Position numbers and translations under genes: made by a program. The notes below the pieces were generated by a model that made no database searches, was not told where the DNA came from, and worked only from the letters and a program-made list of their open reading frames with translations. A DNA stretch of 64,000 nucleotides from an uncultured Chloroflexia bacterium (lineage in GTDB: Bacteria; Chloroflexota; Limnocylindria; Limnocylindrales; CSP1-4): the NCBI GenBank assembly GCA_963813535.1, contig CAWEZH010000002.1, positions 1,975,082 through 2,039,081 on the forward strand. The letters run 5' to 3'. Position 1 is the stretch's first letter, and each line of letters starts with the position of its first letter. Positions 1 through 64,000 of this stretch are shown here, piece by piece.

Positions 1-1
1 G

Positions 2-256
2 GGCGGCGAGAACCGGCTGACCGGCACCGTCGAGGAAGTGAGCTTCCTGGGGTCCATCGTCAGGACCCGCATCCGGCTGCCCGATGACACCTCGATGCTC
101 TCGCTCGATACGTTCAACGACCCCAACGTCGCGGCACCCGCCATCGACGCCGAGGTCACGGTCTCATTCCCGCCGGAAGCCTGCCTGGTGATCGCCCGCG
201 AGGCCGCGCCGGAACCGTCGCCTGACGCGCTGGCCGCCGCGGAGGCGTTGCTGTAG
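2..256 (+). CDS. 3' end of ABC transporter ATP-binding subunit (TOBE domain, PotA/MalK-like), truncated by window edge
   Basis: Frame 2 is open from the window start and reads NRLTGTVEEVSFLGSIVRTRIRL...VTVSFPPEACLV, typical of a TOBE domain; ends in TAG. Confidence 0.7.
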   Translation, partial: GGENRLTGTVEEVSFLGSIVRTRIRLPDDTSMLSLDTFNDPNVAAPAIDAEVTVSFPPEACLVIAREAAPEPSPDALAAAEALL

Positions 257-981
257 CCGCGAGCGGCGGGCCGGTCGACCTGATCGGCATCGAGGCCGTC
301 ATCTTCGACAAGGACGGCACGCTGATCGACTTCGACGCGATGTGGGGCGGCTGGGCGATGGGGCTTGGCCAACGCCTGGACGCCGTCATCCGGCGGCCCG
401 TGTCTCCCGACGTCTTCGCGACGATCGGCTTCGACCCATCGAGTGGACGTGTCTCCCCCGGCGGGCCGCTGGCGACGGCGACGATGGCGGGCATCGAGGA
501 GACCGTGGCCCGCGTCCTTCGCCGATGGTGCCCCAGCATCGCCGCCGCTCGACGAGCGACGGCGGAGGCCTGGTCGGTGCCGGACCCGGCCACGCTGGCG
601 GTCCCACTGGCCGATCTCGCCACCCTCTTCGGGCGGCTGCGCTCCGAAGGGCGTCGGATCGCCGTCGTGACCACCGACGACCGCGCACCGACCGATGCCA
701 CACTCCGCGCCCTGGGCGTCAGGTCGGACGTCGAGGCGATGGTCTGCGGCGACGATGGGTTCGCCGTGAAACCGGCACCCGACGCGGTGATCGCGGTCTG
801 TCACGCGTTCCGGACCGAACCGGACCGCGTGGCCGTGATCGGTGACACGCCAAGCGACGTGGCGATGGCCCGGGCTGCCGGCGCGGGCCTGGTGGTGGGG
901 GTGCGCAGCGGCGTGGGATCGGAAGCCGATCTCGCCGCAGCGGATGTGGTCATCGATTCGGTGGCCTCGCTGCTGGCCTGA
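253..981 (+). CDS. HAD-family hydrolase/phosphatase
   Basis: Motif I (AVIFDKDGTL) lies in frame upstream of the track ATG at 340; KPAPD and IGDTPSDV motifs present. Start uncertain (GTA at 253 or CTG at 280). Confidence 0.85.
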   Translation, partial: VAASGGPVDLIGIEAVIFDKDGTLIDFDAMWGGWAMGLGQRLDAVIRRPVSPDVFATIGFDPSSGRVSPGGPLATATMAGIEETVARVLRRWCPSIAAARRATAEAWSVPDPATLAVPLADLATLFGRLRSEGRRIAVVTTDDRAPTDATLRALGVRSDVEAMVCGDDGFAVKPAPDAVIAVCHAFRTEPDRVAVIGDTPSDVAMARAAGAGLVVGVRSGVGSEADLAAADVVIDSVASLLA

Positions 982-1098
982 CCATCCCGTACGAGTGGGC
1001 TATCGCCCGTGATCATGCCGGACCGTACCGTCGGGTGAGCCGTCCGAGCTGCGGACGGTCGGGCCCTGCCCGCCACCAGGAGGTCGTGCGCGAACCGT

Positions 1099-4000
1099 AT
1101 GCCCACCGAGCCCCGGCACCCCGCCGATCGACGCCGCGTGGCACCCCGCCGTACTTCGGCCGGCGAGCATCCGGCGACCGCCGATCCCACGCGGGCCGAT
1201 GCGCTCGGCCGGATCGCCGCCAAGGTCAGTGGCCGGCGTGCCCTGACCGGGCTCTTCGACGACATCATCGACGAAGCCTTCGCGCTGTTCGGCGTCGATC
1301 GTGCCGGCCTGTGGACGTACGACGCGACCGCCGAGCGCCCGCTGTCGCTCGCGGCGCAGCGCGGCCTCCCGCAGATCATCATCGATACGATCGTGTCGTT
1401 GCGAGGCGACGTCAGGACGGCGGGGATGGATGCCCTTCGGACCCGCCGGGTCCGCGTCCTCGATCGACAGATGCGGTCCACGACCGCATCACTTCGTGAG
1501 GTGTACCGATCGATCGGTGTCGGGTCGGTGTGCTTCGTGCCGCTCGTGTACGGCGATGACGTGCTCGGCCTGCTCGCGCTGTACCACCGCGAGACGTACG
1601 GCTGGACGCCCTCGGAGCGCGCGCTTGCCCGGGCGTTCGGCGATCACATGGCGACGGCGATCGGCACGGCTCGGCTCGCGGACTCTCGCCGTGGGCTCGC
1701 GGATCGGCTCTCGTCGATCGCGGAGTTGGCCGGTCGGCTGAGCGGCCTCCACGACCAGGCATCGATCGCCGCCGCCATCGTCGAGGAGGCCAAGCGGCTC
1801 ATCGAGCACGACACGATCCGCGTGTACCGGGTCGATCGGACGACAGGGATGTGCGAGCCCATCGCGTTCGAGGGCACGTTCCTCGGTACGACCGAGCCCG
1901 ACATGGAGACCCTGCGCATGCCCATCGGCCAGGGCCTGACGGGCTGGGTCGCCCAGCACGGTCGACCGCTGCGGCTCGACGAGGCGACCGCCGACCCGCG
2001 CGTCGTGGTCGTCGGCGACCGGCGTCCCGAGTCGATGCTCATCGTCCCGATGGTCCAGGAAGAGATCGTCCGCGGCGTGATCGTCGTGTCCGCGATGGGG
2101 ACGGGCCGTTTCGACGGCGACGACGAGGTGACGCTGACCATCTTCGCCGCCGCCGCGGTCCAGGCCCTGATCAATGCCGAGAACGTGCAGCGATTGCGGC
2201 GCCAGCAGGACGAGCTGGAGCTCCAGCTCGAAGGCCAGCGCCGCCTCCTCGATGTCAACGAGCGACTGCTGTCCACGCTGGAGCCGGCGGGTGTCCTGGA
2301 GCTGATCGCCGACTCGTTGCGGGCCATCGTCCCGTACGACTCGCTGAGCATCTACCGCGCCGACCGCGAGGCCGGCGTCCGGCGGGCCGTCATCGCCCGC
2401 GACAGGTTCGCCGACGAGATCATGGCCGACGCGAGTCCGATCGGGCTCGGGATCACGGGCTGGGCCATCGAGCACGGTGAGGCCGTGCTCTCCAACGAGG
2501 CGCACACCGATCCGCGGTCGATCCAGGTCCCCGGCACGCCGTTCGAACCCGAGTCGATCATGGTGGTGCCCCTGTTCGTCAACGGCGAGACGATCGGCAC
2601 GCTCAACGTCGGGCGCATCGGCGGGGTCGAGGCACACTTCACGCCGAACGAGTTCGAGCTCACGAAGCTCTTCGCGGGACAGGCATCGATCGCGATGCAG
2701 AACGCCCAGACGCATCGCGAGGTCCGGGTCCGCGCCGAGCAGGACGCCCTGACCGGTCTGCGCAATCACGGCGCGTTCCAACGGGAGCTTGGCGCGGCTG
2801 TGGAGGGCGGACGGCCGTTCGCCGTCCTGATGCTCGACCTCGACGCCTTCAAGCGCTTCAACGACGCCAACGGCCATCCCGCGGGCGACGGGCTGCTGGT
2901 CGAGATCGCCGCGGGGATGACGCGCGCCACCCGCGAGACTGACCGGCTCTATCGGTACGGCGGCGATGAGTTCGCCGCGCTCCTGCCTGGCGCGGATCGG
3001 GTCGTCGCCCACGAGGTCGCAGAGCGCATCCGGCGTGCCGTCCGGGAGCGGACCGCCGCCAAGGCCGGACTCGACGGTCTTGCCGTATCGATCAGCGCCG
3101 GCGTCGCGTGCTACCCGGAGGACGGCCGCACGAAGGACGAACTCGTGGCTGTCGCCGACCGGGCGCTCTATCTCGTGAAGTCGCCCGACAGTCGTCAGCC
3201 CGATGCCGGCCTGGCCGACCCGTATCTCCGCGCGCTCGACGAGACCGCCCTCGCGCTGCTCGACCGGACCGACCACGACAGCCTCCTCGGGACCATCCTT
3301 GCCCGTGCATCGGCGCTGCTCGGGACGCCGCACGCCTGGATCGACCTCCTCGAGGCTGACGGCAGCAGGCTCGAGCTGCGCGTCGGCACGGGTCTCTTCG
3401 CCGACCTCCAAGGCTCGTGCATGAGCGCGAGCGAGGGCCTCGCGGGTGCGATCAGCGAGACCGGCCAGGCCATCACGGTCGATGACTACGATCAGTGGGC
3501 GGGCCGCCCCGCCAACCCGCAGGTCGGTCTGGGTGCCACGATCGCGGCACCACTCAAGTCGGCCGGCCGCGTGGTCGGGGTGCTCGGGCTCGCCGCCGGC
3601 GGCGCACCGCGGCACTGGACCGAGCGGGACAAGGAGGCGCTGACGAGCTTCGCCCGACTGGCGTCGATCGCGCTCGAGAACGCCCGCCTCGTCGATGTCG
3701 CGCAGCGCGGCGCCCTCTACGACCATACGACCGGTCTGCCGAATCGCGAGCTGCTCACCGACCGGATCGCGCACGCGCTGGCGGGTCATCTCGTCGATGG
3801 CGACAGCTCCATCGCGGTCATCCTCCTCGACCTCGATCGCTTCAAGGTCGTCAACGAGACGCTCGGCCATATGGCCGGGGACCGGTTGCTGATGGCGGTC
3901 GGGCAGCGTCTCGTCCACAGCCTGCGGCCCACAGACACCGTCGCTCGCTTCGGCGGTGACGAGTTCGCCCTCGTCCTCGACCCGGTGACGGACGCTGCGG

Positions 4001-5067
4001 AGGCGCACGACATCGCAAGCCGTATCTCGCAGGAGCTCGGTGAACCATTCCCGCTCAATGGTCGTGACTGGTTCCTCACCGCGTCGATCGGCATCGCGCT
4101 CGCCGGGCCGGGTCGCGGCACACCCGACGAGCTGTTGCGTGAGGCCGAGATCGCGATGGTCCGGGCGAAGGGCGACGCCTCCCACCGCCACTTCCTGTTC
4201 GAGCCGTCGATGAGCGATCAGACGCTCGAGCGACTCGACCTCGAGAACGATCTTCGACGGGCGCTCGCGCGCGACGAGCTCCTCATCCAGTACCAGCCGA
4301 TCGTGACCCTGGCGACCGGCGAGATCGTCGGCTTCGAGGCGTTGGTCCGGTGGCAGCACCCGACCCGTGGTCTCGTGCCGCCGCTGGCCTTCATCCCGAT
4401 GGCCGAGGAGACGGGGCTGATCGTGCCGCTCGGTCGGTGGGTGCTGGACGCCGCCTGCCGGCAGGCGGCGGTATGGAACGCGCCCGAGTCGCGCCGGGGT
4501 GCGTCACGCCTGTTCGTGTCGGTCAACCTGTCCGCGCGCCAGTTCACCCAGAACGACCTCATCGACGACGTGGGCTCGACGCTGGCGCGGACGGGCCTCG
4601 AGGCGGAAGCACTCGAGCTGGAGATCACCGAGAGCGTCCTGATGGATCAGTCGGAGGCCGGTATCCGCGCGCTCCGAGATATCCGCGGTCTCGGCGTCCG
4701 CCTCGTCCTCGACGACTTCGGCACGGGCTACTCCTCGCTGTCGTACCTGAAGCACCTGCCGCTCGACACGATCAAGATCGATCGCACGTTCGTGGCCGGT
4801 ATCGAGGAACCGGCCGACCGATCGATCGTCGAGGCCGTCATCTCGCTCGCACATGGGCTCGGGATCGGTGTCGTGGCCGAGGGCATCGAGAGCGAGTCGC
4901 AGGCCGACAGACTGCGCGAGATGGGTTGTGACCTCGGCCAGGGCTACCTGTTCAGCCGGCCGGTATCGGCCGAGCGCACCTTCGAGCTCCTGCGTGACCG
5001 ATCCCGGGCGGCGCGGTCGATGCGCGCGAAGTCAGGCCGTTCGCGGACGCTCCGCCGGGTCGTCTAG
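1099..5067 (+). CDS. Multi-GAF diguanylate cyclase/phosphodiesterase (GAF-GAF-GAF-GGDEF-GAF-GGDEF-EAL)
   Basis: RYGGDEF and RFGGDEF motifs, FEALVRW and DDFGTGYSS EAL motifs, and GAF-type GLTGW/LIVPM repeats. Confidence 0.92.
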   Translation: MPTEPRHPADRRRVAPRRTSAGEHPATADPTRADALGRIAAKVSGRRALTGLFDDIIDEAFALFGVDRAGLWTYDATAERPLSLAAQRGLPQIIIDTIVSLRGDVRTAGMDALRTRRVRVLDRQMRSTTASLREVYRSIGVGSVCFVPLVYGDDVLGLLALYHRETYGWTPSERALARAFGDHMATAIGTARLADSRRGLADRLSSIAELAGRLSGLHDQASIAAAIVEEAKRLIEHDTIRVYRVDRTTGMCEPIAFEGTFLGTTEPDMETLRMPIGQGLTGWVAQHGRPLRLDEATADPRVVVVGDRRPESMLIVPMVQEEIVRGVIVVSAMGTGRFDGDDEVTLTIFAAAAVQALINAENVQRLRRQQDELELQLEGQRRLLDVNERLLSTLEPAGVLELIADSLRAIVPYDSLSIYRADREAGVRRAVIARDRFADEIMADASPIGLGITGWAIEHGEAVLSNEAHTDPRSIQVPGTPFEPESIMVVPLFVNGETIGTLNVGRIGGVEAHFTPNEFELTKLFAGQASIAMQNAQTHREVRVRAEQDALTGLRNHGAFQRELGAAVEGGRPFAVLMLDLDAFKRFNDANGHPAGDGLLVEIAAGMTRATRETDRLYRYGGDEFAALLPGADRVVAHEVAERIRRAVRERTAAKAGLDGLAVSISAGVACYPEDGRTKDELVAVADRALYLVKSPDSRQPDAGLADPYLRALDETALALLDRTDHDSLLGTILARASALLGTPHAWIDLLEADGSRLELRVGTGLFADLQGSCMSASEGLAGAISETGQAITVDDYDQWAGRPANPQVGLGATIAAPLKSAGRVVGVLGLAAGGAPRHWTERDKEALTSFARLASIALENARLVDVAQRGALYDHTTGLPNRELLTDRIAHALAGHLVDGDSSIAVILLDLDRFKVVNETLGHMAGDRLLMAVGQRLVHSLRPTDTVARFGGDEFALVLDPVTDAAEAHDIASRISQELGEPFPLNGRDWFLTASIGIALAGPGRGTPDELLREAEIAMVRAKGDASHRHFLFEPSMSDQTLERLDLENDLRRALARDELLIQYQPIVTLATGEIVGFEALVRWQHPTRGLVPPLAFIPMAEETGLIVPLGRWVLDAACRQAAVWNAPESRRGASRLFVSVNLSARQFTQNDLIDDVGSTLARTGLEAEALELEITESVLMDQSEAGIRALRDIRGLGVRLVLDDFGTGYSSLSYLKHLPLDTIKIDRTFVAGIEEPADRSIVEAVISLAHGLGIGVVAEGIESESQADRLREMGCDLGQGYLFSRPVSAERTFELLRDRSRAARSMRAKSGRSRTLRRVV

Positions 5068-5077
5068 GGCAGGGTCG

Positions 5078-5818
5078 CTAGTCGCGTGCGCCGAACAGGC
5101 GCAGCATGAACAGGAACAGGTTCACGAAATCGAGGTAGAGGTTCAGCGCGCCCATGACGGCCGCCTTCTCCGTCGACCCGGTGTAGACGACGAGATCCCC
5201 GTTCTGGATCCGCTGCACGTCCCACGCGGTGAGGCCGGTGAAGAGCACGACCCCGACGATCGAGATCACGAACGACGCCGCGTCGCTCCGAAGGAACAGG
5301 TTGATCACGATCGCGACGAGCAGGCCGAACAGCGCCATGTACAGGAGGCTGCCGATCCGAGCGAGCGAGCGCTTCGTGACATGGCCGTAGATCGCCGCGC
5401 CGGCGAACATCGCTGAGGCGGAGACGAAGGCCGACACGACCGAGGCCCCGGTGTATGCCGTGACGATCAGGCCGATCACCAATCCCAGCGAGGCGGCGTA
5501 GACGAAGAACACACCGAGCGCCAAAGTCGCGCTCATCCGGCGGATCCCGAAGCCGATCGCCATCACCAGGGCGAACTGGGCGATGATCAGGATGAAGAGG
5601 TTGCTCTCGGCGAACTGCAGCAGCCGCTCGTTGCCTTGCACGACGAAGGCAACCAGGGCCGTCACGGCCAGGCCGACGAACATCCACAGGAATGCCTGGG
5701 ACAGGATCGCCTGCTGTGTTCGGGCGTCGATGCGGACCGGCGCTTCGCCGGTCGTCGCGACCGGGCTCGTCGCCGCGGACGGTGCGACGTAGGGATTGGT
5801 GGGTCGCGGATCGCTCAC
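5078..5818 (-). CDS. Bax inhibitor-1/YccA family membrane protein
   Basis: About 7 TM segments; C-terminal GALNLYLDFVNLFLFMLRLFG signature. Confidence 0.92.
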   Translation of the reverse strand: MSDPRPTNPYVAPSAATSPVATTGEAPVRIDARTQQAILSQAFLWMFVGLAVTALVAFVVQGNERLLQFAESNLFILIIAQFALVMAIGFGIRRMSATLALGVFFVYAASLGLVIGLIVTAYTGASVVSAFVSASAMFAGAAIYGHVTKRSLARIGSLLYMALFGLLVAIVINLFLRSDAASFVISIVGVVLFTGLTAWDVQRIQNGDLVVYTGSTEKAAVMGALNLYLDFVNLFLFMLRLFGARD

Positions 5819-5854
5819 GATGCGTTGCTCCTCAACTACCGACGGTCGTCGGGC

Positions 5855-6229
5855 TCACCACATCAAGCCGGCGTCGCGCGGATCCCAGCGCTCGGCCAGC
5901 AACGTGACCTTGACCTCGTGTTCCACGACCGACTCGACCTGCTCCTTGACCTGGGCGATCATCGAGCCGGCGTAGGGGCAGAACGGCGTGGTCAGGATCA
6001 TCTTGATCTCGGTCGAGTCGGGGCCGAGCAGGATCTGCTTGATGAGCGCCAGCTCCACGACATTCATGCCGATCTCGGGGTCGACGACGGCGCGCAGCGC
6101 GTCGAGGATCGCGAGCTCGGTCGCTCGCCGCTCGGGATCGAACGCCGGCGCGTCCGATGCGGGCGCATCGGCGGTCGCCGCCGCGGCGGTCGTCTCGGCG
6201 GTCGGTTCAGTGGTTCGTGTGTCGGTCAT
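5855..6229 (-). CDS. sufT: DUF59/SufT metal-sulfur cluster assembly factor
   Basis: LRAVVDPEIGMNVVELALI...LTTPFCP...W motif. Confidence 0.85.
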   Translation of the reverse strand: MTDTRTTEPTAETTAAAATADAPASDAPAFDPERRATELAILDALRAVVDPEIGMNVVELALIKQILLGPDSTEIKMILTTPFCPYAGSMIAQVKEQVESVVEHEVKVTLLAERWDPRDAGLMW

Positions 6230-6316
6230 GCGGGATGCGTTCTCCGGAAGGGTGCTTCGAACAGCGTAGCACCGTGTGCGAGAACGCCCTCGTGTGTGGC
6301 CAGTCCTGCGGCGGTG

Positions 6317-6634
6317 TCAGCCGGCCTTGATGACGATGCCCGGCAACCGGTACTGCGAGGGCAGGATGGCGGCCTCGGCCTCGCTGTAGCCGGGCCCGGC
6401 CAGTGAGCCATCGGGCTCGAAGAACTCGGCATATCGGTCGCGATGGGTGCTCGCGTACGTGAATGCCGCGGCGATGCCCACGGTCCGAAGCTCGGGATGG
6501 TCGGTCAGGATGCGCGCCAGATCGTAGCCATTCGCTCGCAGCTCGAGCAGCTGGCGGACGGTGAGCCGCGAGCCGTAACAGAACGGCTCGCCGTTCATCA
6601 CGAGTGGGTCCTGCTGGACCCACTTGACCGTCAC
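6317..6634 (-). CDS. DUF433 domain protein
   Basis: DPLVMNGEP...GSRLTVRQLLE...ILTDHPEL...IAAAFTY pattern. Confidence 0.8.
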   Translation of the reverse strand: MTVKWVQQDPLVMNGEPFCYGSRLTVRQLLELRANGYDLARILTDHPELRTVGIAAAFTYASTHRDRYAEFFEPDGSLAGPGYSEAEAAILPSQYRLPGIVIKAG

Positions 6635-6636
6635 GG

Positions 6637-7120
6637 TCAGCCGCCCTTGTAGATGAATTGCAGGAAGGCGTTGCGCTTGCGGGCGTCTCCGGCCAGGCGT
6701 CGATGCCAGCGGTACTGCGCGATCGCTGCGTCCACCGCTGTTTCGCCGTCGACGAGGGCCTGACCGTCGATGACCGACGGAAGCGCGGCGCGAAGTCCCT
6801 CACTGAGGTTGATCAGGTCATCGAGCGGGACCCGCTTGCGGCGGTAGACCGGGGCGGTCCAGTCGGCGTACTCGCGCGCCGGCGCCGGATCGCCGGCCCC
6901 GACGGATACGGCCACGCGCTCCGCGAGCAACGTGGCATCGAGCAGGCGCTGGCGCAGACCGATCTCGTCATTGCGTGTCCTGAGCGTCGGGTCGCGCTCG
7001 ATCGCGCTCTCCAGCGCGCGTGCCGCGAGCATCTCGGCCGCCGTCCTGGACATGACGAGCCGCGGCCGGCGAACCGGCGGTGAGATCGCGGGGTGGTCGT
7101 CCCAGACTGGGGTGGCTCAC
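6637..7120 (-). CDS. Hypothetical all-helical (globin/phycobiliprotein-fold-like) protein; probable +1 frameshift near 7054
   Basis: ORF 6637-7053, plus a GTG at 7120 six nt after a TAGACT -10 that reads MSHPSLGRPPRDLTAGSPAAAR one base out of frame. Confidence 0.55.
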
Positions 7121-7188
7121 GCCCGGAGTCTAGCGAACGGCGCCGGGGGTCGTCATCGTGCGTGCGGACACGCGGATACGATGGCGCG

Positions 7189-7683
7189 GTGGATGGACAG
7201 GGCGACCCCGAGGGCCCGGGCGAACGCCGGCTCGAGCGGCCGCCGTCGGACCGCTATCGGATGACCGACCAGCCCGCCGTGCCGCCCGTGGGCGGCGAGC
7301 CCGGCGCGGCCGAACAAGGATCGCCAACGCGCGCCTTCGTGACAGCGATCGCGGCGGCAGCCGGCGGTGGCCTCGTGATCACAGTGGCGGGTGGTCTCCT
7401 GACGATGACCGCCGGGCTCCTCGTCATCGCCGCACTGCTGGGCTGGGTGGTCGGCGCGCTGGTCGGGCTCGATGGGGGCGCGTCGTCGGATCGGCAGCGG
7501 CGCCGCGTGCTCGCGGCCGCACTGGCCATCGGCGGCGTCGCACTCGGTCAGGTCGGACTGTGGCTCGTCGCCCGCCAGGAGGGCGGCACCCTCGACCCCG
7601 TTGCATACCTCGCAGAGGTCTTTGGTGCCCTCGTGCCCCTCGAGGTCGCGCTGGCGGCGGGCTTCGCGTGGTGGCGGGCGTGA
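7189..7683 (+). CDS. Hypothetical membrane protein (about 4 TM)
   Basis: GTG six nt after TACGAT; hydrophobic segments; GTGA overlap with the next gene. Confidence 0.7.
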   Translation: MDGQGDPEGPGERRLERPPSDRYRMTDQPAVPPVGGEPGAAEQGSPTRAFVTAIAAAAGGGLVITVAGGLLTMTAGLLVIAALLGWVVGALVGLDGGASSDRQRRRVLAAALAIGGVALGQVGLWLVARQEGGTLDPVAYLAEVFGALVPLEVALAAGFAWWRA

Positions 7684-8177
7684 GCGAGCCCGTGGATCTG
7701 GCGTTCCGCAGACCCAGCGAGGCCGACCATGCGACGGTCGTCGGGCTGGTCGACGAGTGGTGGGACGGCCGCAGGATGCGGTCCTTGCTGCCGAGACTGT
7801 GGTTCCAGCACTTCGCCGGGACCTCGTGGATCGCGGAGGACGAAGCGGGCAAGCTGGCCGGGTTCGTCGTGGCGTTCATCAGCCAGGACGACCCGACCAC
7901 GGGATACGTCCATATGATCGCCGCCGACCCCAATCACCGCCGGGCCGGTATCGGGCGAGCCCTGTACGACCGCGTCTTCGAGGATCTCGCATCGCGCGGC
8001 GTCCACCGGGTCAAGGCCATCACCTGGCCGGGGAATCGCCAGAGCGTGGCCTTCCACCGCTCGATCGGGTTCCGCGTCGACGACGGACCCGGCACGCAGA
8101 ACCTGTACGGCACGCCGGCCTACGCCGACTACGACGGCGATGGCGACGATCGGGTCGTCTTCACGCGCGATCTCTGA
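7680..8177 (+). CDS. GNAT family N-acetyltransferase
   Basis: HRRAGIGRALY acetyl-CoA motif and NRQSVAFHRSIGF; GTG start overlaps the upstream TGA. Confidence 0.88.
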   Translation: MSEPVDLAFRRPSEADHATVVGLVDEWWDGRRMRSLLPRLWFQHFAGTSWIAEDEAGKLAGFVVAFISQDDPTTGYVHMIAADPNHRRAGIGRALYDRVFEDLASRGVHRVKAITWPGNRQSVAFHRSIGFRVDDGPGTQNLYGTPAYADYDGDGDDRVVFTRDL

Positions 8178-8292
8178 CCGGTCGCGGCAAGGCGGAGCGC
8201 GGTAGGGCCGAGCGCGGGAACCCGCTGGCGCGGAGCGGTGTAGAAGGGCGAGAAGGGTCCCACTGTCCGACCTGCCTCGGAAGGAGTCACCG

Positions 8293-9048
8293 ATGATCCG
8301 CAGGATCGCCGCCGTCGTCACCGCGACCGCCATGCTGCTCATCCTCGCCGTGCCGGTGATGGCCGGCGGCTGGGCGGAGATCGTGGCCGACGGCCAGACC
8401 ACCACCCCACGAGAGGGCGATCCGGTCGAGATCGGCTTCCGCGTCCTCCAGCATGGCGAGACGCCGGCGCCGTGGGAGGGAGCGACCGTCCATCTCACGA
8501 ATACCGGTACCGGCGAGACGTTCGATGTCATCGCCAAGAACGACCGCCCGGACGGTCACTTCGTGGCCACGACGACCGTCAAGGAGGCCGGCTTCTGGAG
8601 CTGGCAGGTCACGCTTGCCAACCTCGAGAGCGATCACCTACCGGTCCGCATGACCGTTCTCACCGCATCGGGTGCGACGCCGCCGGTCGACCCGTCCTCG
8701 ATCCTTGCCGCGGTCGACCGGGCCAAGAGCGACGTGACGACCAGCCTCGGCGAGCGGATCGGCACCGAAGTCCGGCGCCTCGAGGTCCAGGACGACTACT
8801 ACCGCACGCGGATCGACAACCTCGCGGCCCAGACCAGGGACCTGACCGCCCAGCGCGAAGCGCTGGAGGCTCGCGTCCAGGCGCTCGAGGGTGTCGGGGG
8901 GCTGCCCTTGCTGGCCGTCATCAGCCTGTCGGTCCTGGCCGGCTCGGCGGCCGGGTTCGCCATGGCATGGCTCGCCGGTCGGGCGTCGCGGCACGAGGGT
9001 CCCGCCGTGACGCTCAACCCCGCTCCGCGAGGAGTCGACCGGGTGTGA
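8293..9048 (+). CDS. Secreted/membrane-anchored protein (signal peptide, Ig-like domain, coiled coil, C-terminal TM)
   Basis: AAGGAG RBS; signal peptide ending VMA/GGW; heptad-like region; C-terminal hydrophobic helix. Confidence 0.7.
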   Translation: MIRRIAAVVTATAMLLILAVPVMAGGWAEIVADGQTTTPREGDPVEIGFRVLQHGETPAPWEGATVHLTNTGTGETFDVIAKNDRPDGHFVATTTVKEAGFWSWQVTLANLESDHLPVRMTVLTASGATPPVDPSSILAAVDRAKSDVTTSLGERIGTEVRRLEVQDDYYRTRIDNLAAQTRDLTAQREALEARVQALEGVGGLPLLAVISLSVLAGSAAGFAMAWLAGRASRHEGPAVTLNPAPRGVDRV

Positions 9049-10297
9049 CCTGCTCATGGAGGAGGCGGCTGAAGCGCCCGATCCGGTCGGGCGCTTCGGC
9101 TGTCTCGACCCATCGGGCCACCAGCTCTTCACCCTGGTCGTAGGCGAAGACGTACAGCCGCGTCAGCGGATCGTCGATGAACTCGAGCCGCTTGGCGGCG
9201 ACCTCGTCCGGATAGCGCCCGACGTCCCGCAGGTAGGCGAGGACATCCTCGCGGCGCACGCCATCGGCATGCAGTCGTAGCGCGGCCTCGTCGGTCGCGG
9301 CGTCGAGCGTGTTCCTGGGGGCGATCAGCCCGATGGCGCGTTCGGCGAGCTCGCGCGCAGCAGCGGGGTCGGCCGCGACGGTCAGCCCGGCCCGATGGAA
9401 GAGTTCGATGAGCAGGTCCGCCCGCTCGTCGAGCGGGGAGGCGAACCGCGTGCCATAGCGGGCGAGCCCTTCGCTGACCGGTCCCTCGGGCGTGTTCGTC
9501 AGGAGCATCGACGCCTCGAGACGACGTGCCCCATCGACGAGGTCCGTTTCCTTCCAGGCCCCCTCGAGATGGTGGCCGGGGTAGCCCTCGTGCCCGAGCG
9601 TGACGATCAGGTCCGGCGCGGTGACCGGCAGGTCGATGTTGATCTCGAGACGCGACCGGCGGCCGCCGAGGTACCAGCAATACGCGATCCACGCCCGGTC
9701 CCGGACGATCGAGAGGCGGGTGGTCTCGCCATCGGGCAGCCCGACATCGTGCGCCGCCCGTTCCCGGAAGCGCCCGAGCAGCCACGCCGCCACCGACGGG
9801 AGGCGGTCCGCGGCGATCTGGACCCGTCGGTCCCATGCGGCGATGCGCTCCGCGATGGATCCAGGGCCCGGGAGGAGGTCGTCGATCGCCGCGACCGCGG
9901 CATCGAACTCGCCGTCGTCGTGGCGCCGCGGCGCGAAGCCCATGCACCGCTCGACGTACTCGGGGTACGACAGCGGCTCCCCGGCGAGTGCCCGCGCGTG
10001 CGCGTCGAGCGCCTGGAGCTGGGCGATCAGCCAGGCACGACGATCCGGCGCATCGACCTCGGCCGCGACCCGTTCGGCGAGCGAGGCGACGTCGTCGAGG
10101 AGTCGCCGCGGTGATCGGAGCTGATCGGTGTCGACCCGCGCCTTCAGGCCGGCCGGGCCGTAGTAGCCGTCGATGAGACCCGGCAGGTGCTGATCGAAAC
10201 GGAGTCCGAGCAGGAGATAGTCCGACGCGATGGGGTCGGGGGCCGGCACCAGCCGGGTGCCGCCGACCGCCGGGACCATCTGGGGTGCCGAGGTCAC
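9014..10297 (-). CDS. DUF885-like putative zinc metallopeptidase
   Basis: HEGYPGHH motif with downstream SEGLA. Confidence 0.65.
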   Translation of the reverse strand: MTSAPQMVPAVGGTRLVPAPDPIASDYLLLGLRFDQHLPGLIDGYYGPAGLKARVDTDQLRSPRRLLDDVASLAERVAAEVDAPDRRAWLIAQLQALDAHARALAGEPLSYPEYVERCMGFAPRRHDDGEFDAAVAAIDDLLPGPGSIAERIAAWDRRVQIAADRLPSVAAWLLGRFRERAAHDVGLPDGETTRLSIVRDRAWIAYCWYLGGRRSRLEINIDLPVTAPDLIVTLGHEGYPGHHLEGAWKETDLVDGARRLEASMLLTNTPEGPVSEGLARYGTRFASPLDERADLLIELFHRAGLTVAADPAAARELAERAIGLIAPRNTLDAATDEAALRLHADGVRREDVLAYLRDVGRYPDEVAAKRLEFIDDPLTRLYVFAYDQGEELVARWVETAEAPDRIGRFSRLLHEQVTPGRLLAERG

Positions 10298-10794
10298 CGC
10301 TGCATCTTGTCGGGGCGCGGGGCTCGCCGCTCCCCGTGGTCCCGATGGGTGTCGGCCCGTCGGCGCGCCTCGGCGAGCCGCTCGGCGAGGGACGGGTCCG
10401 GCGGCAGACCGGCGCGATCCGGTGCGCGATCCACCGACGGGGTCTCGGCCGACGGCCCGGAACCCAGCCCTCCCGACTCGCCGACGAAGGGCATCCCCTG
10501 ACGTTCGACCGCATCGAGGCTCATCCGCAGGGCGGCCGTCTTCTGTGTCGCGACCTCGCGCACGTATGCCGCCTCTTCATCCGGTGTCATCGGCCGGCCG
10601 CGGACGATGGCCTTCGGCTTGCCGACCATCAGCCAGGCGAGGTGATAGCGATCCATGCTGCCCCAGGCCGTCGCGAGGAGATCGTCGGAGAGCTGGAGCC
10701 AGACGCGCATCGCCCCGAGCGATGGCTGCGCGTCGAGCCGCTCGCCCTCGTCGATGAGTTGCCGGGTCCGGGCGATCAGCTCGTCACGAGTCAC
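10294..10794 (-). CDS. Hypothetical protein
   Basis: GTG start overlaps the pabC stop (GTGA); ordered helical sequence TRDELIARTRQLIDEGERL...; coupled to the next gene. Confidence 0.7.
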   Translation of the reverse strand: MTRDELIARTRQLIDEGERLDAQPSLGAMRVWLQLSDDLLATAWGSMDRYHLAWLMVGKPKAIVRGRPMTPDEEAAYVREVATQKTAALRMSLDAVERQGMPFVGESGGLGSGPSAETPSVDRAPDRAGLPPDPSLAERLAEARRRADTHRDHGERRAPRPDKMQR

Positions 10795-11732
10795 GGGCGT
10801 GCGGCTTCCGCGCCGGTGGGGGTCTCGCGCAGCATCCCCTCGCGATCGGCGCGGGCCTGCAGCGTCCACCGTCCCGGACGGCCGTCGCCGATGTCCGCAC
10901 CGTCGAACGCAGTCACGGGCAGGATCCCGGCCACGCTCGAGGACAGGAAGGCCTCCTCGGCGGACGCGAGGTCGTCGCGGCGCAGCCGACCCTCGAACGG
11001 ACGGAGCCCGGCGCGAGCCGCCCATCCGAGCAGCCAGGACCGGGTCGTCCCCGGCAGGATCGCGCAATCGAGCGAGGGCGTCGCCAGCTCGAGCGTGCCA
11101 TCGGCGCCTCGACGGACCAGGAAGATGTTCGCCGACGTCCCTTCCGAGAGGTGGTCGTCGATCGTCAGGAACAATGCATCGTCGGCGCCCGCGCGACGCG
11201 CCTCCAGCCTCGCATAGACGTATTCCGCGCGCGAGGTGGTCTTGAGGGTGGCCAGCGGGTTGCGCGGGTCGCGCCGGACCGCGGAGGCAACGAGATGGAG
11301 CCCCCGCTCGAGGTGGTCGACCGGAGCGGGCACGACAGGCCACGCCTGGATCGCGATCGTGGCGCTCGCGTCCTCGTTGGCCGGAAGCACGCCTCGGGCG
11401 CGGTAGACGCCTCGCGAGACCGTGATCCTGATCGACGCGTCACCGTCGTCACCGTCGAGGCCATCGGCGGCGAGGAGCGAAGCGATGCCCTCGGTCAGCA
11501 GCCTGTCGACGTCCGCGGGAAGCTCGATGTCGAGACCGGCGGCCGATCGCCGGAGGCGGGCGAGATGGGCGTCGAGCTCTGCGGGGCGACCGCCTCGCGC
11601 TCGCAGCGTCTCGAAGATGCCGTCGCCGAGCTGGAACCCGCGATCGAAGACGGACAGATGGCGGCCCTCCGCCGGGTGGATCTCGCCATCGACCCACACG
11701 TGGCCGCGCGGCGGGTTCCCGGCCGACGTCAT
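10791..11732 (-). CDS. pabC: Class IV aminotransferase / 4-amino-4-deoxychorismate lyase
   Basis: DRGFQLGDGIFET, LKTT, EGTSANIF, ILPGTTR and EAFLSSS motifs; ATGA-coupled to pabB. Confidence 0.8.
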   Translation of the reverse strand: MTSAGNPPRGHVWVDGEIHPAEGRHLSVFDRGFQLGDGIFETLRARGGRPAELDAHLARLRRSAAGLDIELPADVDRLLTEGIASLLAADGLDGDDGDASIRITVSRGVYRARGVLPANEDASATIAIQAWPVVPAPVDHLERGLHLVASAVRRDPRNPLATLKTTSRAEYVYARLEARRAGADDALFLTIDDHLSEGTSANIFLVRRGADGTLELATPSLDCAILPGTTRSWLLGWAARAGLRPFEGRLRRDDLASAEEAFLSSSVAGILPVTAFDGADIGDGRPGRWTLQARADREGMLRETPTGAEAARP

Positions 11733-13156
11733 GGGACCTCCTCGCCACCGATCGCACTCAGCGGGCCATGCGCCTTGGCCACGGTCTCCTGCCACTCGCC
11801 CGCCGGGTCGCTGCCCCAGGTGATGCCACCGCCGACGTGGAGCGTCAACCGGCGACCGTCGGCCACGAACGTCCGGATCAGGATGCTGGTCTGCATCGCG
11901 CCGTCCGGGCCGACCCACCCGAGCGCGCCGGTGTAGGGTCCGCGCCGGACCGGCTCGAGACCTTCGAGGATCTCCATCGCGCGGATCTTCGGGGCACCCG
12001 TGATCGAGCCGCCGGGGAAGCTCGCAGCGAGCAGGTCGAAGGCGTCTCGTCCGGGTGCGAGCCGCCCGGTGACCGTCGAGACGAGATGCTGGACGGCCGC
12101 CGTTCGCTCCAGCCGGCACAAGCGCGGCACGCGGACGGTTCCCGGCAGGCACACGCGACCAAGGTCGTTGCGCAGCACGTCGACGATCATCACGTTCTCG
12201 GCGCGATCCTTCGCGCTCATCAGCAGCTCACGCGCGAGTGCCCGGTCCTCGGCGCGATCATGTCCACGCCTCCGGGTGCCCTTGATCGGGTCGGTGGCGA
12301 CGACGCCATCGGCGTCGAGCGAGAGGAACGGCTCGGGCGAGGCGGACAGCAAGGCGCGAGCCATCCCGGTCTCTGGCGATTGCCCGAGGTCGAGGAACGC
12401 CGAAAACAGCGACGGGTCGCCTGTCCGCAAGTGCCGGTAGAGCGCCCAGGGGTCGCCGTCGAACGGCGTCTCGAGGCGGCGCGTCAGGTTCGCCTGGTAG
12501 ATGTCGCCAGCCGCGATGTGCTGGCGAACGGTCTCCACACCCGCTTCGTAGGCCGCGCGCGACAGACCGGATCGGAAGACGAGCGAGCGAGCGAGGTCAT
12601 GCCGTTCGTCGTCGACTGGCAGCGGCATCGTCAGCCGCGCATGGACGTCATCGAGCCGTTCCGCGAGGCGCCGACCGTCGCCGTCCACGGCACGGCCGCA
12701 CAGCCAGGCGTCGCCGGTCCGACGGTCCCATGCGACCACCCAGTCGTGGAGCGCCAGCCGCAGTGACGGCAGCCCCTGGTCGTCCATCGCGATCGACGGA
12801 AGGCGCTCGAGGACGTGCCCGAGGTCGTAGCCGAGGAACCCCACGAGGCCGCCGATGAAGGGCGGCGTGTCCGGCCCGTCGCGGAGGCTCGGATCCAGCC
12901 GGCCGACGAGGCGTCGAGCGACGGCGAACGGATCGGGACCGGCGGCCGGCGCCTCGAGCACGGCCACCGGATCGGCCGTGAGGTAGCTCCAGCGGGCGTT
13001 CCGACCCGGCCTCGCACTCTCGAGCAGGACCAGCCCCGGGAGATCGCGGAAGGCCTCGGCCGCATCGATCGGGCGCACGCTCGCCACGCGCGACAGCCGG
13101 CGCAGACGGATCTGCGGGTAGGGCGAGGCGGGCTCGATCGGTCGGCTCGGGATCAC
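11729..13156 (-). CDS. pabB: Aminodeoxychorismate synthase component I
   Basis: LLES, GDIYQANL, SASPE, PIKGT, KDRAENVMIVDVLRNDL and SFPGGSITGAPK motifs; GTG six nt after TATCAT. Confidence 0.88.
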   Translation of the reverse strand: MIPSRPIEPASPYPQIRLRRLSRVASVRPIDAAEAFRDLPGLVLLESARPGRNARWSYLTADPVAVLEAPAAGPDPFAVARRLVGRLDPSLRDGPDTPPFIGGLVGFLGYDLGHVLERLPSIAMDDQGLPSLRLALHDWVVAWDRRTGDAWLCGRAVDGDGRRLAERLDDVHARLTMPLPVDDERHDLARSLVFRSGLSRAAYEAGVETVRQHIAAGDIYQANLTRRLETPFDGDPWALYRHLRTGDPSLFSAFLDLGQSPETGMARALLSASPEPFLSLDADGVVATDPIKGTRRRGHDRAEDRALARELLMSAKDRAENVMIVDVLRNDLGRVCLPGTVRVPRLCRLERTAAVQHLVSTVTGRLAPGRDAFDLLAASFPGGSITGAPKIRAMEILEGLEPVRRGPYTGALGWVGPDGAMQTSILIRTFVADGRRLTLHVGGGITWGSDPAGEWQETVAKAHGPLSAIGGEEVP

Positions 13157-13228
13157 GCCGGGATGATACGGCCGAGTCGGCCGCGGGCCCGCCCGACCCG
13201 ACGGACGCGCGGCCGCTACCCTCCTCGG

Positions 13229-14341
13229 ATGCGAGCACGAGACCTCGGGATCCGCATCGGCCTCGGCACTCCCGGCCCCCGCAACGCGATCACCGACGTC
13301 GACGGCGTCACGGTCGGCCACACGACCCTGATCCGCGGAGCCGGGGCGCTGGTCGTCGGCCAGGGACCCGTTCGCACCGGGGTGACGGTCGTGTGCGCGC
13401 GGGGTACGGACTCGTTGCGCGAGCCGGTGTTCGCGGGGTGCCACAGCCTCAACGGCAACGGCGAGATGACCGGCTTCGAGTGGGTCCGCGAGTCGGGCCT
13501 GCTGACGACACCGATCGCCATCACGAACACCCACAGCGTCGGCGTCGTGCGGGACGCCCTCGTCGCGGCGTCCGTCGACGGGGACGACGCGAGCTGGTCG
13601 TTACCGGTCGTCGGCGAGACCTACGACGGCCTGCTCAACGACATGAACGGTTTCCACGTGACCGGCGCACACCTCCATGAAGCGCTCGCGACCGCGCACG
13701 GCGGGCCGGTCGACGAGGGCGCCGTGGGTGGCGGCACCGGGAGCGTCTGCCACGAGTTCAAGGGCGGCATCGGCACGGCGTCGCGCGTGCTCCGGGAGGA
13801 CGCCGGCGCGTACACCGTCGGCGCGCTCGTGCAGGCCAACTACGGCAAGCGCGATTGGTTGCGGGTCGACGGCGTCCGGGTCGGCGAGGCCATCCCACTC
13901 AGCGAGGTCCCGAGCCCGTATGGCGAACAGCGTGCGTCGCCGCCGGCAGGCTCCGGGTCGATCATCGTGGTCGTCGCCACCGATGCTCCGTTGCTGCCGC
14001 ACCAGTGCAAGCGACTGGCCCAGCGCGCCGGTCTCGGCATCGCCCGGGTCGGCGGGACGGGCGGCCACACGAGCGGCGACCTGTTCATCGCCTTCGCCAC
14101 CGGCAATCGGATCCCGCACAGCTCCGATGACGACGATCCGATCGGTCTGCAGACATACGAGCTGCGGGCGGTGGGCGACATGATCATCGACCTGCTCTTC
14201 GATGCCGTCATCGAGGCGACCGAGGAGGCGATCGTCAATGCGCTGGTGGCGGCCCCGACGGTCGTCGGCCGTGACGGCATCACCGCCCACGCGCTCCCGC
14301 ACGATCGCCTGGTGGAGGTGGTGCGGGCGGCCGGTCGGTGA
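13229..14341 (+). CDS. dmpA: P1/S58 family peptidase (DmpA-like L-aminopeptidase/D-esterase)
   Basis: NAITDVDGVTVGH, RTGVT, FKGGIGTASR and the GS|IIVVVATDAP autocleavage motif. Confidence 0.9.
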   Translation: MRARDLGIRIGLGTPGPRNAITDVDGVTVGHTTLIRGAGALVVGQGPVRTGVTVVCARGTDSLREPVFAGCHSLNGNGEMTGFEWVRESGLLTTPIAITNTHSVGVVRDALVAASVDGDDASWSLPVVGETYDGLLNDMNGFHVTGAHLHEALATAHGGPVDEGAVGGGTGSVCHEFKGGIGTASRVLREDAGAYTVGALVQANYGKRDWLRVDGVRVGEAIPLSEVPSPYGEQRASPPAGSGSIIVVVATDAPLLPHQCKRLAQRAGLGIARVGGTGGHTSGDLFIAFATGNRIPHSSDDDDPIGLQTYELRAVGDMIIDLLFDAVIEATEEAIVNALVAAPTVVGRDGITAHALPHDRLVEVVRAAGR

Positions 14342-15207
14342 CCGCCCGGGGAGACGTCATGGTCCGCGCCGGGCGCGCGGACGATCTCCACCAGCTCGCC
14401 CGGATCATGGAGGCGAACGACGAGGGCGTGGGCTGGCCGGACATGCCCGAGCTGGGCTATCCGTACCTGGAGCACGTCCTCCGCCACAAGCGCCTGCGTG
14501 TCGCCGAGCTCGACGGTCGCGTCGTCGGCATCGGCTCGGCCGCGGACCTGGGCAGCAGCGACGTCCGGATGGTGACGGACCTGTTCGTCGACCCGGATGC
14601 GCAGGAGCGCGGCTCCGGTCGAGCGTTGCTCGACGCGATCCTGGACGGTGCCCGGGAGCGGCTGACGTTCAGCTCCGCCGACGACCGAGCGCTCGGCCTG
14701 TATATCCGCGCGGGCATGCGGCCGTTCTGGCCGCTGCTCTACCTCGAGGTCGGGCCGGGCAGCCTTGGGCTGCATGATCCAGGCATCGAGGTGCGCGCGG
14801 CCGATCCCGCCGAAACGGCACGCTGGTCGGCGACCTGGTCCGGTCTCGACCGATCATCCGATTTCGAGCACTACGCCTCGCTGCCGGGGGCGGCCGGCTT
14901 CAGCGTCATCGATGCGGGTGCGGTGGCTGCGGTCGGCTGGGCGCGTCGGGAGCAGGACGCGTCCGACGGCCGATGGCTCTCACACGCCTCGATCGCTCCC
15001 GACGCCGACCCGGTCCGAGCGACCTTCGCGCTCCTGCGGGCCGCCGCGGGTGACGAGCCACTCAACGCTCCCGTGCCCGGTCCCCATCCCGCCCTCGCCG
15101 CGCTCATCGAGCACGGCGCCAGGATCAGCGGTCGCGACACGTTCTGCGCCACCGATCCCGGCCTCGTCGACCCGGTCCGGATCCTGCCCAACCCGGCGTT
15201 CGTGTAG
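14338..15207 (+). CDS. GNAT family N-acetyltransferase (two-domain)
   Basis: LFVDPDAQERGSGRALL and ALGLYIRAGM; GTGA overlap. Confidence 0.8.
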   Translation: MTARGDVMVRAGRADDLHQLARIMEANDEGVGWPDMPELGYPYLEHVLRHKRLRVAELDGRVVGIGSAADLGSSDVRMVTDLFVDPDAQERGSGRALLDAILDGARERLTFSSADDRALGLYIRAGMRPFWPLLYLEVGPGSLGLHDPGIEVRAADPAETARWSATWSGLDRSSDFEHYASLPGAAGFSVIDAGAVAAVGWARREQDASDGRWLSHASIAPDADPVRATFALLRAAAGDEPLNAPVPGPHPALAALIEHGARISGRDTFCATDPGLVDPVRILPNPAFV

Positions 15208-16590
15208 GCCACGATCCACGCCCGACCTCGCCCGGCCGAACGCGTCGAGCGTCGCCTCGAGGAGTGGCAGCATCGCACTCACCCGTCGCGATCGGATGAC
15301 GGCGTCCCAGAGCGGCTCGAGCTTCTTCCAGCCACCGGAGTAGGCGAGGTGGCGCATCGAGCGATGCACGCTCGACTGCCCGAGGGCTCCGCGCACGATC
15401 GAGCCCCAGGTGTAGAAGTCGCGATACGCGCGCTGATAGCCGTCGAGCAGGGCCGCGGGCTCCATCCGCCGCGGCCGGTACACGACGTGCCGCGTGTCGT
15501 AGTGATCCCAGTCATGGTCGGTGATCCGCCCCTCCGCGACGATCCGATCGTGCAAGGCGGTGCCGGGATACGGCGTCATGATGTGGAAGGTCGCCGTCTC
15601 GATGCTGCGCGACACAGCCCAGTCGACGGTCCTGTCGAACACGTCCGGACCGTCGTCGTCGAGGCCGAATACGAAGCTGGCATTGATCATGATCCCGAGG
15701 TCGTGCACGCGGCGGATGACCTCGTCGTAGTCGCGCGACAGGTTCTGGCGCTTCGCGTGCAATCGCAGGTTCTCGGGATTGATCGTCTCGAGACCGACGA
15801 ACACGCTGCGCATCCCGGCGCCGGCGGCCTGCTCGATCAGGTCGGACCGCAGGATCGCGTCGACCGTGCTCGCCCCCTGGAAGACGCGGCCCATGCCGCG
15901 CATCCCCTCGAAGAGCGCCGACGCGAAGCGCGGATTGCCGAGCAGGTGGTCGTCGAGGAAGTAGACGTGGCGACCCGGCATGCGCTCGATCTCGGCCAGC
16001 GCCCGGTCGACGGTCTGCGTGTAGAAGGAGATGCCGCCCTTGTAGAACGCATCCTTGTAGCAGAAGTCGCAGTGGTGGGGACAGCCGCGTGAGACGACGA
16101 TCGAGTTCGGGCACAGGTAGCGCCCCCGATCGATGAGATCCCGCCGGATCGGCGGGGCGTCGTCGAGCGATCGGCGCTGGGAGACGTAGCGCGCCAGCGG
16201 ATCGCCCCGCCGGAGATCCTCGAGGAATCGGGGCCACGTGTCCTCCCCCGGGCCGATGAAGATGGTGTCGGCGTGGCCCGCCGCCTCGTCGGGCATCGAG
16301 CTGACATGCAGACCACCGAGGGCCACATGGCTGCCCAGCGCCCGGTAATGGGCGGCCAGCTGGTAGGCCCGCTTCGCCGAGGTGATGTACACCGACATCA
16401 CGACGAGATCCGGTCGGTCGTCGAGAGCGAGCGGCATGACGTGCTCGTCCTCGAGCACGGCCTCGTCGTCGGGGTCCAGGTAGCCGGCCAGGGAGGCCAG
16501 CCCGAGCGGCGGGAACAACGCGTATTTGATCGGTCGGAAGCCCGGATCGGTGGCTTCGAGCAGGGCAGGCAGGATGAACTTGACCTTCAT
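14980..16590 (-). CDS. B12-binding domain radical SAM protein
   Basis: PPLGLASLAG, LGGLHVS and SRGCPHHCDFC (CxxxCxxC); GGAGG RBS before MKVKF. The 3' end overlaps the convergent gene by 228 nt. Confidence 0.88.
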   Translation of the reverse strand: MKVKFILPALLEATDPGFRPIKYALFPPLGLASLAGYLDPDDEAVLEDEHVMPLALDDRPDLVVMSVYITSAKRAYQLAAHYRALGSHVALGGLHVSSMPDEAAGHADTIFIGPGEDTWPRFLEDLRRGDPLARYVSQRRSLDDAPPIRRDLIDRGRYLCPNSIVVSRGCPHHCDFCYKDAFYKGGISFYTQTVDRALAEIERMPGRHVYFLDDHLLGNPRFASALFEGMRGMGRVFQGASTVDAILRSDLIEQAAGAGMRSVFVGLETINPENLRLHAKRQNLSRDYDEVIRRVHDLGIMINASFVFGLDDDGPDVFDRTVDWAVSRSIETATFHIMTPYPGTALHDRIVAEGRITDHDWDHYDTRHVVYRPRRMEPAALLDGYQRAYRDFYTWGSIVRGALGQSSVHRSMRHLAYSGGWKKLEPLWDAVIRSRRVSAMLPLLEATLDAFGRARSGVDRGLHERRVGQDPDRVDEAGIGGAERVATADPGAVLDERGEGGMGTGHGSVEWLVTRGGPQEREGRSDRVGVGSDRGV

Positions 16591-16712
16591 CGGCCGTCCT
16601 CCGGAGCGAGCGACTTGCTGAAGGTCGCTATCCGGGGGACGGGCCGATGCAGTCGGCGTGTGACGGGCGGGGACCTGGAGGGGGACCTCCGCGGCTCGCC
16701 CGCGGGAGTGGG

Positions 16713-17582
16713 CTAGTCGCCGACTCCCACCGCGACCGGCTTCTCGATCGGCACGCCGATTAGGCTCCCGTATTCGGTCCAGCTGCCGTCGTAGTTGCGT
16801 ACCCGGTCGTAGCCCAGCAGCTCGTGGAGGACGAACCACGAATGGCTCGATCGCTCGCCGATCCGGCAATAGGCGATGACGTCCTTGTCGGGCGTGATGC
16901 CCTTGGCCTCGTACAGCTGTGCCAGCTCATCGCGGTCCTTGAACGTGCCGTCCTCACGCACCGTCTGCGCCCACGGGATCGACGCCGCACCCGGGATGTG
17001 CCCCGCCCGCTGGGCGGTCTCGGGCATGTTCGGCGGGGCGATGATCTCGCCGTTGAACTCGGCCGGCGAACGGACATCCACGAGGGCCAGCTCGGGATCG
17101 CCGAGCCGCGGCAGGATGTCGTCGCGGAAGGCACGCAAGCTGAAGTCCTGTTCGGGCAGGTCGTACGAGGTCGCCTCGTAGGCCGGCACGTCGATGGTCA
17201 GCGGCAGCCCCTGGTCGAGCCAGTACTTGCGCCCGCCGTCGAGGATGCGGACGTCGTCGTGGCCGTAGAGCTTGAGCTGCCAATACGCCCACGCGGCGAA
17301 CCAGTTGTTGTTGTCGCCGTACAGCACGATGGTCGTGTCGGGCCCGATGCCCGAGTCCGACAGCAGCTTCGCGAAGTCGTCGCGCGACGCGATGTCGCGG
17401 CGCACGCCGTCCGAGAGCTGGCTCGTCCAGTTCCAGGCGACGGCACCCGGCAGGTGGCTCTGCTCGTAGCTCGTGGTGTCGACGTCGACCTCGACGAAGC
17501 GCACCGTCGGATGGTCGAGATGGCTCTGCGCCCAGGCGGCGTCGACGAGCGCGGTGGATGCGGTGGTGTCGTGATGGCTCAT
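16713..17582 (-). CDS. Tandem-domain rhodanese / thiosulfate sulfurtransferase (CysA/SseA type)
   Basis: HLPGAV, GHIPGA, active-site YCRIGERS and YDGSWTEY. Confidence 0.93.
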   Translation of the reverse strand: MSHHDTTASTALVDAAWAQSHLDHPTVRFVEVDVDTTSYEQSHLPGAVAWNWTSQLSDGVRRDIASRDDFAKLLSDSGIGPDTTIVLYGDNNNWFAAWAYWQLKLYGHDDVRILDGGRKYWLDQGLPLTIDVPAYEATSYDLPEQDFSLRAFRDDILPRLGDPELALVDVRSPAEFNGEIIAPPNMPETAQRAGHIPGAASIPWAQTVREDGTFKDRDELAQLYEAKGITPDKDVIAYCRIGERSSHSWFVLHELLGYDRVRNYDGSWTEYGSLIGVPIEKPVAVGVGD

Positions 17583-17652
17583 GAGGATGGATCTCCCCTC
17601 GGGTTCGATGTGACTTGGGTATGAACGATGATCGAGGTCGCGGCGGTCGGGA

Positions 17653-18132
17653 TCAGTCGGCGGACGTCGGTCGGTCGCGACGGCTGAACTCGGCGAGCCG
17701 CTCGGTACACTCGGCGGCCGCGCGCATCGCCTGGCGCACGATCCACGGGTCGACGCGGCTCGAGTCCTCCACGGTCAGCGTCGGACCCGACGGGCCGTCG
17801 GCGATATCGAGTCCCGAGCTGTTGCGATAGTCGGCCATCCAGTTCGCCTGGAGCTGGAGGGCGACGTCGGCGACGACGGACACGGGAAAGAGCCAGTCGA
17901 GGTACGACGCGTTCAGGCGATCGGCGATGTCGGCAAGGCGGACCGGTCGTCCGCGCTCGAGCCGCGCGATGAGGTCGATGACCCGCACCGATGTGAAGGG
18001 ATCCCGCGCCTCGCCCACCGTCGGCGGCGTGATCGACGGGTCCGGCATCCCTGCCGGGGCCGGTCGCAGCGGGCCCAGCCCGATGGTCGCGGTGGGGGCG
18101 TCGCTCACGAGGGGCATCTCCGACTGGATCAC
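17653..18132 (-). CDS. Hypothetical protein, possible winged-helix domain
   Basis: Coding-like ORF; RVIDLIARL...VRLADIADRLN resembles a wHTH; TAGACT -10 upstream. Confidence 0.6.
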   Translation of the reverse strand: MIQSEMPLVSDAPTATIGLGPLRPAPAGMPDPSITPPTVGEARDPFTSVRVIDLIARLERGRPVRLADIADRLNASYLDWLFPVSVVADVALQLQANWMADYRNSSGLDIADGPSGPTLTVEDSSRVDPWIVRQAMRAAAECTERLAEFSRRDRPTSAD

Positions 18133-18295
18133 TGGGGATTGGCGAGTCTAGCGCATCGTGGATGAACCTTCACCGCTCGCCTCCCCTGCCCTGAACCGTT
18201 CTGGGGCATGCTTCCCGATGCCGGACGGACGTCCGGCGCGTCTGCGCGGCGACCGCGCGGCCGAGCGTCCCCGCCGCACGAGCCCGATGCCTCCG

Positions 18296-19672
18296 ATGGA
18301 CACCGACCCGATCCCGAACCAGCCGACCACCGACCACGAGCCGCCGGGCGCGACCTCCCTCGCGCCGGGTCCCTCCCAGGTTCCGACGTCTTCGGCGACT
18401 GGTCACGGTGGCCGGACGGCGGCCATCGGTGCGGTCGTCGCGCTCGCGATGGTGGTGACGTTCACTGCCGGGATCGGGGTCGGACGACTGGTCGCGCCTC
18501 CTGGCGCTCCGGACGGGACGGCCCCGAACCCAGGCTCCTCGCAGGGTGCCACCGAGTTCGGCCTCATCAGGGAGGCCTGGGACACGCTCCACCAGCAATT
18601 CGTCGGACGGGACGACCTTGACGACCGCGCGCTCATCTACGGGGCGATCGAAGGGCTGACCCAGGCGGTCGGCGACACCGGCCACACCGACTTCATGACG
18701 CCCGAGGAGCGCAAGCAGCGCAACGACTCGCTGTCGGGCTCGTACGTCGGCATCGGTGTCCGGATCGAGCCGGACGACGCCGGCTTGCCCAAGATCATCG
18801 GCGTCTTCGAGGGCAGCCCGGCCGAGACGGCGGGTCTCGTGCCCGATGACGTCATCATGGCCGTGGACGGGAAACGCACCGAGGACACGTCGATCGACCA
18901 GGTGGCAGGCTGGGTCCGCGGCGAGGCGGGCTCGACCGTCGAGCTGACCGTCCGCCGTGGCGCCGACGGTCCGGAGCGGACGGTACCGATCGTCCGCGCC
19001 GACGTTCCGATCCAGCCCGTGTCGTGGACGCTCGTGCCCGGCACCAAGACGGCGCTGTTCCGGCTTGAGCAGTTCTCCAACGGCGCCGCGGACGACATGG
19101 TCGAGACGCTGAAGGCTGCGCGGGCGGCCGGGGCGGACCGGATCGTGCTCGATATGCGGGGCAACCCGGGTGGCTACGTGAACGAGGCGGTCGGCGTCGC
19201 CAGCCAGTTCCTCACCAGCGGTCTCGTGTACGTCGAGCGCAACGCCGCCGGCGACCGGACGGAGCATCCCGTGTCGGCGAACGGCGTCGCGACCGATCTG
19301 CCGCTGGTCGTCGTCGTCGACGGCAACACGGCGAGCTCGGCCGAGATCGTGTCCGGAGCGCTCCAGGACGCGGGTCGTGCCAAGGTCGTCGGCGAGACGA
19401 CCTTCGGGACCGGGACCGTGCTCGGCGAGTTCGACCTGTCTGACGGATCGGCGCTGCGTGTCGGGACGGTCGAATGGCTGACGCCGAGCGGTCGGCGGAT
19501 CTGGCACGAGGGGATCGCCCCTGACGTGCCGGTGGCCTTGCCCACAGAGACGCAGCCCCTCAGCCCCGAGGACGTGGCACGGCTGACCGCGGCTGCGGTC
19601 GGGTCCATCGACGACACACAACTCGCCAGGGCCCTCGAGCTCGTGCGAACGGAGCAAGTCGCCACCAGATAG
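18296..19672 (+). CDS. ctpA: S41 C-terminal processing protease (TM + PDZ)
   Basis: YVGIG PDZ, LDMRGNPGG, TASSAEI and GETTFGTG. Start uncertain (18287 or 18296). Confidence 0.88.
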   Translation: MDTDPIPNQPTTDHEPPGATSLAPGPSQVPTSSATGHGGRTAAIGAVVALAMVVTFTAGIGVGRLVAPPGAPDGTAPNPGSSQGATEFGLIREAWDTLHQQFVGRDDLDDRALIYGAIEGLTQAVGDTGHTDFMTPEERKQRNDSLSGSYVGIGVRIEPDDAGLPKIIGVFEGSPAETAGLVPDDVIMAVDGKRTEDTSIDQVAGWVRGEAGSTVELTVRRGADGPERTVPIVRADVPIQPVSWTLVPGTKTALFRLEQFSNGAADDMVETLKAARAAGADRIVLDMRGNPGGYVNEAVGVASQFLTSGLVYVERNAAGDRTEHPVSANGVATDLPLVVVVDGNTASSAEIVSGALQDAGRAKVVGETTFGTGTVLGEFDLSDGSALRVGTVEWLTPSGRRIWHEGIAPDVPVALPTETQPLSPEDVARLTAAAVGSIDDTQLARALELVRTEQVATR

Positions 19673-19702
19673 GGACGGCCTGATCGTCCCTTGGCACCCA
19701 CA

Positions 19703-19747
19703 GCGACACCGTCGGCATCGGCGACACCTTCACAGGACTGCTACCGT
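19703..19747 (+). promoter_or_regulatory. Direct repeat GCGACACC x2 and extended -10 (TGcTACCGT) of the catabolic operon
   Basis: GCGACACC at 19703-19710 and 19721-19728; TACCGT at 19742-19747, six nt before the GTG. Confidence 0.45.
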
Positions 19748-19753
19748 CGGGAT

Positions 19754-20971
19754 GTGGCCACCACACCCGACGTCCTCATCATCGGCGGCGGCATCATCGG
19801 CAGTGCGACCGCGTACCACCTCGCCCGGCGCGGAGCGTCGGTGACGTTGCTCGAAGCGAGCTCGCTGGCCTACGGCGCGACCGGTCGCAACCTGGGCTAC
19901 ATCTGGGTCCACACGCGTCGGCCCGGCCCCGAGCTCGAGCTCGTGATGCACCTCCGTCGCGAGCTCGAAGGGTTGCCGGAAGAGCTCGGCGCCGACTTCG
20001 GCCTGCGCACGGACGGTGGCCTGCTCTACGTGCACACCGAGGCCCAGCTGGCGACGCTCCGGGAATTCGTGGCGGGACGCCAGGCGGACGGCGTCGACAT
20101 CCGGATGCTCGACGGCGATGAAGCACGCTCGATGGCGCCGATCCTGCCAGACAGCGTGATCGGCGCCTCCTTCTGCCCCCTCGACGCCCAGATGGACTCG
20201 ACCCGCTATGTGCGGGCGTTCGCGGCCGCCGCGGAGCGCGCCGGTGCGCGTGTGGTGGAAGGGACGGCGGTCCGAGGGTTCCAGCGCGACGGAGCGAATG
20301 TGACGGGCGTCGAGACCGACGACGGGCCGATCACGGCCGGCTCTGTCGTCGTGGCTGCCGGTGCCTGGACGACCTCGTTGCTGGAAGGTCTCGACGTCGA
20401 GGTCCCGATCTTCCCGATGCGCCTCCAGATCGTCCAGACCGGGCCGATGCCGAGACTGCTCGGTCCGGTCCTCTATGGCCCGGGCGCGGTCAAGCAGTAC
20501 CTGATCTTCCGCGAGCTGCCGAGCTTCCATGCCGAGGATTGGGCGAACGACGCCGAGGACCGCTACGGACGGATGCTGCTCGAAGCCGTCTGCCAGCGCG
20601 ACGACGGCTCGTACCTGCTCGGCTGTGCCGTGGACTACCCCGGTCACGTCTGGGAGCCGGACGTTGCCGGGGTCGGGCTCGTCACCGATGCCATCCCCCA
20701 CTCGATGCCTGCACTGCAGGGTGCCTCGTTCGCACGGGCGTGGGCCGGTGTCCTCCCGTACACCGCCGACAACCTGCCGATCGTCGATGCGCTGCCCGGG
20801 TTCGACAACGTCTACGTCGCCGCAGGCCACGTCTTCGGGAATGGGGCCGGGCCGACCACCGGGAGGCTGATGGCGGACCTCATCTGCGGGGCCGAACCGC
20901 CGATGGACATGACCCCGTTCCGTGCCGACCGTCCGAGCCTCACCCCGTCGGCCGACGGGAGCGTCTGGTGA
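19754..20971 (+). CDS. FAD-dependent amine/D-amino acid oxidoreductase (DAO family)
   Basis: IIGGGIIG, GATGRNLG, VVVAAGAW, WAG..PYTADNLPIV and GHVFGN. Confidence 0.88.
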   Translation: MATTPDVLIIGGGIIGSATAYHLARRGASVTLLEASSLAYGATGRNLGYIWVHTRRPGPELELVMHLRRELEGLPEELGADFGLRTDGGLLYVHTEAQLATLREFVAGRQADGVDIRMLDGDEARSMAPILPDSVIGASFCPLDAQMDSTRYVRAFAAAAERAGARVVEGTAVRGFQRDGANVTGVETDDGPITAGSVVVAAGAWTTSLLEGLDVEVPIFPMRLQIVQTGPMPRLLGPVLYGPGAVKQYLIFRELPSFHAEDWANDAEDRYGRMLLEAVCQRDDGSYLLGCAVDYPGHVWEPDVAGVGLVTDAIPHSMPALQGASFARAWAGVLPYTADNLPIVDALPGFDNVYVAAGHVFGNGAGPTTGRLMADLICGAEPPMDMTPFRADRPSLTPSADGSVW

Positions 20972-21780
20972 CGATGGGCGACGAGACACGCCGCATCGCC
21001 TTCATCAATCCGTTCGGCACAGCGGCCTTCGACGAGATCATCGAGGACACGCTCGTCCCGTACGCCGGACCCGCGACCACGGTGGACGTGATCCATCTCG
21101 ACGGGGTGCCGGAGAACATCGACTACTACTACCCCAAGCACCTCATGGAGGTCGCCATCTTCCGCGCCGTGAGGCGGCTCGAGGGCGAGGGCTATGACGC
21201 GGTCGTGGTCGGTTGCTGCTACGACCCAGGCGTCAAGGTCGCCCGCGAGCTCGTCGACATCCCGGTCATCGGGCCGCTCGAGGCGGCCATGAACCATGCC
21301 TCGTACTTCGGCCACCGATTCACGGTCATCACCGACCACCGCAAGGCCGTGCCATGGCTCGAGGACCTGGTGCGCCTCCACGGGGCGGCCAACTGCCGCG
21401 GTGTGCGCTGCATCGACTGGTACATCACCGACATGATCCGCGACCCATCGGCCGTGGCCGACGATGCCGCGGCCCGATCGTTGACGGCGCTCGACGAGGA
21501 TGGCTCGGAGGTGATCATCCTCGGTTGCACGATCATCGCCGGCTGCCTCGAGCGCGAGATCATGACGACGGGCCGCCACCGCGAGCTGCCGATCCTCAAT
21601 CCGAATCTGTTGGCACTCAAGGCCGCCGAGACCCTCGCCGACCTGCACAAGGCCGGGAAGTACTCGATCAGCCGCATGGGTCAATACCAGCGACACGAGC
21701 AACACGATGCGACGGAGGCGGCTGACGTCTGGCGGCGCTGGCGGCTCGTCGACCTGGATCATCCCGACGCCGGCGCATGA
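20968..21780 (+). CDS. Asp/Glu/hydantoin racemase family protein
   Basis: FINP, VGCCYDPG...RELVDIPVIG and ILGCT two-cysteine motifs. Confidence 0.85.
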   Translation: MTMGDETRRIAFINPFGTAAFDEIIEDTLVPYAGPATTVDVIHLDGVPENIDYYYPKHLMEVAIFRAVRRLEGEGYDAVVVGCCYDPGVKVARELVDIPVIGPLEAAMNHASYFGHRFTVITDHRKAVPWLEDLVRLHGAANCRGVRCIDWYITDMIRDPSAVADDAAARSLTALDEDGSEVIILGCTIIAGCLEREIMTTGRHRELPILNPNLLALKAAETLADLHKAGKYSISRMGQYQRHEQHDATEAADVWRRWRLVDLDHPDAGA

Positions 21781-22770
21781 GCGTCGAGACGCATTCGGTC
21801 GAGGCGACGGCGCGACGGGTGGTCGCCGACTACCTTGCCGTCCGACCGCGTGAACGGTTCGCGATCGTCATCGATACCCGGACCGACCAGGAGATCCCGG
21901 GCGCCCTCGCCGCGGTGGCGCGCGACATCGGAGCGGAGCCGGTCGTCGTGACGATCGAGCCGCTTGCCCAGAGCGGCGCCGAACCGCCAGCCGGACGCAG
22001 CCCGCGCGATGCTCACCGCCGACGTCATCCTGTGTGCGGCCAGCACATCGCTCTATCACACCGCGGCCAAGGCGGCCGCGCAGCGGGCCGGCGCACGTGG
22101 CGATTTCAATGCGCCGTATCGCGCCGACGCGTGGCGCGCTGGCGCGATGACGGCCGACTTCTTCGCGATCCGCGAGCAGGCCGAGCGACTCGCTGCCCTC
22201 TGGCGGGGGACAAACGAGGTCCGCATCACGTCTCCGGCGGGTACGGACCTGCGGGCGACGGTGCGCGGGCGGGAACCGGTCGCCTGGCGCACCGGGATCT
22301 GTCGCGAACCAGGCGAGGTCTCGGCGCTGCCCGGCGGTGAGGTGTCCGTTCCGCCGCTCGAGGCGACGGCGAACGGGGTCGTCGTCTGGGAGCGCGTCGC
22401 GTCGGACCTCGGGGCCCTCGACGAACCCGTCCGCTTCACAGTCCGCGACGGCCGCGCGGTCGACGTCGAAGGCGGCCGCTCCGCCGCGCGACTTCGCGAC
22501 ATCGTGGCGAGCGTGGTGGACGCCGACAACATCGCCGAGATCGGCATCGGCCTCAACCCGGCGGCCCGGATCGCGGACGAGATCACCGAGGCGAAGAAGG
22601 CGTACGGCACGGTCCATATCGCGCTCGGCGACTCGGCCAACGAGTACGGCGGGACGGTCGAATGCGACGTCCATCTCGATGGGCTGGTCATGGCGCCGAC
22701 GATCACGTTCGACGACAGGGCGGTCGTCGTCGACGGCCGCCACGTGTACGCCGGTGCATCGGAGGCGTGA
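21777..22770 (+). CDS. M29/aminopeptidase-T-like (NicX-like) metallo-protein, split by a +1 frameshift near 21992
   Basis: The N-terminus (…SGAEPP) in ORF 21777 continues into ORF 21964 (ARAMLTAD...SPAGTDL...LPGGEV...NIAEIGIGLNP...GTVHIALG...HLD). Confidence 0.75.
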
Positions 22771-22774
22771 GTCG

Positions 22775-24088
22775 ATGACGCGCTATCCGGGACCGAAGGC
22801 CCGCGTCCTCATCGAGCGCATGCGCCGAGTCGAAGGTGCCGGCCCTCGGACCGGCGCCGGCGAACCGTTGGTCATCGATCACGCGGCCGGCGCCACCCTC
22901 GTCGACCCAGACGGCAACCGCTTCACCGACCTGGCAGGCAGCTTCGCGGCTGCGACGATCGGCCACAGCCACCCCGACGTGGTGACGGCGGTCGAAGCCC
23001 AGATCGGCGCCGCGAGTCACGTGTCGTCAGCGGCGATCAGCGAGCAGCGTGTCGGGTTCGAGGAGGACCTCGTCGGGATCGCCCCGCAGGGACTCGACCG
23101 CGTCCTGCTCGGGATCAGCGGCGCCGACGCGAACGACACGGCCGTGAAGCTCGCACGGACCCTCACCGGTCGACGCGAGGTGCTCGCGTTCTCGGGTGGG
23201 TACTTCGGTCGGGCCGGCGGAGTCGTCGGTCTGAACGGGAAGGCGTCGTTCCGGTCGCGGGCCGGCGTCGATCCGGACGCCCATTTCCTGCCGTTCCCGG
23301 ATCCGTATCGCTGGCCGGATGAGCTGGGCGGGCCGGCCGTTGCGGGCGATGCGGCGCTTCAGCTGGTCCGCGATGCGCTGGAGGATCCGGCGTCGGGGAT
23401 CGGCCCCCTCGCGGCGATCGTCGTCGAACCGGTCCAGGGCAACGGTGGCATCGTGAGTCCGCCGGACGGGTTCCTGGCCGGGCTCCGGGCGCTGTGCGAC
23501 GCGCACGGGGTCGTGCTGATCTTCGATGAGATCCAGGCCGGGTTCGGGCGCACCGGCAGGATGTGGGCGGCGGAGCACGCGGGCGTCGTGCCCGACCTCA
23601 TGACGGTCGGCAAGGGCATCGGCGGCGGCATGGCGCTGTCGGCCGTGGTCGGGAACGCCGGATCCATGAGCCACTGGTCCGCCGGCACCCATACGTCCAC
23701 CTTCCTCGGGAACGCCGTGAACCTGGCGGCCGGCCGGGCCGCGATCCGGGTCATGTGCCGCGACCGGCTGTGGGAGCGATCGGCCGGCCTCGGCTCGCGC
23801 CTCCTCGACCGGCTGGCCGAGGGTCTCGACGGAGTAGCGCATGTCGGGGATATCCGGGGCCGAGGCCTGTTCATCGGCATCGAGCTGGTCAGTGACAGGG
23901 CGACGAAGAAGCCCGATCCGGAGGCCTGCGCAGCCGTCCGCGAGCACGCCTTCGATGCGGGCGTCGTCGTTGCCGTCGCCGGTCGATACGAGCAGGTCGT
24001 GAAGATCAGCCCGCCCCTGACGATCGATGAGCGCCAGGCGAACGACGCGATCGACGTGGTGATCGATGCGATCCGGAGGAGTCGATGA
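22775..24088 (+). CDS. Class III (omega) aminotransferase, GABA-AT-like
   Basis: IGHSHP, VEPVQGNGG, FDEIQAGFGRTG, PDLMTVGKGIGGG and HTSTFLGN. Confidence 0.9.
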   Translation: MTRYPGPKARVLIERMRRVEGAGPRTGAGEPLVIDHAAGATLVDPDGNRFTDLAGSFAAATIGHSHPDVVTAVEAQIGAASHVSSAAISEQRVGFEEDLVGIAPQGLDRVLLGISGADANDTAVKLARTLTGRREVLAFSGGYFGRAGGVVGLNGKASFRSRAGVDPDAHFLPFPDPYRWPDELGGPAVAGDAALQLVRDALEDPASGIGPLAAIVVEPVQGNGGIVSPPDGFLAGLRALCDAHGVVLIFDEIQAGFGRTGRMWAAEHAGVVPDLMTVGKGIGGGMALSAVVGNAGSMSHWSAGTHTSTFLGNAVNLAAGRAAIRVMCRDRLWERSAGLGSRLLDRLAEGLDGVAHVGDIRGRGLFIGIELVSDRATKKPDPEACAAVREHAFDAGVVVAVAGRYEQVVKISPPLTIDERQANDAIDVVIDAIRRSR

Positions 24089-25572
24089 TCGAGACCGGGA
24101 CGGCGGCGCGAGAGGTCTTCAACTACATCGACGGCGGCTGGGTCCCCAGCAGCGGCGAGACATTCGAGAGCCGCGACCCGGCCACGGGTGACCTCGTCGC
24201 GACCGCGACCGCCTCCACGCTCGACGACGTGTCCGCGGCCATCGAGGCCGCCCGTCGCGCATTCGACCAGACCGGCTGGCCGACGACGGCGGGCAAGGAG
24301 CGTGCGGCGATCCTGTACGAGCTCGCCCGGCTCCTGCGTGAGGAGTCGCCGCGACTGGCCGAGCTCGTCGCTCGAGAGATGGGCAAGCCGATCCGGTACG
24401 TCCGCGAACGGGAGCTCGAGCCGGCCATCGACCGCATCCTGTTCTACGCCGGGGCAGCGAGGCTCATCCAGGGCGACGTCACGAGCTCGGCGCCGGGCCA
24501 CCTGCTCAACCTGGTCCTGAAGGAGCCCGTCGGCGTGTGCGGGCTCATCACGCCCTGGAACGACCCCGTCGACCTGCCCTTGCGCAAGATCGGTGCCGCG
24601 ATCGCCACCGGCTGCACGTTCGTGCTGAAACCGGCCAGCGACGCCCCGGCCTCGTCGATGGCGATCTTCGAGCTGCTCGACCGGATCGAAGCGCTGCCCC
24701 CAGGTGTCGCCAACGGCGTCGTCGGGCAAGGCGAGGTCATCGGTGAGGCGCTTGCCGCCGACCCGCACGTCGACAAGATCAGCTTCACCGGCAGCAGCGA
24801 GGTCGGCCGCCGGCTGATCGAGCTCGGCGCGCGAAACTTCAAGCGGGTCGCGATCGAAGGCGGCGGAAAAGCACCGGTGATCGTGTTCCCGGACGCGAAC
24901 CTCGACAAGGCGCTCGACGCGGTCGCTGTCGGCATCTTCCTGTACGCCGGTCAGTCATGTACCGCGGGATCCCGACTGCTGCTCCATCGGTCGATCCACG
25001 ACGCGTTCCTCGACGGGCTGATCGCCCGGGCCAGGGCGCTCAAGGTCGGGTCACCGCTCGAGGAGGACACGCAGCTCGGCCCGATGGTCTCGGCCCGCCA
25101 GCTCGATCGTGTCCTGGGATATGTCGAGCAAGGTCGCAAGGAGCAGGCTCGCCTCATCCTCGGCGGAGAGCGGCTCGGCGGTGACTGGGCGAACGGCTAC
25201 TACATGGCGCCGACCATCTTCGATGACGTCCGCTCCGACATGGCCATCGCGCGCGAGGAGATCTTCGGGCCGGTCCTGTCGGTCTTGACCTTCGATGACG
25301 AGGACGAGGCCCTCGCCATCGCCAACGACAACCCGCTCGGTCTCGGCAGTGCGGTCTGGACCAGGGATCTCGACCGTGCCATCCGCCTCGCCAGGCGGCT
25401 CCGCGTCGGCGACGTGTGGGTCAACACGCACTATGTCCGCCTGGCCGAGAGCCCGTTCGGCGGCGTCAAGGGCAGCGGCATCGGCCGCGAGCTCGGCATG
25501 GAAGGGCTCGACGAATACCTCGAGACGAAGCGCATCTGTATCGATAGCTCCCCGACGTTCCACATCCGCTGA
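24085..25572 (+). CDS. Aldehyde dehydrogenase
   Basis: PWN, SFTGS, EGGGKAP, GQSCTAG, EEIFGPV and PFGGVKGSG. Confidence 0.93.
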   Translation: MIETGTAAREVFNYIDGGWVPSSGETFESRDPATGDLVATATASTLDDVSAAIEAARRAFDQTGWPTTAGKERAAILYELARLLREESPRLAELVAREMGKPIRYVRERELEPAIDRILFYAGAARLIQGDVTSSAPGHLLNLVLKEPVGVCGLITPWNDPVDLPLRKIGAAIATGCTFVLKPASDAPASSMAIFELLDRIEALPPGVANGVVGQGEVIGEALAADPHVDKISFTGSSEVGRRLIELGARNFKRVAIEGGGKAPVIVFPDANLDKALDAVAVGIFLYAGQSCTAGSRLLLHRSIHDAFLDGLIARARALKVGSPLEEDTQLGPMVSARQLDRVLGYVEQGRKEQARLILGGERLGGDWANGYYMAPTIFDDVRSDMAIAREEIFGPVLSVLTFDDEDEALAIANDNPLGLGSAVWTRDLDRAIRLARRLRVGDVWVNTHYVRLAESPFGGVKGSGIGRELGMEGLDEYLETKRICIDSSPTFHIR

Positions 25573-25573
25573 C

Positions 25574-27067
25574 GTGGCGTCACGCCGCATCTCCCCAACG
25601 GAGCCGGCGCCGAGCCCCCCACGGCGCCGGGTCCGATACACCTTCGACGGGCGTTCGCTCGAAGGTTTCGACGGCGAGCCGCTGGCCGTCGCGCTGTTGG
25701 CTGCGGACCGGCCGATCCTGTCGCGCAGCTTCCGGTTCCACCGCCCGCGCGGGCTCATGTGCGACACGGGTCAATGCGGCTGGTGCGAGTGCGAGATCGA
25801 CGGTCGCCCCAGCGTCCGGTCGTGCCAGGTGCCGGTGCGGGAGGGACTGGTGGCTCGCGGCGAACACGCCTGGCCGTCGGTCCAGCGGGATCTGTTCGGG
25901 CTGCTCGATCTCGGCTCGCGGCTCGTCCCGCCGACGTTCTACCACCATCGATTCCTCCGGCCCCGGAGGCTTCGGAGGCGCTACCTCGACGTCATCCGGC
26001 GGTTCGGCGGCCGTGGCCGGCTGCCGGTCGGCCGCTCGGCAGCACCTCGGTCGCGCGTGGCACGCACCCTCGAGGTCGACGTCCTGGTCATCGGCGGCGG
26101 GCGCTCGGGAGTCGCCGCTGCGGACGAGGCGGCAGAACGCGGATCGAGCGTGGCGCTGCTCGAGACCGTCGCTCAGCGCGCCCATCCGCGGCATCCCGGG
26201 ATCCGTTTCCTCGATGGGGCGACGGCCGTGGGTTGGTACGACGGGATCGTCACTGCCATCGACGACTCCGCGTCGTGGTCGATCCGAGCGGGATCCGTCA
26301 TCGCCGCGACCGGGACCTACGAGCGCGTGCCCGCAGTCCGGGGAGCGGATCGGCCGGGCGTGATCGGCGCGCGGCGGGCCATCGACCTCGTCACGACGCA
26401 CGGCGTCCTGCCCGGCGAACGGCCGCTGCTCGTCGGGGAGCCTGGGGACCTGGCCGGGGCGCAGGCCGCGCTCGAGCGAGCCGGCGCGCGGTTGACGGGT
26501 CCGGTCCCGACCTCCGCCCTTCGACGCGTCCTCGGTCGACGTCGGGTGACAGGCGCCGTCGTCGGCGGTACAGGCCGAGCACGGCGTCTGTCGGTCGACC
26601 TCGTCGTCTTCGGCGATCGGACGCCCAACCTCGACCTCGTGCTGGCGGCCGGCGCATCCGTCGAACAGCGCGACGGTGTCCTCCGACCGATCCTCGACGA
26701 CGCCGGCCGGACGACGGTGCCGATGCTCTCGGTCGTCGGCTCGGCGACGGGCGCCGGGGTCGCGAGCGCCGCCGTCCGACCGGCCCGCAGGGCGCTCCTG
26801 TGTTTCTGTGAGGACGTCCACGCGGACGAGATCGAGGCACAGCTCGTCGCGGGCTACGGCGACCCCGAACTGGTCAAGCGGCGGACCGGTGCCCTGACCG
26901 GGCCGTGCCAGGGGAAGTACTGCCTCCAGGCGTTCGCGAGCACCGTGGCCGGTGCGTCTGGTACGGACGGCCTGACCTCCCCGTTGCCGCTGCCGACCGC
27001 TCGGCCGCCACTGCGCCCGATCCGCCTCGGCGACCTCGTCGCGACCGAGGGAACGCAGGACGCATGA
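25574..27067 (+). CDS. 2Fe-2S/flavin oxidoreductase alpha subunit (sarcosine oxidase alpha / dye-linked proline dehydrogenase alpha-like)
   Basis: RSFRFHRPRGLMCDTGQCGWC...RSC, VIGGGRSG, and C-terminal CFCEDV...TGPCQGKYC...TARPPLRP. Confidence 0.82.
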   Translation: MASRRISPTEPAPSPPRRRVRYTFDGRSLEGFDGEPLAVALLAADRPILSRSFRFHRPRGLMCDTGQCGWCECEIDGRPSVRSCQVPVREGLVARGEHAWPSVQRDLFGLLDLGSRLVPPTFYHHRFLRPRRLRRRYLDVIRRFGGRGRLPVGRSAAPRSRVARTLEVDVLVIGGGRSGVAAADEAAERGSSVALLETVAQRAHPRHPGIRFLDGATAVGWYDGIVTAIDDSASWSIRAGSVIAATGTYERVPAVRGADRPGVIGARRAIDLVTTHGVLPGERPLLVGEPGDLAGAQAALERAGARLTGPVPTSALRRVLGRRRVTGAVVGGTGRARRLSVDLVVFGDRTPNLDLVLAAGASVEQRDGVLRPILDDAGRTTVPMLSVVGSATGAGVASAAVRPARRALLCFCEDVHADEIEAQLVAGYGDPELVKRRTGALTGPCQGKYCLQAFASTVAGASGTDGLTSPLPLPTARPPLRPIRLGDLVATEGTQDA

Positions 27068-28260
27068 CGCTGCCACGGACAGCCGACGTCGTCATCGTGG
27101 GGGCGGGGATCGGCGGGCTCGGTGCCGCCCGCGAGCTGGCGGCCCGTGGCGTCCGCCGGATCGTGATCGTCGAGCGGGACTACCCGGGCTCCGGTGCGAC
27201 CGGCCGGAACGTGGCACGGATCCGACGGATGCAGCTCACCGAGGAGCTCTGTCGCGTCGCGATGGCGTGCCAGGACAAATACGAGCGGATGGGCGGCGAG
27301 CTCCGCTCGAACGTCCTGTTCTACCGCCTCGGCTACGCCTGGATCCTGTACGAGCCACAGGAGCTCGAGCGGATGCGCGATGTCGTCGCGATCCACGCGC
27401 GACTCGGGATCCGCAGCGCGCTGCTGTCCCCGGACGAGACGCTACGGCACCTGCCCGTGTTCGAAGGGGGCGAGCCGGTCGCCGGCTCCGTCCTGAGCGA
27501 CGACGCGATCGTCCACCACGATGCCGTCGTCTGGGCACACCTCGATCATCTCGCCGGCCGCGACGTCGAGATCCATCCGCACACGACGGTGACCGGCATC
27601 GAACGCGACGCGGGGCATATCCGGGCGGTCGTCACCGATCAGGGCCGGATCGAGACCTCGCTCGTGCTCAACGCCGCCGGCGGCTGGTCAGGCCAGCTCA
27701 ACGCCATGGCCGGCGTGCAGATGCCGAACCGGCCGCTCCGCCGCGAAGTGCTCGTGACCGCCCCGCTGCGTCGGACGATCGAGGCCGCGGTCACGTTCTA
27801 CCGTCCGAGCGAGGGCTGGTTCAACCAGACCCTTCGTGGCGAGGTCGTGATGGGTGCGGTCGACCCCGACGAACCGGCCGGCGTCGAGCAACGTTCGTCG
27901 TGGGCATTCCTGCAGCGGACCGCGGCGCTGATGACGCGCAAGGCGCCGGCCCTGCGCGACGTCACGGTCATCCGCCAATGGGGCGGGATGTACGACATCA
28001 CGCCCGACCACCTGCCGATCGTCGGCCCGACCGCACAGCTCGGCGGCTGGTGGCAGGCGCTCGGCTGGAGCGGCCGCGGCATGCTGCTGGCCCCGTACCT
28101 CACGGAGCTCATGGCCGAGCACATGGTCGCCGGCGAGGCGCCCGCGATGCTCCGCCCGTTCCTCCCCGATCGGTTCGCGCCGACGGGGGAACCCACCGGG
28201 CCGATGGAGACCGACTACTACGCGCGCTATCCGGCGGGCTCGTCGGCCCCCGCGCGCTGA
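27064..28260 (+). CDS. FAD-dependent oxidoreductase beta subunit (sarcosine oxidase/proline dehydrogenase beta-like)
   Basis: IVGAGIGG, GSGATGRN, RQWGGMYDITPDHLPIVG and GWSGRG; ATGA overlap. Confidence 0.85.
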   Translation: MTLPRTADVVIVGAGIGGLGAARELAARGVRRIVIVERDYPGSGATGRNVARIRRMQLTEELCRVAMACQDKYERMGGELRSNVLFYRLGYAWILYEPQELERMRDVVAIHARLGIRSALLSPDETLRHLPVFEGGEPVAGSVLSDDAIVHHDAVVWAHLDHLAGRDVEIHPHTTVTGIERDAGHIRAVVTDQGRIETSLVLNAAGGWSGQLNAMAGVQMPNRPLRREVLVTAPLRRTIEAAVTFYRPSEGWFNQTLRGEVVMGAVDPDEPAGVEQRSSWAFLQRTAALMTRKAPALRDVTVIRQWGGMYDITPDHLPIVGPTAQLGGWWQALGWSGRGMLLAPYLTELMAEHMVAGEAPAMLRPFLPDRFAPTGEPTGPMETDYYARYPAGSSAPAR

Positions 28261-28463
28261 TCCGGCTCGGGCGCCGGTCGCCCCGGCTCGTCGTCGGGGA
28301 AGACGACCTCGATGCCGTCGCCGTCACCCGACACGCCACGCACGGGCTGCGACTTCGCGACGAGCTCGTGGGCGGGCGGCAGCGTCCGGAAGACCTCCTG
28401 GTCGAAGCCGACGAGCATCGAGCCGATCGTCTGGCCCGTCGGACGCTTGCGCTTCTTCGTCAT
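28227..28463 (-). CDS. Small hypothetical protein (78 aa)
   Basis: ATG overlaps the MFS stop (ATGA); MTKKRKRPTGQTIGSMLVGFDQEVFRTLPP. Confidence 0.65.
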   Translation of the reverse strand: MTKKRKRPTGQTIGSMLVGFDQEVFRTLPPAHELVAKSQPVRGVSGDGDGIEVVFPDDEPGRPAPEPDQRAGADEPAG

Positions 28464-29710
28464 GCCGGGGCCGACACCGGCGTCGCGACATCGACGTCCG
28501 GACCCTTGCGCCGGATCGCGAGGGCGGCGAAGCCCGCGACGATCGCGATCCATCCGGCCGCGACGAACGCGACGGCGTAGTCCCCGACGTTCTCGCGGAC
28601 GACGCCCGCCACCCAGGCGGCGATCGCGGCCCCGATCATGTGCGAGGCGAACACCCAGCCATACACGACACCGACGTTGTGCTGCCCGAATTGGTCCGCG
28701 ACCAGCGCGACCGTGGGCGGGACGGTCGCGATGTAGTCGAGCCCGAACAGGATCGCGAACGCCGCGATCGTCATCGTGTCGTGGACGAACGGCAGGAAGA
28801 GCAGGCTGACGCCCCGGAAGCTGTAGTAGACGAGCAGGAGCCGGCGCGGGTCGACGCGATCGGTCAACCAGCCACTCGAGATCGTACCGATGAAGTTGAA
28901 GACGCCCATGACGGCCAGCGCCGTCGAGGCGGCGACCGGCGTGAACCCGTGGTCGACCGCATGCGGGATGAAGTGCTGGCCGACCAGACCGTTCGATGTC
29001 GCGCCGCAGATGAAGAACGTCCCGGCCAGGAACCAGAAGTCGGAGGTGCGGACGGCTCGGCCCATGACACCCCGGTCGGGTGGTCGGACGTGGGCGATCT
29101 CGCCGTCGGTCGCGCCACGCGGTCGTTCGCCGACATCGGCTGGGTCGTTCCGAAGCCAGATCAGCACCGGGATGAGGAGCAGCAGCGAGATCACCCCGAG
29201 CACGATCGCGCCGGTCCGCCACCCGACAGCGACAGCGAGCCCCGTCAGCAGCGGGAAGAACACGAGCTGGCCCGCGCTGTTGCTTGCCCCGAAGAGGCCG
29301 ACGACGAGACCACGATCCTTCACGAACCAGCGCGTCGCGACCGTCGGGCCGAGGACGCTGGCAACGAGACCCGTGCCGAGCCCGGATACCAGGCCGAACA
29401 ACAGCGTGAGCTGCCAGATCTCGCGGGTGAAGCTGGTCGCGATCAGCGCTGCGCCCGTCACCGCGAGACTCAGGAGCACGACGTTCTTGACGCCGATCCG
29501 ACCCATCAGCCAGCCGCTCAGGGGACCGGCGAGGCCGAACACGATCAGGCCGGCAGCGGCCGCGAACGACACCGACGCGGTCGACCAGCCCGGCTCTTCG
29601 GTCATGGACAGCAGGAACGCGCCCGGCGCGGATCGGACGCCGGCTGTGACCAGGACGACGATCGCCGTGACGGTGACGACGATCCAGCCGTAGAAGATCG
29701 CGCGACGCAT
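28460..29710 (-). CDS. MFS transporter
   Basis: 12 TM; GWLMGRIG, RWFVKDRGL and GWLTDRVD motifs. Confidence 0.92.
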   Translation of the reverse strand: MRRAIFYGWIVVTVTAIVVLVTAGVRSAPGAFLLSMTEEPGWSTASVSFAAAAGLIVFGLAGPLSGWLMGRIGVKNVVLLSLAVTGAALIATSFTREIWQLTLLFGLVSGLGTGLVASVLGPTVATRWFVKDRGLVVGLFGASNSAGQLVFFPLLTGLAVAVGWRTGAIVLGVISLLLLIPVLIWLRNDPADVGERPRGATDGEIAHVRPPDRGVMGRAVRTSDFWFLAGTFFICGATSNGLVGQHFIPHAVDHGFTPVAASTALAVMGVFNFIGTISSGWLTDRVDPRRLLLVYYSFRGVSLLFLPFVHDTMTIAAFAILFGLDYIATVPPTVALVADQFGQHNVGVVYGWVFASHMIGAAIAAWVAGVVRENVGDYAVAFVAAGWIAIVAGFAALAIRRKGPDVDVATPVSAPA

Positions 29711-29937
29711 CCGCGGATGCTACCGCGCGTCGAGCCCGAGGCGCCTCGCGGTCAGCCGGTCGGGTCCGGGGTGGGCCCGGGGGTCGGGTCGAGCAAGTCC
29801 CGGCTGGGCTTGCGTCGCTTATTGCTCACGCCGGGCCCAGACCAGCCGTGCGCGTCGGCATCCGGTCGACGCGGGACCGGGCGTCGCCTCGACGAGCCCG
29901 GACCCGCGTCACCACGATGTGGTCGGGATGGCCTTGG

Positions 29938-30231
29938 TCAGATCCCCAGCGCCTTGGCCTTGGCGGCTGCGAACTCCTCGTCGGTCAGCACGCCCGATGC
30001 GTGCAGCTGCGCGAGCTGCTCGATCTGGGCCGTGGTCGGATCCACGGCGGGAGCGGGCGCCGCTGGGGGCGGGGCGTAGGCCGCTGCAGCCTGTTCCTGC
30101 TCGTAGGCCTGTGCCTCGGCCTGACTCTGGTACTTCTGCTCCTGGTGGTGGCGGACCGCGCCGGCGGTACCGGCTACCACGGCGGTCGTCGCGGCCGCAC
30201 GGATCAGGCCGCCTCGGCGTCGTCTCATCAT
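29938..30231 (-). CDS. SHOCT domain protein
   Basis: C-terminal QLAQLHASGVLTDEEFAAAKAKAL; AAGGAG RBS. Confidence 0.85.
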   Translation of the reverse strand: MMRRRRGGLIRAAATTAVVAGTAGAVRHHQEQKYQSQAEAQAYEQEQAAAAYAPPPAAPAPAVDPTTAQIEQLAQLHASGVLTDEEFAAAKAKALGI

Positions 30232-30277
30232 TCTGGGTCGCTCCTTTTCGATGTCTCGCGTGCTGAGCCGATCACCA

Positions 30278-30697
30278 TCAGGCGACCGTGGACATGGCCT
30301 CCTCGACGAGCTGGGCCGGGATCCGGCCATTCGCGATGAGGATCCCGTCGGCGTTGCGCAGCGATTCGGCGAACTTCGCCGCCCACACGTTCTCCCAGAT
30401 CATGAGCCCGGCGGTGCTGTTCGGGTCCAGGGCGGCGCCGATCTCCTCGACGTCCTCCTGGCCGAGCAGCCTCGTCCCTTTGACGCCGAGGACGGCGAGT
30501 GTGGCGGCCTCTTCGGGGCTCGCTTCGGACAGCTCGATGGCGGTCACGTTTCCGTCACCGTCTTTGCTGATGATCACCAGGTCGAGGACCTGGATCGTTC
30601 CCGAGTCCTGTAGCGCCTTGATCGCCGGAACGATCTCGCCCGAGAACTTGTTCCCCGGAAACGCGATGGCGATGTATTCGACCGGACCGATGCTCAT
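30278..30697 (-). CDS. DUF1269/DUF6325 family protein
   Basis: GPVEYIAIAFPGNKFSGEI...WENVWA...GRIP; this family is typically paired with SHOCT genes. Confidence 0.8.
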   Translation of the reverse strand: MSIGPVEYIAIAFPGNKFSGEIVPAIKALQDSGTIQVLDLVIISKDGDGNVTAIELSEASPEEAATLAVLGVKGTRLLGQEDVEEIGAALDPNSTAGLMIWENVWAAKFAESLRNADGILIANGRIPAQLVEEAMSTVA

Positions 30698-30857
30698 GCC
30701 CTGACTCCTTCGACGTGATCCCTCAGTTCCGTCGGCAGCATCTGTCGATCAGCCGTTGGGATGCATCACCCTATCGGACCCGGAGGCGCGCAGTCCATCG
30801 TGACGGCACGACTTCATCCGATCGTCGCTCGTCGCCGCGATCCGCCGATAGTGACGG

Positions 30858-32426
30858 CTAGAGCAGTTCTCCGTGGGCCGATCCGGTCGGCTCGCCCTCA
30901 CGCGGTCGGGGTTCCTCGCCGGGACCGAAGTCGGCCTTCGACTCGTCGCCGTTGCCCGACTCGAGAACCTTCAATGGCGCTCCGGCCTGGCCCTCGATCG
31001 CCCCGACCCCGAAGGGCACCCACTTCGACGGGTCCTGCAATCGATGCGCCTCGGTGTTGCCGCGCGCATGGACCTCATCGAAGCCCTTCGGCTCGATCCA
31101 CATCCGTTCGCCCTCCAGCAGGCCGAGCACGCCGGACTGGCCGGGCTCAGGCCGTTCGTGCTGGCAATAGGCGCACGAGGCCGTGTCGTGCTTGCGGTAG
31201 GTCTCGGGCTCCTCGTACGTCGTGATGTAGCCCTCGTAGTTGCGCAGGACGACCTTGTGGTCCGAGTACGAGATCAGGTAGTTCGGCATGACCGGGATCT
31301 TGCCGCCGCCGCCGGGCGCGTCGATCACGAAGGTCGGTACCGCGTAGCCCGACGTATGCCCGCGCAGACCCTCCATGATCTCGAGTCCCTTACCGACCGG
31401 CGTCCGGAAATGCCCCGAGCCCTCGACCAGGTCGCACTGGTACAGGTAGTAGGGCCGGATCCGGTTCGCAACGAGCTGGTGCACGAGCGCGCGCTGGATG
31501 TGGACGCAGTCGTTGACGCCGGCAAGCAGCACGCTCTGGTTGCCGACCGGCAGCCCCGCCTTCGACAGCTTGTCGACCGCGCGGGATACCTCCGGGGTGA
31601 TCTCGTTGGGATGGTTGAAGTGGAGGTTGATCCACAGCGGGTGGTACTTCTCGAGCATCTCGCAGAGCTCGTCGTCGATGCGCTGCGGCAGGAAGACCGG
31701 CACCCTCGAGCCGATCCGGATGATCTCGATGTGGGGGATCTCGCGCAGACCGCGCAGGATCGATTCGAACAGCTTCGGGGCGAGGGTCAGGCCGTCGCCG
31801 CCGGAGATCAGCACGTCACGGACCTGCGGCGTCCGGCGCAGGTACTCGAGCTGCGCCTCGTGGTCCTTGCGGTTGAAGTTCTGGGTCGGGTCGCCGACGA
31901 TCCGCGACCGCGTGCAGTACCGGCAGTACGAGGCGCACTGGGTGGTCACGAGCATCAGCACCCGGTCCGGGTAGCGGTGGACCAACCCGGGCACCGGCGA
32001 GTGGCGATCCTCGGCGAGCGAGTCCTCCATCATCGCGGTGAAGGCCTCGTGCTCGCTGCCGGTCGGGATGACCTGACGGCGGATCGGGTCGTTCGGGTCC
32101 TTCGGATCGATCAGGCTGATGAAGTAGGGCGTGATGTCGACGCGGAACTTGTCAGGCGCCGATAGCCCCTCGCGCTCCTCGTCGGTCAGCTCGAGGATCC
32201 GTTCGATCTCCTCGAGGTCGTTGACCCGGTTCGACAGCTGCCAGCGCCAGTCGTTCCACTTCTCGTCGGGCACATCCTCGTAGATCGGGGCGCGCCGGCT
32301 GACCGCCGGACGACCGTCCGGGCCGAGCGCTCGAGCCGGGTCGGACATGTTGACGAACGGCGCCTCGGCGGCCGCCTTCGCCGCTGCCTGGTGCGCGACC
32401 GCGGTCTTGATCTCCTGGGCGTCCAA
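30858..32426 (-). CDS. kamA: Lysine 2,3-aminomutase (KamA family radical SAM, PLP)
   Basis: WNDWRWQ, HRYPDRVL, CASYCRYC, YLYQCD, DAPGGGGKIP and LRNYEG; TTG start with GGAGG RBS. Confidence 0.9.
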   Translation of the reverse strand: MDAQEIKTAVAHQAAAKAAAEAPFVNMSDPARALGPDGRPAVSRRAPIYEDVPDEKWNDWRWQLSNRVNDLEEIERILELTDEEREGLSAPDKFRVDITPYFISLIDPKDPNDPIRRQVIPTGSEHEAFTAMMEDSLAEDRHSPVPGLVHRYPDRVLMLVTTQCASYCRYCTRSRIVGDPTQNFNRKDHEAQLEYLRRTPQVRDVLISGGDGLTLAPKLFESILRGLREIPHIEIIRIGSRVPVFLPQRIDDELCEMLEKYHPLWINLHFNHPNEITPEVSRAVDKLSKAGLPVGNQSVLLAGVNDCVHIQRALVHQLVANRIRPYYLYQCDLVEGSGHFRTPVGKGLEIMEGLRGHTSGYAVPTFVIDAPGGGGKIPVMPNYLISYSDHKVVLRNYEGYITTYEEPETYRKHDTASCAYCQHERPEPGQSGVLGLLEGERMWIEPKGFDEVHARGNTEAHRLQDPSKWVPFGVGAIEGQAGAPLKVLESGNGDESKADFGPGEEPRPREGEPTGSAHGELL

Positions 32427-32460
32427 CCGGCTCCGACCTCCGCGTGGGTGGTGGCAGCGA

Positions 32461-32477
32461 TGCATAGAGTCTATGCA
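32461..32477. promoter_or_regulatory. Perfect 8-1-8 palindrome TGCATAGA-G-TCTATGCA upstream of kamA
   Basis: Read directly; lies between the minus-strand TATCAT -10 and the kamA RBS. Confidence 0.6.
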
Positions 32478-32547
32478 CTCTGCAAGTCGCCGGATGATAG
32501 CGCCAGCCGGTCACACCGGTCCAGCGCCCGATGGTCCCGTCGGGCCG

Positions 32548-34572
32548 CTACTCGCGCAGGGCACCGATGAGGTCGCTGTACCGATCGGTCCAGGGCCGCC
32601 GGCCGTCCGCATGGGCGGTCCGCCAGCGATCGCCCTCGACCAGGTCGGCCAGGTCCGCGAACGACCGGCCGACGATCACCCATTGCGACGGGTCGGCCAG
32701 GTCCGTGAGCTCCGGCGGTGGCAGATCGCTCCCGATGATCGACACGAACCCCAGCTCTCGCGCTGCCGCGGCCACGATCGGCTCGAGATCGAGGAAACGG
32801 TTCGAGATGTGGACCGCGGTGACGCCGCCCGGTGCGACCGTCCGCATCGACGTCGCCAGCGACTCCACCGTGAGCAGGTGGACGGGCACGGCATCGGATG
32901 AGAACGCGTCCAGAACGAGCAGGTCGAATGCCTCCGACGGCGTCGACTCGAGGCCGAGCCGCCCGTCCTCGACTGCGACGTCGATCGACGCGGGCGAGTC
33001 GGCGAGGAACGTGAAGCTCGCCGGGTCCCGGGCGATGGAGACGACCGTCGGGTCGATCTCGAAGAACCGATACGTGTCTGACACTCGTCCGTAGCCTGCG
33101 ATCGCGCCCGCCCCCAGACCGACAGCCCCGATCCGGAGCGCGGGATGCTCCGCCTGGAGTGACTCGATCACCTCGCCGAGTGGCCCCGCCCGGTGGTAAT
33201 AGCTCAGCGGCTCGCCCGCGTACGGCCCGGAGAACGTCTCGCGGCCGTGGATCGTCGTGCCCGAGAACAGGACGTGCAGCCCCGGCTTTGGCTGGTCCAC
33301 GCGGTAGGCGCCGTAGAAGCTCCGGTCGAGGCGGATCAATGTCGGAGCGCCGCCCACGCCGAGGGTCACGGCGATCACGATCGCGACGAGCGCCGGGATA
33401 CTAGCGAGCGTCTGCCATCCGGGGCGAGAGACGAGCAGGACCGCCACGGCGAGCACGATGAGACCCTCGATGGGGACGCGGAACACGAGAGGGGCCAGGA
33501 CGCCGGCAGCGACACCGCCGACCGCACCCCCGAGCGCGACCAGCAGCGTGTACCCCGTCAGGTAGCTCGGGCTCGGGCGATCGGCCGCGAGGCGACCGTG
33601 CAGCGCAAGTCCGGCGGCGCCGAGCGTCGCGAGCAGCAGCGCGATCGACGGGCCGATCGCGAGGTCGATCACACCGAGCTTGCGGAGCGCAACCGCCAAG
33701 GCGAGGGGCAGCAGGGCGATGGCCCCGACACGCGCCCCGATGGGCTCGGTCCGCGCGTACGCGAGGATCAGCGTCGCCAGATACACGACCAATGGCCCGA
33801 TCCACAGGAACGGCACCGCTGCGACATCCGTCGATATGTCGGTCGTCACGCCGATGAGCAGCGCAGCGGGCACGGCAGCCAGGACGATCCACCACGCTCG
33901 GCGCAGCGCGTCCGGTACGGGGGCTCCGCCACCGACCGGCTCCTCGACTGGGCGGCCCTTGCGACGGACGACCCAGGCGGTGCCAGCCGCTGCCACGACG
34001 AACAGCGCGAACCCGATCGACCACCAGCGCGCCTGGTCGGGCAGGTCGAGGTTGGGTTCGACCAGCGTCGGATAGGCGACGAGGCCGACGAGACTGCCCA
34101 GATTCGATGCGGCGAAGAGTCGATATGGCTCATCGCCACCGGGCAATGACGCGAACCAGCGCTGGGTCGTCGGGCTCGCGCTGGACAGCGCGAAGAACGG
34201 CAGACCCACCATGGCGGTGAGGACGAGCAGAAGCCAGAGGGTGGTCGGTGCGCCCTCCGGCGGCCGCGCGAACGAGGGCACCGCCAGGGGCGCTACGAGC
34301 AGGAGGGCGAGAGCGATCACGCCCAGCGCGACCTGCGCAACGGTATGCCGATGCAGCCCGAAGCGCGAAGAGGTGACATGGGCCCACGCGTAGCCCGCCA
34401 GGAGCGTCGTCTGGAAGAACACCAGCGCGGTGGTCCAGACCGCACTCGTCCCGCCGTAGGTCGGGAGCAGCGAACGCGCGACGAGGGGTTCGACCAGGAA
34501 TGCGAGCGCCGCCGCGAGGAACGCGACGGCGACGAAGAGGGCAGCCTCCGCTACGGGAACCCTCGGAGCTAT
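32548..34572 (-). CDS. Fused membrane domain / spermidine-synthase-like SAM-dependent transferase
   Basis: Multi-TM N-terminus, RSFYG, GTTIHG, VGLGAG, EIDP, LDAFSSDAVPVHLLT and WTDRYS. No canonical start near the gene boundary. Confidence 0.85.
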   Translation of the reverse strand: MAPRVPVAEAALFVAVAFLAAALAFLVEPLVARSLLPTYGGTSAVWTTALVFFQTTLLAGYAWAHVTSSRFGLHRHTVAQVALGVIALALLLVAPLAVPSFARPPEGAPTTLWLLLVLTAMVGLPFFALSSASPTTQRWFASLPGGDEPYRLFAASNLGSLVGLVAYPTLVEPNLDLPDQARWWSIGFALFVVAAAGTAWVVRRKGRPVEEPVGGGAPVPDALRRAWWIVLAAVPAALLIGVTTDISTDVAAVPFLWIGPLVVYLATLILAYARTEPIGARVGAIALLPLALAVALRKLGVIDLAIGPSIALLLATLGAAGLALHGRLAADRPSPSYLTGYTLLVALGGAVGGVAAGVLAPLVFRVPIEGLIVLAVAVLLVSRPGWQTLASIPALVAIVIAVTLGVGGAPTLIRLDRSFYGAYRVDQPKPGLHVLFSGTTIHGRETFSGPYAGEPLSYYHRAGPLGEVIESLQAEHPALRIGAVGLGAGAIAGYGRVSDTYRFFEIDPTVVSIARDPASFTFLADSPASIDVAVEDGRLGLESTPSEAFDLLVLDAFSSDAVPVHLLTVESLATSMRTVAPGGVTAVHISNRFLDLEPIVAAAARELGFVSIIGSDLPPPELTDLADPSQWVIVGRSFADLADLVEGDRWRTAHADGRRPWTDRYSDLIGALRE

Positions 34573-34889
34573 TCCCCGATCACCGACCAGAGCAGGCCCA
34601 TCATGATGAAGAAGCCACTGAACAGGGCGATCAGGCCGAGGCCGCCGTACGGCGTACTCGCCCCGACATGCGGCACGAGCTGCAGGACGATCCCGAAGCC
34701 GAGTGCCCACGCGATGAACAGCAGGGTGAACAGGAACTTCGCGTTCGGATTGGTGACTCGGCGGACCCAGCGGGCCCCGCCCTCGCTCGACAGCGCGGCC
34801 TTCAGGATGATCACGATCATCAGCGTGACGACGGCGATGCTGATGCCGAATGGGATGGGCTGCTGGAAGGCCACGAGGAACAGCTGCAT
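34569..34889 (-). CDS. Small membrane protein (3 TM)
   Basis: Hydrophobic ORF; TAGCAT -10 nine nt upstream. Confidence 0.75.
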   Translation of the reverse strand: MQLFLVAFQQPIPFGISIAVVTLMIVIILKAALSSEGGARWVRRVTNPNAKFLFTLLFIAWALGFGIVLQLVPHVGASTPYGGLGLIALFSGFFIMMGLLWSVIGE

Positions 34890-34979
34890 CGTGCCGCGAT
34901 GCTAGCAGAAGCCCGCTCGTCGAAGATGGCCAGCGGCGATCCGGGCCTCCTCGCCCGCGCCCGCATACGATGACCGCTG

Positions 34980-37259
34980 ATGGCTCCCTTCGATCGACTC
35001 GGCCGGTTCGTCGTGCGCCGCGCGCGGTTCGTCGTCGCAGCGTGGGGGATCCTCATCCTCGTCGCCCTGCCGTTCGCACCGCAGGTCCCGAGCGCGCTCC
35101 GCGCTGGCGGCTTCATCCGCGACGACCTCGAGTCGGCCCGCGCGAAGGCCCTCCTGGAACAGGAGCTCGGGACGCCGCCTTCGGCATTGGTGATCGCGTT
35201 CCATAGCGACACGCTCGTCGCCGGGACGCCCGAGTTCGAGACTCCTGCCGCGGCAGCCATGCGGGATGTCCCGACCGCCCCGCACGTCGCCCGGGTCATC
35301 TCCCACACGCTCCAGCCACGGCAGGTCTCGGCCGACCGGCACACGGCATACGACATCGTCTTGCTCGACCTGCCCGCGGACGAATCGCCCGAGGCCTTGC
35401 CGATCCTTCGCGAGCGGCTCCACGAGGCACCGGGCCTGACCGTCGAGCTTGCCGGTGGTCCCGCCTTCTACGGCGATGTCCAGAGCGTCAGCGAGCGGGA
35501 CCTCCAGCGCAGCGAGATCATCTCGTTGCCGCTGGCCGCGCTGGCGCTCCTCATCGTGTTCGGGTCGGTCGTCGCGGCGGGCGTCCCGCTGGTCGTCGGC
35601 GGCACCAGTGTGCTGATCGCGCTCGGGGCGATCTTCCTCGTCGCGCAGGTCACCCCGATGAGCATCTTCGTCCTCAACCTCGCGACGCTGCTCGGGCTCG
35701 GCCTCGGTGTCGACTATTCGCTGCTGCTCACCAGTCGATTCCGGGAAGAGCTCGCCAAGCGCCCGACCGACGAGCCAGACCGGGTGGGCGAGGCCGTCCG
35801 GATCACAGTCGCGACGGGCGGGCGGGCAGTGTTCTTCAGCGGGCTGACCGTGCTCCTGGGCTTGCTCGGGCTGGTGCTCTTCGAGTTCATGATCCTGCGC
35901 TCGGTCGGGCTCGCGGGAGCGGTCGTCGTCGGCTTCGCCGTCCTCGCCGCGCTGACCCTCTTGCCGGCGCTGCTGGCGGTCTTCGGCCAGCACCTCGATC
36001 GGATGGCTATCCGGCGCGTCCCCACGGGGCCCGCCGCCGAGGGGTCGTGGGCGCGGCTCGCGCGCTGGGTCATGCGCCATCCGGTGGGGGTGCTCATCCC
36101 GACGCTCGCCTTCCTCTTGCTCCTTGGGTACCCGTTCCTGCACGTCCGGTTCAACTCGCCGGACGCGAGCATCCTGCCGGCCGAGCTGCCGTCTCGCGCC
36201 GCCTTCGACCGGCTTCGCGACGCGTTCGGCGAGGGCGAATTCGCACCGATCGCCATCGCGGTCCGAACCGACGGACCGGCCGTCGCGTCCGGGAACCTCG
36301 CCGCGTTGTACGACTATTCGCGTCGGATCGCCGCGGATCCGCGGGTCACGCGCGTCGACAGCCTGGTCGACGTCGACCCGCGCATGACGCTCCCGCAGTA
36401 CCAGCTGCTCTACGCCGACCCGAACGGGCCCCGCGACCGGTTCACCGCGACCGTCCTTGCCGCCACGACCAAGGTTGACCTGACCGCCCTGACGATCACG
36501 ACGCCCTTCGGGCCGAATCGCGACGAGGGCCGGGCACTCGTCCGCGAGCTCCGTGCCGCGACTGGACCCCTCGCGGCACCCGACGGCATGACGATCCTCG
36601 TCGGCGGTGGTGCCGCCGATGTCGCAGACGTGGTCGATGGCGTCGCGGCCGACTTCCCGCGTACCGCCTTGTTCATCATCGTGACGACCTACATCGTGCT
36701 GTTCGCCCTCCTTCGCTCGGTCGTCCTTCCGGTCAAGGCGCTCGTCCTCAATGCCTTGTCCCTGACGGCAAGCTTCGGCGCCCTCGTCTGGATCTTCCAG
36801 GACGGCAACCTCTCAGCGCCGCTCGGGTTCCAGCCGGTGGGGTTCGTCGAGACCACGCAACCCGTGATCCTGTTCTGCGTGCTCTTCGGCCTCTCGATGG
36901 ACTACGAGGTCTTCCTGCTGTCGCGGATGAAGGAGGTCTGGGACACGACCGGTGACAACACGGAGGCCGTCGCCCGCGGTCTTGAGCGCAGCGGGCGGAT
37001 CGTGACGTCGGCCGCGCTGATCGTGGTTGTCGTCGCCGGATCGTTCGCCTTCGCGGACATCGTCCTGATCAAGGCGCTCGGGCTTGGTGTCGCGATCGCG
37101 GTGGCCTTGGACGCGACCGTCGTCCGCGCGCTGTTGGTCCCATCGACGATGCGACTCCTCGGTCGCTGGAATTGGTGGATGCCCGCGACACTCGAGCGCT
37201 TCCTGGCCAACCGACTGCCGGCATCCGAAGCCGAGACCGAAGCGGCGGCGGCCCGGTGA
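34980..37259 (+). CDS. MMPL family (RND superfamily) transporter
   Basis: GLGLGVDYSLLLTSRFREE, FGLSMDYEVFLLSRMKE and LDATVVRALLVP. Confidence 0.93.
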   Translation: MAPFDRLGRFVVRRARFVVAAWGILILVALPFAPQVPSALRAGGFIRDDLESARAKALLEQELGTPPSALVIAFHSDTLVAGTPEFETPAAAAMRDVPTAPHVARVISHTLQPRQVSADRHTAYDIVLLDLPADESPEALPILRERLHEAPGLTVELAGGPAFYGDVQSVSERDLQRSEIISLPLAALALLIVFGSVVAAGVPLVVGGTSVLIALGAIFLVAQVTPMSIFVLNLATLLGLGLGVDYSLLLTSRFREELAKRPTDEPDRVGEAVRITVATGGRAVFFSGLTVLLGLLGLVLFEFMILRSVGLAGAVVVGFAVLAALTLLPALLAVFGQHLDRMAIRRVPTGPAAEGSWARLARWVMRHPVGVLIPTLAFLLLLGYPFLHVRFNSPDASILPAELPSRAAFDRLRDAFGEGEFAPIAIAVRTDGPAVASGNLAALYDYSRRIAADPRVTRVDSLVDVDPRMTLPQYQLLYADPNGPRDRFTATVLAATTKVDLTALTITTPFGPNRDEGRALVRELRAATGPLAAPDGMTILVGGGAADVADVVDGVAADFPRTALFIIVTTYIVLFALLRSVVLPVKALVLNALSLTASFGALVWIFQDGNLSAPLGFQPVGFVETTQPVILFCVLFGLSMDYEVFLLSRMKEVWDTTGDNTEAVARGLERSGRIVTSAALIVVVVAGSFAFADIVLIKALGLGVAIAVALDATVVRALLVPSTMRLLGRWNWWMPATLERFLANRLPASEAETEAAAAR

Positions 37260-38485
37260 GAGGCCTCGTCCGATTTCTCCTTGTCGCTGTCCTCGTCGCC
37301 GGCTGCGCCAACGGCCCGATCCTGGCCAACCCACCGGCACCTCGGCCGTCGATCCCGCCACCGCAGGAAGCGCCGGCGCCGGTCGAGGATCCGGTGCCCG
37401 TCGTCCTGCCACGGGACGACGCGCCGCACGATCGACTGACCGAGTGGTGGTACTACACGGGCCACCTCGTGGGGCATCAGTCCGATGTCGGCCTCGTCCA
37501 GGATCCCTATTCGCTCCCGGGGCCGCGGTACGGCTTCGAGTTCGTGGTCTTCCGCGCCGAGCGGGGTGGCTTCCCGACGACCTGGGCGTCCCATTTCGCC
37601 CTCACCGACGAGACCGAGGGTCGCTTCCACTACGCGCAGCGGCTCGAGGTCGGCGAGGCGGTCGATCGCTCGGCGCTGACGACGGACGGCACGTCCCAGG
37701 GATTCGACTTCGAGCTGATCGGGGCCGATCCGACACGACCATCCACCCTCGACCGACCACCGTGGAAGATGACCGGCTGGAACGGATCGGACCGCCTGCG
37801 CGTGACCCTCTCGCCCGATGAGGCCGCAGCCGCGGGCGTTCCGTCCCTGTCGCTCGGACTCACCCTGTCCAGCCGCAAGCCGCCGGCCCTCCACGACGGC
37901 GACGGCTGGATCGACTTCGGACCGGGCGGCGGCTCCTATTACTACTCCCGGACGGACATGGCGGCGGAGGGCGTGCTGGCGTTGGGCGACGCCACGTACG
38001 ACGTCGACGGCACGGGCTGGTTCGACCACCAGTGGGGCGACTTCGTCAGCGTCGGCGGTGGCGGCTGGGATTGGTTCGCGGTCAACCTCGAGGACGGTAC
38101 GGACCTCACCCTCTCCCTGGTCCGCAACGTGGACGGCACCTACCCGTTGATCTACGGCACGCTGGTCGCGCCGAACGGCACGACTCGCCACCTCGAGCGC
38201 GACGAGTTCCAGGTGACGACGACCGGCAGCTGGACCAGCCCGAAGACGGGCGCTGTCTACCCGTCGGGCTGGTCGATCGCGATCCCCGGTGAGGGCCTGG
38301 CGATCGATCTCACGCCGACCGTCGCTGACCAGGAGCTCGACACGCGGGCAACGACAGGCGTCGTCTACTGGGAGGGGTCGCAGGCGGTGCGCGCTACGCG
38401 GGACGGGCGGTCAGTGGCCGGCCAGGCGTATGTCGAGCTGACCGGCTACGCGCCAGCGGGGTTGGCACCCGCTCCGGCGCCCTAG
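37256..38485 (+). CDS. AttH/CrtC-like lipocalin-fold lipoprotein
   Basis: Lipobox VAGC; LPRDDAPH..TEWWYYTG, SYYYS, WFDHQWG, GWDWF and YWEG. Confidence 0.88.
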   Translation: MRGLVRFLLVAVLVAGCANGPILANPPAPRPSIPPPQEAPAPVEDPVPVVLPRDDAPHDRLTEWWYYTGHLVGHQSDVGLVQDPYSLPGPRYGFEFVVFRAERGGFPTTWASHFALTDETEGRFHYAQRLEVGEAVDRSALTTDGTSQGFDFELIGADPTRPSTLDRPPWKMTGWNGSDRLRVTLSPDEAAAAGVPSLSLGLTLSSRKPPALHDGDGWIDFGPGGGSYYYSRTDMAAEGVLALGDATYDVDGTGWFDHQWGDFVSVGGGGWDWFAVNLEDGTDLTLSLVRNVDGTYPLIYGTLVAPNGTTRHLERDEFQVTTTGSWTSPKTGAVYPSGWSIAIPGEGLAIDLTPTVADQELDTRATTGVVYWEGSQAVRATRDGRSVAGQAYVELTGYAPAGLAPAPAP

Positions 38486-38489
38486 GCGA

Positions 38490-39266
38490 TCAGGGCGTCG
38501 CGATCAGCGGCGGCAGGTCGACGTTCGCCGTCGCGGCAAGGGCGCGCGAGGCCTTGTCGAGATCCTTGAGTCGGTCGAGGACGAGGAGCATCCGCCGGCC
38601 CGCATCGCGATAGGCCGTCTTGTTGGTGATCGACGCCGAGAGTCCCTGGTCGGCCACGCGTCCGATCGACGCATAGAAGGACGCCAGGCTCTTCGCCACA
38701 CCGATGCCATCGGACCAGGTGGCGACATCCGAGGCGACGCCGCCGGCGAAGCCCGACGTCCAGGCGAGACTTCGGAGGAGCGGCGCGATCTCGGCAGCAC
38801 CCGACCCGGTCGAGGCCATGCGGCGTCGGAGGCGGTCGGCGTCGGCCAGCAGTCGCTGGTTCACGAGCGTGGACTGCCGCAACGCCGAGGTGGCGGCCCG
38901 TGGGACGGTCGTGTCGACCGGCACCGGGCCGGCTGTCTGACCAGGGGCAAGGGACGGGACGACCGCGGCGGGCGGCTGGACCGTCGCAGCGGTGGGACCG
39001 GCGAGCAGTGCCAGCGCCCCCAGCATCCCGACACCGAGGGTGATCCCGACCGCCAGGCCCATGCCGATGAACCCGCTCACCTTGAGTAGGGGGACGCCGG
39101 CCACCAGGCGGGTGCGACAGCCGGGGCATCGGGACACGCCGACTGCCAGTGGGCGTGTGCACCGAGGGCACAGGAAGATGTTGGAGTCCGTCGCCCCGAT
39201 CGGGTACGCGTCGAGTGCAGGTTCGTGCGGTCGCTCGGGCTGACCCGGCATGGCGTCGATCGTCAT
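38490..39266 (-). CDS. Hypothetical membrane-anchored Zn-ribbon protein
   Basis: CPRC...CPGC, one TM and a helical C-terminal domain. Confidence 0.65.
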   Translation of the reverse strand: MTIDAMPGQPERPHEPALDAYPIGATDSNIFLCPRCTRPLAVGVSRCPGCRTRLVAGVPLLKVSGFIGMGLAVGITLGVGMLGALALLAGPTAATVQPPAAVVPSLAPGQTAGPVPVDTTVPRAATSALRQSTLVNQRLLADADRLRRRMASTGSGAAEIAPLLRSLAWTSGFAGGVASDVATWSDGIGVAKSLASFYASIGRVADQGLSASITNKTAYRDAGRRMLLVLDRLKDLDKASRALAATANVDLPPLIATP

Positions 39267-39364
39267 GACGACAGCAGTCTGCGGCGGTGCGGTGCACAAA
39301 GAAGTCCGACGAAGGTCCTTGCCCGGGCGGTACCCACGCCACATCGTCTCGACTCTGGACAACC

Positions 39365-39383
39365 GATACTGAGACTCAGTATC
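39365..39383. promoter_or_regulatory. Fur-family (probably Zur) operator, 9-1-9 palindrome GATACTGAG-A-CTCAGTATC overlapping the -10
   Basis: Perfect palindrome resembling the classical Fur box GATAATGATAATCATTATC; overlaps TATCAT at 39380-39385. Confidence 0.8.
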
Positions 39384-39394
39384 ATCTTCGCTGG

Positions 39395-39829
39395 ATGACC
39401 GAGCCGACGACGCTGCAGGCCGCACTCGACGACGCCGGATATCGCCGGACCGGCGCCCGGAGGTCGATCGCCGACCTCATCGCCGCGAAGCGTGGTCCGT
39501 TCACCGCGGCCGATCTGGTCGAAGACGCCCGCGCTCGTCGCCTGGGCATCGGCCGCGCGACGATCTTCCGAACGCTGGACGTCCTGGCCGACTTGCACGC
39601 CGTCGAACGACTCGACCTGCCGACCGGCGAGCACGCCTACGTCGCGTGCGAGCCCGTCCACCACCACCACGTCGTCTGCTCGAACTGCGGAGCCAGCCGG
39701 GACGTGGACGATGCCGGCTGGCGCGCGGTCGTGAGCGATATCGAGCGGCGGACCGGCTACCGGATCGACGACCACCGACTGGAGCTGTTCGGGCGCTGCC
39801 CCGACTGCCAGAGGAGCAGGGTCGACTGA
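39395..39829 (+). CDS. Fur family regulator (Zur-like)
   Basis: RRTGAR, IGRATIFRTL, HHHHVVCSNCG and GRCPDC; TGATG-coupled to the ZIP gene. Confidence 0.9.
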   Translation: MTEPTTLQAALDDAGYRRTGARRSIADLIAAKRGPFTAADLVEDARARRLGIGRATIFRTLDVLADLHAVERLDLPTGEHAYVACEPVHHHHVVCSNCGASRDVDDAGWRAVVSDIERRTGYRIDDHRLELFGRCPDCQRSRVD

Positions 39830-40584
39830 TGCCGATCGCCGCCCTGGCCGTGTCGTTCGGCGCGTTCGCCTCGGCGCTCCTCGGCGGCTGGCTGGCGCTG
39901 CGCGCCGTCCGCTACGTGGGGGTGATCATCGCGGCCGGTGCCGGCATCCGGATCGGGGCGGCATTCTTCGACCTCATCCCGGAGTCGATCGAGCACATCG
40001 GCTCCATCGATACGGCGATGGTGGTGATCGCAGCGGGCTTCCTGGCGTTCTACGCGGTCGACAAGGTGACCTCGCTCCATGTCGGCCATGAGACCGCGGC
40101 CGAGCTCGACCATGACGCCGCGACCCACCAGCACATCGGCGTCGTCGGGGCCACCGGCATGGGCATCCACAGCTTCCTCGACGGCGTGGCGCTCGCTGCG
40201 GGACTGGCGGCCGGTGGCGGGCTGGGCGTGATCATCGCCACGGTCGTCATCGTGCACCGCTTCAGCGACGGCATCGGCGTGGTCAGCTTCCTGCTCGCCA
40301 GCCGGGCGCCCGCCGACACCACCTGGCGCTGGGTGCTCCTGGTCGCCGCGGCACCGGTCGCCGGCGTGTTGATCGGCTCGCTGTTCACCGTTCCCGATGT
40401 CGTCCTCGGGGGGATCCTCGGCTTCTTCGCGGGATTCTTCCTGTACGTCGGCGCGGCCGAGCTCCTGCCGGAGGCGCACCGGCGAGGCGGATCGATGCAG
40501 GTGGTCGTGGCGACGCTCGGCGGCGCGCTCGCGATCTACCTGTTCTCTGTCGCGGTAGGCGCCATCGGGATCGAGGCGCACTAG
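39829..40584 (+). CDS. ZIP family metal transporter
   Basis: FFDLIPES, His-rich loop, HSFLDG, HRFSDG and ELLPEAH. Confidence 0.88.
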   Translation: MPIAALAVSFGAFASALLGGWLALRAVRYVGVIIAAGAGIRIGAAFFDLIPESIEHIGSIDTAMVVIAAGFLAFYAVDKVTSLHVGHETAAELDHDAATHQHIGVVGATGMGIHSFLDGVALAAGLAAGGGLGVIIATVVIVHRFSDGIGVVSFLLASRAPADTTWRWVLLVAAAPVAGVLIGSLFTVPDVVLGGILGFFAGFFLYVGAAELLPEAHRRGGSMQVVVATLGGALAIYLFSVAVGAIGIEAH

Positions 40585-40601
40585 CGGGGCATGACCGCTC
40601 T

Positions 40602-41423
40602 CTACGAGCCGGTGACGAACTCCCCGCCGTCGACGCTGATGATGTCGCCGTTGATGAACTCGGTGCCGTCGCCGGACAGCGCGAGGATCGCGTTCGCGAC
40701 GTCCTGCGGCGTCGTCATCCGGCCGGTCGGGTTCCGCTTCATCGTGATGTCGATCATCGTCTGCGACTCGGGGATCTTGAGCAGCGCCGGCGTCACCGTG
40801 ACTCCCGCCCGGATGCAGTTCGCCGTCACGCCAGTCCCATTACGAGCCAGCTCCATGGCGAGCTGGCGGATGTGCGACTCGAGGGCGGCCTTCGCCGACG
40901 ACACGACGCCATAGGACGGCACGACGCGCGTGGATCCCTCCGAGGTCATCGCATAGATCTTCGAGCCCTGACCGAGGAACCCGCCGCGCCACAGGTCCTG
41001 GACCCAGTACACGAGGCTGTTGGCCATCACGTCCTGGGTCATCTCCATCTTCTTTCGGTCGACGGCCCCCTTCGGGTCCTCGGCGAGGAACGGGACAAGA
41101 GAGCCGAATGCCAGCGAGTGCATGACGACTCGGACGTACGGATCGCGTCCTTCGGCACGTGACCGATCGAAGCGTTCGCGCAGGGCACCGAGGGCGCCCG
41201 CGCGCTTCTCGTCGTCGGCCGCGTTCATGTTGATGTACAGCGCCTCGGAGCCGGCTGCCTCGATGGCCGCCTTGACCTCGTCGACGTGCGCCAGTGCCGC
41301 CCGGAAGTCGAGGTGGACGCCGAAGATGCGGTAGCCCGCCTTGGCGAGGGTCAATGCGGTCGCCTCGCCCATGCCTGAGGACGCGCCCAGGATCAGCGCC
41401 CAGCGCTCGCGGTCGTCGGTCAT
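40602..41423 (-). CDS. SDR, FabL-like enoyl-ACP reductase
   Basis: ILGASSGMG, YGVVSSAKAALES and TPALLKIP; GGAGG RBS. Confidence 0.8.
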   Translation of the reverse strand: MTDDRERWALILGASSGMGEATALTLAKAGYRIFGVHLDFRAALAHVDEVKAAIEAAGSEALYINMNAADDEKRAGALGALRERFDRSRAEGRDPYVRVVMHSLAFGSLVPFLAEDPKGAVDRKKMEMTQDVMANSLVYWVQDLWRGGFLGQGSKIYAMTSEGSTRVVPSYGVVSSAKAALESHIRQLAMELARNGTGVTANCIRAGVTVTPALLKIPESQTMIDITMKRNPTGRMTTPQDVANAILALSGDGTEFINGDIISVDGGEFVTGS

Positions 41424-41522
41424 GGTCGGGACGGGCCTCCAGGTCGGATCGGTCGGGGCGGGGCCGAGTCTAGCAGCGGCCCGGGTCACATCGACCGAGT
41501 CCCGTGCAGGTCTGCACGACCC

Positions 41523-42749
41523 CTAGACGACGCCCGTGTCTCGCAACAGGTCGATCTCCGGGCCCCTGTACCCGAGGGCGCTCAGGACCTCGTCGGTGTG
41601 TTCGCCGAGGAGCGGCGGCGCGGTCCGGATGGCGCCCGGGGTCGCGTCGAATCGCACCGGGATGCCGGCCTGCCGGATGACACCCAGCGACGGGTGCTCG
41701 ACCTCGACCGACATGTCGAGCGCACTCGCCTCCGGCGAGTCGAACGCCGCCAGGATGTCGGCGACCGCACCGAACGGCACCTCGGCGGCATCGAGAGCGG
41801 CAGCCCAGTCCGCGGTCGGGCGGAGGGCCAGGCGCTCGGCGATCAATGGGCGCAGCTCGTCCCGATGCTCGACGCGGTCACCGTTCGTCCCGAAACGCGG
41901 ATCGGCCGCCAACTCGGGCATCCCGATCGCCTCGCAGAACCGCGGCCATTGGCGTTCCGAACCGACCGCGACCGCGAGCTCGCCATCGGCGGTGGCGAAG
42001 GTCTCGTACGGGACGATGTTCGGGTGGGCGTTGCCGAGTCGACCGGGCGACTGCCCCGTGGCGAACGCGTTCTGGGCCTGGTTGACGAGGACCGCAAGGG
42101 TCGACCCGAGCAGCGACACGTCGACCGTCTGGCCGGCACCGTCACGAGCGATCAGCGCGGCCAGGATCCCGATCGTCGCGTACAGCCCGGTCACGACGTC
42201 GCTGATCGCGACCCCGACCTTCGTCGGACGGCCGCCGTCCGCGTCCCGATCGCCGGTGATCGACATCAGGCCACCGACGGCCTGGATGACGAAGTCGTAG
42301 CCGGGCCGTCCGGCACCCGGGCCCGACGTTCCGTAGCCGCTGATCGCCAGGTGGATCAACCCGGGGTTCTGCGCCCGGAGCGTGGCGTCGTCGAAGCCCA
42401 TCCGCTCGAGCGAACCGGGTCGGAGGTTCTCGACGAGGACATCGCCCCATGCCAGCAGTCGGCGGAGGACCTCCGCGCCTTCCGCGGTCTTGAGATCCAG
42501 GCGGAGTGACCGCTTGTTCCGGTTGACCGCCAGGAAGTAGGTGGCGGTCCTCGTCCCCGATGCCAGGTCGCCCACCCACGGTGGGCCCCAGCCACGAGTG
42601 GAATCGCCGTCCAACGGCTCGACCTTGATGACGTCCGCGCCGAGGTCGGCGAGGACCATCGTCGCGTATGGCCCGGCGAGCACCGTCGACAGGTCGACGA
42701 CGCGGATCCCGGACAGCGGGCCGGGTGAGGCCATCGGTTCGGGGGACAT
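41523..42749 (-). CDS. Family III CoA-transferase (CaiB/BaiF)
   Basis: PLSGIRVVDLS..LAGPY..LADLGADVIKVE, NRNKRS, PGYD and PLLGEHT. Confidence 0.92.
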   Translation of the reverse strand: MSPEPMASPGPLSGIRVVDLSTVLAGPYATMVLADLGADVIKVEPLDGDSTRGWGPPWVGDLASGTRTATYFLAVNRNKRSLRLDLKTAEGAEVLRRLLAWGDVLVENLRPGSLERMGFDDATLRAQNPGLIHLAISGYGTSGPGAGRPGYDFVIQAVGGLMSITGDRDADGGRPTKVGVAISDVVTGLYATIGILAALIARDGAGQTVDVSLLGSTLAVLVNQAQNAFATGQSPGRLGNAHPNIVPYETFATADGELAVAVGSERQWPRFCEAIGMPELAADPRFGTNGDRVEHRDELRPLIAERLALRPTADWAAALDAAEVPFGAVADILAAFDSPEASALDMSVEVEHPSLGVIRQAGIPVRFDATPGAIRTAPPLLGEHTDEVLSALGYRGPEIDLLRDTGVV

Positions 42750-42778
42750 CGCGGCGATGGTAGCGCCGCGACCCGGGG

Positions 42779-43495
42779 CTACGAGGCCGTGACGGCTCCG
42801 GGCGGCTCGACGATGGCCGGCTCCGGCTCGATCGGGATGGCGACCGGCTCTTGGGAGACCGGGCGCTCGAGCTCGCGATCGACGTCGAGATCGACGAAAC
42901 GGGGATCCGGCACGCTCGCGTCGAGCTCGCTCGTTTCGTCCACGCGGTCGATCGACAGGCGGTTCACGAGCACGGTGCCGACACGCTGCCGATGCCACTC
43001 GTCCTCGATCCGGAAGTCGACGACGGCGTCGGTCAGCGGGATCATCGGTCCTCGGCGCTGGAGGGCGGCGACGGCGTCGAGGAAGGGAGTGGAATGGAGA
43101 TAGCCTCTGACGACGTACGGCCCGGCTTCGATGACAACGTACGTCTGGCGCGTCCTGGTCCGACGTTTGAGGTCGCCGCGGGGCGGCGTGCCGTGGACGA
43201 GCAGCAGGTCGTCGCGGGGCACCACGACCTCGCGGACCTCGACGGCCCCGCGATCGACGAGCGACTGCACCATCACGTCGACGAGCTGCAGTTCCTCGTG
43301 GTCGTTGAGCATGTCGCTCAGCCGGTCCGCCTGGAGGCGGATGCGCCCGGACAGCGTGCAGTCCTCGGCGTACGCGACGAAATCGACCAGCGGATGGATG
43401 ACCGCGGCGTCCAAGGGCATCGAGCTGCTCAGGTCCGAGCCCTCGGCGCCGCGGTCGAAGATGAGGGAGAGACGTCGTCCAAGACTTTGGATCAT
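42779..43495 (-). CDS. Hypothetical protein with two tandem similar beta-rich domains
   Basis: LSGRIRL..DRLSDMLN..LQLVDV repeats as VRGYLH..DAVAALQ..IPLTDA. Start uncertain. Confidence 0.65.
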   Translation of the reverse strand: MIQSLGRRLSLIFDRGAEGSDLSSSMPLDAAVIHPLVDFVAYAEDCTLSGRIRLQADRLSDMLNDHEELQLVDVMVQSLVDRGAVEVREVVVPRDDLLLVHGTPPRGDLKRRTRTRQTYVVIEAGPYVVRGYLHSTPFLDAVAALQRRGPMIPLTDAVVDFRIEDEWHRQRVGTVLVNRLSIDRVDETSELDASVPDPRFVDLDVDRELERPVSQEPVAIPIEPEPAIVEPPGAVTAS

Positions 43496-43649
43496 GTCCG
43501 GATGGTGGGTCGCGCCCACCGCCAGCACACCTGACCCGTTGGTACTTCCGTCCGACGGATGGTGCTCGTGGACACCGGTGCACCGACGCACGTCCCGGAT
43601 CGGCGTAGCCCGGAAGTACCAGTCGCCCGTTCCGCGCTAGCATCGCCCG

Positions 43650-44598
43650 ATGACCGACGACCACATCCCGACGCTGTTGACCGTTCACGCCCACCCCGAC
43701 GACGAGACCATCGGCACGGGTGGCTCGATGGCGAAGGCCGTGGAAGCCGGACGGCGCGTCGTCCTCGTGACCTGCACACGGGGCGAGATGGGCGAGATCG
43801 TGGTGCCCGAGATGGACACGCCCGACAACCATCGGCGCCTCGGCGAGATCCGCGCCGGTGAGCTCGAACGGGCCATGGGCGCCCTCGGCGTGACCGAGTG
43901 GGAGAACCTCGGCTATCACGACTCGGACATGATGGGGCGAGCCGGGAACCGCGACCCTCGCTCGTTCTGGCAGGCCGATCTGGACGAGGCGGCCGGCCGG
44001 CTCGTCTGGCTGATCCGGCGCTACCAGCCCGACGTCATCACGACGTACAACGACTTCGGTGGCTATGGCCACCCGGACCACATCCGGACCCACGACGTGA
44101 CCGTCCGCGCGTTCCCGCGCGCCGGTGACGCGGCGTGGTATCCGGAGCAGCTGGCGCCCGAACACGGCGGCAGCGGGCCGTCCATCGAGGAGGGCGGCCT
44201 GGCGCCGTGGACGCCATCCAAGCTCTACGAACAGGCCATCCCGGCGTCGGTCCGGGACGCCATCCGCAGAGCGGATGGATGAGCGCGACCAGCCGAACCC
44301 GTGGGCGCCGCCAGCCGACGCCACACCGGAACAGCTCGCGGAGTTCGAGGCGTTCCAGGCGCGGATGCTCGTCCCGGACGAATCGATCACCACCTGGATC
44401 GACATCTCGGGATCGCCCCTCGAAGGCAAGTGGGCAGCCATCAACGAGCACGTCACGCAGATGGCCCCGGACTCGTTCTTCCTGGCCTTCGGTCTCGAGG
44501 GATGGCGCGAGCAGTGGTCCAAGGAGGCCTTCATCCTGCGCGAGTCGACGGTCGACACGGAACGACCCGAGGACGACCTGTTCGCGGGGCTCGTCTGA
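43650..44598 (+). CDS. PIG-L family deacetylase (MshB/Mca-like), split by a +1 frameshift near 44268
   Basis: HAHPDDE, TCTRGEMGE, DSDMMG and GGYGHPDH, continuing in the next frame (KWAAINEHVTQM...EDDLFAGL). Confidence 0.82.
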
Positions 44599-44605
44599 GC
44601 CGAGG

Positions 44606-46267
44606 TCAGTAGGGCAGGATCCCGCGCGACGCGTCGTAGATCGACCCGAGCACGACCCGACCGTCGCCCGCCGGATCCAGGAAGTTCGGCTGCGCCTTGT
44701 CGAGGATGATGTGCGGCCGCAGCCGGATCTGGCGCAGCTCGGCGCCCTGGAAGGTCAGCTCCAGCGTGATGCCCTCCATCGTCGGCTCGGACCACGTCTG
44801 GTCGAAGACGAAGTTGCCCAAGGCGTACCAGATCGGCTTGCCCTTGTAGACCTCCATCGCCGCCGCGTAGTGGGCGTGGTTGCCGATGATCATGTCGGCC
44901 CCGGCATCAAGGATCTGGTGAGCCAGGCGCTGCTGGTTCGCGAACGGGCTGTAGCGGTATTCGACACCCCAGTGCGGGAACACGATCACGACGTCGGCCC
45001 CCGCCTTGCGCGCCGCCTTCACCCCGGCCTTCACGTTGCTGAGCGTCAGCTTCGAGCTCCCCGGCTCGCCCTTGGCGGCGTGGTAACCGGGGGCGATGGC
45101 GTCGTAGGCGAGGATCGCGACGCGCGTCCCGTTGGCGTCGAGGATCCCCGGTTTGCGGGCTGCCGCCAGGTCCTTGCCGGCGCCCGAGGACTTGAGGCCG
45201 CGCTTCTTGAGGTTCGCGATGGTCTGGAGGATGCCCGCATCGCCGGCGTCGCCGATGTGGTTGTTGGCGATCGACACATAGTCGATGCCAGCGTCGGCGA
45301 GCCCGTCGATGAGCGTCGGGTCGGCCGTGAAGACGGTCTTGCTGGTATGCCAGGTGAAGCGGTTCGGGGCCGGGTTCTCGAAGTTCGCCATGGCGATGTC
45401 TGCCCCGGAGATCAGGTCGCGGACGGCGCCGGCATTGCCCGTGCGGCGGGTGCGCGGCAGGTCCCAGCCGAGCGGCGAGCAGTCCTTGCAGCGCGAGGTG
45501 ATCTCGGCCGTGCCGCCGTCGAACGGGAAGTCCTCGCCGCGACCTCGGACCCTGAGCGTCTGGTAGACGCCACGATCCAGCAGGATGTCGCCGCCGGCGA
45601 ACAGCGTCCATGTCGCAGAGGGATCGAATGTCGCGTCGGTCGCCCGAGCCGGCATCTCGACGTTGAGGCGCCAGTCGGTCGCCTTCGTGACGCGGTCGAC
45701 ACCGAACAGCGTCCGGTCGCCCCAGGCCAGGGCACGGACCGCGGGCGTGACGTCATCTGCGCGGATGAACGCGAGTCGCTTGCGGTTCTTCGCCAGGCCC
45801 TTGGTCAGGGCCGCGGCGTCGTCGGCGAGCACGAGGCGGGATGTGTCGCTGGGTCGCTCGACACGCAAGGCGGCGAGGATCGCGTCGGCCTCGTCAGCGA
45901 CCAGCGCGAGCGCCTCATAGCGGTTGCTGGTCCCAGCCAACACGCGCGCGACCTCGCTGCGGTTCGTCGCCGTGGCCGGCGACCGGAACTGGGTGACCGG
46001 CACGATCGCGGCCTGGGCAAGAGCCGGCGTCGGGACGGGGCTGGCGGTCTCGGGGGGTACGGCCGTGGGCTCCGCGCTCACGGCTGCGGTCGCGGACGGC
46101 GAGCTGGCCGCGCCGAGCGGGCCCGACGGCGAGGCGGGCACTCCGGACGGGACGCTGGAGCCGGCACCGAACCCGAGCTCGCCCCCGGACATCGGGACGG
46201 CGATGCCGAGCGCGAGCAGCCCCGCGACGACCAGTACGGGCAGACGGTTCTCGGTCAGGCGCCGCAT
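44606..46267 (-). CDS. CapA family (poly-gamma-glutamate synthesis-like) metallophosphatase-fold protein
   Basis: GGDILLDR, ANFE, ANNHIGD, PHWGVEY, GNHAH and YALGNFVFDQ; N-terminal TM. Confidence 0.88.
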   Translation of the reverse strand: MRRLTENRLPVLVVAGLLALGIAVPMSGGELGFGAGSSVPSGVPASPSGPLGAASSPSATAAVSAEPTAVPPETASPVPTPALAQAAIVPVTQFRSPATATNRSEVARVLAGTSNRYEALALVADEADAILAALRVERPSDTSRLVLADDAAALTKGLAKNRKRLAFIRADDVTPAVRALAWGDRTLFGVDRVTKATDWRLNVEMPARATDATFDPSATWTLFAGGDILLDRGVYQTLRVRGRGEDFPFDGGTAEITSRCKDCSPLGWDLPRTRRTGNAGAVRDLISGADIAMANFENPAPNRFTWHTSKTVFTADPTLIDGLADAGIDYVSIANNHIGDAGDAGILQTIANLKKRGLKSSGAGKDLAAARKPGILDANGTRVAILAYDAIAPGYHAAKGEPGSSKLTLSNVKAGVKAARKAGADVVIVFPHWGVEYRYSPFANQQRLAHQILDAGADMIIGNHAHYAAAMEVYKGKPIWYALGNFVFDQTWSEPTMEGITLELTFQGAELRQIRLRPHIILDKAQPNFLDPAGDGRVVLGSIYDASRGILPY

Positions 46268-46324
46268 CGGTGGCATTTTGCCAGAGGCGGCGAGACTTCC
46301 CATCCGGGACCCGACGGACAAGGA

Positions 46325-46354
46325 ACGCCCCGTCCGGGCGGGCGGACGGGGCGT
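46325..46354 (-). terminator. Hairpin downstream of tRNA-Asp (probable terminator)
   Basis: ACGCCCCGTCCG / CGGACGGGGCGT 12-bp stem followed by TCCTT on the minus strand. Confidence 0.65.
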
Positions 46355-46369
46355 AGGTAGAAGCGATGT

Positions 46370-46446
46370 TGGCGGACCCGACCGGATTCGAACCGGCGAT
46401 CTCCAGCGTGACAGGCTGGCATGTTGGGCCGCTACACCACGGGTCC
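46370..46446 (-). tRNA. tRNA-Asp (GTC)
   Basis: GGACCCG acceptor stem, anticodon loop CTGTCAC, GGTTCGAATCC T-arm, encoded CCA; 77 nt. Confidence 0.96.
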
Positions 46447-46525
46447 AGTTGCGGCCTTGCGGCGAGGGCGGAGCATAGCAGAGGCGCCCTGCCTTGTCAG
46501 AGATGCGACCTATACTCGGGACCCC

Positions 46526-47674
46526 ATGTCGAACCGTCCGATCGACCTCCGCAGCGACACCGTCACTCGGCCCACGGAGGCCATGCGTCGTGCGATGGCG
46601 GAGGCCGAAGTGGGCGACGATGTCTTCGGTGACGACCCGACGGTCATCGCCCTCGAGGAGCGTGCCGCGGACTTGCTCGGCAAGGACGCGGGGCTGTTCG
46701 TCGCATCGGGAACGATGGGTAATCTCGTCTCGATGATGGCCCACCTCGCGCGGGGCCAGGAGGTCATCGCGGGCAAGGAGCACCACCTCGTCATCGACGA
46801 GGCGGCCGGCCATGCCGTCATCGTCGGCGCCAGCGCCCGCACGCTCGAGGATCGCGCCGACGGGACGCTCGACCCGGCCGCCATCGACGCCGCGTTCCGC
46901 GACCCGACCGATGTCCATGAGCCGCTGTCAGGACTCGTGACGCTCGAGAACACGCACGCGCACTCGATGGCGCGTCCGCTCTCGCCCGCGTACGAGCGTG
47001 AGGTCGCATCGGTCGCTCGCCGCCATGGCGTCCCGTTGCACATCGACGGCGCCCGGTTCTGGAACGCCGCCGTCGCCCAGCGCGGGGAGGGCGTCACCGC
47101 GCGAGACCTGGCGGACCCGGCCGACTCGGTCACGTTCTGCCTGTCCAAGGCGTTGGGCTGCCCGGTCGGGTCGGTCGTCGTCGGGAGCACGGACTTCATC
47201 GCCCGGGCCCGGCGTGCGCGCAAGATGGTCGGTGGCGGGATGCGCCAGGCCGGCGTGCTGGCTGGGGCCGGGCTGGTCGCGTTGTCGGACGGGCGGGACG
47301 GCATGATCGACCGCCTCGCCGACGACCATGCCAACGCCCGCAGACTTGGCGAGGCACTCGCCGACATGGACGGCGTCGTGAGCCCGGGTGGCATCGCCCA
47401 GCCCACCTCCGGCAGGCTCGACCCCGAGCGCGTCGTGACGAACTTCATCCTGTTCAAGGTCGACCGCGACCGCCGCGCGTTCCTCGACCGGTTGGCAGCG
47501 CGGAACGTCTGGATGGTGGAATATGCGCACGGTCAGGTCCGCGCCGTCACCCATCACGACGTCTCGGCCGCGGACATCGACACCGTCATCAAGGCGACGC
47601 GCGAGGCGCTGGCCGAGACGGCACCCGGAGCGTCGGCCGACGGATCCGCCGAGCCGATCGCCGCGACAGCCTGA
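46526..47674 (+). CDS. ltaE: Low-specificity L-threonine aldolase
   Basis: IDLRSDTVTRPT, VGDDVFGDDPT, SGTMGN, HIDGAR, FCLSKALG and GGGMRQAG. Confidence 0.92.
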   Translation: MSNRPIDLRSDTVTRPTEAMRRAMAEAEVGDDVFGDDPTVIALEERAADLLGKDAGLFVASGTMGNLVSMMAHLARGQEVIAGKEHHLVIDEAAGHAVIVGASARTLEDRADGTLDPAAIDAAFRDPTDVHEPLSGLVTLENTHAHSMARPLSPAYEREVASVARRHGVPLHIDGARFWNAAVAQRGEGVTARDLADPADSVTFCLSKALGCPVGSVVVGSTDFIARARRARKMVGGGMRQAGVLAGAGLVALSDGRDGMIDRLADDHANARRLGEALADMDGVVSPGGIAQPTSGRLDPERVVTNFILFKVDRDRRAFLDRLAARNVWMVEYAHGQVRAVTHHDVSAADIDTVIKATREALAETAPGASADGSAEPIAATA

Positions 47675-47746
47675 CCGACGCGGCCCGAACCCGGGTCCCG
47701 GCTTGCGTCTCGCCCCGCCGCCGGATCCCATGCCCTGGAGCATCGC

Positions 47747-49435
47747 TTGACCGTCTCTCCCGACACCGCGGGGCCCGACCTGCCGCGACCCGAACCCTCG
47801 CCCGACGTTGGCGCCCTTGACGCGCATTTCTACGACCTCGTCGAGGCGCGCTTCCGCCGGCTGATGCGCGACAACCCGGTCGCGGCGACGTACTTCGGCA
47901 TCCATGCGTACGACGACCAGCTGGGGGACGGCGGCCGGGAGACGATCCTGGGGGAGATCCAGGCCGATCGCGCACACCTCGCCACGATCGAGGCGCTCGA
48001 CGACGCGGGCCTCTCGGCCGCGGTCCGGTTCGAACGCGACCTGGAAGTCCACAACACCCGCCGGTCGATCTTCGAGGCCGACGAGCTGCGGGTCTGGGAG
48101 CGCCGCTCGCTGGCGCTCGACACGATCGGCGACGGGCTGTTCCTGCTCTTCGCTCGCGACCACGCCCCGTTGGCCGAGCGGCTCGAGGCCATCGCCGGCC
48201 GGCTCGAGGGCGTGCCCCGCCACCTCGAGGAGGCCCGCAGTCGCTCGACGAGACCGCAGGTCCGGTTGTGGCAACGGATCGAGATGGAATCGGCGAGCCA
48301 GCTCCCGGCGCTCTTCGATGAGCTCGTCGGGGCGGGGCGGGACGTGGTCGGACCTGCCGAGCTGCGGCGTCTCGAACGAGCCGCCTCCGCGGCGACCGTC
48401 GCGGTCGACCTCTTCACGACCTGGCTCGAAGGGACGCTCGCCGATGGCACCGATGAGTGGGCGACCGGCCGAGACCTGCACGACCGGATGGTCGAGCTGC
48501 GCGCATTCGACGGTCTCGACGCCGATGCCATCCTCGAACTGGGTGAACAGAAGCTGGCCGAGGAGCGCGAGGCCCGGGCCGCCGCCGCCAGGGAGATCGA
48601 CCCCGGCGCGGATGTCGGCGACGTCGTCGACCGGGTCAAGTCCGACCACGCCACCTCGTTCGGCGAGGCCCTCGAGGCCTATCGCGTCGCGATGCACCGG
48701 GCCAGGACGCACCTCATCGATCGAGATCTCGTGTCGATCCCGGATGACGAGCGGATCGACGTCATCGAGACGCCGGACTACCTGCGCAACGTCATCCCGT
48801 TCGCGGCGTACTTCTCACCCGCCGCGTTCGACCGGGACTCCAAGGGCATCTACATCGTGACGCCGTCCGTCCATGGCGACCCGAACGCGATGCGAGAGCA
48901 CAACCGGGCGTCGATCAGCAACACCAGCATCCACGAGGCATACCCCGGGCATCACCTCCAGCTCGACGTCGCGCGCCGTCACCCGTCGCTGACGCGATTG
49001 ATGGCCGATGCCCCGGAATTCGTCGAGGGCTGGGGGATGTACTCCGAGCTGATGATGCGCGAGCAGGGCTTCGACGACGCGCCGGAGTACCGGGTCATGC
49101 TCCACACCGATGCGATCTGGCGGGCATGCCGGATCATCCTCGACGTCCGTCTGCACCGTGGCGAGCTGAGCGTCGCCGACGGTGTCGACTTTCTCGTCGA
49201 GCAGACCCGATTCGAGCGCGACAACGCGCGCTCCGAGGTCGAGTGGTACTCATACCGCCCGACGTACCCGCTCTCATACCTGCTCGGTCGGACCTTGCTC
49301 CTGGAGCTGCGTGCCGGCGAACAGCGCCGCCTCGGTGACGCCTTCTCGTTGCGGGATTTCCACGACACGCTGATGCGCAACGGGTCACTGCCGATCAGCT
49401 TCCACCGGCGCCTGCTCAGGGGTGAGGGCAGCTGA
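47747..49435 (+). CDS. DUF885 domain protein
   Basis: HEAYPGHHLQ, FVEGWGMYSE, WRACRIILD and FHDTL. Confidence 0.9.
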   Translation: MTVSPDTAGPDLPRPEPSPDVGALDAHFYDLVEARFRRLMRDNPVAATYFGIHAYDDQLGDGGRETILGEIQADRAHLATIEALDDAGLSAAVRFERDLEVHNTRRSIFEADELRVWERRSLALDTIGDGLFLLFARDHAPLAERLEAIAGRLEGVPRHLEEARSRSTRPQVRLWQRIEMESASQLPALFDELVGAGRDVVGPAELRRLERAASAATVAVDLFTTWLEGTLADGTDEWATGRDLHDRMVELRAFDGLDADAILELGEQKLAEEREARAAAAREIDPGADVGDVVDRVKSDHATSFGEALEAYRVAMHRARTHLIDRDLVSIPDDERIDVIETPDYLRNVIPFAAYFSPAAFDRDSKGIYIVTPSVHGDPNAMREHNRASISNTSIHEAYPGHHLQLDVARRHPSLTRLMADAPEFVEGWGMYSELMMREQGFDDAPEYRVMLHTDAIWRACRIILDVRLHRGELSVADGVDFLVEQTRFERDNARSEVEWYSYRPTYPLSYLLGRTLLLELRAGEQRRLGDAFSLRDFHDTLMRNGSLPISFHRRLLRGEGS

Positions 49436-49438
49436 CGC

Positions 49439-50140
49439 GTGCTGGTCATCCCATCGATCGACCTCGAGGGCGGACGCTCCCGGGTCGTGTACTGGCCCGG
49501 CGCTGCCGCCGGTATCGGCGCGCCGACCGATCGTCCCGATCGCATCGTCGAGCGGCTCGTCGCCCAGGGCGCAGGGCTCATCCACCTCATCGACTTCGAC
49601 GGGGCGCGAGCCGGGGCGCCCGCGAACCTCGAGGTCGTCGGCGCCGTCGCGTCGCGCTCGGCCGTACCGCTGCAGCTCGCCGGCGGCCTCGACTCTGCCG
49701 AAGCGATCCAGCTGGCCTTCGCGGCGGGTGCCACGCGCGTGGTGCTGACCACCGCGATCGCCGATCGACCCGACGACCTGCGCGCGTGTCTGTCCGTGGC
49801 GGGCGACTGGCTGGCCGTCGGGCTGGACCCGAGGCCCGATCGGCTTGCGGCGTTTCCCTGGCGGCGGGCGGCGCCGCCGACGGTCGACGCACTCGTCGGG
49901 GAGCTGGTCGGAGCCGGAGTCGGTCGGTTCGTCCTGGCCCACGGCGGCAGCGACCCCGACCTCGAGCGGGTGCGTTCTGTCGTTCGGACGTACGATGCCG
50001 AGATCCTCGTCGCCGGTGGTGTGCGCGACCTTGACGGGGTCCGTCGCATCCGCGACACCGGTGCCAACGGCGTCATCCTCGGGGAGGCGATCCTGTCCGG
50101 CGCCATCGACCTGACCGCCGCCCTGGAGGCCGCCGCATGA
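49439..50140 (+). CDS. HisA/HisF-related TIM-barrel protein (divergent)
   Basis: VIPSIDL, HLIDFDGA, LQLAGG, VAGGV and GVILGEA; several HisA motifs are altered. Confidence 0.75.
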   Translation: MLVIPSIDLEGGRSRVVYWPGAAAGIGAPTDRPDRIVERLVAQGAGLIHLIDFDGARAGAPANLEVVGAVASRSAVPLQLAGGLDSAEAIQLAFAAGATRVVLTTAIADRPDDLRACLSVAGDWLAVGLDPRPDRLAAFPWRRAAPPTVDALVGELVGAGVGRFVLAHGGSDPDLERVRSVVRTYDAEILVAGGVRDLDGVRRIRDTGANGVILGEAILSGAIDLTAALEAAA

Positions 50141-50769
50141 TCCCCCGCCCCATCCGTGTCCTGGCCCGGCTCGCCGCGGTCGCCACCCTGGCAGTGGCCT
50201 GCACCGCAGCGCCGGGGGCGGCGCCCAGCGCGTCGTCCTCGACTGCCGCGGTCGGCGGCGAGTGCCCGACCACGCAGCCCGCCGCGCTACCCGCCGGGGA
50301 GACGCGGACCGTCACGATCGACACGGATCTCGGCTCGATGACCCTTGCCATCGAGGCCGATCTCTCGCCGATCGCTGCCGGCAACTTCGTGGCACTGGCC
50401 GGATGCGGCTTCTACGACGGCGTCGTGTTCCACCGGGTCGTGCCCGGGTTCGTGATCCAAGGTGGCGACCCGGAGGGATCCGGGACGGGCGGCCCCGGGT
50501 ACACGATCCAGGATGAGGCGGTCACCGCCGAATACGGGCGCGGTGTGGTGGCGATGGCGCGCACCAGCCAGCCGAATTCGGTCGGTTCGCAGTTCTTCAT
50601 CGTGCTCGACGATGCCGCCCAGGGCGCCCTGTCCTCTTACAACACCTACCAGATCATCGGTCACGTGACCGACGGCATGGAGACCGCGGACGCGATCACC
50701 GAGGCGGCCGACGCGGAGCAGCCCAGCAACCCCGTGACGATGACGAAGGTCACCGTCGCGAATCCCTGA
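50137..50769 (+). CDS. Cyclophilin-type PPIase, lipoprotein
   Basis: Lipobox-like AVAC; FYDGVVFHRVVPGFVIQGGDP...GSQFFI. Confidence 0.9.
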   Translation: MIPRPIRVLARLAAVATLAVACTAAPGAAPSASSSTAAVGGECPTTQPAALPAGETRTVTIDTDLGSMTLAIEADLSPIAAGNFVALAGCGFYDGVVFHRVVPGFVIQGGDPEGSGTGGPGYTIQDEAVTAEYGRGVVAMARTSQPNSVGSQFFIVLDDAAQGALSSYNTYQIIGHVTDGMETADAITEAADAEQPSNPVTMTKVTVANP

Positions 50770-50783
50770 ACGGAGGAGGCACC

Positions 50784-51290
50784 ATGACCCGAGCCACCAT
50801 CGCGACCGATATCGGCGACATCGAGATCGAGCTCTTCGACGAGTCCGCGCCGAAGGCAGCTAAGAACTTCATCGATCTCGCCAACAAGGGCTTCTACGAC
50901 GACGTCATCTTCCATCGCGTCATCCCGGGGTTCGTGATCCAGGGCGGTGATGGGCAGTTCGGCAAGAAGGCGGCGCTCGAGCGCAGCCGCGTCGGGACAG
51001 GCGGCCCGGGCTACACGTTCGAGGACGAGCCGGTCAAGGGTGATTACGCGCGCGGGAGCCTGGCGATGGCCAACGCGGGACCCAACACCAACGGCAGCCA
51101 GTTCTTCATCTGCACCGATGACCTGGCCGGTCGCCTGCCCAAGAACTACACGCTCTTCGGCCAGGTCACCAAGGGCCTGGACGTCGTCGACCGGATCGTG
51201 TCGGCACCCCGCGATTCGCGGGACCTGCCGAACGAGCCAGTGGCCATGACGTCAGTGACGGTCCACCCGGAGCAGGACGCTCAGGCCTGA
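50784..51290 (+). CDS. Cyclophilin-type PPIase, cytoplasmic
   Basis: FHRVIPGFVIQGGD and AMANAGPNTNGSQFFI; GGAGG RBS. Confidence 0.93.
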   Translation: MTRATIATDIGDIEIELFDESAPKAAKNFIDLANKGFYDDVIFHRVIPGFVIQGGDGQFGKKAALERSRVGTGGPGYTFEDEPVKGDYARGSLAMANAGPNTNGSQFFICTDDLAGRLPKNYTLFGQVTKGLDVVDRIVSAPRDSRDLPNEPVAMTSVTVHPEQDAQA

Positions 51291-52744
51291 TCTGCCGCCC
51301 GACCGCCACGCACGGCGTCGATCGCCGCGACGATCGCGTCGGCGGAGCGGTCGATGTCGGCCTCCCGGGTGTTCCAGCCGGAGACCGACACGCGCAGGGC
51401 GGGCGTCCCATGGAAGGTCGTCCCGCCCAGCCATAGCACGCCATCCGCCTGGATCCGTTCGATGACGGCTGTCGTCGTCGGCCCGTCACCGACCTCGACG
51501 AGGACCTGGTTGAGGACGACCTCGTTGAGGATGCGGATGTCCGGGCGGTTCGCCAGGCGACGGGCCATGCGCGCCGCGAGGTCACAACCGCGCTCGACCG
51601 TCTCGGCGATGCCGTTCGCCCCGAGCGAGCGGATCGCGGCGTAGATCGGAAAGCCACGCGCGCGGCGGGACATCTCCGGTACGTACTCGAACGGATCGCG
51701 CTCCGCGCCGGGAGCCGGCGGGAGGTAGGCGGCGGCGAGACCCATCGAGGCCCGGTGCGCCGCGCCATCGCGGATGAACACGAGGCCCGCGTCGTATGGG
51801 ACGTTGAGCCACTTGTGGGCGTCGGTCCCCCACGAGTCGGCTCCCTCGATGCCCTGGACAATGTGCTTGAGACGTGGGCTGGCGGCTGCCCACAGGCCGA
51901 ACGCGCCGTCGACGTGCAGCCACGCGTTCGGGTGCGAGCGGACCGCGCCGACGATCCGGTCGATCGGGTCGAACGCGCCGGTGTTCACCTCGCCCACCTG
52001 GGCACAGACGATGGTCGGCTCCGACCGGCCACGAAGGGCGTCGGCAAGAGCGTTCGCGTCCATGCGGCCCTCGTCGTCGACCGCGATCCGTTCGACATTG
52101 CCTCGACCGAGGCCGACGTAGCGGAGCGCGTTGAGCAACGACACGTGGACGTCGGCCCCGACCACGACGCGGACCGGCGGGGCTCCGATGAGACCCTGCT
52201 CCTCGACGTCCCAGCCGGCGTTTCGGAGGACCGCGTGACGGGCCGCGGCCATCGCCGTGAAATTGGCCATCGTCGCGCCGCTGACGAAGCCCACGGTCGT
52301 TCCGGACGGCAGCCCGAAGAGCTCGATCAGCCAGCCGGCCACGACCTCCTCGACGACGGACGCCGCGGGCGTTGCGAGGTACAGGCCGACGTTCTGGTCC
52401 CATGCCGAGGTCAGGAAGTCGGCTGCCAGTGCGGCGGGCACCGAGCCGCCGATGACGAACCCGAAGTAGCGCGGGCCGCTCATCGCGACGAGGCCGGCAT
52501 CGACGTCCGCGGCCAGCTCGTCGATCACCACCCGCGGGTTGGTCCCGTCCATCGGAAGCGGGCCGCCCAGGCGCGCGCGGAGCTCGTCGGCGGTGAGGCC
52601 GGGAGCGGCGCCGGCGCGCCGATCCGGCAACGACGAGCGGTAGTCGATGGCGAGCTCGGCGGCGTGCCGAAGCAGGTCGGCCGTGCCCGCATCGACACCG
52701 CCGTCGGTGGTCGCCGAGGACCTCGTATCAGCCTGGGTGGTCAT
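51281..52744 (-). CDS. PLP-dependent group II decarboxylase (aromatic amino acid/Glu decarboxylase-like)
   Basis: RYFGFVIGG, WDQN, LHVDGAFG and TDAHKWLNVPYD. Confidence 0.9.
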   Translation of the reverse strand: MTTQADTRSSATTDGGVDAGTADLLRHAAELAIDYRSSLPDRRAGAAPGLTADELRARLGGPLPMDGTNPRVVIDELAADVDAGLVAMSGPRYFGFVIGGSVPAALAADFLTSAWDQNVGLYLATPAASVVEEVVAGWLIELFGLPSGTTVGFVSGATMANFTAMAAARHAVLRNAGWDVEEQGLIGAPPVRVVVGADVHVSLLNALRYVGLGRGNVERIAVDDEGRMDANALADALRGRSEPTIVCAQVGEVNTGAFDPIDRIVGAVRSHPNAWLHVDGAFGLWAAASPRLKHIVQGIEGADSWGTDAHKWLNVPYDAGLVFIRDGAAHRASMGLAAAYLPPAPGAERDPFEYVPEMSRRARGFPIYAAIRSLGANGIAETVERGCDLAARMARRLANRPDIRILNEVVLNQVLVEVGDGPTTTAVIERIQADGVLWLGGTTFHGTPALRVSVSGWNTREADIDRSADAIVAAIDAVRGGRAADQA

Positions 52745-52819
52745 GCCGTTAGAACCCCCTTAGGACCTTCGTCCCGCACGAAGGTTAAGGAATTTACACA
52801 GTTCCGTATGCCAAAACCC

Positions 52820-52848
52820 TTGGAAATCGGCCCCTCGCACGGTACGAT
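52820..52848 (+). promoter_or_regulatory. Sigma70-type promoter of the orphan RNA
   Basis: TTGGAA (52820-52825), 17-nt spacer, TACGAT (52843-52848). Confidence 0.7.
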
Positions 52849-52853
52849 AACGG

Positions 52854-53030
52854 GGCTGCTCAGTCAGCCAAGCTGCCCCAGCGTCAAGGCCATGGGTAGG
52901 TAGGGTCAGGGTAGTCGGTACAGCCGACGTGATAGATGCTCTTGGCGCGTGGCAGAAGCGTCCGTCCTCGTGACGGACTCCTTCACCGGGACAGCATCGA
53001 GGCGGCTCCTTCGGGAGCCGCCTCGTGTTA
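52854..53030 (+). ncRNA. Orphan structured small RNA (6S-like candidate, family not recognised)
   Basis: Bounded by a promoter and a terminator, no credible ORF or RBS; long irregular stem plus internal hairpins. Confidence 0.65.
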
Positions 53031-53032
53031 TT
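52998..53032 (+). terminator. Intrinsic terminator with cUUCGg loop
   Basis: CGAGGCGGCTCC-TTCG-GGAGCCGCCTCG followed by TGTTATT. Confidence 0.85.
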
Positions 53033-53035
53033 GAC

Positions 53036-53156
53036 GCGGACCGAACGCGCGGCTGATCCCCGCGTTGGCCGCTGCGCGCCATCGCTCACGTAGTTTGAAC
53101 TACGCTCGCTCAGCTGCTCGCGTCCGCCTTGGGCTCAGCTCCCGCGTTCGGTCCGC
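53036..53156. repeat. ERIC/IRU-like miniature inverted-repeat element (121 bp)
   Basis: 14-bp perfect terminal inverted repeats GCGGACCGAACGCG/CGCGTTCGGTCCGC; core GCGTTGGC...TCACGTAG-TTTGAA-CTACGCTC...CGCCTT. Confidence 0.65.
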
Positions 53157-53220
53157 TTGAGGTTTCGCGGCGGTTTGACGTCCCGACGCGTCGACGGTCG
53201 TTCCGGCATGCTGGGGTCAG

Positions 53221-54558
53221 ATGCGGACATTCCACCTGTTGGTCGCCAACACGCTCGCGGCCAGCGTCACGAACAATTTCCTGTGGTTCGCGTTGACGTT
53301 CTGGGTCTATCTGGAGACCCGGGCGGTCGTGGCCACGGCGATCATCGGCGGCGGGTACATGCTCCTGGTCGCGGTGTCCAGCATGTTCTTCGGGACCTTC
53401 GTGGACCGACACCTGCGTCGGACATCGATGCTGCTGTCGAGCGGCATCTCGCTCGGTGCGTTCGCGCTGGCCGCGCTGGTCTACCTGCTCGCACCGGCCG
53501 GTTCGTTGGGCGATCTCGGCCACCCCGCGTTCTGGGCCCTCGTCGTCCTGGTGCTGGCCGGCGCCATCGCCGGCAACCTGCGTGCGGTCGCCCTATCGAC
53601 GACCGTGACGCTCCTGGTCCCCGAGGACGGTCGAGACCGGGCCAACGGGCTGGTCGGCACGGCCAACGGCGTGGCGTTCGCGATGACCTCCGTATTGAGC
53701 GGCCTGGGCGTCGGTCTGCTCGGCATGGGGGCGTGCCTGGTCATCGCCGTGGTGGTCACGGCGCTCGTCATCGTGCATCTCCTGACCATCAGGATCGCCG
53801 AGCAAGCGCCCGAGCCGCACGCTGATTCCCCCAGGCTGCTCGACGTGGCGGGAGCCATCCGCGCGGTCAGGACGGTGCCCGGGTTGTTCGCGCTCCTGCT
53901 CTTCTCCACCTTCAACAACTTCCTGGGCGGCGTGTTCATGTCGCTGATGGACCCGTATGGGCTGACGCTGATGTCGGTCGAGGCCTGGGGCATCCTCATC
54001 GGGATCACGAGCTTTGGCTTCATCGTGGGCGGGGTCGTGGTCGCACGCCGCGGCCTCGGTGCCAACCCAGTGCGGACCCTGCTCCTCGCGAATGTGGTCA
54101 TGTGGACGGTGACGATCGTCTTTCCGATCCGGTCCGAGATCCTCCCCCTTGCCCTCGGGTTCTTCATCTACCTCACGCTCGCCCCGGTCGCCGAGGCGTC
54201 AGAGCAGACGGTCGTCCAGAAGGTCGTGCCATTCCAGGAGCAGGGGCGGGTCTTCGGGTTCGGCCAGAGCCTCGAGACCGCCGCGTCGCCGATCACCGCG
54301 TTCCTCATCGGGCCGATCGCGCAGTTCTGGGTCATCCCGTCGCTCACCGATGGACGGCTCGCGGAGTCCATCGGCCCGTGGTTCGGCACGGGACCCGATC
54401 GGGCGATGGCGCTGATCTTCATCGTCGCGGGCGTCATCGGCTTGCTCGTGACGATCCTGGCGCTGCGCTCCCGGCAATACCGCGACCTCACCGGCCGCTA
54501 CGCCGCTGCGTCGAGCGAGGTCGGCCGCGACGGCGAGCTTCCGGCTCCAGCCACCTGA
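53221..54558 (+). CDS. MFS transporter (macrolide-efflux/DHA3-like)
   Basis: 12 TM; FGTFVDRH, RDRANG and QGRVFG. Confidence 0.9.
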   Translation: MRTFHLLVANTLAASVTNNFLWFALTFWVYLETRAVVATAIIGGGYMLLVAVSSMFFGTFVDRHLRRTSMLLSSGISLGAFALAALVYLLAPAGSLGDLGHPAFWALVVLVLAGAIAGNLRAVALSTTVTLLVPEDGRDRANGLVGTANGVAFAMTSVLSGLGVGLLGMGACLVIAVVVTALVIVHLLTIRIAEQAPEPHADSPRLLDVAGAIRAVRTVPGLFALLLFSTFNNFLGGVFMSLMDPYGLTLMSVEAWGILIGITSFGFIVGGVVVARRGLGANPVRTLLLANVVMWTVTIVFPIRSEILPLALGFFIYLTLAPVAEASEQTVVQKVVPFQEQGRVFGFGQSLETAASPITAFLIGPIAQFWVIPSLTDGRLAESIGPWFGTGPDRAMALIFIVAGVIGLLVTILALRSRQYRDLTGRYAAASSEVGRDGELPAPAT

Positions 54559-54566
54559 CCTGCCAC

Positions 54567-54648
54567 TACGTGCTACTTGACAGTAGCGAGTTCCTGTCGC
54601 AGGATACGTGCTACCGGTAGATAGCACGTACCGGCAAGCGACAGGAGG
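54567..54648 (+). promoter_or_regulatory. Promoter/operator with three TACGTGCTA half-sites and an RBS-overlapping stem
   Basis: TACGTGCTAC 54567-54576, TTGACA 54577-54582, TACGTGCTA-N8-TAGCACGTA 54605-54630, and TCCTGTCGC/GCGACAGGA. Confidence 0.6.
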
Positions 54649-54654
54649 CCACCG

Positions 54655-55062
54655 ATGGCCGTTCGCACCGCCCACCAGATAGGGGCCGCACGCCCCTCCA
54701 TCATCCTGCTCCGCGCCACGATCGTCGGCCTGACGCTCGCGACCGCGGCCATCCACGTATCGCTCGGCGGCACGATGTTCCTGCTGAATGCGTTCGGGTA
54801 CACGGTGTTCGCCGTGGCGATGGTCCTCCCCGGACCCGTCGCCCGGATCCGCTGGCTCGTGCGCTACGGCCTGATCGGCTTCACGGCCGTAACGGTCGCA
54901 GGCTGGCTGGCGTTCGGCGCCCGGTTCGACCTTGCGTATCTCGACAAGGGCATCGAAGTCGCGCTCATCGGCCTGCTGCTCATCGAGTCGTGGGTGCTCG
55001 ATGGAGGTCCGCTCGCTCTGGTTCGCCGGTTCCGACGGATCGCCGTCAGCGCCTTGAGCTGA
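54655..55062 (+). CDS. Small membrane protein (4 TM)
   Basis: AGGAGG RBS; LATAAIH...FLLNAFGY...DKGIE. Confidence 0.75.
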   Translation: MAVRTAHQIGAARPSIILLRATIVGLTLATAAIHVSLGGTMFLLNAFGYTVFAVAMVLPGPVARIRWLVRYGLIGFTAVTVAGWLAFGARFDLAYLDKGIEVALIGLLLIESWVLDGGPLALVRRFRRIAVSALS

Positions 55063-55115
55063 CCGTCAGCCTCGCCGACACCGCCGGTCGTCAACGCGAC
55101 GACCGGCCATCGCCG

Positions 55116-55652
55116 TCAGTACGGGTATTCGAGCTCCTCCTGGAGGCGCTCGCCGGCGACGTCGATCGCGGCCCGGAGATCGGTCGTCGTCGCCGACCCG
55201 GCCCAGCCGATCGCGATCCTGACCAGATCGGACGCACCGAGCTGGTACTCGCAGGCAGCTCGGACGCGCTCCACGATGTTGATCGCAGCGATCTCGTCAG
55301 TCTCGGTGAGCAGGATCGCGAAGCGGGTCCGGTCGATCCGGGCGATGTGATCGCTCGAGCGGACTTCCACCGAGATCGTCCGTGCGAGTTGCACGAAGAG
55401 TCGCTCGGCGACATCGATCCCCCACTTGCGGGCGTAGATGTCCATCCCCGTGATCTCGATGAGCGCGACCGTGACCGGCCGTCGATAGCGGCTGACGCGC
55501 GCTACCTCGCTGGACACGAATCGGTCCCACAACCGAGGGCCGTCGGTGCCGGTGAGCGAGTCGCTCCAGCCGGACGGCACCGGAGGCAGGAGGTGCGGCG
55601 TCGCCCCGCCATCCATGATCTCGATGTCGTGGGGCTGGGGATCCTGCTGCAC
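55116..55652 (-). CDS. Stand-alone degenerate GGDEF domain protein
   Basis: DSLTG, EVARVSRYRRP and ARIDRTRFAILL in place of RxGGDEF; AGGAGG RBS with GTG start. Confidence 0.75.
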   Translation of the reverse strand: MQQDPQPHDIEIMDGGATPHLLPPVPSGWSDSLTGTDGPRLWDRFVSSEVARVSRYRRPVTVALIEITGMDIYARKWGIDVAERLFVQLARTISVEVRSSDHIARIDRTRFAILLTETDEIAAINIVERVRAACEYQLGASDLVRIAIGWAGSATTTDLRAAIDVAGERLQEELEYPY

Positions 55653-55867
55653 GCCGCCTCCTGAGCACGGGGACCCGCCCCGAGCGCATGCTCCGGCGGC
55701 AACCTGATAGTCCCGTGCGGGAGGCGCCGGCGACCCGGACGGAGAGGTACCCGTCGGTCCGGCTGAAGGTCCGGGTGCTACACCGTCCAGTCGGTGCGTC
55801 GGCCGGTTTGCACGCCGGCGGTCGGGGCGTAGCCTGTGGGGCAAGGGGGCAGCATGGAGGGCCGAAC

Positions 55868-56095
55868 GTGACCACGATGCGACAGGCGCTCGAACAGGCG
55901 ATGGGCCGAGAGCCAGATGCGGAGACCATGCAGCGGATGCAGGACGGAGGCTTGGCAGTCGTCGACGTCGACACCATGAGCCAGGCGATCCACGACGTCT
56001 ACTGCGGGATCATGGCCGACCACAGCCATCCGAACGAGAAAGACCAGTCCCAGGCCCGGGCGATGATCGCCGCGCTGCAGCAGCAGTCCGCCTGA
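55868..56095 (+). CDS. Small hypothetical protein (75 aa)
   Basis: GGAGG RBS with GTG start; coding-like composition; HDVYC...HSH. Confidence 0.6.
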   Translation: MTTMRQALEQAMGREPDAETMQRMQDGGLAVVDVDTMSQAIHDVYCGIMADHSHPNEKDQSQARAMIAALQQQSA

Positions 56096-56171
56096 CGATC
56101 CGCGATTCGCGTCGACAGCGCATTTCCGGCGTTCGGGGCAAGCTGTCGTCGACACGCGCACGAGGGATCCG

Positions 56172-56597
56172 ATGACACTGACCGCCGCCGCAGGCCCAGC
56201 CTCAGCCGGGCCGCTCGCCGATATCCCCGAGTACCGACCCGGTCAGTGCAATATCGGTCCGGCCGAGATCGCTCGCCGGCGTCGGGCTGGGCACACGGGC
56301 GTGCTGCTGACCCTGCTGGCGCTCATCGCGCTCATCGTCGTCGACGCGCCTCCTGCCGCCCGGCTGCTCGTCGCGTTGCCTGCCGCTATCGCGGCCAGCG
56401 GCTATCTCCAGGCCTGGCTGCGGTTCTGTGCCGGCTTCGGCGCGCGGGGCGTCCTGAACTTCGGCGACGTAGGGCGCACCGAGGAGGTCCCGGATGCCGC
56501 GCGGGCACTCGATCGGGCGCAGGCACGGCGGATCATGCTGGCGAGCCTGGGGATCGGCGTGGCCGTGGGCGTCGCCGCCGCCCTTCTCCCCGTCTAG
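56172..56597 (+). CDS. Hypothetical membrane protein
   Basis: YRPGQCNIGPAEIARRRRAG, LQAWLRFCAGFG and 3 TM. Confidence 0.75.
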   Translation: MTLTAAAGPASAGPLADIPEYRPGQCNIGPAEIARRRRAGHTGVLLTLLALIALIVVDAPPAARLLVALPAAIAASGYLQAWLRFCAGFGARGVLNFGDVGRTEEVPDAARALDRAQARRIMLASLGIGVAVGVAAALLPV

Positions 56598-57250
56598 GCG
56601 TCCTTCGCGTCCCCGCGTTTCCGCTCCGACTTCCGGAATCGTTTCGAGCCGTAGCCTCGGAGCATGCCGTTCACGATGCGCGTCGCGAACGCGGCATCGA
56701 GGTCACCGCCGAACATCACCCGGAAGTAGACGGGACCGACGAGGAGTTCCGTTGCCACGCCGACGTCCGCGTCCGGGCGCAGGTCGCCGCGGGCGATCCC
56801 GCGCTCGATGACCCGGGCGATCTCGTTCCGCCGGGCCTGGACGACCGTCGCCCGGAACGGGTCACCCAGCGTCGGGTCTGTGGCGATCTGGGACAGCACC
56901 GACCGGATGACCGGGCCGAACGGCGTGTCGGTCACCGCGTGCATCGGGTTGAGGACCGAGGCCAGCAGCTCCTCACGGGTATCACCCGTCTCGGCCACCG
57001 CGATATGGGGCCCGGCCAGCTGCGCCAGAAGCTCCCCGGCGAGCTCGGCCTTCGTCGTCCAACGACGATAGATCGCGGCCTTGCTGACGCCCGCTCGAGC
57101 TGCCACGTGCTCGATGCGAAGGTGCGCGAAGCTGCCCTCCGTCAGGAGCTCGCATGTCGCGGCGAGGATCTTCTGATGCGTGGCATCGCTGCGGGGGCGG
57201 CCTCGCGATCGGGGTCGGGGCGGCGACTCGAGTGTCGACGGCGCGGTCAT
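56594..57250 (-). CDS. TetR/AcrR family regulator
   Basis: RGRPRS...IEHVAARAGVSKAAIYRRW and RGIARGDLRPD. Confidence 0.9.
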   Translation of the reverse strand: MTAPSTLESPPRPRSRGRPRSDATHQKILAATCELLTEGSFAHLRIEHVAARAGVSKAAIYRRWTTKAELAGELLAQLAGPHIAVAETGDTREELLASVLNPMHAVTDTPFGPVIRSVLSQIATDPTLGDPFRATVVQARRNEIARVIERGIARGDLRPDADVGVATELLVGPVYFRVMFGGDLDAAFATRIVNGMLRGYGSKRFRKSERKRGDAKDA

Positions 57251-57266
57251 CGTCGACACATCATAC

Positions 57267-57352
57267 GAAACGCTCCGTACCGATTTGACCCCGTTTTGCG
57301 ACACGGCGACAACACTCCGATGATCTTGGCCGTTTAGGATACGGTTCGTATC
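57267..57352. promoter_or_regulatory. Two related 15-bp palindromic operators between the divergent TetR and Zn-ribbon genes
   Basis: GAAACGCTCCGTACC (57267-57281) and GATACGGTTCGTATC (57338-57352), adjoining or overlapping the TATGAT and TAGGAT -10 boxes. Confidence 0.65.
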
Positions 57353-57376
57353 GTATCTAATCATCTGGAGATCATC

Positions 57377-57619
57377 ATGTACGACAAGTCCCAGGTCGTG
57401 GACCTCATCGAGAGGGCCAACGACGCTCGACCGTTCTGTCCGTGTGGCCGCCACACCACTCCCGTCTGGCGGGATGGTGTCGTCTGGCTCGAGTGCGCGT
57501 CGCTGAGCGACGAGCGCGACGGTATCGTCGCGCGCCTGCTCGCGACGGCGACCGCGCCCATCCACATCAAGAGCCCCATCATCGACGTCCCGGCGGCTGA
57601 CTCGCGACTCGCCGCGTAG
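57377..57619 (+). CDS. Small Cys/His protein, putative Zn-ribbon
   Basis: GGAG RBS; FCPCGRH...WLEC...HIK. Confidence 0.7.
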   Translation: MYDKSQVVDLIERANDARPFCPCGRHTTPVWRDGVVWLECASLSDERDGIVARLLATATAPIHIKSPIIDVPAADSRLAA

Positions 57620-57641
57620 TCTCGCGAACGCCCCCGAGGTC

Positions 57642-58448
57642 CTACGACGTCGGCAGGGGCTTGCGCCTGGCAGCCAGCGTTTCCTTCCGATGGCTGCCCT
57701 GGACCGGGAGCCGTGCGAGTGCGGTGGCTGCGTCGTCCCACGTCGCGCCCCGGTCGATCGACCGCAGCTCGCTGAGCTTCCGGTAGGTCCACAGGTATCG
57801 GTCACCGTCGGTCTTGAAGTCGTAGGCGACCTTGAGGCCGGTCCGATCGATCGCCTCGAGCGCGGGCACCCAGCTGGTCGTGTACCAGTCGCGGGTCGCG
57901 TCCGGCAATGTCACCAGTTCGCCGCGAGCTTCGCTGAGCTCGAAGGCGTGCGCTTCGATGACCTGGAGCAGCTCTCCGTAGCCGACCGGCCGGGAGAACT
58001 CGATGACGGCGTCCGGAGCGACGGCCTTGAGCTTCGTGCGCTCTTTGAACCGACGATGCTGCTCGGTATGGACGAGCTCGAGGATGTCGACGCCCGGATG
58101 GAGCCGATGCGATGTCCGGAGCAGCGTCACTTCGGCGTCGATGAAGGCGCCGCCCTGCCTGCGGCTGAGAGCGACGCGGTGATGGCCATCAACGACGAAA
58201 TACAGGCCGCCCGCTTCATAGACGGTGATCGGAGGCAGCGGTCGGTCGCCGAAGGCCGCGTCGAGCGCGTCGAGGCGCCGCTTCAGGTCTCGCCGACGGG
58301 TACGGAAGAACCGGTCGAAGTCGACGGACCGGTCCACCGAGCCGACGATCTTCTCGATCGGGATCTCACGGAGACCGACGTAGCTCTCCCCGAGGACCCG
58401 CAGGTGGCTGGTGACGTCGCGGAGCGGCAGGAGCGACTGGTCGGTCAT
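57642..58448 (-). CDS. ParB-like N-terminal / DUF4032-type protein
   Basis: IPIEKIVGSVDR.DFDR, LPPITVY and YFVVDGHHRV. Confidence 0.72.
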   Translation of the reverse strand: MTDQSLLPLRDVTSHLRVLGESYVGLREIPIEKIVGSVDRSVDFDRFFRTRRRDLKRRLDALDAAFGDRPLPPITVYEAGGLYFVVDGHHRVALSRRQGGAFIDAEVTLLRTSHRLHPGVDILELVHTEQHRRFKERTKLKAVAPDAVIEFSRPVGYGELLQVIEAHAFELSEARGELVTLPDATRDWYTTSWVPALEAIDRTGLKVAYDFKTDGDRYLWTYRKLSELRSIDRGATWDDAATALARLPVQGSHRKETLAARRKPLPTS

Positions 58449-58518
58449 TCGACGTCGATCGTACGCCTGACAGTCCCGTCATCAGGTCGAGCCGCGCGCG
58501 GCACGTATCATCGACGCC

Positions 58519-59391
58519 ATGACCGACCCCATGACGCATACCCTCGAGGTCCCGGGCGCCGTTCTCACGTACGACCTTCGAACCAACCCATCGAACACGG
58601 AGCCGGTGCTGATGATGATCGGCTCGCCGATGGGCGCGGCCGGTTTCGAGACGCTCGCCGGGTACTTCACGGACCGCTCGATCGCGACCTACGATCCGCG
58701 CGGAGCGGAGCGGAGCACGAAGGCCGACCCGACCACCGAGTCGACGCCCGATCAGCACGCCGATGACCTCCATCGGATCATCGGGGCGCTCGAGGCTGGA
58801 CCGGTCGATCTGTTCGCCAGCAGCGGCGGCGCGGTGAACGCCCTGGCACTCGTCGCGAAGCATCCCGAGGACGTCCGAACGCTCGTCGCCCACGAGCCCC
58901 CGTCGGCGCAGGTCCTCGAGGACCGCGAGAACGCCCTCGCGACGTGCCGTGCGATCCACGAGACGTACGAGCGGAGCGGCTGGGGCGCCGGCATGGCCCA
59001 TTTCATCGCGGTCGTCAGCCACCGTGGTCCGTTCCCCGACGACTACGCCACGCAGCCTCCGCCGGACCCGCAGGCGTTCGGGATGCCGGCGGACGACGAC
59101 GGCACACGGACCGACGTGATGCTGGGGCAGAACCTCGTCACGTGCACCCACTACGAGCACGACTTCGACGCGCTCCGGGCAGCCTCGACCCGGATCGTGC
59201 TGGCCGCGGGCGAGGAGTCCGAGGGCGAGATGGCCAACCGCGGCGCCCACGGCGTGGCCGAGCGCCTCGGGACCACGCCTGTCCCGTTCCCAAGCAACCA
59301 CGGCGGGTTCCTCGGTGGCGAGTACGGCCAGACCGGAGAGCCCGAGGCGTTCGCAGCGAGGCTGCGCGAGGTCCTCGCGAGCAAGGGCTGA
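58519..59391 (+). CDS. Alpha/beta hydrolase
   Basis: TYDPRG, FASSGGA nucleophile elbow, HEPP and NHGGF. Confidence 0.88.
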   Translation: MTDPMTHTLEVPGAVLTYDLRTNPSNTEPVLMMIGSPMGAAGFETLAGYFTDRSIATYDPRGAERSTKADPTTESTPDQHADDLHRIIGALEAGPVDLFASSGGAVNALALVAKHPEDVRTLVAHEPPSAQVLEDRENALATCRAIHETYERSGWGAGMAHFIAVVSHRGPFPDDYATQPPPDPQAFGMPADDDGTRTDVMLGQNLVTCTHYEHDFDALRAASTRIVLAAGEESEGEMANRGAHGVAERLGTTPVPFPSNHGGFLGGEYGQTGEPEAFAARLREVLASKG

Positions 59392-59403
59392 CCGCCGAGC
59401 CGC

Positions 59404-59841
59404 CTATCGAAGGTTTCGACGGCCGGTGAGGATGAGGCCTGCCCGCAGCGGCACCCCGGCGAGCAGGAATGGCAGGGCGAATCCGATCCCAAGTGCGAAC
59501 GCCAACGGGGCGGTAACCAGCCCGAGAGCGGCACCGCGTCGGCGACCTTGCCAGAGCCACGTTCCCGCGACCACATCGAGTGCACACACTCCGATCAGTA
59601 CCCACGCGAGTGCGGCGAACTGATCAGGGGCGAGACGCTCGAATGGTCCCCCTGCAAGCGCGCGGAAACCCCACGGTGTCATCGGCAATTCGCCGGTACG
59701 AGCGTGATGCCGCACGGCGATCGCCGTTCCGATGCCGAAGCCGACCCCCAGGGCGACGTGCATCGATGCGGCCGCACGGATGGAGCGACGTCCCGACGTG
59801 GCGGCCGGCGAGATCGCGGCATCGAGCGGTCGCACGTCCAT
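59404..59841 (-). CDS. Hypothetical membrane protein
   Basis: ATG overlaps the upstream TGA; GELPMTPWGFRALAGGPFE and 4 hydrophobic segments. Confidence 0.7.
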   Translation of the reverse strand: MDVRPLDAAISPAATSGRRSIRAAASMHVALGVGFGIGTAIAVRHHARTGELPMTPWGFRALAGGPFERLAPDQFAALAWVLIGVCALDVVAGTWLWQGRRRGAALGLVTAPLAFALGIGFALPFLLAGVPLRAGLILTGRRNLR

Positions 59842-60478
59842 CACTCTGTGACGACCGTGCCTGCCCGGACCGATCGGCCGCGAGCGGCGACGCGCGTCTC
59901 GGTGATTCCCAGCCAGATCGCCCACGCTGGATAGGCGACGTACGTCCCAAGCCAGCCCACCGAGGCGATCCAGGCCCAGGCCGGCGCCGTAGACGCGTCG
60001 TCCAGGCGCAGGGGGATGGCCGGGAGGGCCACGATGCCGACCATCATCAGCGCCCCGGCAGCGATGCCGATCGCCCGAAGCCGCCGGGGCATCGTCGCCG
60101 CACCCGATCACGCTGCGGTTCAGGACGACGAGCCAGGTGCCGATCGCGGCGAACCCGATGCTCGAGACGAGCCCCGCGAAGAAGAAGCCGGTCGTGCCCG
60201 ACACGACGAGGGTCGAACCGACCACCGTGATGCCGGCGCCAAGGAGCGCTGCCCCGACCACGAGGTTCGACGTCCGGGCCGATAGCTGACTGCGAAGCCG
60301 CCAGGCGAGCGCCGCAGCTGAGCACACCGGTCGCGGCATTGCCGATGTCGTTGATGGTCCCGAACGGCCCCCCGACGACGAAGAACGTCGCCAGGCAGGC
60401 CACGCTGCCAGCCGCTACCGCCCCGACCGCGAGGGCCAGCCGCCCTGTATCCCGTGCTCGAGCTTCGTCCATCATCAT
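59841..60478 (-). pseudogene. Membrane protein split by two +1 frameshifts (about 60318 and 60104); pseudogene or sequencing error
   Basis: Three consecutive hydrophobic fragments in three frames join into one multi-TM protein; GGAGG RBS at the start. Confidence 0.6.
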
Positions 60479-60523
60479 CGACCTCCGACACTCCGCTATG
60501 GCCTAGTCTCCGCGTAGTATTAT

Positions 60524-60544
60524 TTGGCTGACACTAACAGTCAA
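60524..60544. promoter_or_regulatory. Imperfect palindrome TTGGCTG-N7-CAGTCAA, probable TetR operator over a TTGACT -35
   Basis: AT-rich divergent intergenic region; 7-bp inverted repeat with one mismatch. Confidence 0.5.
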
Positions 60545-60566
60545 TAGAAACGGAGTCGTGCGCTCG

Positions 60567-61172
60567 ATGCCACGCACCTATAACCTCGGTCGACGCGCCG
60601 CACCGAAGGCCGATACGCGGGCACGGATCGTGGCCGCGGCCCTCGTGATCTTTCGCGATCACGGATTGGCCGGAGCGTCGAACCTCGCGATCGCCCGCGC
60701 CGCCGATGTCGCTCCGGCCACGGTGCGCAACCACTTCCCCGAGCAACGCGATCTCGCGCGCGCCGTCTTCGACGCCCTGATCGTCGAGCTCGAGATCCCG
60801 ACGCCGGCGATCTTCGACGGCATCGACGACCTTGGTTCGCGGATCGAGCGGCTCGCGGTGGAGCTCGCCGCGTTCTACGAGCGGAGCGAGCCGTGGTGGC
60901 GGGCGTACGAGCGCGAACCCGAGCTCATCAGCGCATGGGGCGGCGGCGTCGACCAGTACTACGCGGACATCGATCTGCTGATGCGGGCGGGGCTTGGCGA
61001 ACTGGCTGACGACGAGCGGTCTGTGGCGGTCATCGCCTCGGTGATCGGGCCACCGACCTTCTTCGCGCTCCGAGGGCGCGGCCTCTCATCCGATGAGGCG
61101 GTGCGACTCAGCATGGAGCTCGCCACACCCTGGCTCGAGCGGCGCCACGACCTCCTGACAGGACGGTCGTGA
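60567..61172 (+). CDS. TetR/AcrR family regulator
   Basis: TRARIVAAA...IARAADVAPATVRNHFP. Confidence 0.88.
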   Translation: MPRTYNLGRRAAPKADTRARIVAAALVIFRDHGLAGASNLAIARAADVAPATVRNHFPEQRDLARAVFDALIVELEIPTPAIFDGIDDLGSRIERLAVELAAFYERSEPWWRAYEREPELISAWGGGVDQYYADIDLLMRAGLGELADDERSVAVIASVIGPPTFFALRGRGLSSDEAVRLSMELATPWLERRHDLLTGRS

Positions 61173-61215
61173 CGCGCTCACGCTCTGGGGAGAGCCTCTA
61201 TGGAGGCCGGACCCG

Positions 61216-61647
61216 TCAGGCAGTGGCCTTCTGAGCGGCCTTCCCCTGCTGGAGGATCCGGATCGGGTTGCCGAACGGATCGCGGATGCCCATGTCGGTG
61301 CCGTAGAAGTGATCCGTGGGCTCCTGGGTGAAGTCGGTCACGCCCCGTGACTTGAGCATGTCGTAGAGGCCCCGCGCATCGTCGGTGATGAACACGAGGC
61401 CACCCAGCGCACCCTTCGTGATGAGCTCCCGGATCTGCGCCGCGGTCGCGTCGTCGTGCAGCGGCGCCCCCGGCTGCTCGAGTGAGACCTCGGTGCCCGG
61501 CTGGCCCGGGACCCGAACCGTGAGCCAGCGGTAATCACCCTGGCGGACGTCGTTGCCCTTCTCGAGCCCGAGCTTGTTGACGTAGAAGTCGAGGGCCTCC
61601 TCCTTGTCGAGGACGTAGATCGAGGCGACGTTGAGACTGGTGATCAT
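61216..61647 (-). CDS. VOC/glyoxalase family protein
   Basis: IYVLDKEEALDFYVNKLG, RWLTV and RDPFGN. Confidence 0.9.
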   Translation of the reverse strand: MITSLNVASIYVLDKEEALDFYVNKLGLEKGNDVRQGDYRWLTVRVPGQPGTEVSLEQPGAPLHDDATAAQIRELITKGALGGLVFITDDARGLYDMLKSRGVTDFTQEPTDHFYGTDMGIRDPFGNPIRILQQGKAAQKATA

Positions 61648-61691
61648 CTCGCGAGTTCTCCTTAGCCTGTGGAATGCCGATGTCGGTCACC

Positions 61692-62144
61692 CTACGGCGC
61701 GGGCGCGGGCGTGGCTTCTCCGAAACTGCTCAACCGCGTCGCTTCTCCGGCCGCTTCCCGCGGCCGCATCGCTGCCAGCTGGACGCAGTGGGGCGCGACG
61801 ATCGGCCCGTGCCCCTGGCGATAGTCGGACGGCGACTCGCCGACGATCTCCCGGAACGTCCGACTGAAGGTCCCGAGGCTGGTGAAGCCGACATCGAGGC
61901 AGACGTCAGTCACGCTCCGGTCGGTCTCGCGCAGGAGGAACATCGAGCGCTCGACCCGTCGCCGCTGCAGGTAGCGGTGTGGCGTCTCCCCGAAGACGGC
62001 GCGGAAGGTCCGGATGAAGTGGGCCGGGGAGATATGGGCCACCGCGGCCACGGCGGGGACGTCGAGGGGCTCGGCGTAGGCGCGGTCCATGGCGTCGCGG
62101 GCGCGCAGCAGGCGCCGGTTCAGGTCCTCGGCTTCCCGACTCAC
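61692..62144 (-). CDS. AraC-family HTH-only regulator
   Basis: RARDAMDR...SPAHFIRTF...VGFTSLGTFSRTF; typical partner of the VOC gene. Confidence 0.9.
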   Translation of the reverse strand: MSREAEDLNRRLLRARDAMDRAYAEPLDVPAVAAVAHISPAHFIRTFRAVFGETPHRYLQRRRVERSMFLLRETDRSVTDVCLDVGFTSLGTFSRTFREIVGESPSDYRQGHGPIVAPHCVQLAAMRPREAAGEATRLSSFGEATPAPAP

Positions 62145-62215
62145 GGTGCCACGCTACGCCATCAGGGCGTCAGCGTCCTCGGCCGCTCGACGATGTCCGT
62201 GGGGTAGCGCGATCG

Positions 62216-63034
62216 TCACAGGGGGATCGGGCCCTGGCGGATCACATCCCGAACGAGGTCGACCGATACGGCATCCCCGGGGAAATCGACCAGCCACCAC
62301 GTCGCCCCGGCGGTCGCGTACGGCGCGGGATCACGCCCTGGCGGCAACGCCGCAACGATGTCGAACGGAGTAGCGGAGGTGCCCGCTTCACGGCGCATGC
62401 CGGTGAGCTGCGCGGCCATCTCAGCCAGCTGATCGGGGTGTTCCAGGTTCACCGGGATGAGCCCGTCGTGGCGCGCCGCGCGCTGCAACGGCCTGGTCGC
62501 GCCGTATGTGGCCGCGACCCAGATCGGCACACCCGGCCGTTGGATGGGCCGCGGGAGGAACCGCATCCCATCCACCGTGTAGTGCTCGCCGCGGTGGCGT
62601 ACCGGCTCACCGGACCAGGCGGCGACGAGGATCTCGAGGGACTCGTCGAGCATGCGTGCCCGGACCCGGTCGTCGAGCTCCTCGCCCGTGATCGAGTACT
62701 CATTGCCGAAGGTGTCGCTGCCCACGCCGACGCCGAGCGTGAGGCGCCCGCCGCTCAGGCGGTCGAGCGTCGCGGTCTCCCTGGCGACCTTCGCCGGTCG
62801 ACGTCGAGCGAGTGGTGTGACCATCGGGCCGAGGCGGAGACGCTCCGTCGCCGTGGCGATGGCTGCGAGCGTGATCCACGGATCCGCCACCTCGACGACG
62901 GGCTCGCGCCAGCGCAGGTGGTCCCACACGAACACCCCGTGCCACCCACCGTCTTCCGCCTCGGCAGCGAGGCCGGCGACGGTCGCCGGGTCAGACAGCG
63001 CGTCGAAGATCGGAAGGAACAGGCCCGAGCGCAC
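62216..63034 (-). CDS. LLM class flavin-dependent oxidoreductase
   Basis: FVWDH, DPWITLAAIA and TLDRLSGGRLTLGVG. Confidence 0.9.
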   Translation of the reverse strand: MRSGLFLPIFDALSDPATVAGLAAEAEDGGWHGVFVWDHLRWREPVVEVADPWITLAAIATATERLRLGPMVTPLARRRPAKVARETATLDRLSGGRLTLGVGVGSDTFGNEYSITGEELDDRVRARMLDESLEILVAAWSGEPVRHRGEHYTVDGMRFLPRPIQRPGVPIWVAATYGATRPLQRAARHDGLIPVNLEHPDQLAEMAAQLTGMRREAGTSATPFDIVAALPPGRDPAPYATAGATWWLVDFPGDAVSVDLVRDVIRQGPIPL

Positions 63035-63070
63035 GATCCAGCGGGACCTATGAGGCCCGGCAGGTCGGCG

Positions 63071-63688
63071 TCACTCGTCGGCTCTGCCGAACGTGGCCCG
63101 CCCGGCAGGTCGATACGTCTGGAGCATCACGCCGGACGGCGTCGATAGCGATTCGACGAGTTCCAGGTCGTGCGTCTGGCCGTGCTCCGGGAAGAGCCGA
63201 CGCCCATCGCCTACCACGACGGGGGAGATCCGCAGGTTGAGCTCGTCGACGAGGTCGTGCTCGAGCAGCCAACGGAGCAGCTCGCCGCTGCCGTGGACCT
63301 GGAGCTCGCGCCCGGGCGTGGCCTTGAGCTCGCGCACCGCAGCCTCGACGTCGCCATCGATCACGTTGGTGTTCCAGCCAGGATCCTTGAGCGTGGTCGA
63401 GGGCACGTACTTGGGCAGGACGTTGATGCCGTGGGAGACCGGATCGCTGGGGCCGCCATCGTGGTGGGGCCAGTAGCTCTCGAAGATCTCCCATGTCTTT
63501 CGTCCGAGGAGTAGCGCGTCCGCACGCTCGAACATCGAGGTCAGGAAGCGCCCGGTCTCCTCGTCGGCATGCGCGGCGGTCCAACCGCCGCGATCGAACC
63601 CGCCGCTTCGGTCTTCATCGGGGCCTCCGGGGCCCTGGTACACGCCATCCACGGTCAGCATCATCGATGCGAATAGCTTCATGGTCAT
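63071..63688 (-). CDS. Dihydrofolate reductase/RibD C-terminal family protein
   Basis: TVDGVYQGPGGPDED, LLLGRKT, VHGSG and PVVVGDGRRLF. Confidence 0.88.
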   Translation of the reverse strand: MTMKLFASMMLTVDGVYQGPGGPDEDRSGGFDRGGWTAAHADEETGRFLTSMFERADALLLGRKTWEIFESYWPHHDGGPSDPVSHGINVLPKYVPSTTLKDPGWNTNVIDGDVEAAVRELKATPGRELQVHGSGELLRWLLEHDLVDELNLRISPVVVGDGRRLFPEHGQTHDLELVESLSTPSGVMLQTYRPAGRATFGRADE

Positions 63689-63876
63689 CGCTCCTTCGCC
63701 TCGGGGCCGCAGATGGGCATGGCACGGTCCTAGTCGGCCGCGGTCAACGGCTTGATCCGAGAGCCGATTCGGCGCAAACAGGACTGATCCGATCTCAGAC
63801 GCCGATGGGGCTCGGTCTATTGTGCGCGGTCGTCATCGAAGGTCCACCGTGCGGCAGCGGTATCATCGGCGTCCGC

Positions 63877-63952
63877 GCGCCTGTAGCTCAGTGGATAGAG
63901 CGTCGGCCTCCGGAGCCGAAGGTCGCAGGTTCGAATCCTGTCGGGCGCGCCA
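63877..63952 (+). tRNA. tRNA-Arg (CCG)
   Basis: GCGCCTG/CGGGCGC acceptor stem, TCGGC-CTCCGGA-GCCGA anticodon arm, GGTTCGAATCC, encoded CCA; TATCAT -10 at 63861. Confidence 0.96.
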
Positions 63953-64000
63953 GTTCAACCTTTTCCGGCAGTCCCAGCGCCAACCCGTGCGCGTAGGCCG

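Follow-up and report, generated by a model that had tools for sequence, protein, structure and literature searches.

The window, that is, the whole stretch of 64,000 nucleotides that was analysed, contains at 52820-53032 on the plus strand a segment whose sequence reads as a promoter, a non-coding body of about 143 nucleotides and a 12-bp UUCG terminator. It is a real small RNA gene of about 175 bases, single-copy and expressed. The features of the gene and of its ancestral neighbours are as follows, the families of the class Limnocylindria being designated f1 to f5.

50137..51290, plus strand: two cyclophilin-type prolyl isomerase genes, the ancestral upstream neighbours (identity read from the ORF sequence)
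52781..52799, plus strand: conserved upstream promoter element AAGGTTAAGGAATTTACAC, at about -74 to -56, nearly invariant genus-wide
52820..52848, plus strand: promoter, with -35 TTGGAA (52820-52825), a 17-nt spacer and -10 TACGAT (52843-52848), preceded by AAAACCC
52855..52869, plus strand: probable 5' end (about 52854-52856) and 5' hairpin P0, GCTG/CAGC with loop CTCAGT
52873..52877, plus strand: 5' strand of P1, CTGCC, pairing with GGCAG at 52951-52955
52881..52893, plus strand: 5' strand of P2, GCGTCAAGG-C-CAT, pairing with 52936-52948, with a C52890/C52939 mismatch
52894..52913, plus strand: G-rich 5' strand of the internal loop, GGGTAGGTAGGGTCAGGGTA, unpaired and invariant
52914..52928, plus strand: apical hairpin P3, GTCGGT-ACA-GCCGAC, of 6-7 bp with a 3-5 nt loop across homologues
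52929..52935, plus strand: 3' strand of the internal loop, GTGATAG, consensus G-n-G-A-n-A-G
52936..52955, plus strand: 3' strands of P2 (52936-52948) and P1 (52951-52955)
52960..52978, plus strand: hairpin P4, GTCCGTC-CTCGT-GACGGAC
52979..52997, plus strand: single-stranded linker TCCTTCACCGGGACAGCAT, of which CGGGACAG (52987-52994) is invariant in family f1 (130 sequences)
52998..53032, plus strand: intrinsic terminator and T-rich tail, with a stem-loop at 52998-53025 (12 pairs, 10 of them G-C, UUCG loop) and the tail TGTTATT
63877..63952, plus strand: tRNA-Arg(CCG), the ancestral next-downstream neighbour, 10.8 kb away in the window

The promoter put forward in the preliminary description, TTGGAA and TACGAT separated by 17 nucleotides, is present, and the general motif TTGnnn-16..18-TAnnnT is kept at a fixed upstream distance in 176 of the 193 distinct homologous loci (127/144, 19/19 and 30/30 by type). 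No promoter was reported by a simple sigma-70 scan of the locus, because each hexamer matches at 4/6 positions only. The element at 52781..52799 is kept despite a lineage-specific upstream gene, and a related sequence, GTAAAGGAATCTTAG, occupies the equal position in family f4; it may be a UP element or a regulator-binding site. The 12-bp UUCG terminator was likewise found where it had been described, and its stem covaries among relatives. An automatic terminator count (75/144, 16/19 and 3/30) was set aside because its T-tail criterion was too strict. Conservation spans the region from the promoter start to just past the terminator and ends there.

The expected transcript is present in RNA libraries. 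Assembled contigs from four soil metatranscriptome studies, from which strand and level are not readable, cover 52855-53024 only, and none of the four has any depth over 52600-52767 or 53032-53300; one run also has a low-depth contig across the promoter. Part of the RNA is contained in 24 runs from 20 studies. The 5' end is indicated by one contig that begins at 52855 with adapter letters immediately preceding it; adapter letters also follow 52992-52994 in contigs from three studies, which faintly suggests a 3' end or a cut there. Folding energy alone does not settle the strand (z = -3.96 on the plus strand and -5.07 on the minus strand), and the plus strand is indicated by the orientation of promoter and terminator and by frequent U-G pairs.

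The RNA folds into a branched string of hairpins. The helices P1 (CTGCC/GGCAG), P2 (GCGTCAAG/CTTGGCGC, 52881-88 with 52941-48) and P3 (GTCGG/CCGAC), all three anticipated from the single sequence, were independently predicted by RNAalifold and covary when homologues are gathered: among 87 distinct sequences 94.8% of the cells are paired and 16 of the 20 core pairs have changed on both sides, these pair counts depending on related sequences and on an alignment that was itself fitted to the model. Helix by helix, P1 is 90% paired with double changes in 3/5 pairs (in family f4 it is GAUUC/GAAUC instead), P2 is 93.8% paired with double changes in 8/9 pairs, and P3, of which 21 versions exist, is 100% paired with double changes in 5/6 pairs. 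None of 500 shuffles reached the observed values of core pairing, and slid controls were 32-49% paired. The CAT/ATG (CAU/AUG) extension of P2 is never broken; it is invariant and hence compatible with the fold without carrying covariation information. A further RNAalifold pairing, GGGUC/GAUGC inside the loop, was rejected, because two pairs out of its four are disrupted, in 14 and in 19 of the 87 sequences; between this pairing and the CAU/AUG extension covariation is undecided, because CAU/AUG is invariant. The 3' hairpin P4 also stands, as a single hairpin in 114/114 distinct homologous segments with 100 versions, and is missing in f4. By contrast, the weak stem that had been proposed to join the two ends, and with it the single rod, has to be given up: the 5' GCUG pairs locally in the covarying hairpin P0, which forms in 101/103 distinct segments (84 versions; missing in genus g2) and replaces the closing stem. 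GCTG is wholly missing in 42/145 family-f1 sequences, while GGGACAG is invariant.

These data bear on the possibility that the locus holds no functional RNA but an intergenic stretch that folds by chance, a gene for a small protein or a regulatory region acting at the DNA level. Owing to the high G+C content, frames without a stop run across the whole segment in 98 (plus strand) and 75 (minus strand) of 146 relatives, and folding is no less stable on the minus strand than on the plus strand. However, compensatory changes occur in five helices, the U-G pairs would read C-A on the opposite strand, and the RNA-library contigs are limited to the gene unit. Length variation between two invariant anchors is frame-breaking, their spacing of 42-56 nt falling into all three classes modulo 3 (90/38/17 of 145), and a Pfam search of the four overlapping ORFs gave no match, which bears out the earlier statement that no credible ORF is present. 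The probability of such a non-RNA explanation is practically negligible, and the gene very probably encodes a genuine functional non-coding RNA of a new family.

Known RNA families were searched in Rfam 15. At the gathering threshold the window returned two tRNAs only, and an E-value search of the region gave a best E of 0.92, its rows (WT1-AS_1, Mcr7, PhotoRC-I and PVT1_7) being chance matches. Divergent relatives from f4 and g2 returned a tRNA only, plus a sub-threshold RsmY for one of them that is at chance level (21.9 bits vs a gathering score of 57, E = 0.09), so that neither the window copy nor the two relatives match a family. As had been noted, the RNA is not SRP RNA, tmRNA or RNase P RNA: no such model matches at the locus, and all three lie elsewhere in the genome (75.1, 116 and 179.1 bits, respectively). 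Literature searches turned up no account of this RNA.

The gene unit was found in 141 of the 151 genomes of the order, almost always once. By family, both models gave 42/44 in f1, 6/6 in f2, 47/50 in f4, 1/49 in f3 and 0/1 in f5. True matches score at least 74 bits and the next best at most 24.7. The sole f3 match (26.6 bits) falls within a coding region and was discarded as a false positive. One marginal match was obtained in 136 other Chloroflexota genomes, and a pattern scan of viral contigs for the RNA gave no matches. The RNA is restricted to three families of Limnocylindria, a class of the Chloroflexota.

The preliminary description had suggested either a divergent 6S-like RNA or a new family. 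The second part is well supported by the empty Rfam 15 search, the covariation, the sharp distribution and the RNA libraries; the first fares poorly. A highly divergent 6S-like RNA would bind RNA polymerase holoenzyme by mimicry of an open promoter, and with 6S RNA (RF00013) the new RNA shares abundance, a single copy, a length of about 150-200 nt, a strong promoter of its own, a housekeeping-like distribution and helices on either side of a large internal loop. In addition, it would fill the only housekeeping slot that is empty in the class, 6S being the one housekeeping RNA that is undetected there: RF00013 matches 0/151 Limnocylindria genomes vs 34/136 other Chloroflexota, so the model works in the phylum, and the genome under study has SRP RNA, tmRNA and RNase P RNA but gave no RF00013 match even at E <= 1. 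On the other hand, no closing stem joins the ends, which do not pair with each other, the shape is branched rather than a rod, and the helix beyond the loop has 6-7 bp against the long terminal stem of 6S RNA. The loop is strongly asymmetric (20-22 vs 7 nt) and invariant in sequence, unlike the central bubbles of 6S RNA. Nor are the two RNAs neatly complementary in their distribution, since neither this RNA nor an RF00013 match is present in family f3. A 6S-like identity is therefore very unlikely.

The most constrained part of the molecule is the G-rich tract, which had been described as unpaired and is also invariant. The asymmetric internal loop GGGUAGGU(n0-2)GGGUnAGGGUA opposite GnGAnAG, closed by helices on both sides, is the same across families. 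All 75 covariance-model loci carry GGGTAGGT(n0-2)GGGTnAGGGTA, and in 49 distinct cores the 5' strand has two variable positions only, never G, while the 3' strand occurs in seven variants whose two n positions are never G either. About 20 nt of one strand and 5/7 nt of the other are thus invariant in families with many helix changes. The genome contains no second copy of the loop motif with up to three mismatches. A mimic of a -10 element (TAnnnT) inside the loop was also considered and rejected, its position not being conserved across the three families.

Spinach-type aptamers have a G-quadruplex core between two helices. The loop has an invariant G3/G2/G3/G3 pattern with short loops of 1-3 nt between the tracts, and one could imagine that the three GGG tracts and the GG tract, held between P2 and P3, form a quadruplex whose vacant position would be filled by free GTP, GMP, ppGpp or a cyclic dinucleotide. 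The RNA would then be a guanine-vacancy quadruplex sensor of guanine-nucleotide or growth state, ancestrally wired to read-through into tRNA-Arg(CCG). The invariant tracts, the four variable positions that are never G and the link to a promoter-less tRNA are compatible with such a sensor. The formula of the tract, G3-UA-G2-U(n0-2)-G3-UnA-G3, resembles Spinach-type cores and guanine-vacancy quadruplexes (PMC8682790) in having three runs of GGG and one of GG with little between them; the tract likewise lies in an internal loop between two helices, and variation in length or sequence is confined to the stretches between the runs and never introduces a G. The published guanine-vacancy quadruplexes (PMC8682790) are, however, DNA in human promoters. 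The resemblance is purely one of sequence, the non-G letters of the loop are invariant too, and ViennaRNA with G-quadruplex energies predicted no quadruplex and the same structure as ordinary folding. Such a sensor is highly improbable; if real, it would have no forerunner among natural RNA sensors in being based on a G-quadruplex.

The ancestral place of the gene is between the cyclophilin genes and tRNA-Arg(CCG). Genes with PF00160 lie immediately upstream on the same strand in the f4 and g2 loci, and wherever a tRNA lies on the same strand within 600 nt downstream it is tRNA-Arg(CCG), in 63/63 such loci and in all three families. The spacer between the terminator hairpin and the tRNA is shorter than 45 nt in 32/63 of these loci and shorter than 30 nt in 12/63, and a promoter-like motif occurs in the spacer in 1/63 only. 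In three f3 genomes just 50-80 nt separate tRNA-Arg(CCG) from the upstream minus-strand gene. Complementarity between the linker and the 3' part of tRNA-Arg(CCG) was examined and dismissed, as it amounts to 5 bp only in the genome under study.

This arrangement invites the reading that the gene is a riboswitch-like, cis-acting attenuator, in which P1, P2, the loop and P3 would sense a signal and set read-through into tRNA-Arg(CCG). The constant identity of the tRNA, the short spacers and the near absence of a promoter within them agree with it, as does a metatranscriptome contig of a relative that starts at 52855 and passes the terminator stem by 186 nt. The RNA further resembles a riboswitch with a terminator platform in its aptamer look, with covarying helices round an invariant asymmetric loop followed by a terminator and often by a promoter-less gene. 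Yet 132/210 loci have no tRNA within 600 nt, against 63/210 with tRNA-Arg(CCG), and in the genome under study an intact promoter, fold and terminator persist with the tRNA 10.8 kb off. The protein gene that comes first downstream is convergent as often as co-directional (opposite strand 30, same strand 26 and unclear 23 in 79 f1-type loci). Inspection of the three family consensus sequences revealed no conserved competitor of the terminator stem and no antiterminator was found; P4 and the linker stand between the sensing domain and the terminator, what follows downstream is either a tRNA or lacks conservation altogether, and no Rfam 15 riboswitch matches. The mixed strand of the downstream protein gene and the persistence of an intact RNA with its tRNA 10.8 kb away speak against a cis-regulatory role, and an attenuator is rather unlikely.

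Some small RNAs derive from tRNA operon transcripts, such as the E. coli leuZ 3' external spacer. The Limnocylindria RNA can likewise share one transcription unit with a tRNA, and where only a short spacer intervenes, tRNA processing probably sets it free. Unlike the leuZ spacer, it precedes the tRNA and ends in a terminator of its own; it is also much larger, has more structure and is retained in genomes that have lost the linkage to the tRNA.

The reading that we favour, tentatively and short of calling it probable, is that of a stable trans-acting RNA with a loop that would bind a particular protein or a small ligand. The segment from 52855 to about 53030 on the plus strand is transcribed from its own conserved sigma-A-type promoter, and transcription ends at the intrinsic terminator or partly reads through, the RNA ancestrally heading a small operon with tRNA-Arg(CCG). 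The transcript folds in the order P0, the P1-P2 stem with its large asymmetric internal loop capped by P3, P4, the conserved linker and the terminator, and the two strands of the G-rich loop would together make a defined three-dimensional site for the protein or ligand. Whereas the gene, its limits, fold and distribution and its presence in RNA libraries are established, action in trans is inferred, as is the role of the loop as such a site, from its invariance, its closure by helices and the absence of G at its variable positions. The proposed mode of action is that of 6S, CsrB and Y RNAs, through protein binding, and unlike antisense pairing; complementary sites in the genome show no excess, which is weak evidence because the comparison uses mononucleotide shuffles.

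Like CsrB, RsmY and RsmZ, the RNA presents repeated G-rich units, here four of the form GG(G)U(n)A, on a folded scaffold with a terminator at its end. It differs from them in having no GGA in hairpin loops and in carrying the units in one internal loop, and no CsrA gene was found. A search of the genome, 92.9% complete, detected neither CsrA (PF02599) nor Hfq (PF17209), and the two textbook RNA-binding partners are therefore out.

The invariant single-stranded tract also resembles a base-pairing seed, and the target scans were crude, which counts against a binding platform. So does the combination of an aptamer-like domain, a terminator and a promoter-less tRNA gene in many genomes, which fits a cis-acting attenuator.

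Base pairing in trans is accordingly a further explanation, in which the G-rich tract, the linker CGGGACAG or both would be the seed for C/U-rich stretches of mRNAs and alter their translation or stability. The architecture is typical of such sRNAs, which combine a number of hairpins and conserved unpaired segments with an intrinsic terminator, and the gene is lineage-wide and single-copy with a strong promoter. Lineage-wide small RNAs with invariant unpaired motifs are represented by Yfr1 in cyanobacteria and 6C in actinobacteria, which serve as precedents. However, the G-rich tract lies inside a loop that is closed on both sides, the opposite 7-nt strand is conserved too, a G-rich seed could not target Shine-Dalgarno sequences, and Hfq was not found. 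Complementary sites in the same genome numbered 493 with G-U pairs allowed, vs 1211-4909 for shuffled probes, and Watson-Crick 10-mers 29 vs 22-137 for the loop and 121 vs 19-120 for the linker; being based on mononucleotide shuffles, these comparisons carry little weight. A base-pairing function thus appears doubtful, if worth keeping in mind beside the favoured protein- or ligand-binding RNA.

Limnocylindria are widespread, largely uncultured Chloroflexota of soil and freshwater, and this RNA is among the very few single-copy features common to nearly all members of three of their families, abundant enough to be assembled from small soil metatranscriptomes. Its covariance model defines a family suitable for submission to Rfam and a sharp lineage marker (matches of at least 74 bits, all else about 25 or less), and it removes a recurrent unannotated 'gap' in hundreds of metagenome-assembled genomes. 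As the class appears to be without a recognisable 6S RNA, the regulation of RNA polymerase in its stationary phase becomes a concrete question. About 27 loop nucleotides have been frozen and every surrounding helix has been rewritten, which implies strong selection for a specific molecular contact. Identifying that contact would give bacterial biology a new ribonucleoprotein or RNA sensor.

On the forward strand of the window, a small RNA gene (the RNA, ~52855 to ~53030) lies, together with its promoter and terminator, in a 476-nt gap between two protein-coding genes. The features of the unit and its surroundings are:

50137-51290, strand +: two cyclophilin-type ORFs (sequence reading), counterpart of the genes upstream of the RNA in family f4 and genus g2
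51281-52744, strand -: pyridoxal-dependent decarboxylase gene (PF00282), 5' flank of the RNA unit
52820-52825 and 52843-52848, strand +: promoter of the RNA, TTGGAA, 17 nt, TACGAT (sequence reading)
promoter to terminator, strand +: body of the RNA, ~143 nt (sequence reading)
52998-53025, strand +: terminator, 12-bp stem with UUCG loop, then TGTTATT (terminator scan)
53221-54558, strand +: MFS transporter gene (PF07690), 3' flank of the RNA unit
63877-63952, strand +: tRNA-Arg(CCG), 10.8 kb from the RNA

Both signals have the letters and positions given in the preliminary description. The terminator was found by the terminator scan as the sole site in 52500-53400, but the same tool listed no promoter, since each hexamer agrees with the E. 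coli consensus in just 4 of 6 letters. The evidence for the promoter is instead its conservation: in alignments of relatives, similarity begins at the promoter and stops directly past the terminator tail. By BLAST, the promoter-to-terminator stretch is present at 80-98% identity in 20 of the 24 other genomes of the genus, and a 68-nt core at 85-87% identity in all 16 genomes of a second family (genome size 1.0-1.4 Mb). The alignment of genus relatives also showed an extra block, AAGGTTAAGGAATTTACAC, upstream of the promoter. This 19-nt block (52781-52799, ~56-74 nt ahead of the start) hardly varies within the genus and reappears as GTAAAGGAATCTTAG in f4, whatever the upstream gene; it is a putative UP element or binding site for a regulator.

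A covariance model built on the core (R1) detected the RNA in 141 of 151 genomes of the order (100/108 in family f1, 40/42 in f2) and in 26 of its 28 genera, with exactly one copy in almost all genomes. Two genomes of the genus, G010 (C14:76069, C16:558314) and G112 (C2:154672, C3:14445), carry two full-scoring copies each, which could reflect duplication, strain mixture or assembly redundancy. Across the class, R1 matched 42/44 genomes of f1, 6/6 of f2, 47/50 of f4 (45/48 without the unpublished G231 and G249), 1/49 of f3 and 0/1 of f5. A second model that included f4 (R2) gave the same tallies, with true hits at 74 bits or more and a best other score of 24.7. The lone f3 match of R1 was rejected, as it sits inside a coding region; three f3 genomes have no more than a 50-80 nt spacer ahead of tRNA-Arg(CCG), where the RNA would be expected. 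Among 136 Chloroflexota genomes outside the class, one gave a marginal 27-bit match.

Metatranscriptomes, chiefly of soil and rhizosphere, make up most of the 24 runs (20 studies) in which 38-50% of the sampled words occur. Four RNA-library runs, from four studies, supplied assembled contigs for comparison with 52600-53300. All contig pieces but one fell within 52855-53024, with a summed depth of 6-63 in three of the four runs and zero depth across 52600-52767 and 53032-53300 in all four, which is good evidence that a discrete RNA exists, contigs carrying no strand, level or true ends. One contig (depth 3.6) spans the promoter region and represents some DNA or upstream transcript in that run, and a 378-nt contig from a relative starts at 52855 and runs 186 nt past the terminator stem. 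On the 5' side, adapter letters adjoin the pieces at 52855, 52863 and 52872, which only hints at a 5' end at ~52855; on the 3' side they do so at 52992-52994 in three studies (also 52988 in one of them), a hint, again only, that the RNA may have a shorter form whose end lies in the invariant linker. The ends at 52992-52994 fall within the invariant CGGGACAG, 4-6 nt 5' of the terminator stem, and could mark a site of processing, or else an artefact of reverse transcription or of the library at the strong hairpin.

The plus strand folds more stably than 200/200 shuffles (z = -3.96), and so does the minus strand (z = -5.07, largely owing to the terminator); thermodynamics alone therefore proves little. 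From an unbiased MAFFT alignment of 21 distinct cores, RNAalifold predicted P1 (52873-52877/52951-52955), P2 (52881-52888/52941-52948) and P3 (52914-52928) exactly where the preliminary description had placed CTGCC/GGCAG, a second stem and the apical GTCGG/CCGAC. Covariation bears these helices out: across three families (87 distinct cores), standard pairs fill 94.8% of cells and 16 of 20 pairs have changed on both sides, figures that lean towards structure since the model had guided the alignment and the sequences are relatives of one another. None of 500 shuffles equalled the observed pairing values, and sliding the partner by 1-3 columns reduced pairing to 32-49%. Both the slid controls and the independence of the prediction speak for P1-P3 being real. 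U-G pairs are frequent (63/87 at one P3 pair) and would be C-A on the opposite strand, which identifies the plus strand as the RNA. P2 can be extended (to 52893/52936) through an invariant CAU/AUG past a usually mismatched position (U-A 12, G-C 1, unpaired 74, of 87). Of the four pairs in an alternative intra-loop pairing from RNAalifold, two are broken, in 14 and 19 of 87 cores.

The regions 5' and 3' of P1 were compared in 130-146 f1 sequences of full length, and each is a hypervariable hairpin: P0 (52855-52869) in 101/103 distinct segments, in 84 versions, and P4 (52960-52978), the 3'-side hairpin already proposed, in 114/114, in 100 versions. The proposed 5'/3' closing stem fails, as its 5' GCUG pairs inside P0 and GCTG is missing in 42/145 sequences though its supposed partner lies within the invariant CGGGACAG. 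In f4, P0 is present, P4 is absent and P1 is GAUUC/GAAUC; genus g2 lacks P0.

The body holds no credible ORF, as first thought. Its four overlapping ORFs had no Pfam match, and stop-free frames are common in relatives simply from G+C content. The spacing of two invariant anchors (42-56 nt) takes every residue modulo 3 (90/38/17 of 145), so a reading frame cannot be preserved.

No Rfam 15 family matches the RNA, and SRP RNA, tmRNA and RNase P RNA, already discounted, are all located elsewhere in the genome. It had been proposed as either a divergent 6S-like RNA or a new family. RF00013 (6S) finds nothing in the own genome nor in 151 genomes of the class, yet detects 6S in 34/136 other Chloroflexota, with whole families positive (e.g. 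9/9, 5/5, 4/4); the 6S slot is therefore vacant, 6S being either very divergent or missing in the class, and f3 lacks both the RNA and an RF00013 match. However, the RNA does not have the defining structural features of 6S RNA, as far as examined here, and a 6S-like polymerase binder is highly improbable; the new-family half of the proposal stands. Neither CsrA nor Hfq was found in the own genome. Literature searches on Limnocylindria noncoding RNA, and broader ones, turned up no description of the RNA, which supplementary tables of large motif-discovery papers could list; titles and abstracts on 6S RNA in Chloroflexi offered nothing relevant, and one preprint mentioning Chloroflexota concerns repeat arrays.

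After de-duplication, 210 loci remained. A tRNA on the same strand follows within 600 nt in 63 of them, and in all 63, across all three families, it is tRNA-Arg(CCG) (132 loci have none within 600 nt, 15 run off the contig). The spacer from terminator hairpin to tRNA is below 45 nt in 32/63 and below 30 nt in 12/63, and only 1/63 spacers holds a promoter-like motif; in many genomes the tRNA would therefore have to be transcribed from the promoter of the RNA. These loci suit a cis-acting attenuator of an ancestral tRNA-Arg operon, but the variable downstream context makes this unlikely. The first clear downstream protein gene of 79 f1-type loci is on the opposite strand in 30, the same in 26 and unclear in 23 by a rough GC3 heuristic. 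In this genus, ~10.8 kb (53033-63876), beginning with the MFS transporter gene, part the RNA from tRNA-Arg(CCG), which follows within 3-350 nt in other families; an insertion specific to this lineage seems to have parted the two genes. Cyclophilin genes (PF00160) lie upstream on the same strand in f4 and g2, one adjoining the promoter of the RNA; in this genus the decarboxylase gene stands between the cyclophilin pair and the RNA, a second local rearrangement. The RNA is intact despite both separations. Directly after the terminator, a 14-nt perfect inverted repeat (53036-53049/53143-53156) encloses a ~90-nt element with three more copies in the genome (C3:923953, C3:909285, C2:37856; 73-78% identity) sharing a small central hairpin; the stretch 53036-53156 resembles a dispersed repeat of the REP or MITE kind.

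The G-rich tract, previously taken as unpaired, is invariant and lies in the internal loop between P2 and P3, whose 5' strand reads GGGUAGGU(n0-2)GGGUnAGGGUA and whose 3' strand reads G-n-G-A-n-A-G. All 75 loci that were recovered with a covariance model, rather than with a pattern search, carry this motif. In 49 distinct cores its four variable positions are occupied by A, C or U, or by one or two of these letters, and never by G; three of these cores deviate at a third or fourth position of the 3' strand. No second copy occurs in the own genome at up to three mismatches, and a pattern scan of viral contigs found none. When one genome per prokaryotic species was scanned for the exact pattern, at least 119 stretches matched; among the 80 records listed, 75 were titled Chloroflexi, Chloroflexota, Chloroflexia, Limnocylindria or Limnocylindrales (one Anaerolineaceae), one was unspecific and four were titled as other phyla. 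These four MAG records among the matches listed (L135, L137, L140, L160; Steroidobacteraceae, Polarisedimenticolia or Sulfomarinibacteraceae) are likely mis-binned Limnocylindria contigs.

Two frozen loop strands amid helices that turn over are the signature of a tertiary motif contacting something specific. A small RNA acting by base-pairing could also expose such a tract, but the loop is topologically closed and sites complementary to loop or linker were not in excess over (weak) controls in the own genome, which leaves this possibility doubtful. The boldest reading, a guanine-vacancy G-quadruplex sensor, is a very long shot: the G3/G2/G3/G3 tracts with 1-3-nt loops fit that class as described for DNA (PMC8682790), and a quadruplex-aware fold predicted no G-quadruplex. 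Given the closed loop, the lack of excess complementary sites and the variable downstream context, we tentatively favour a trans-acting RNA whose invariant loop would bind a protein or small ligand, and rate the RNA as a new family within a known kind, the stand-alone structured bacterial small RNAs.
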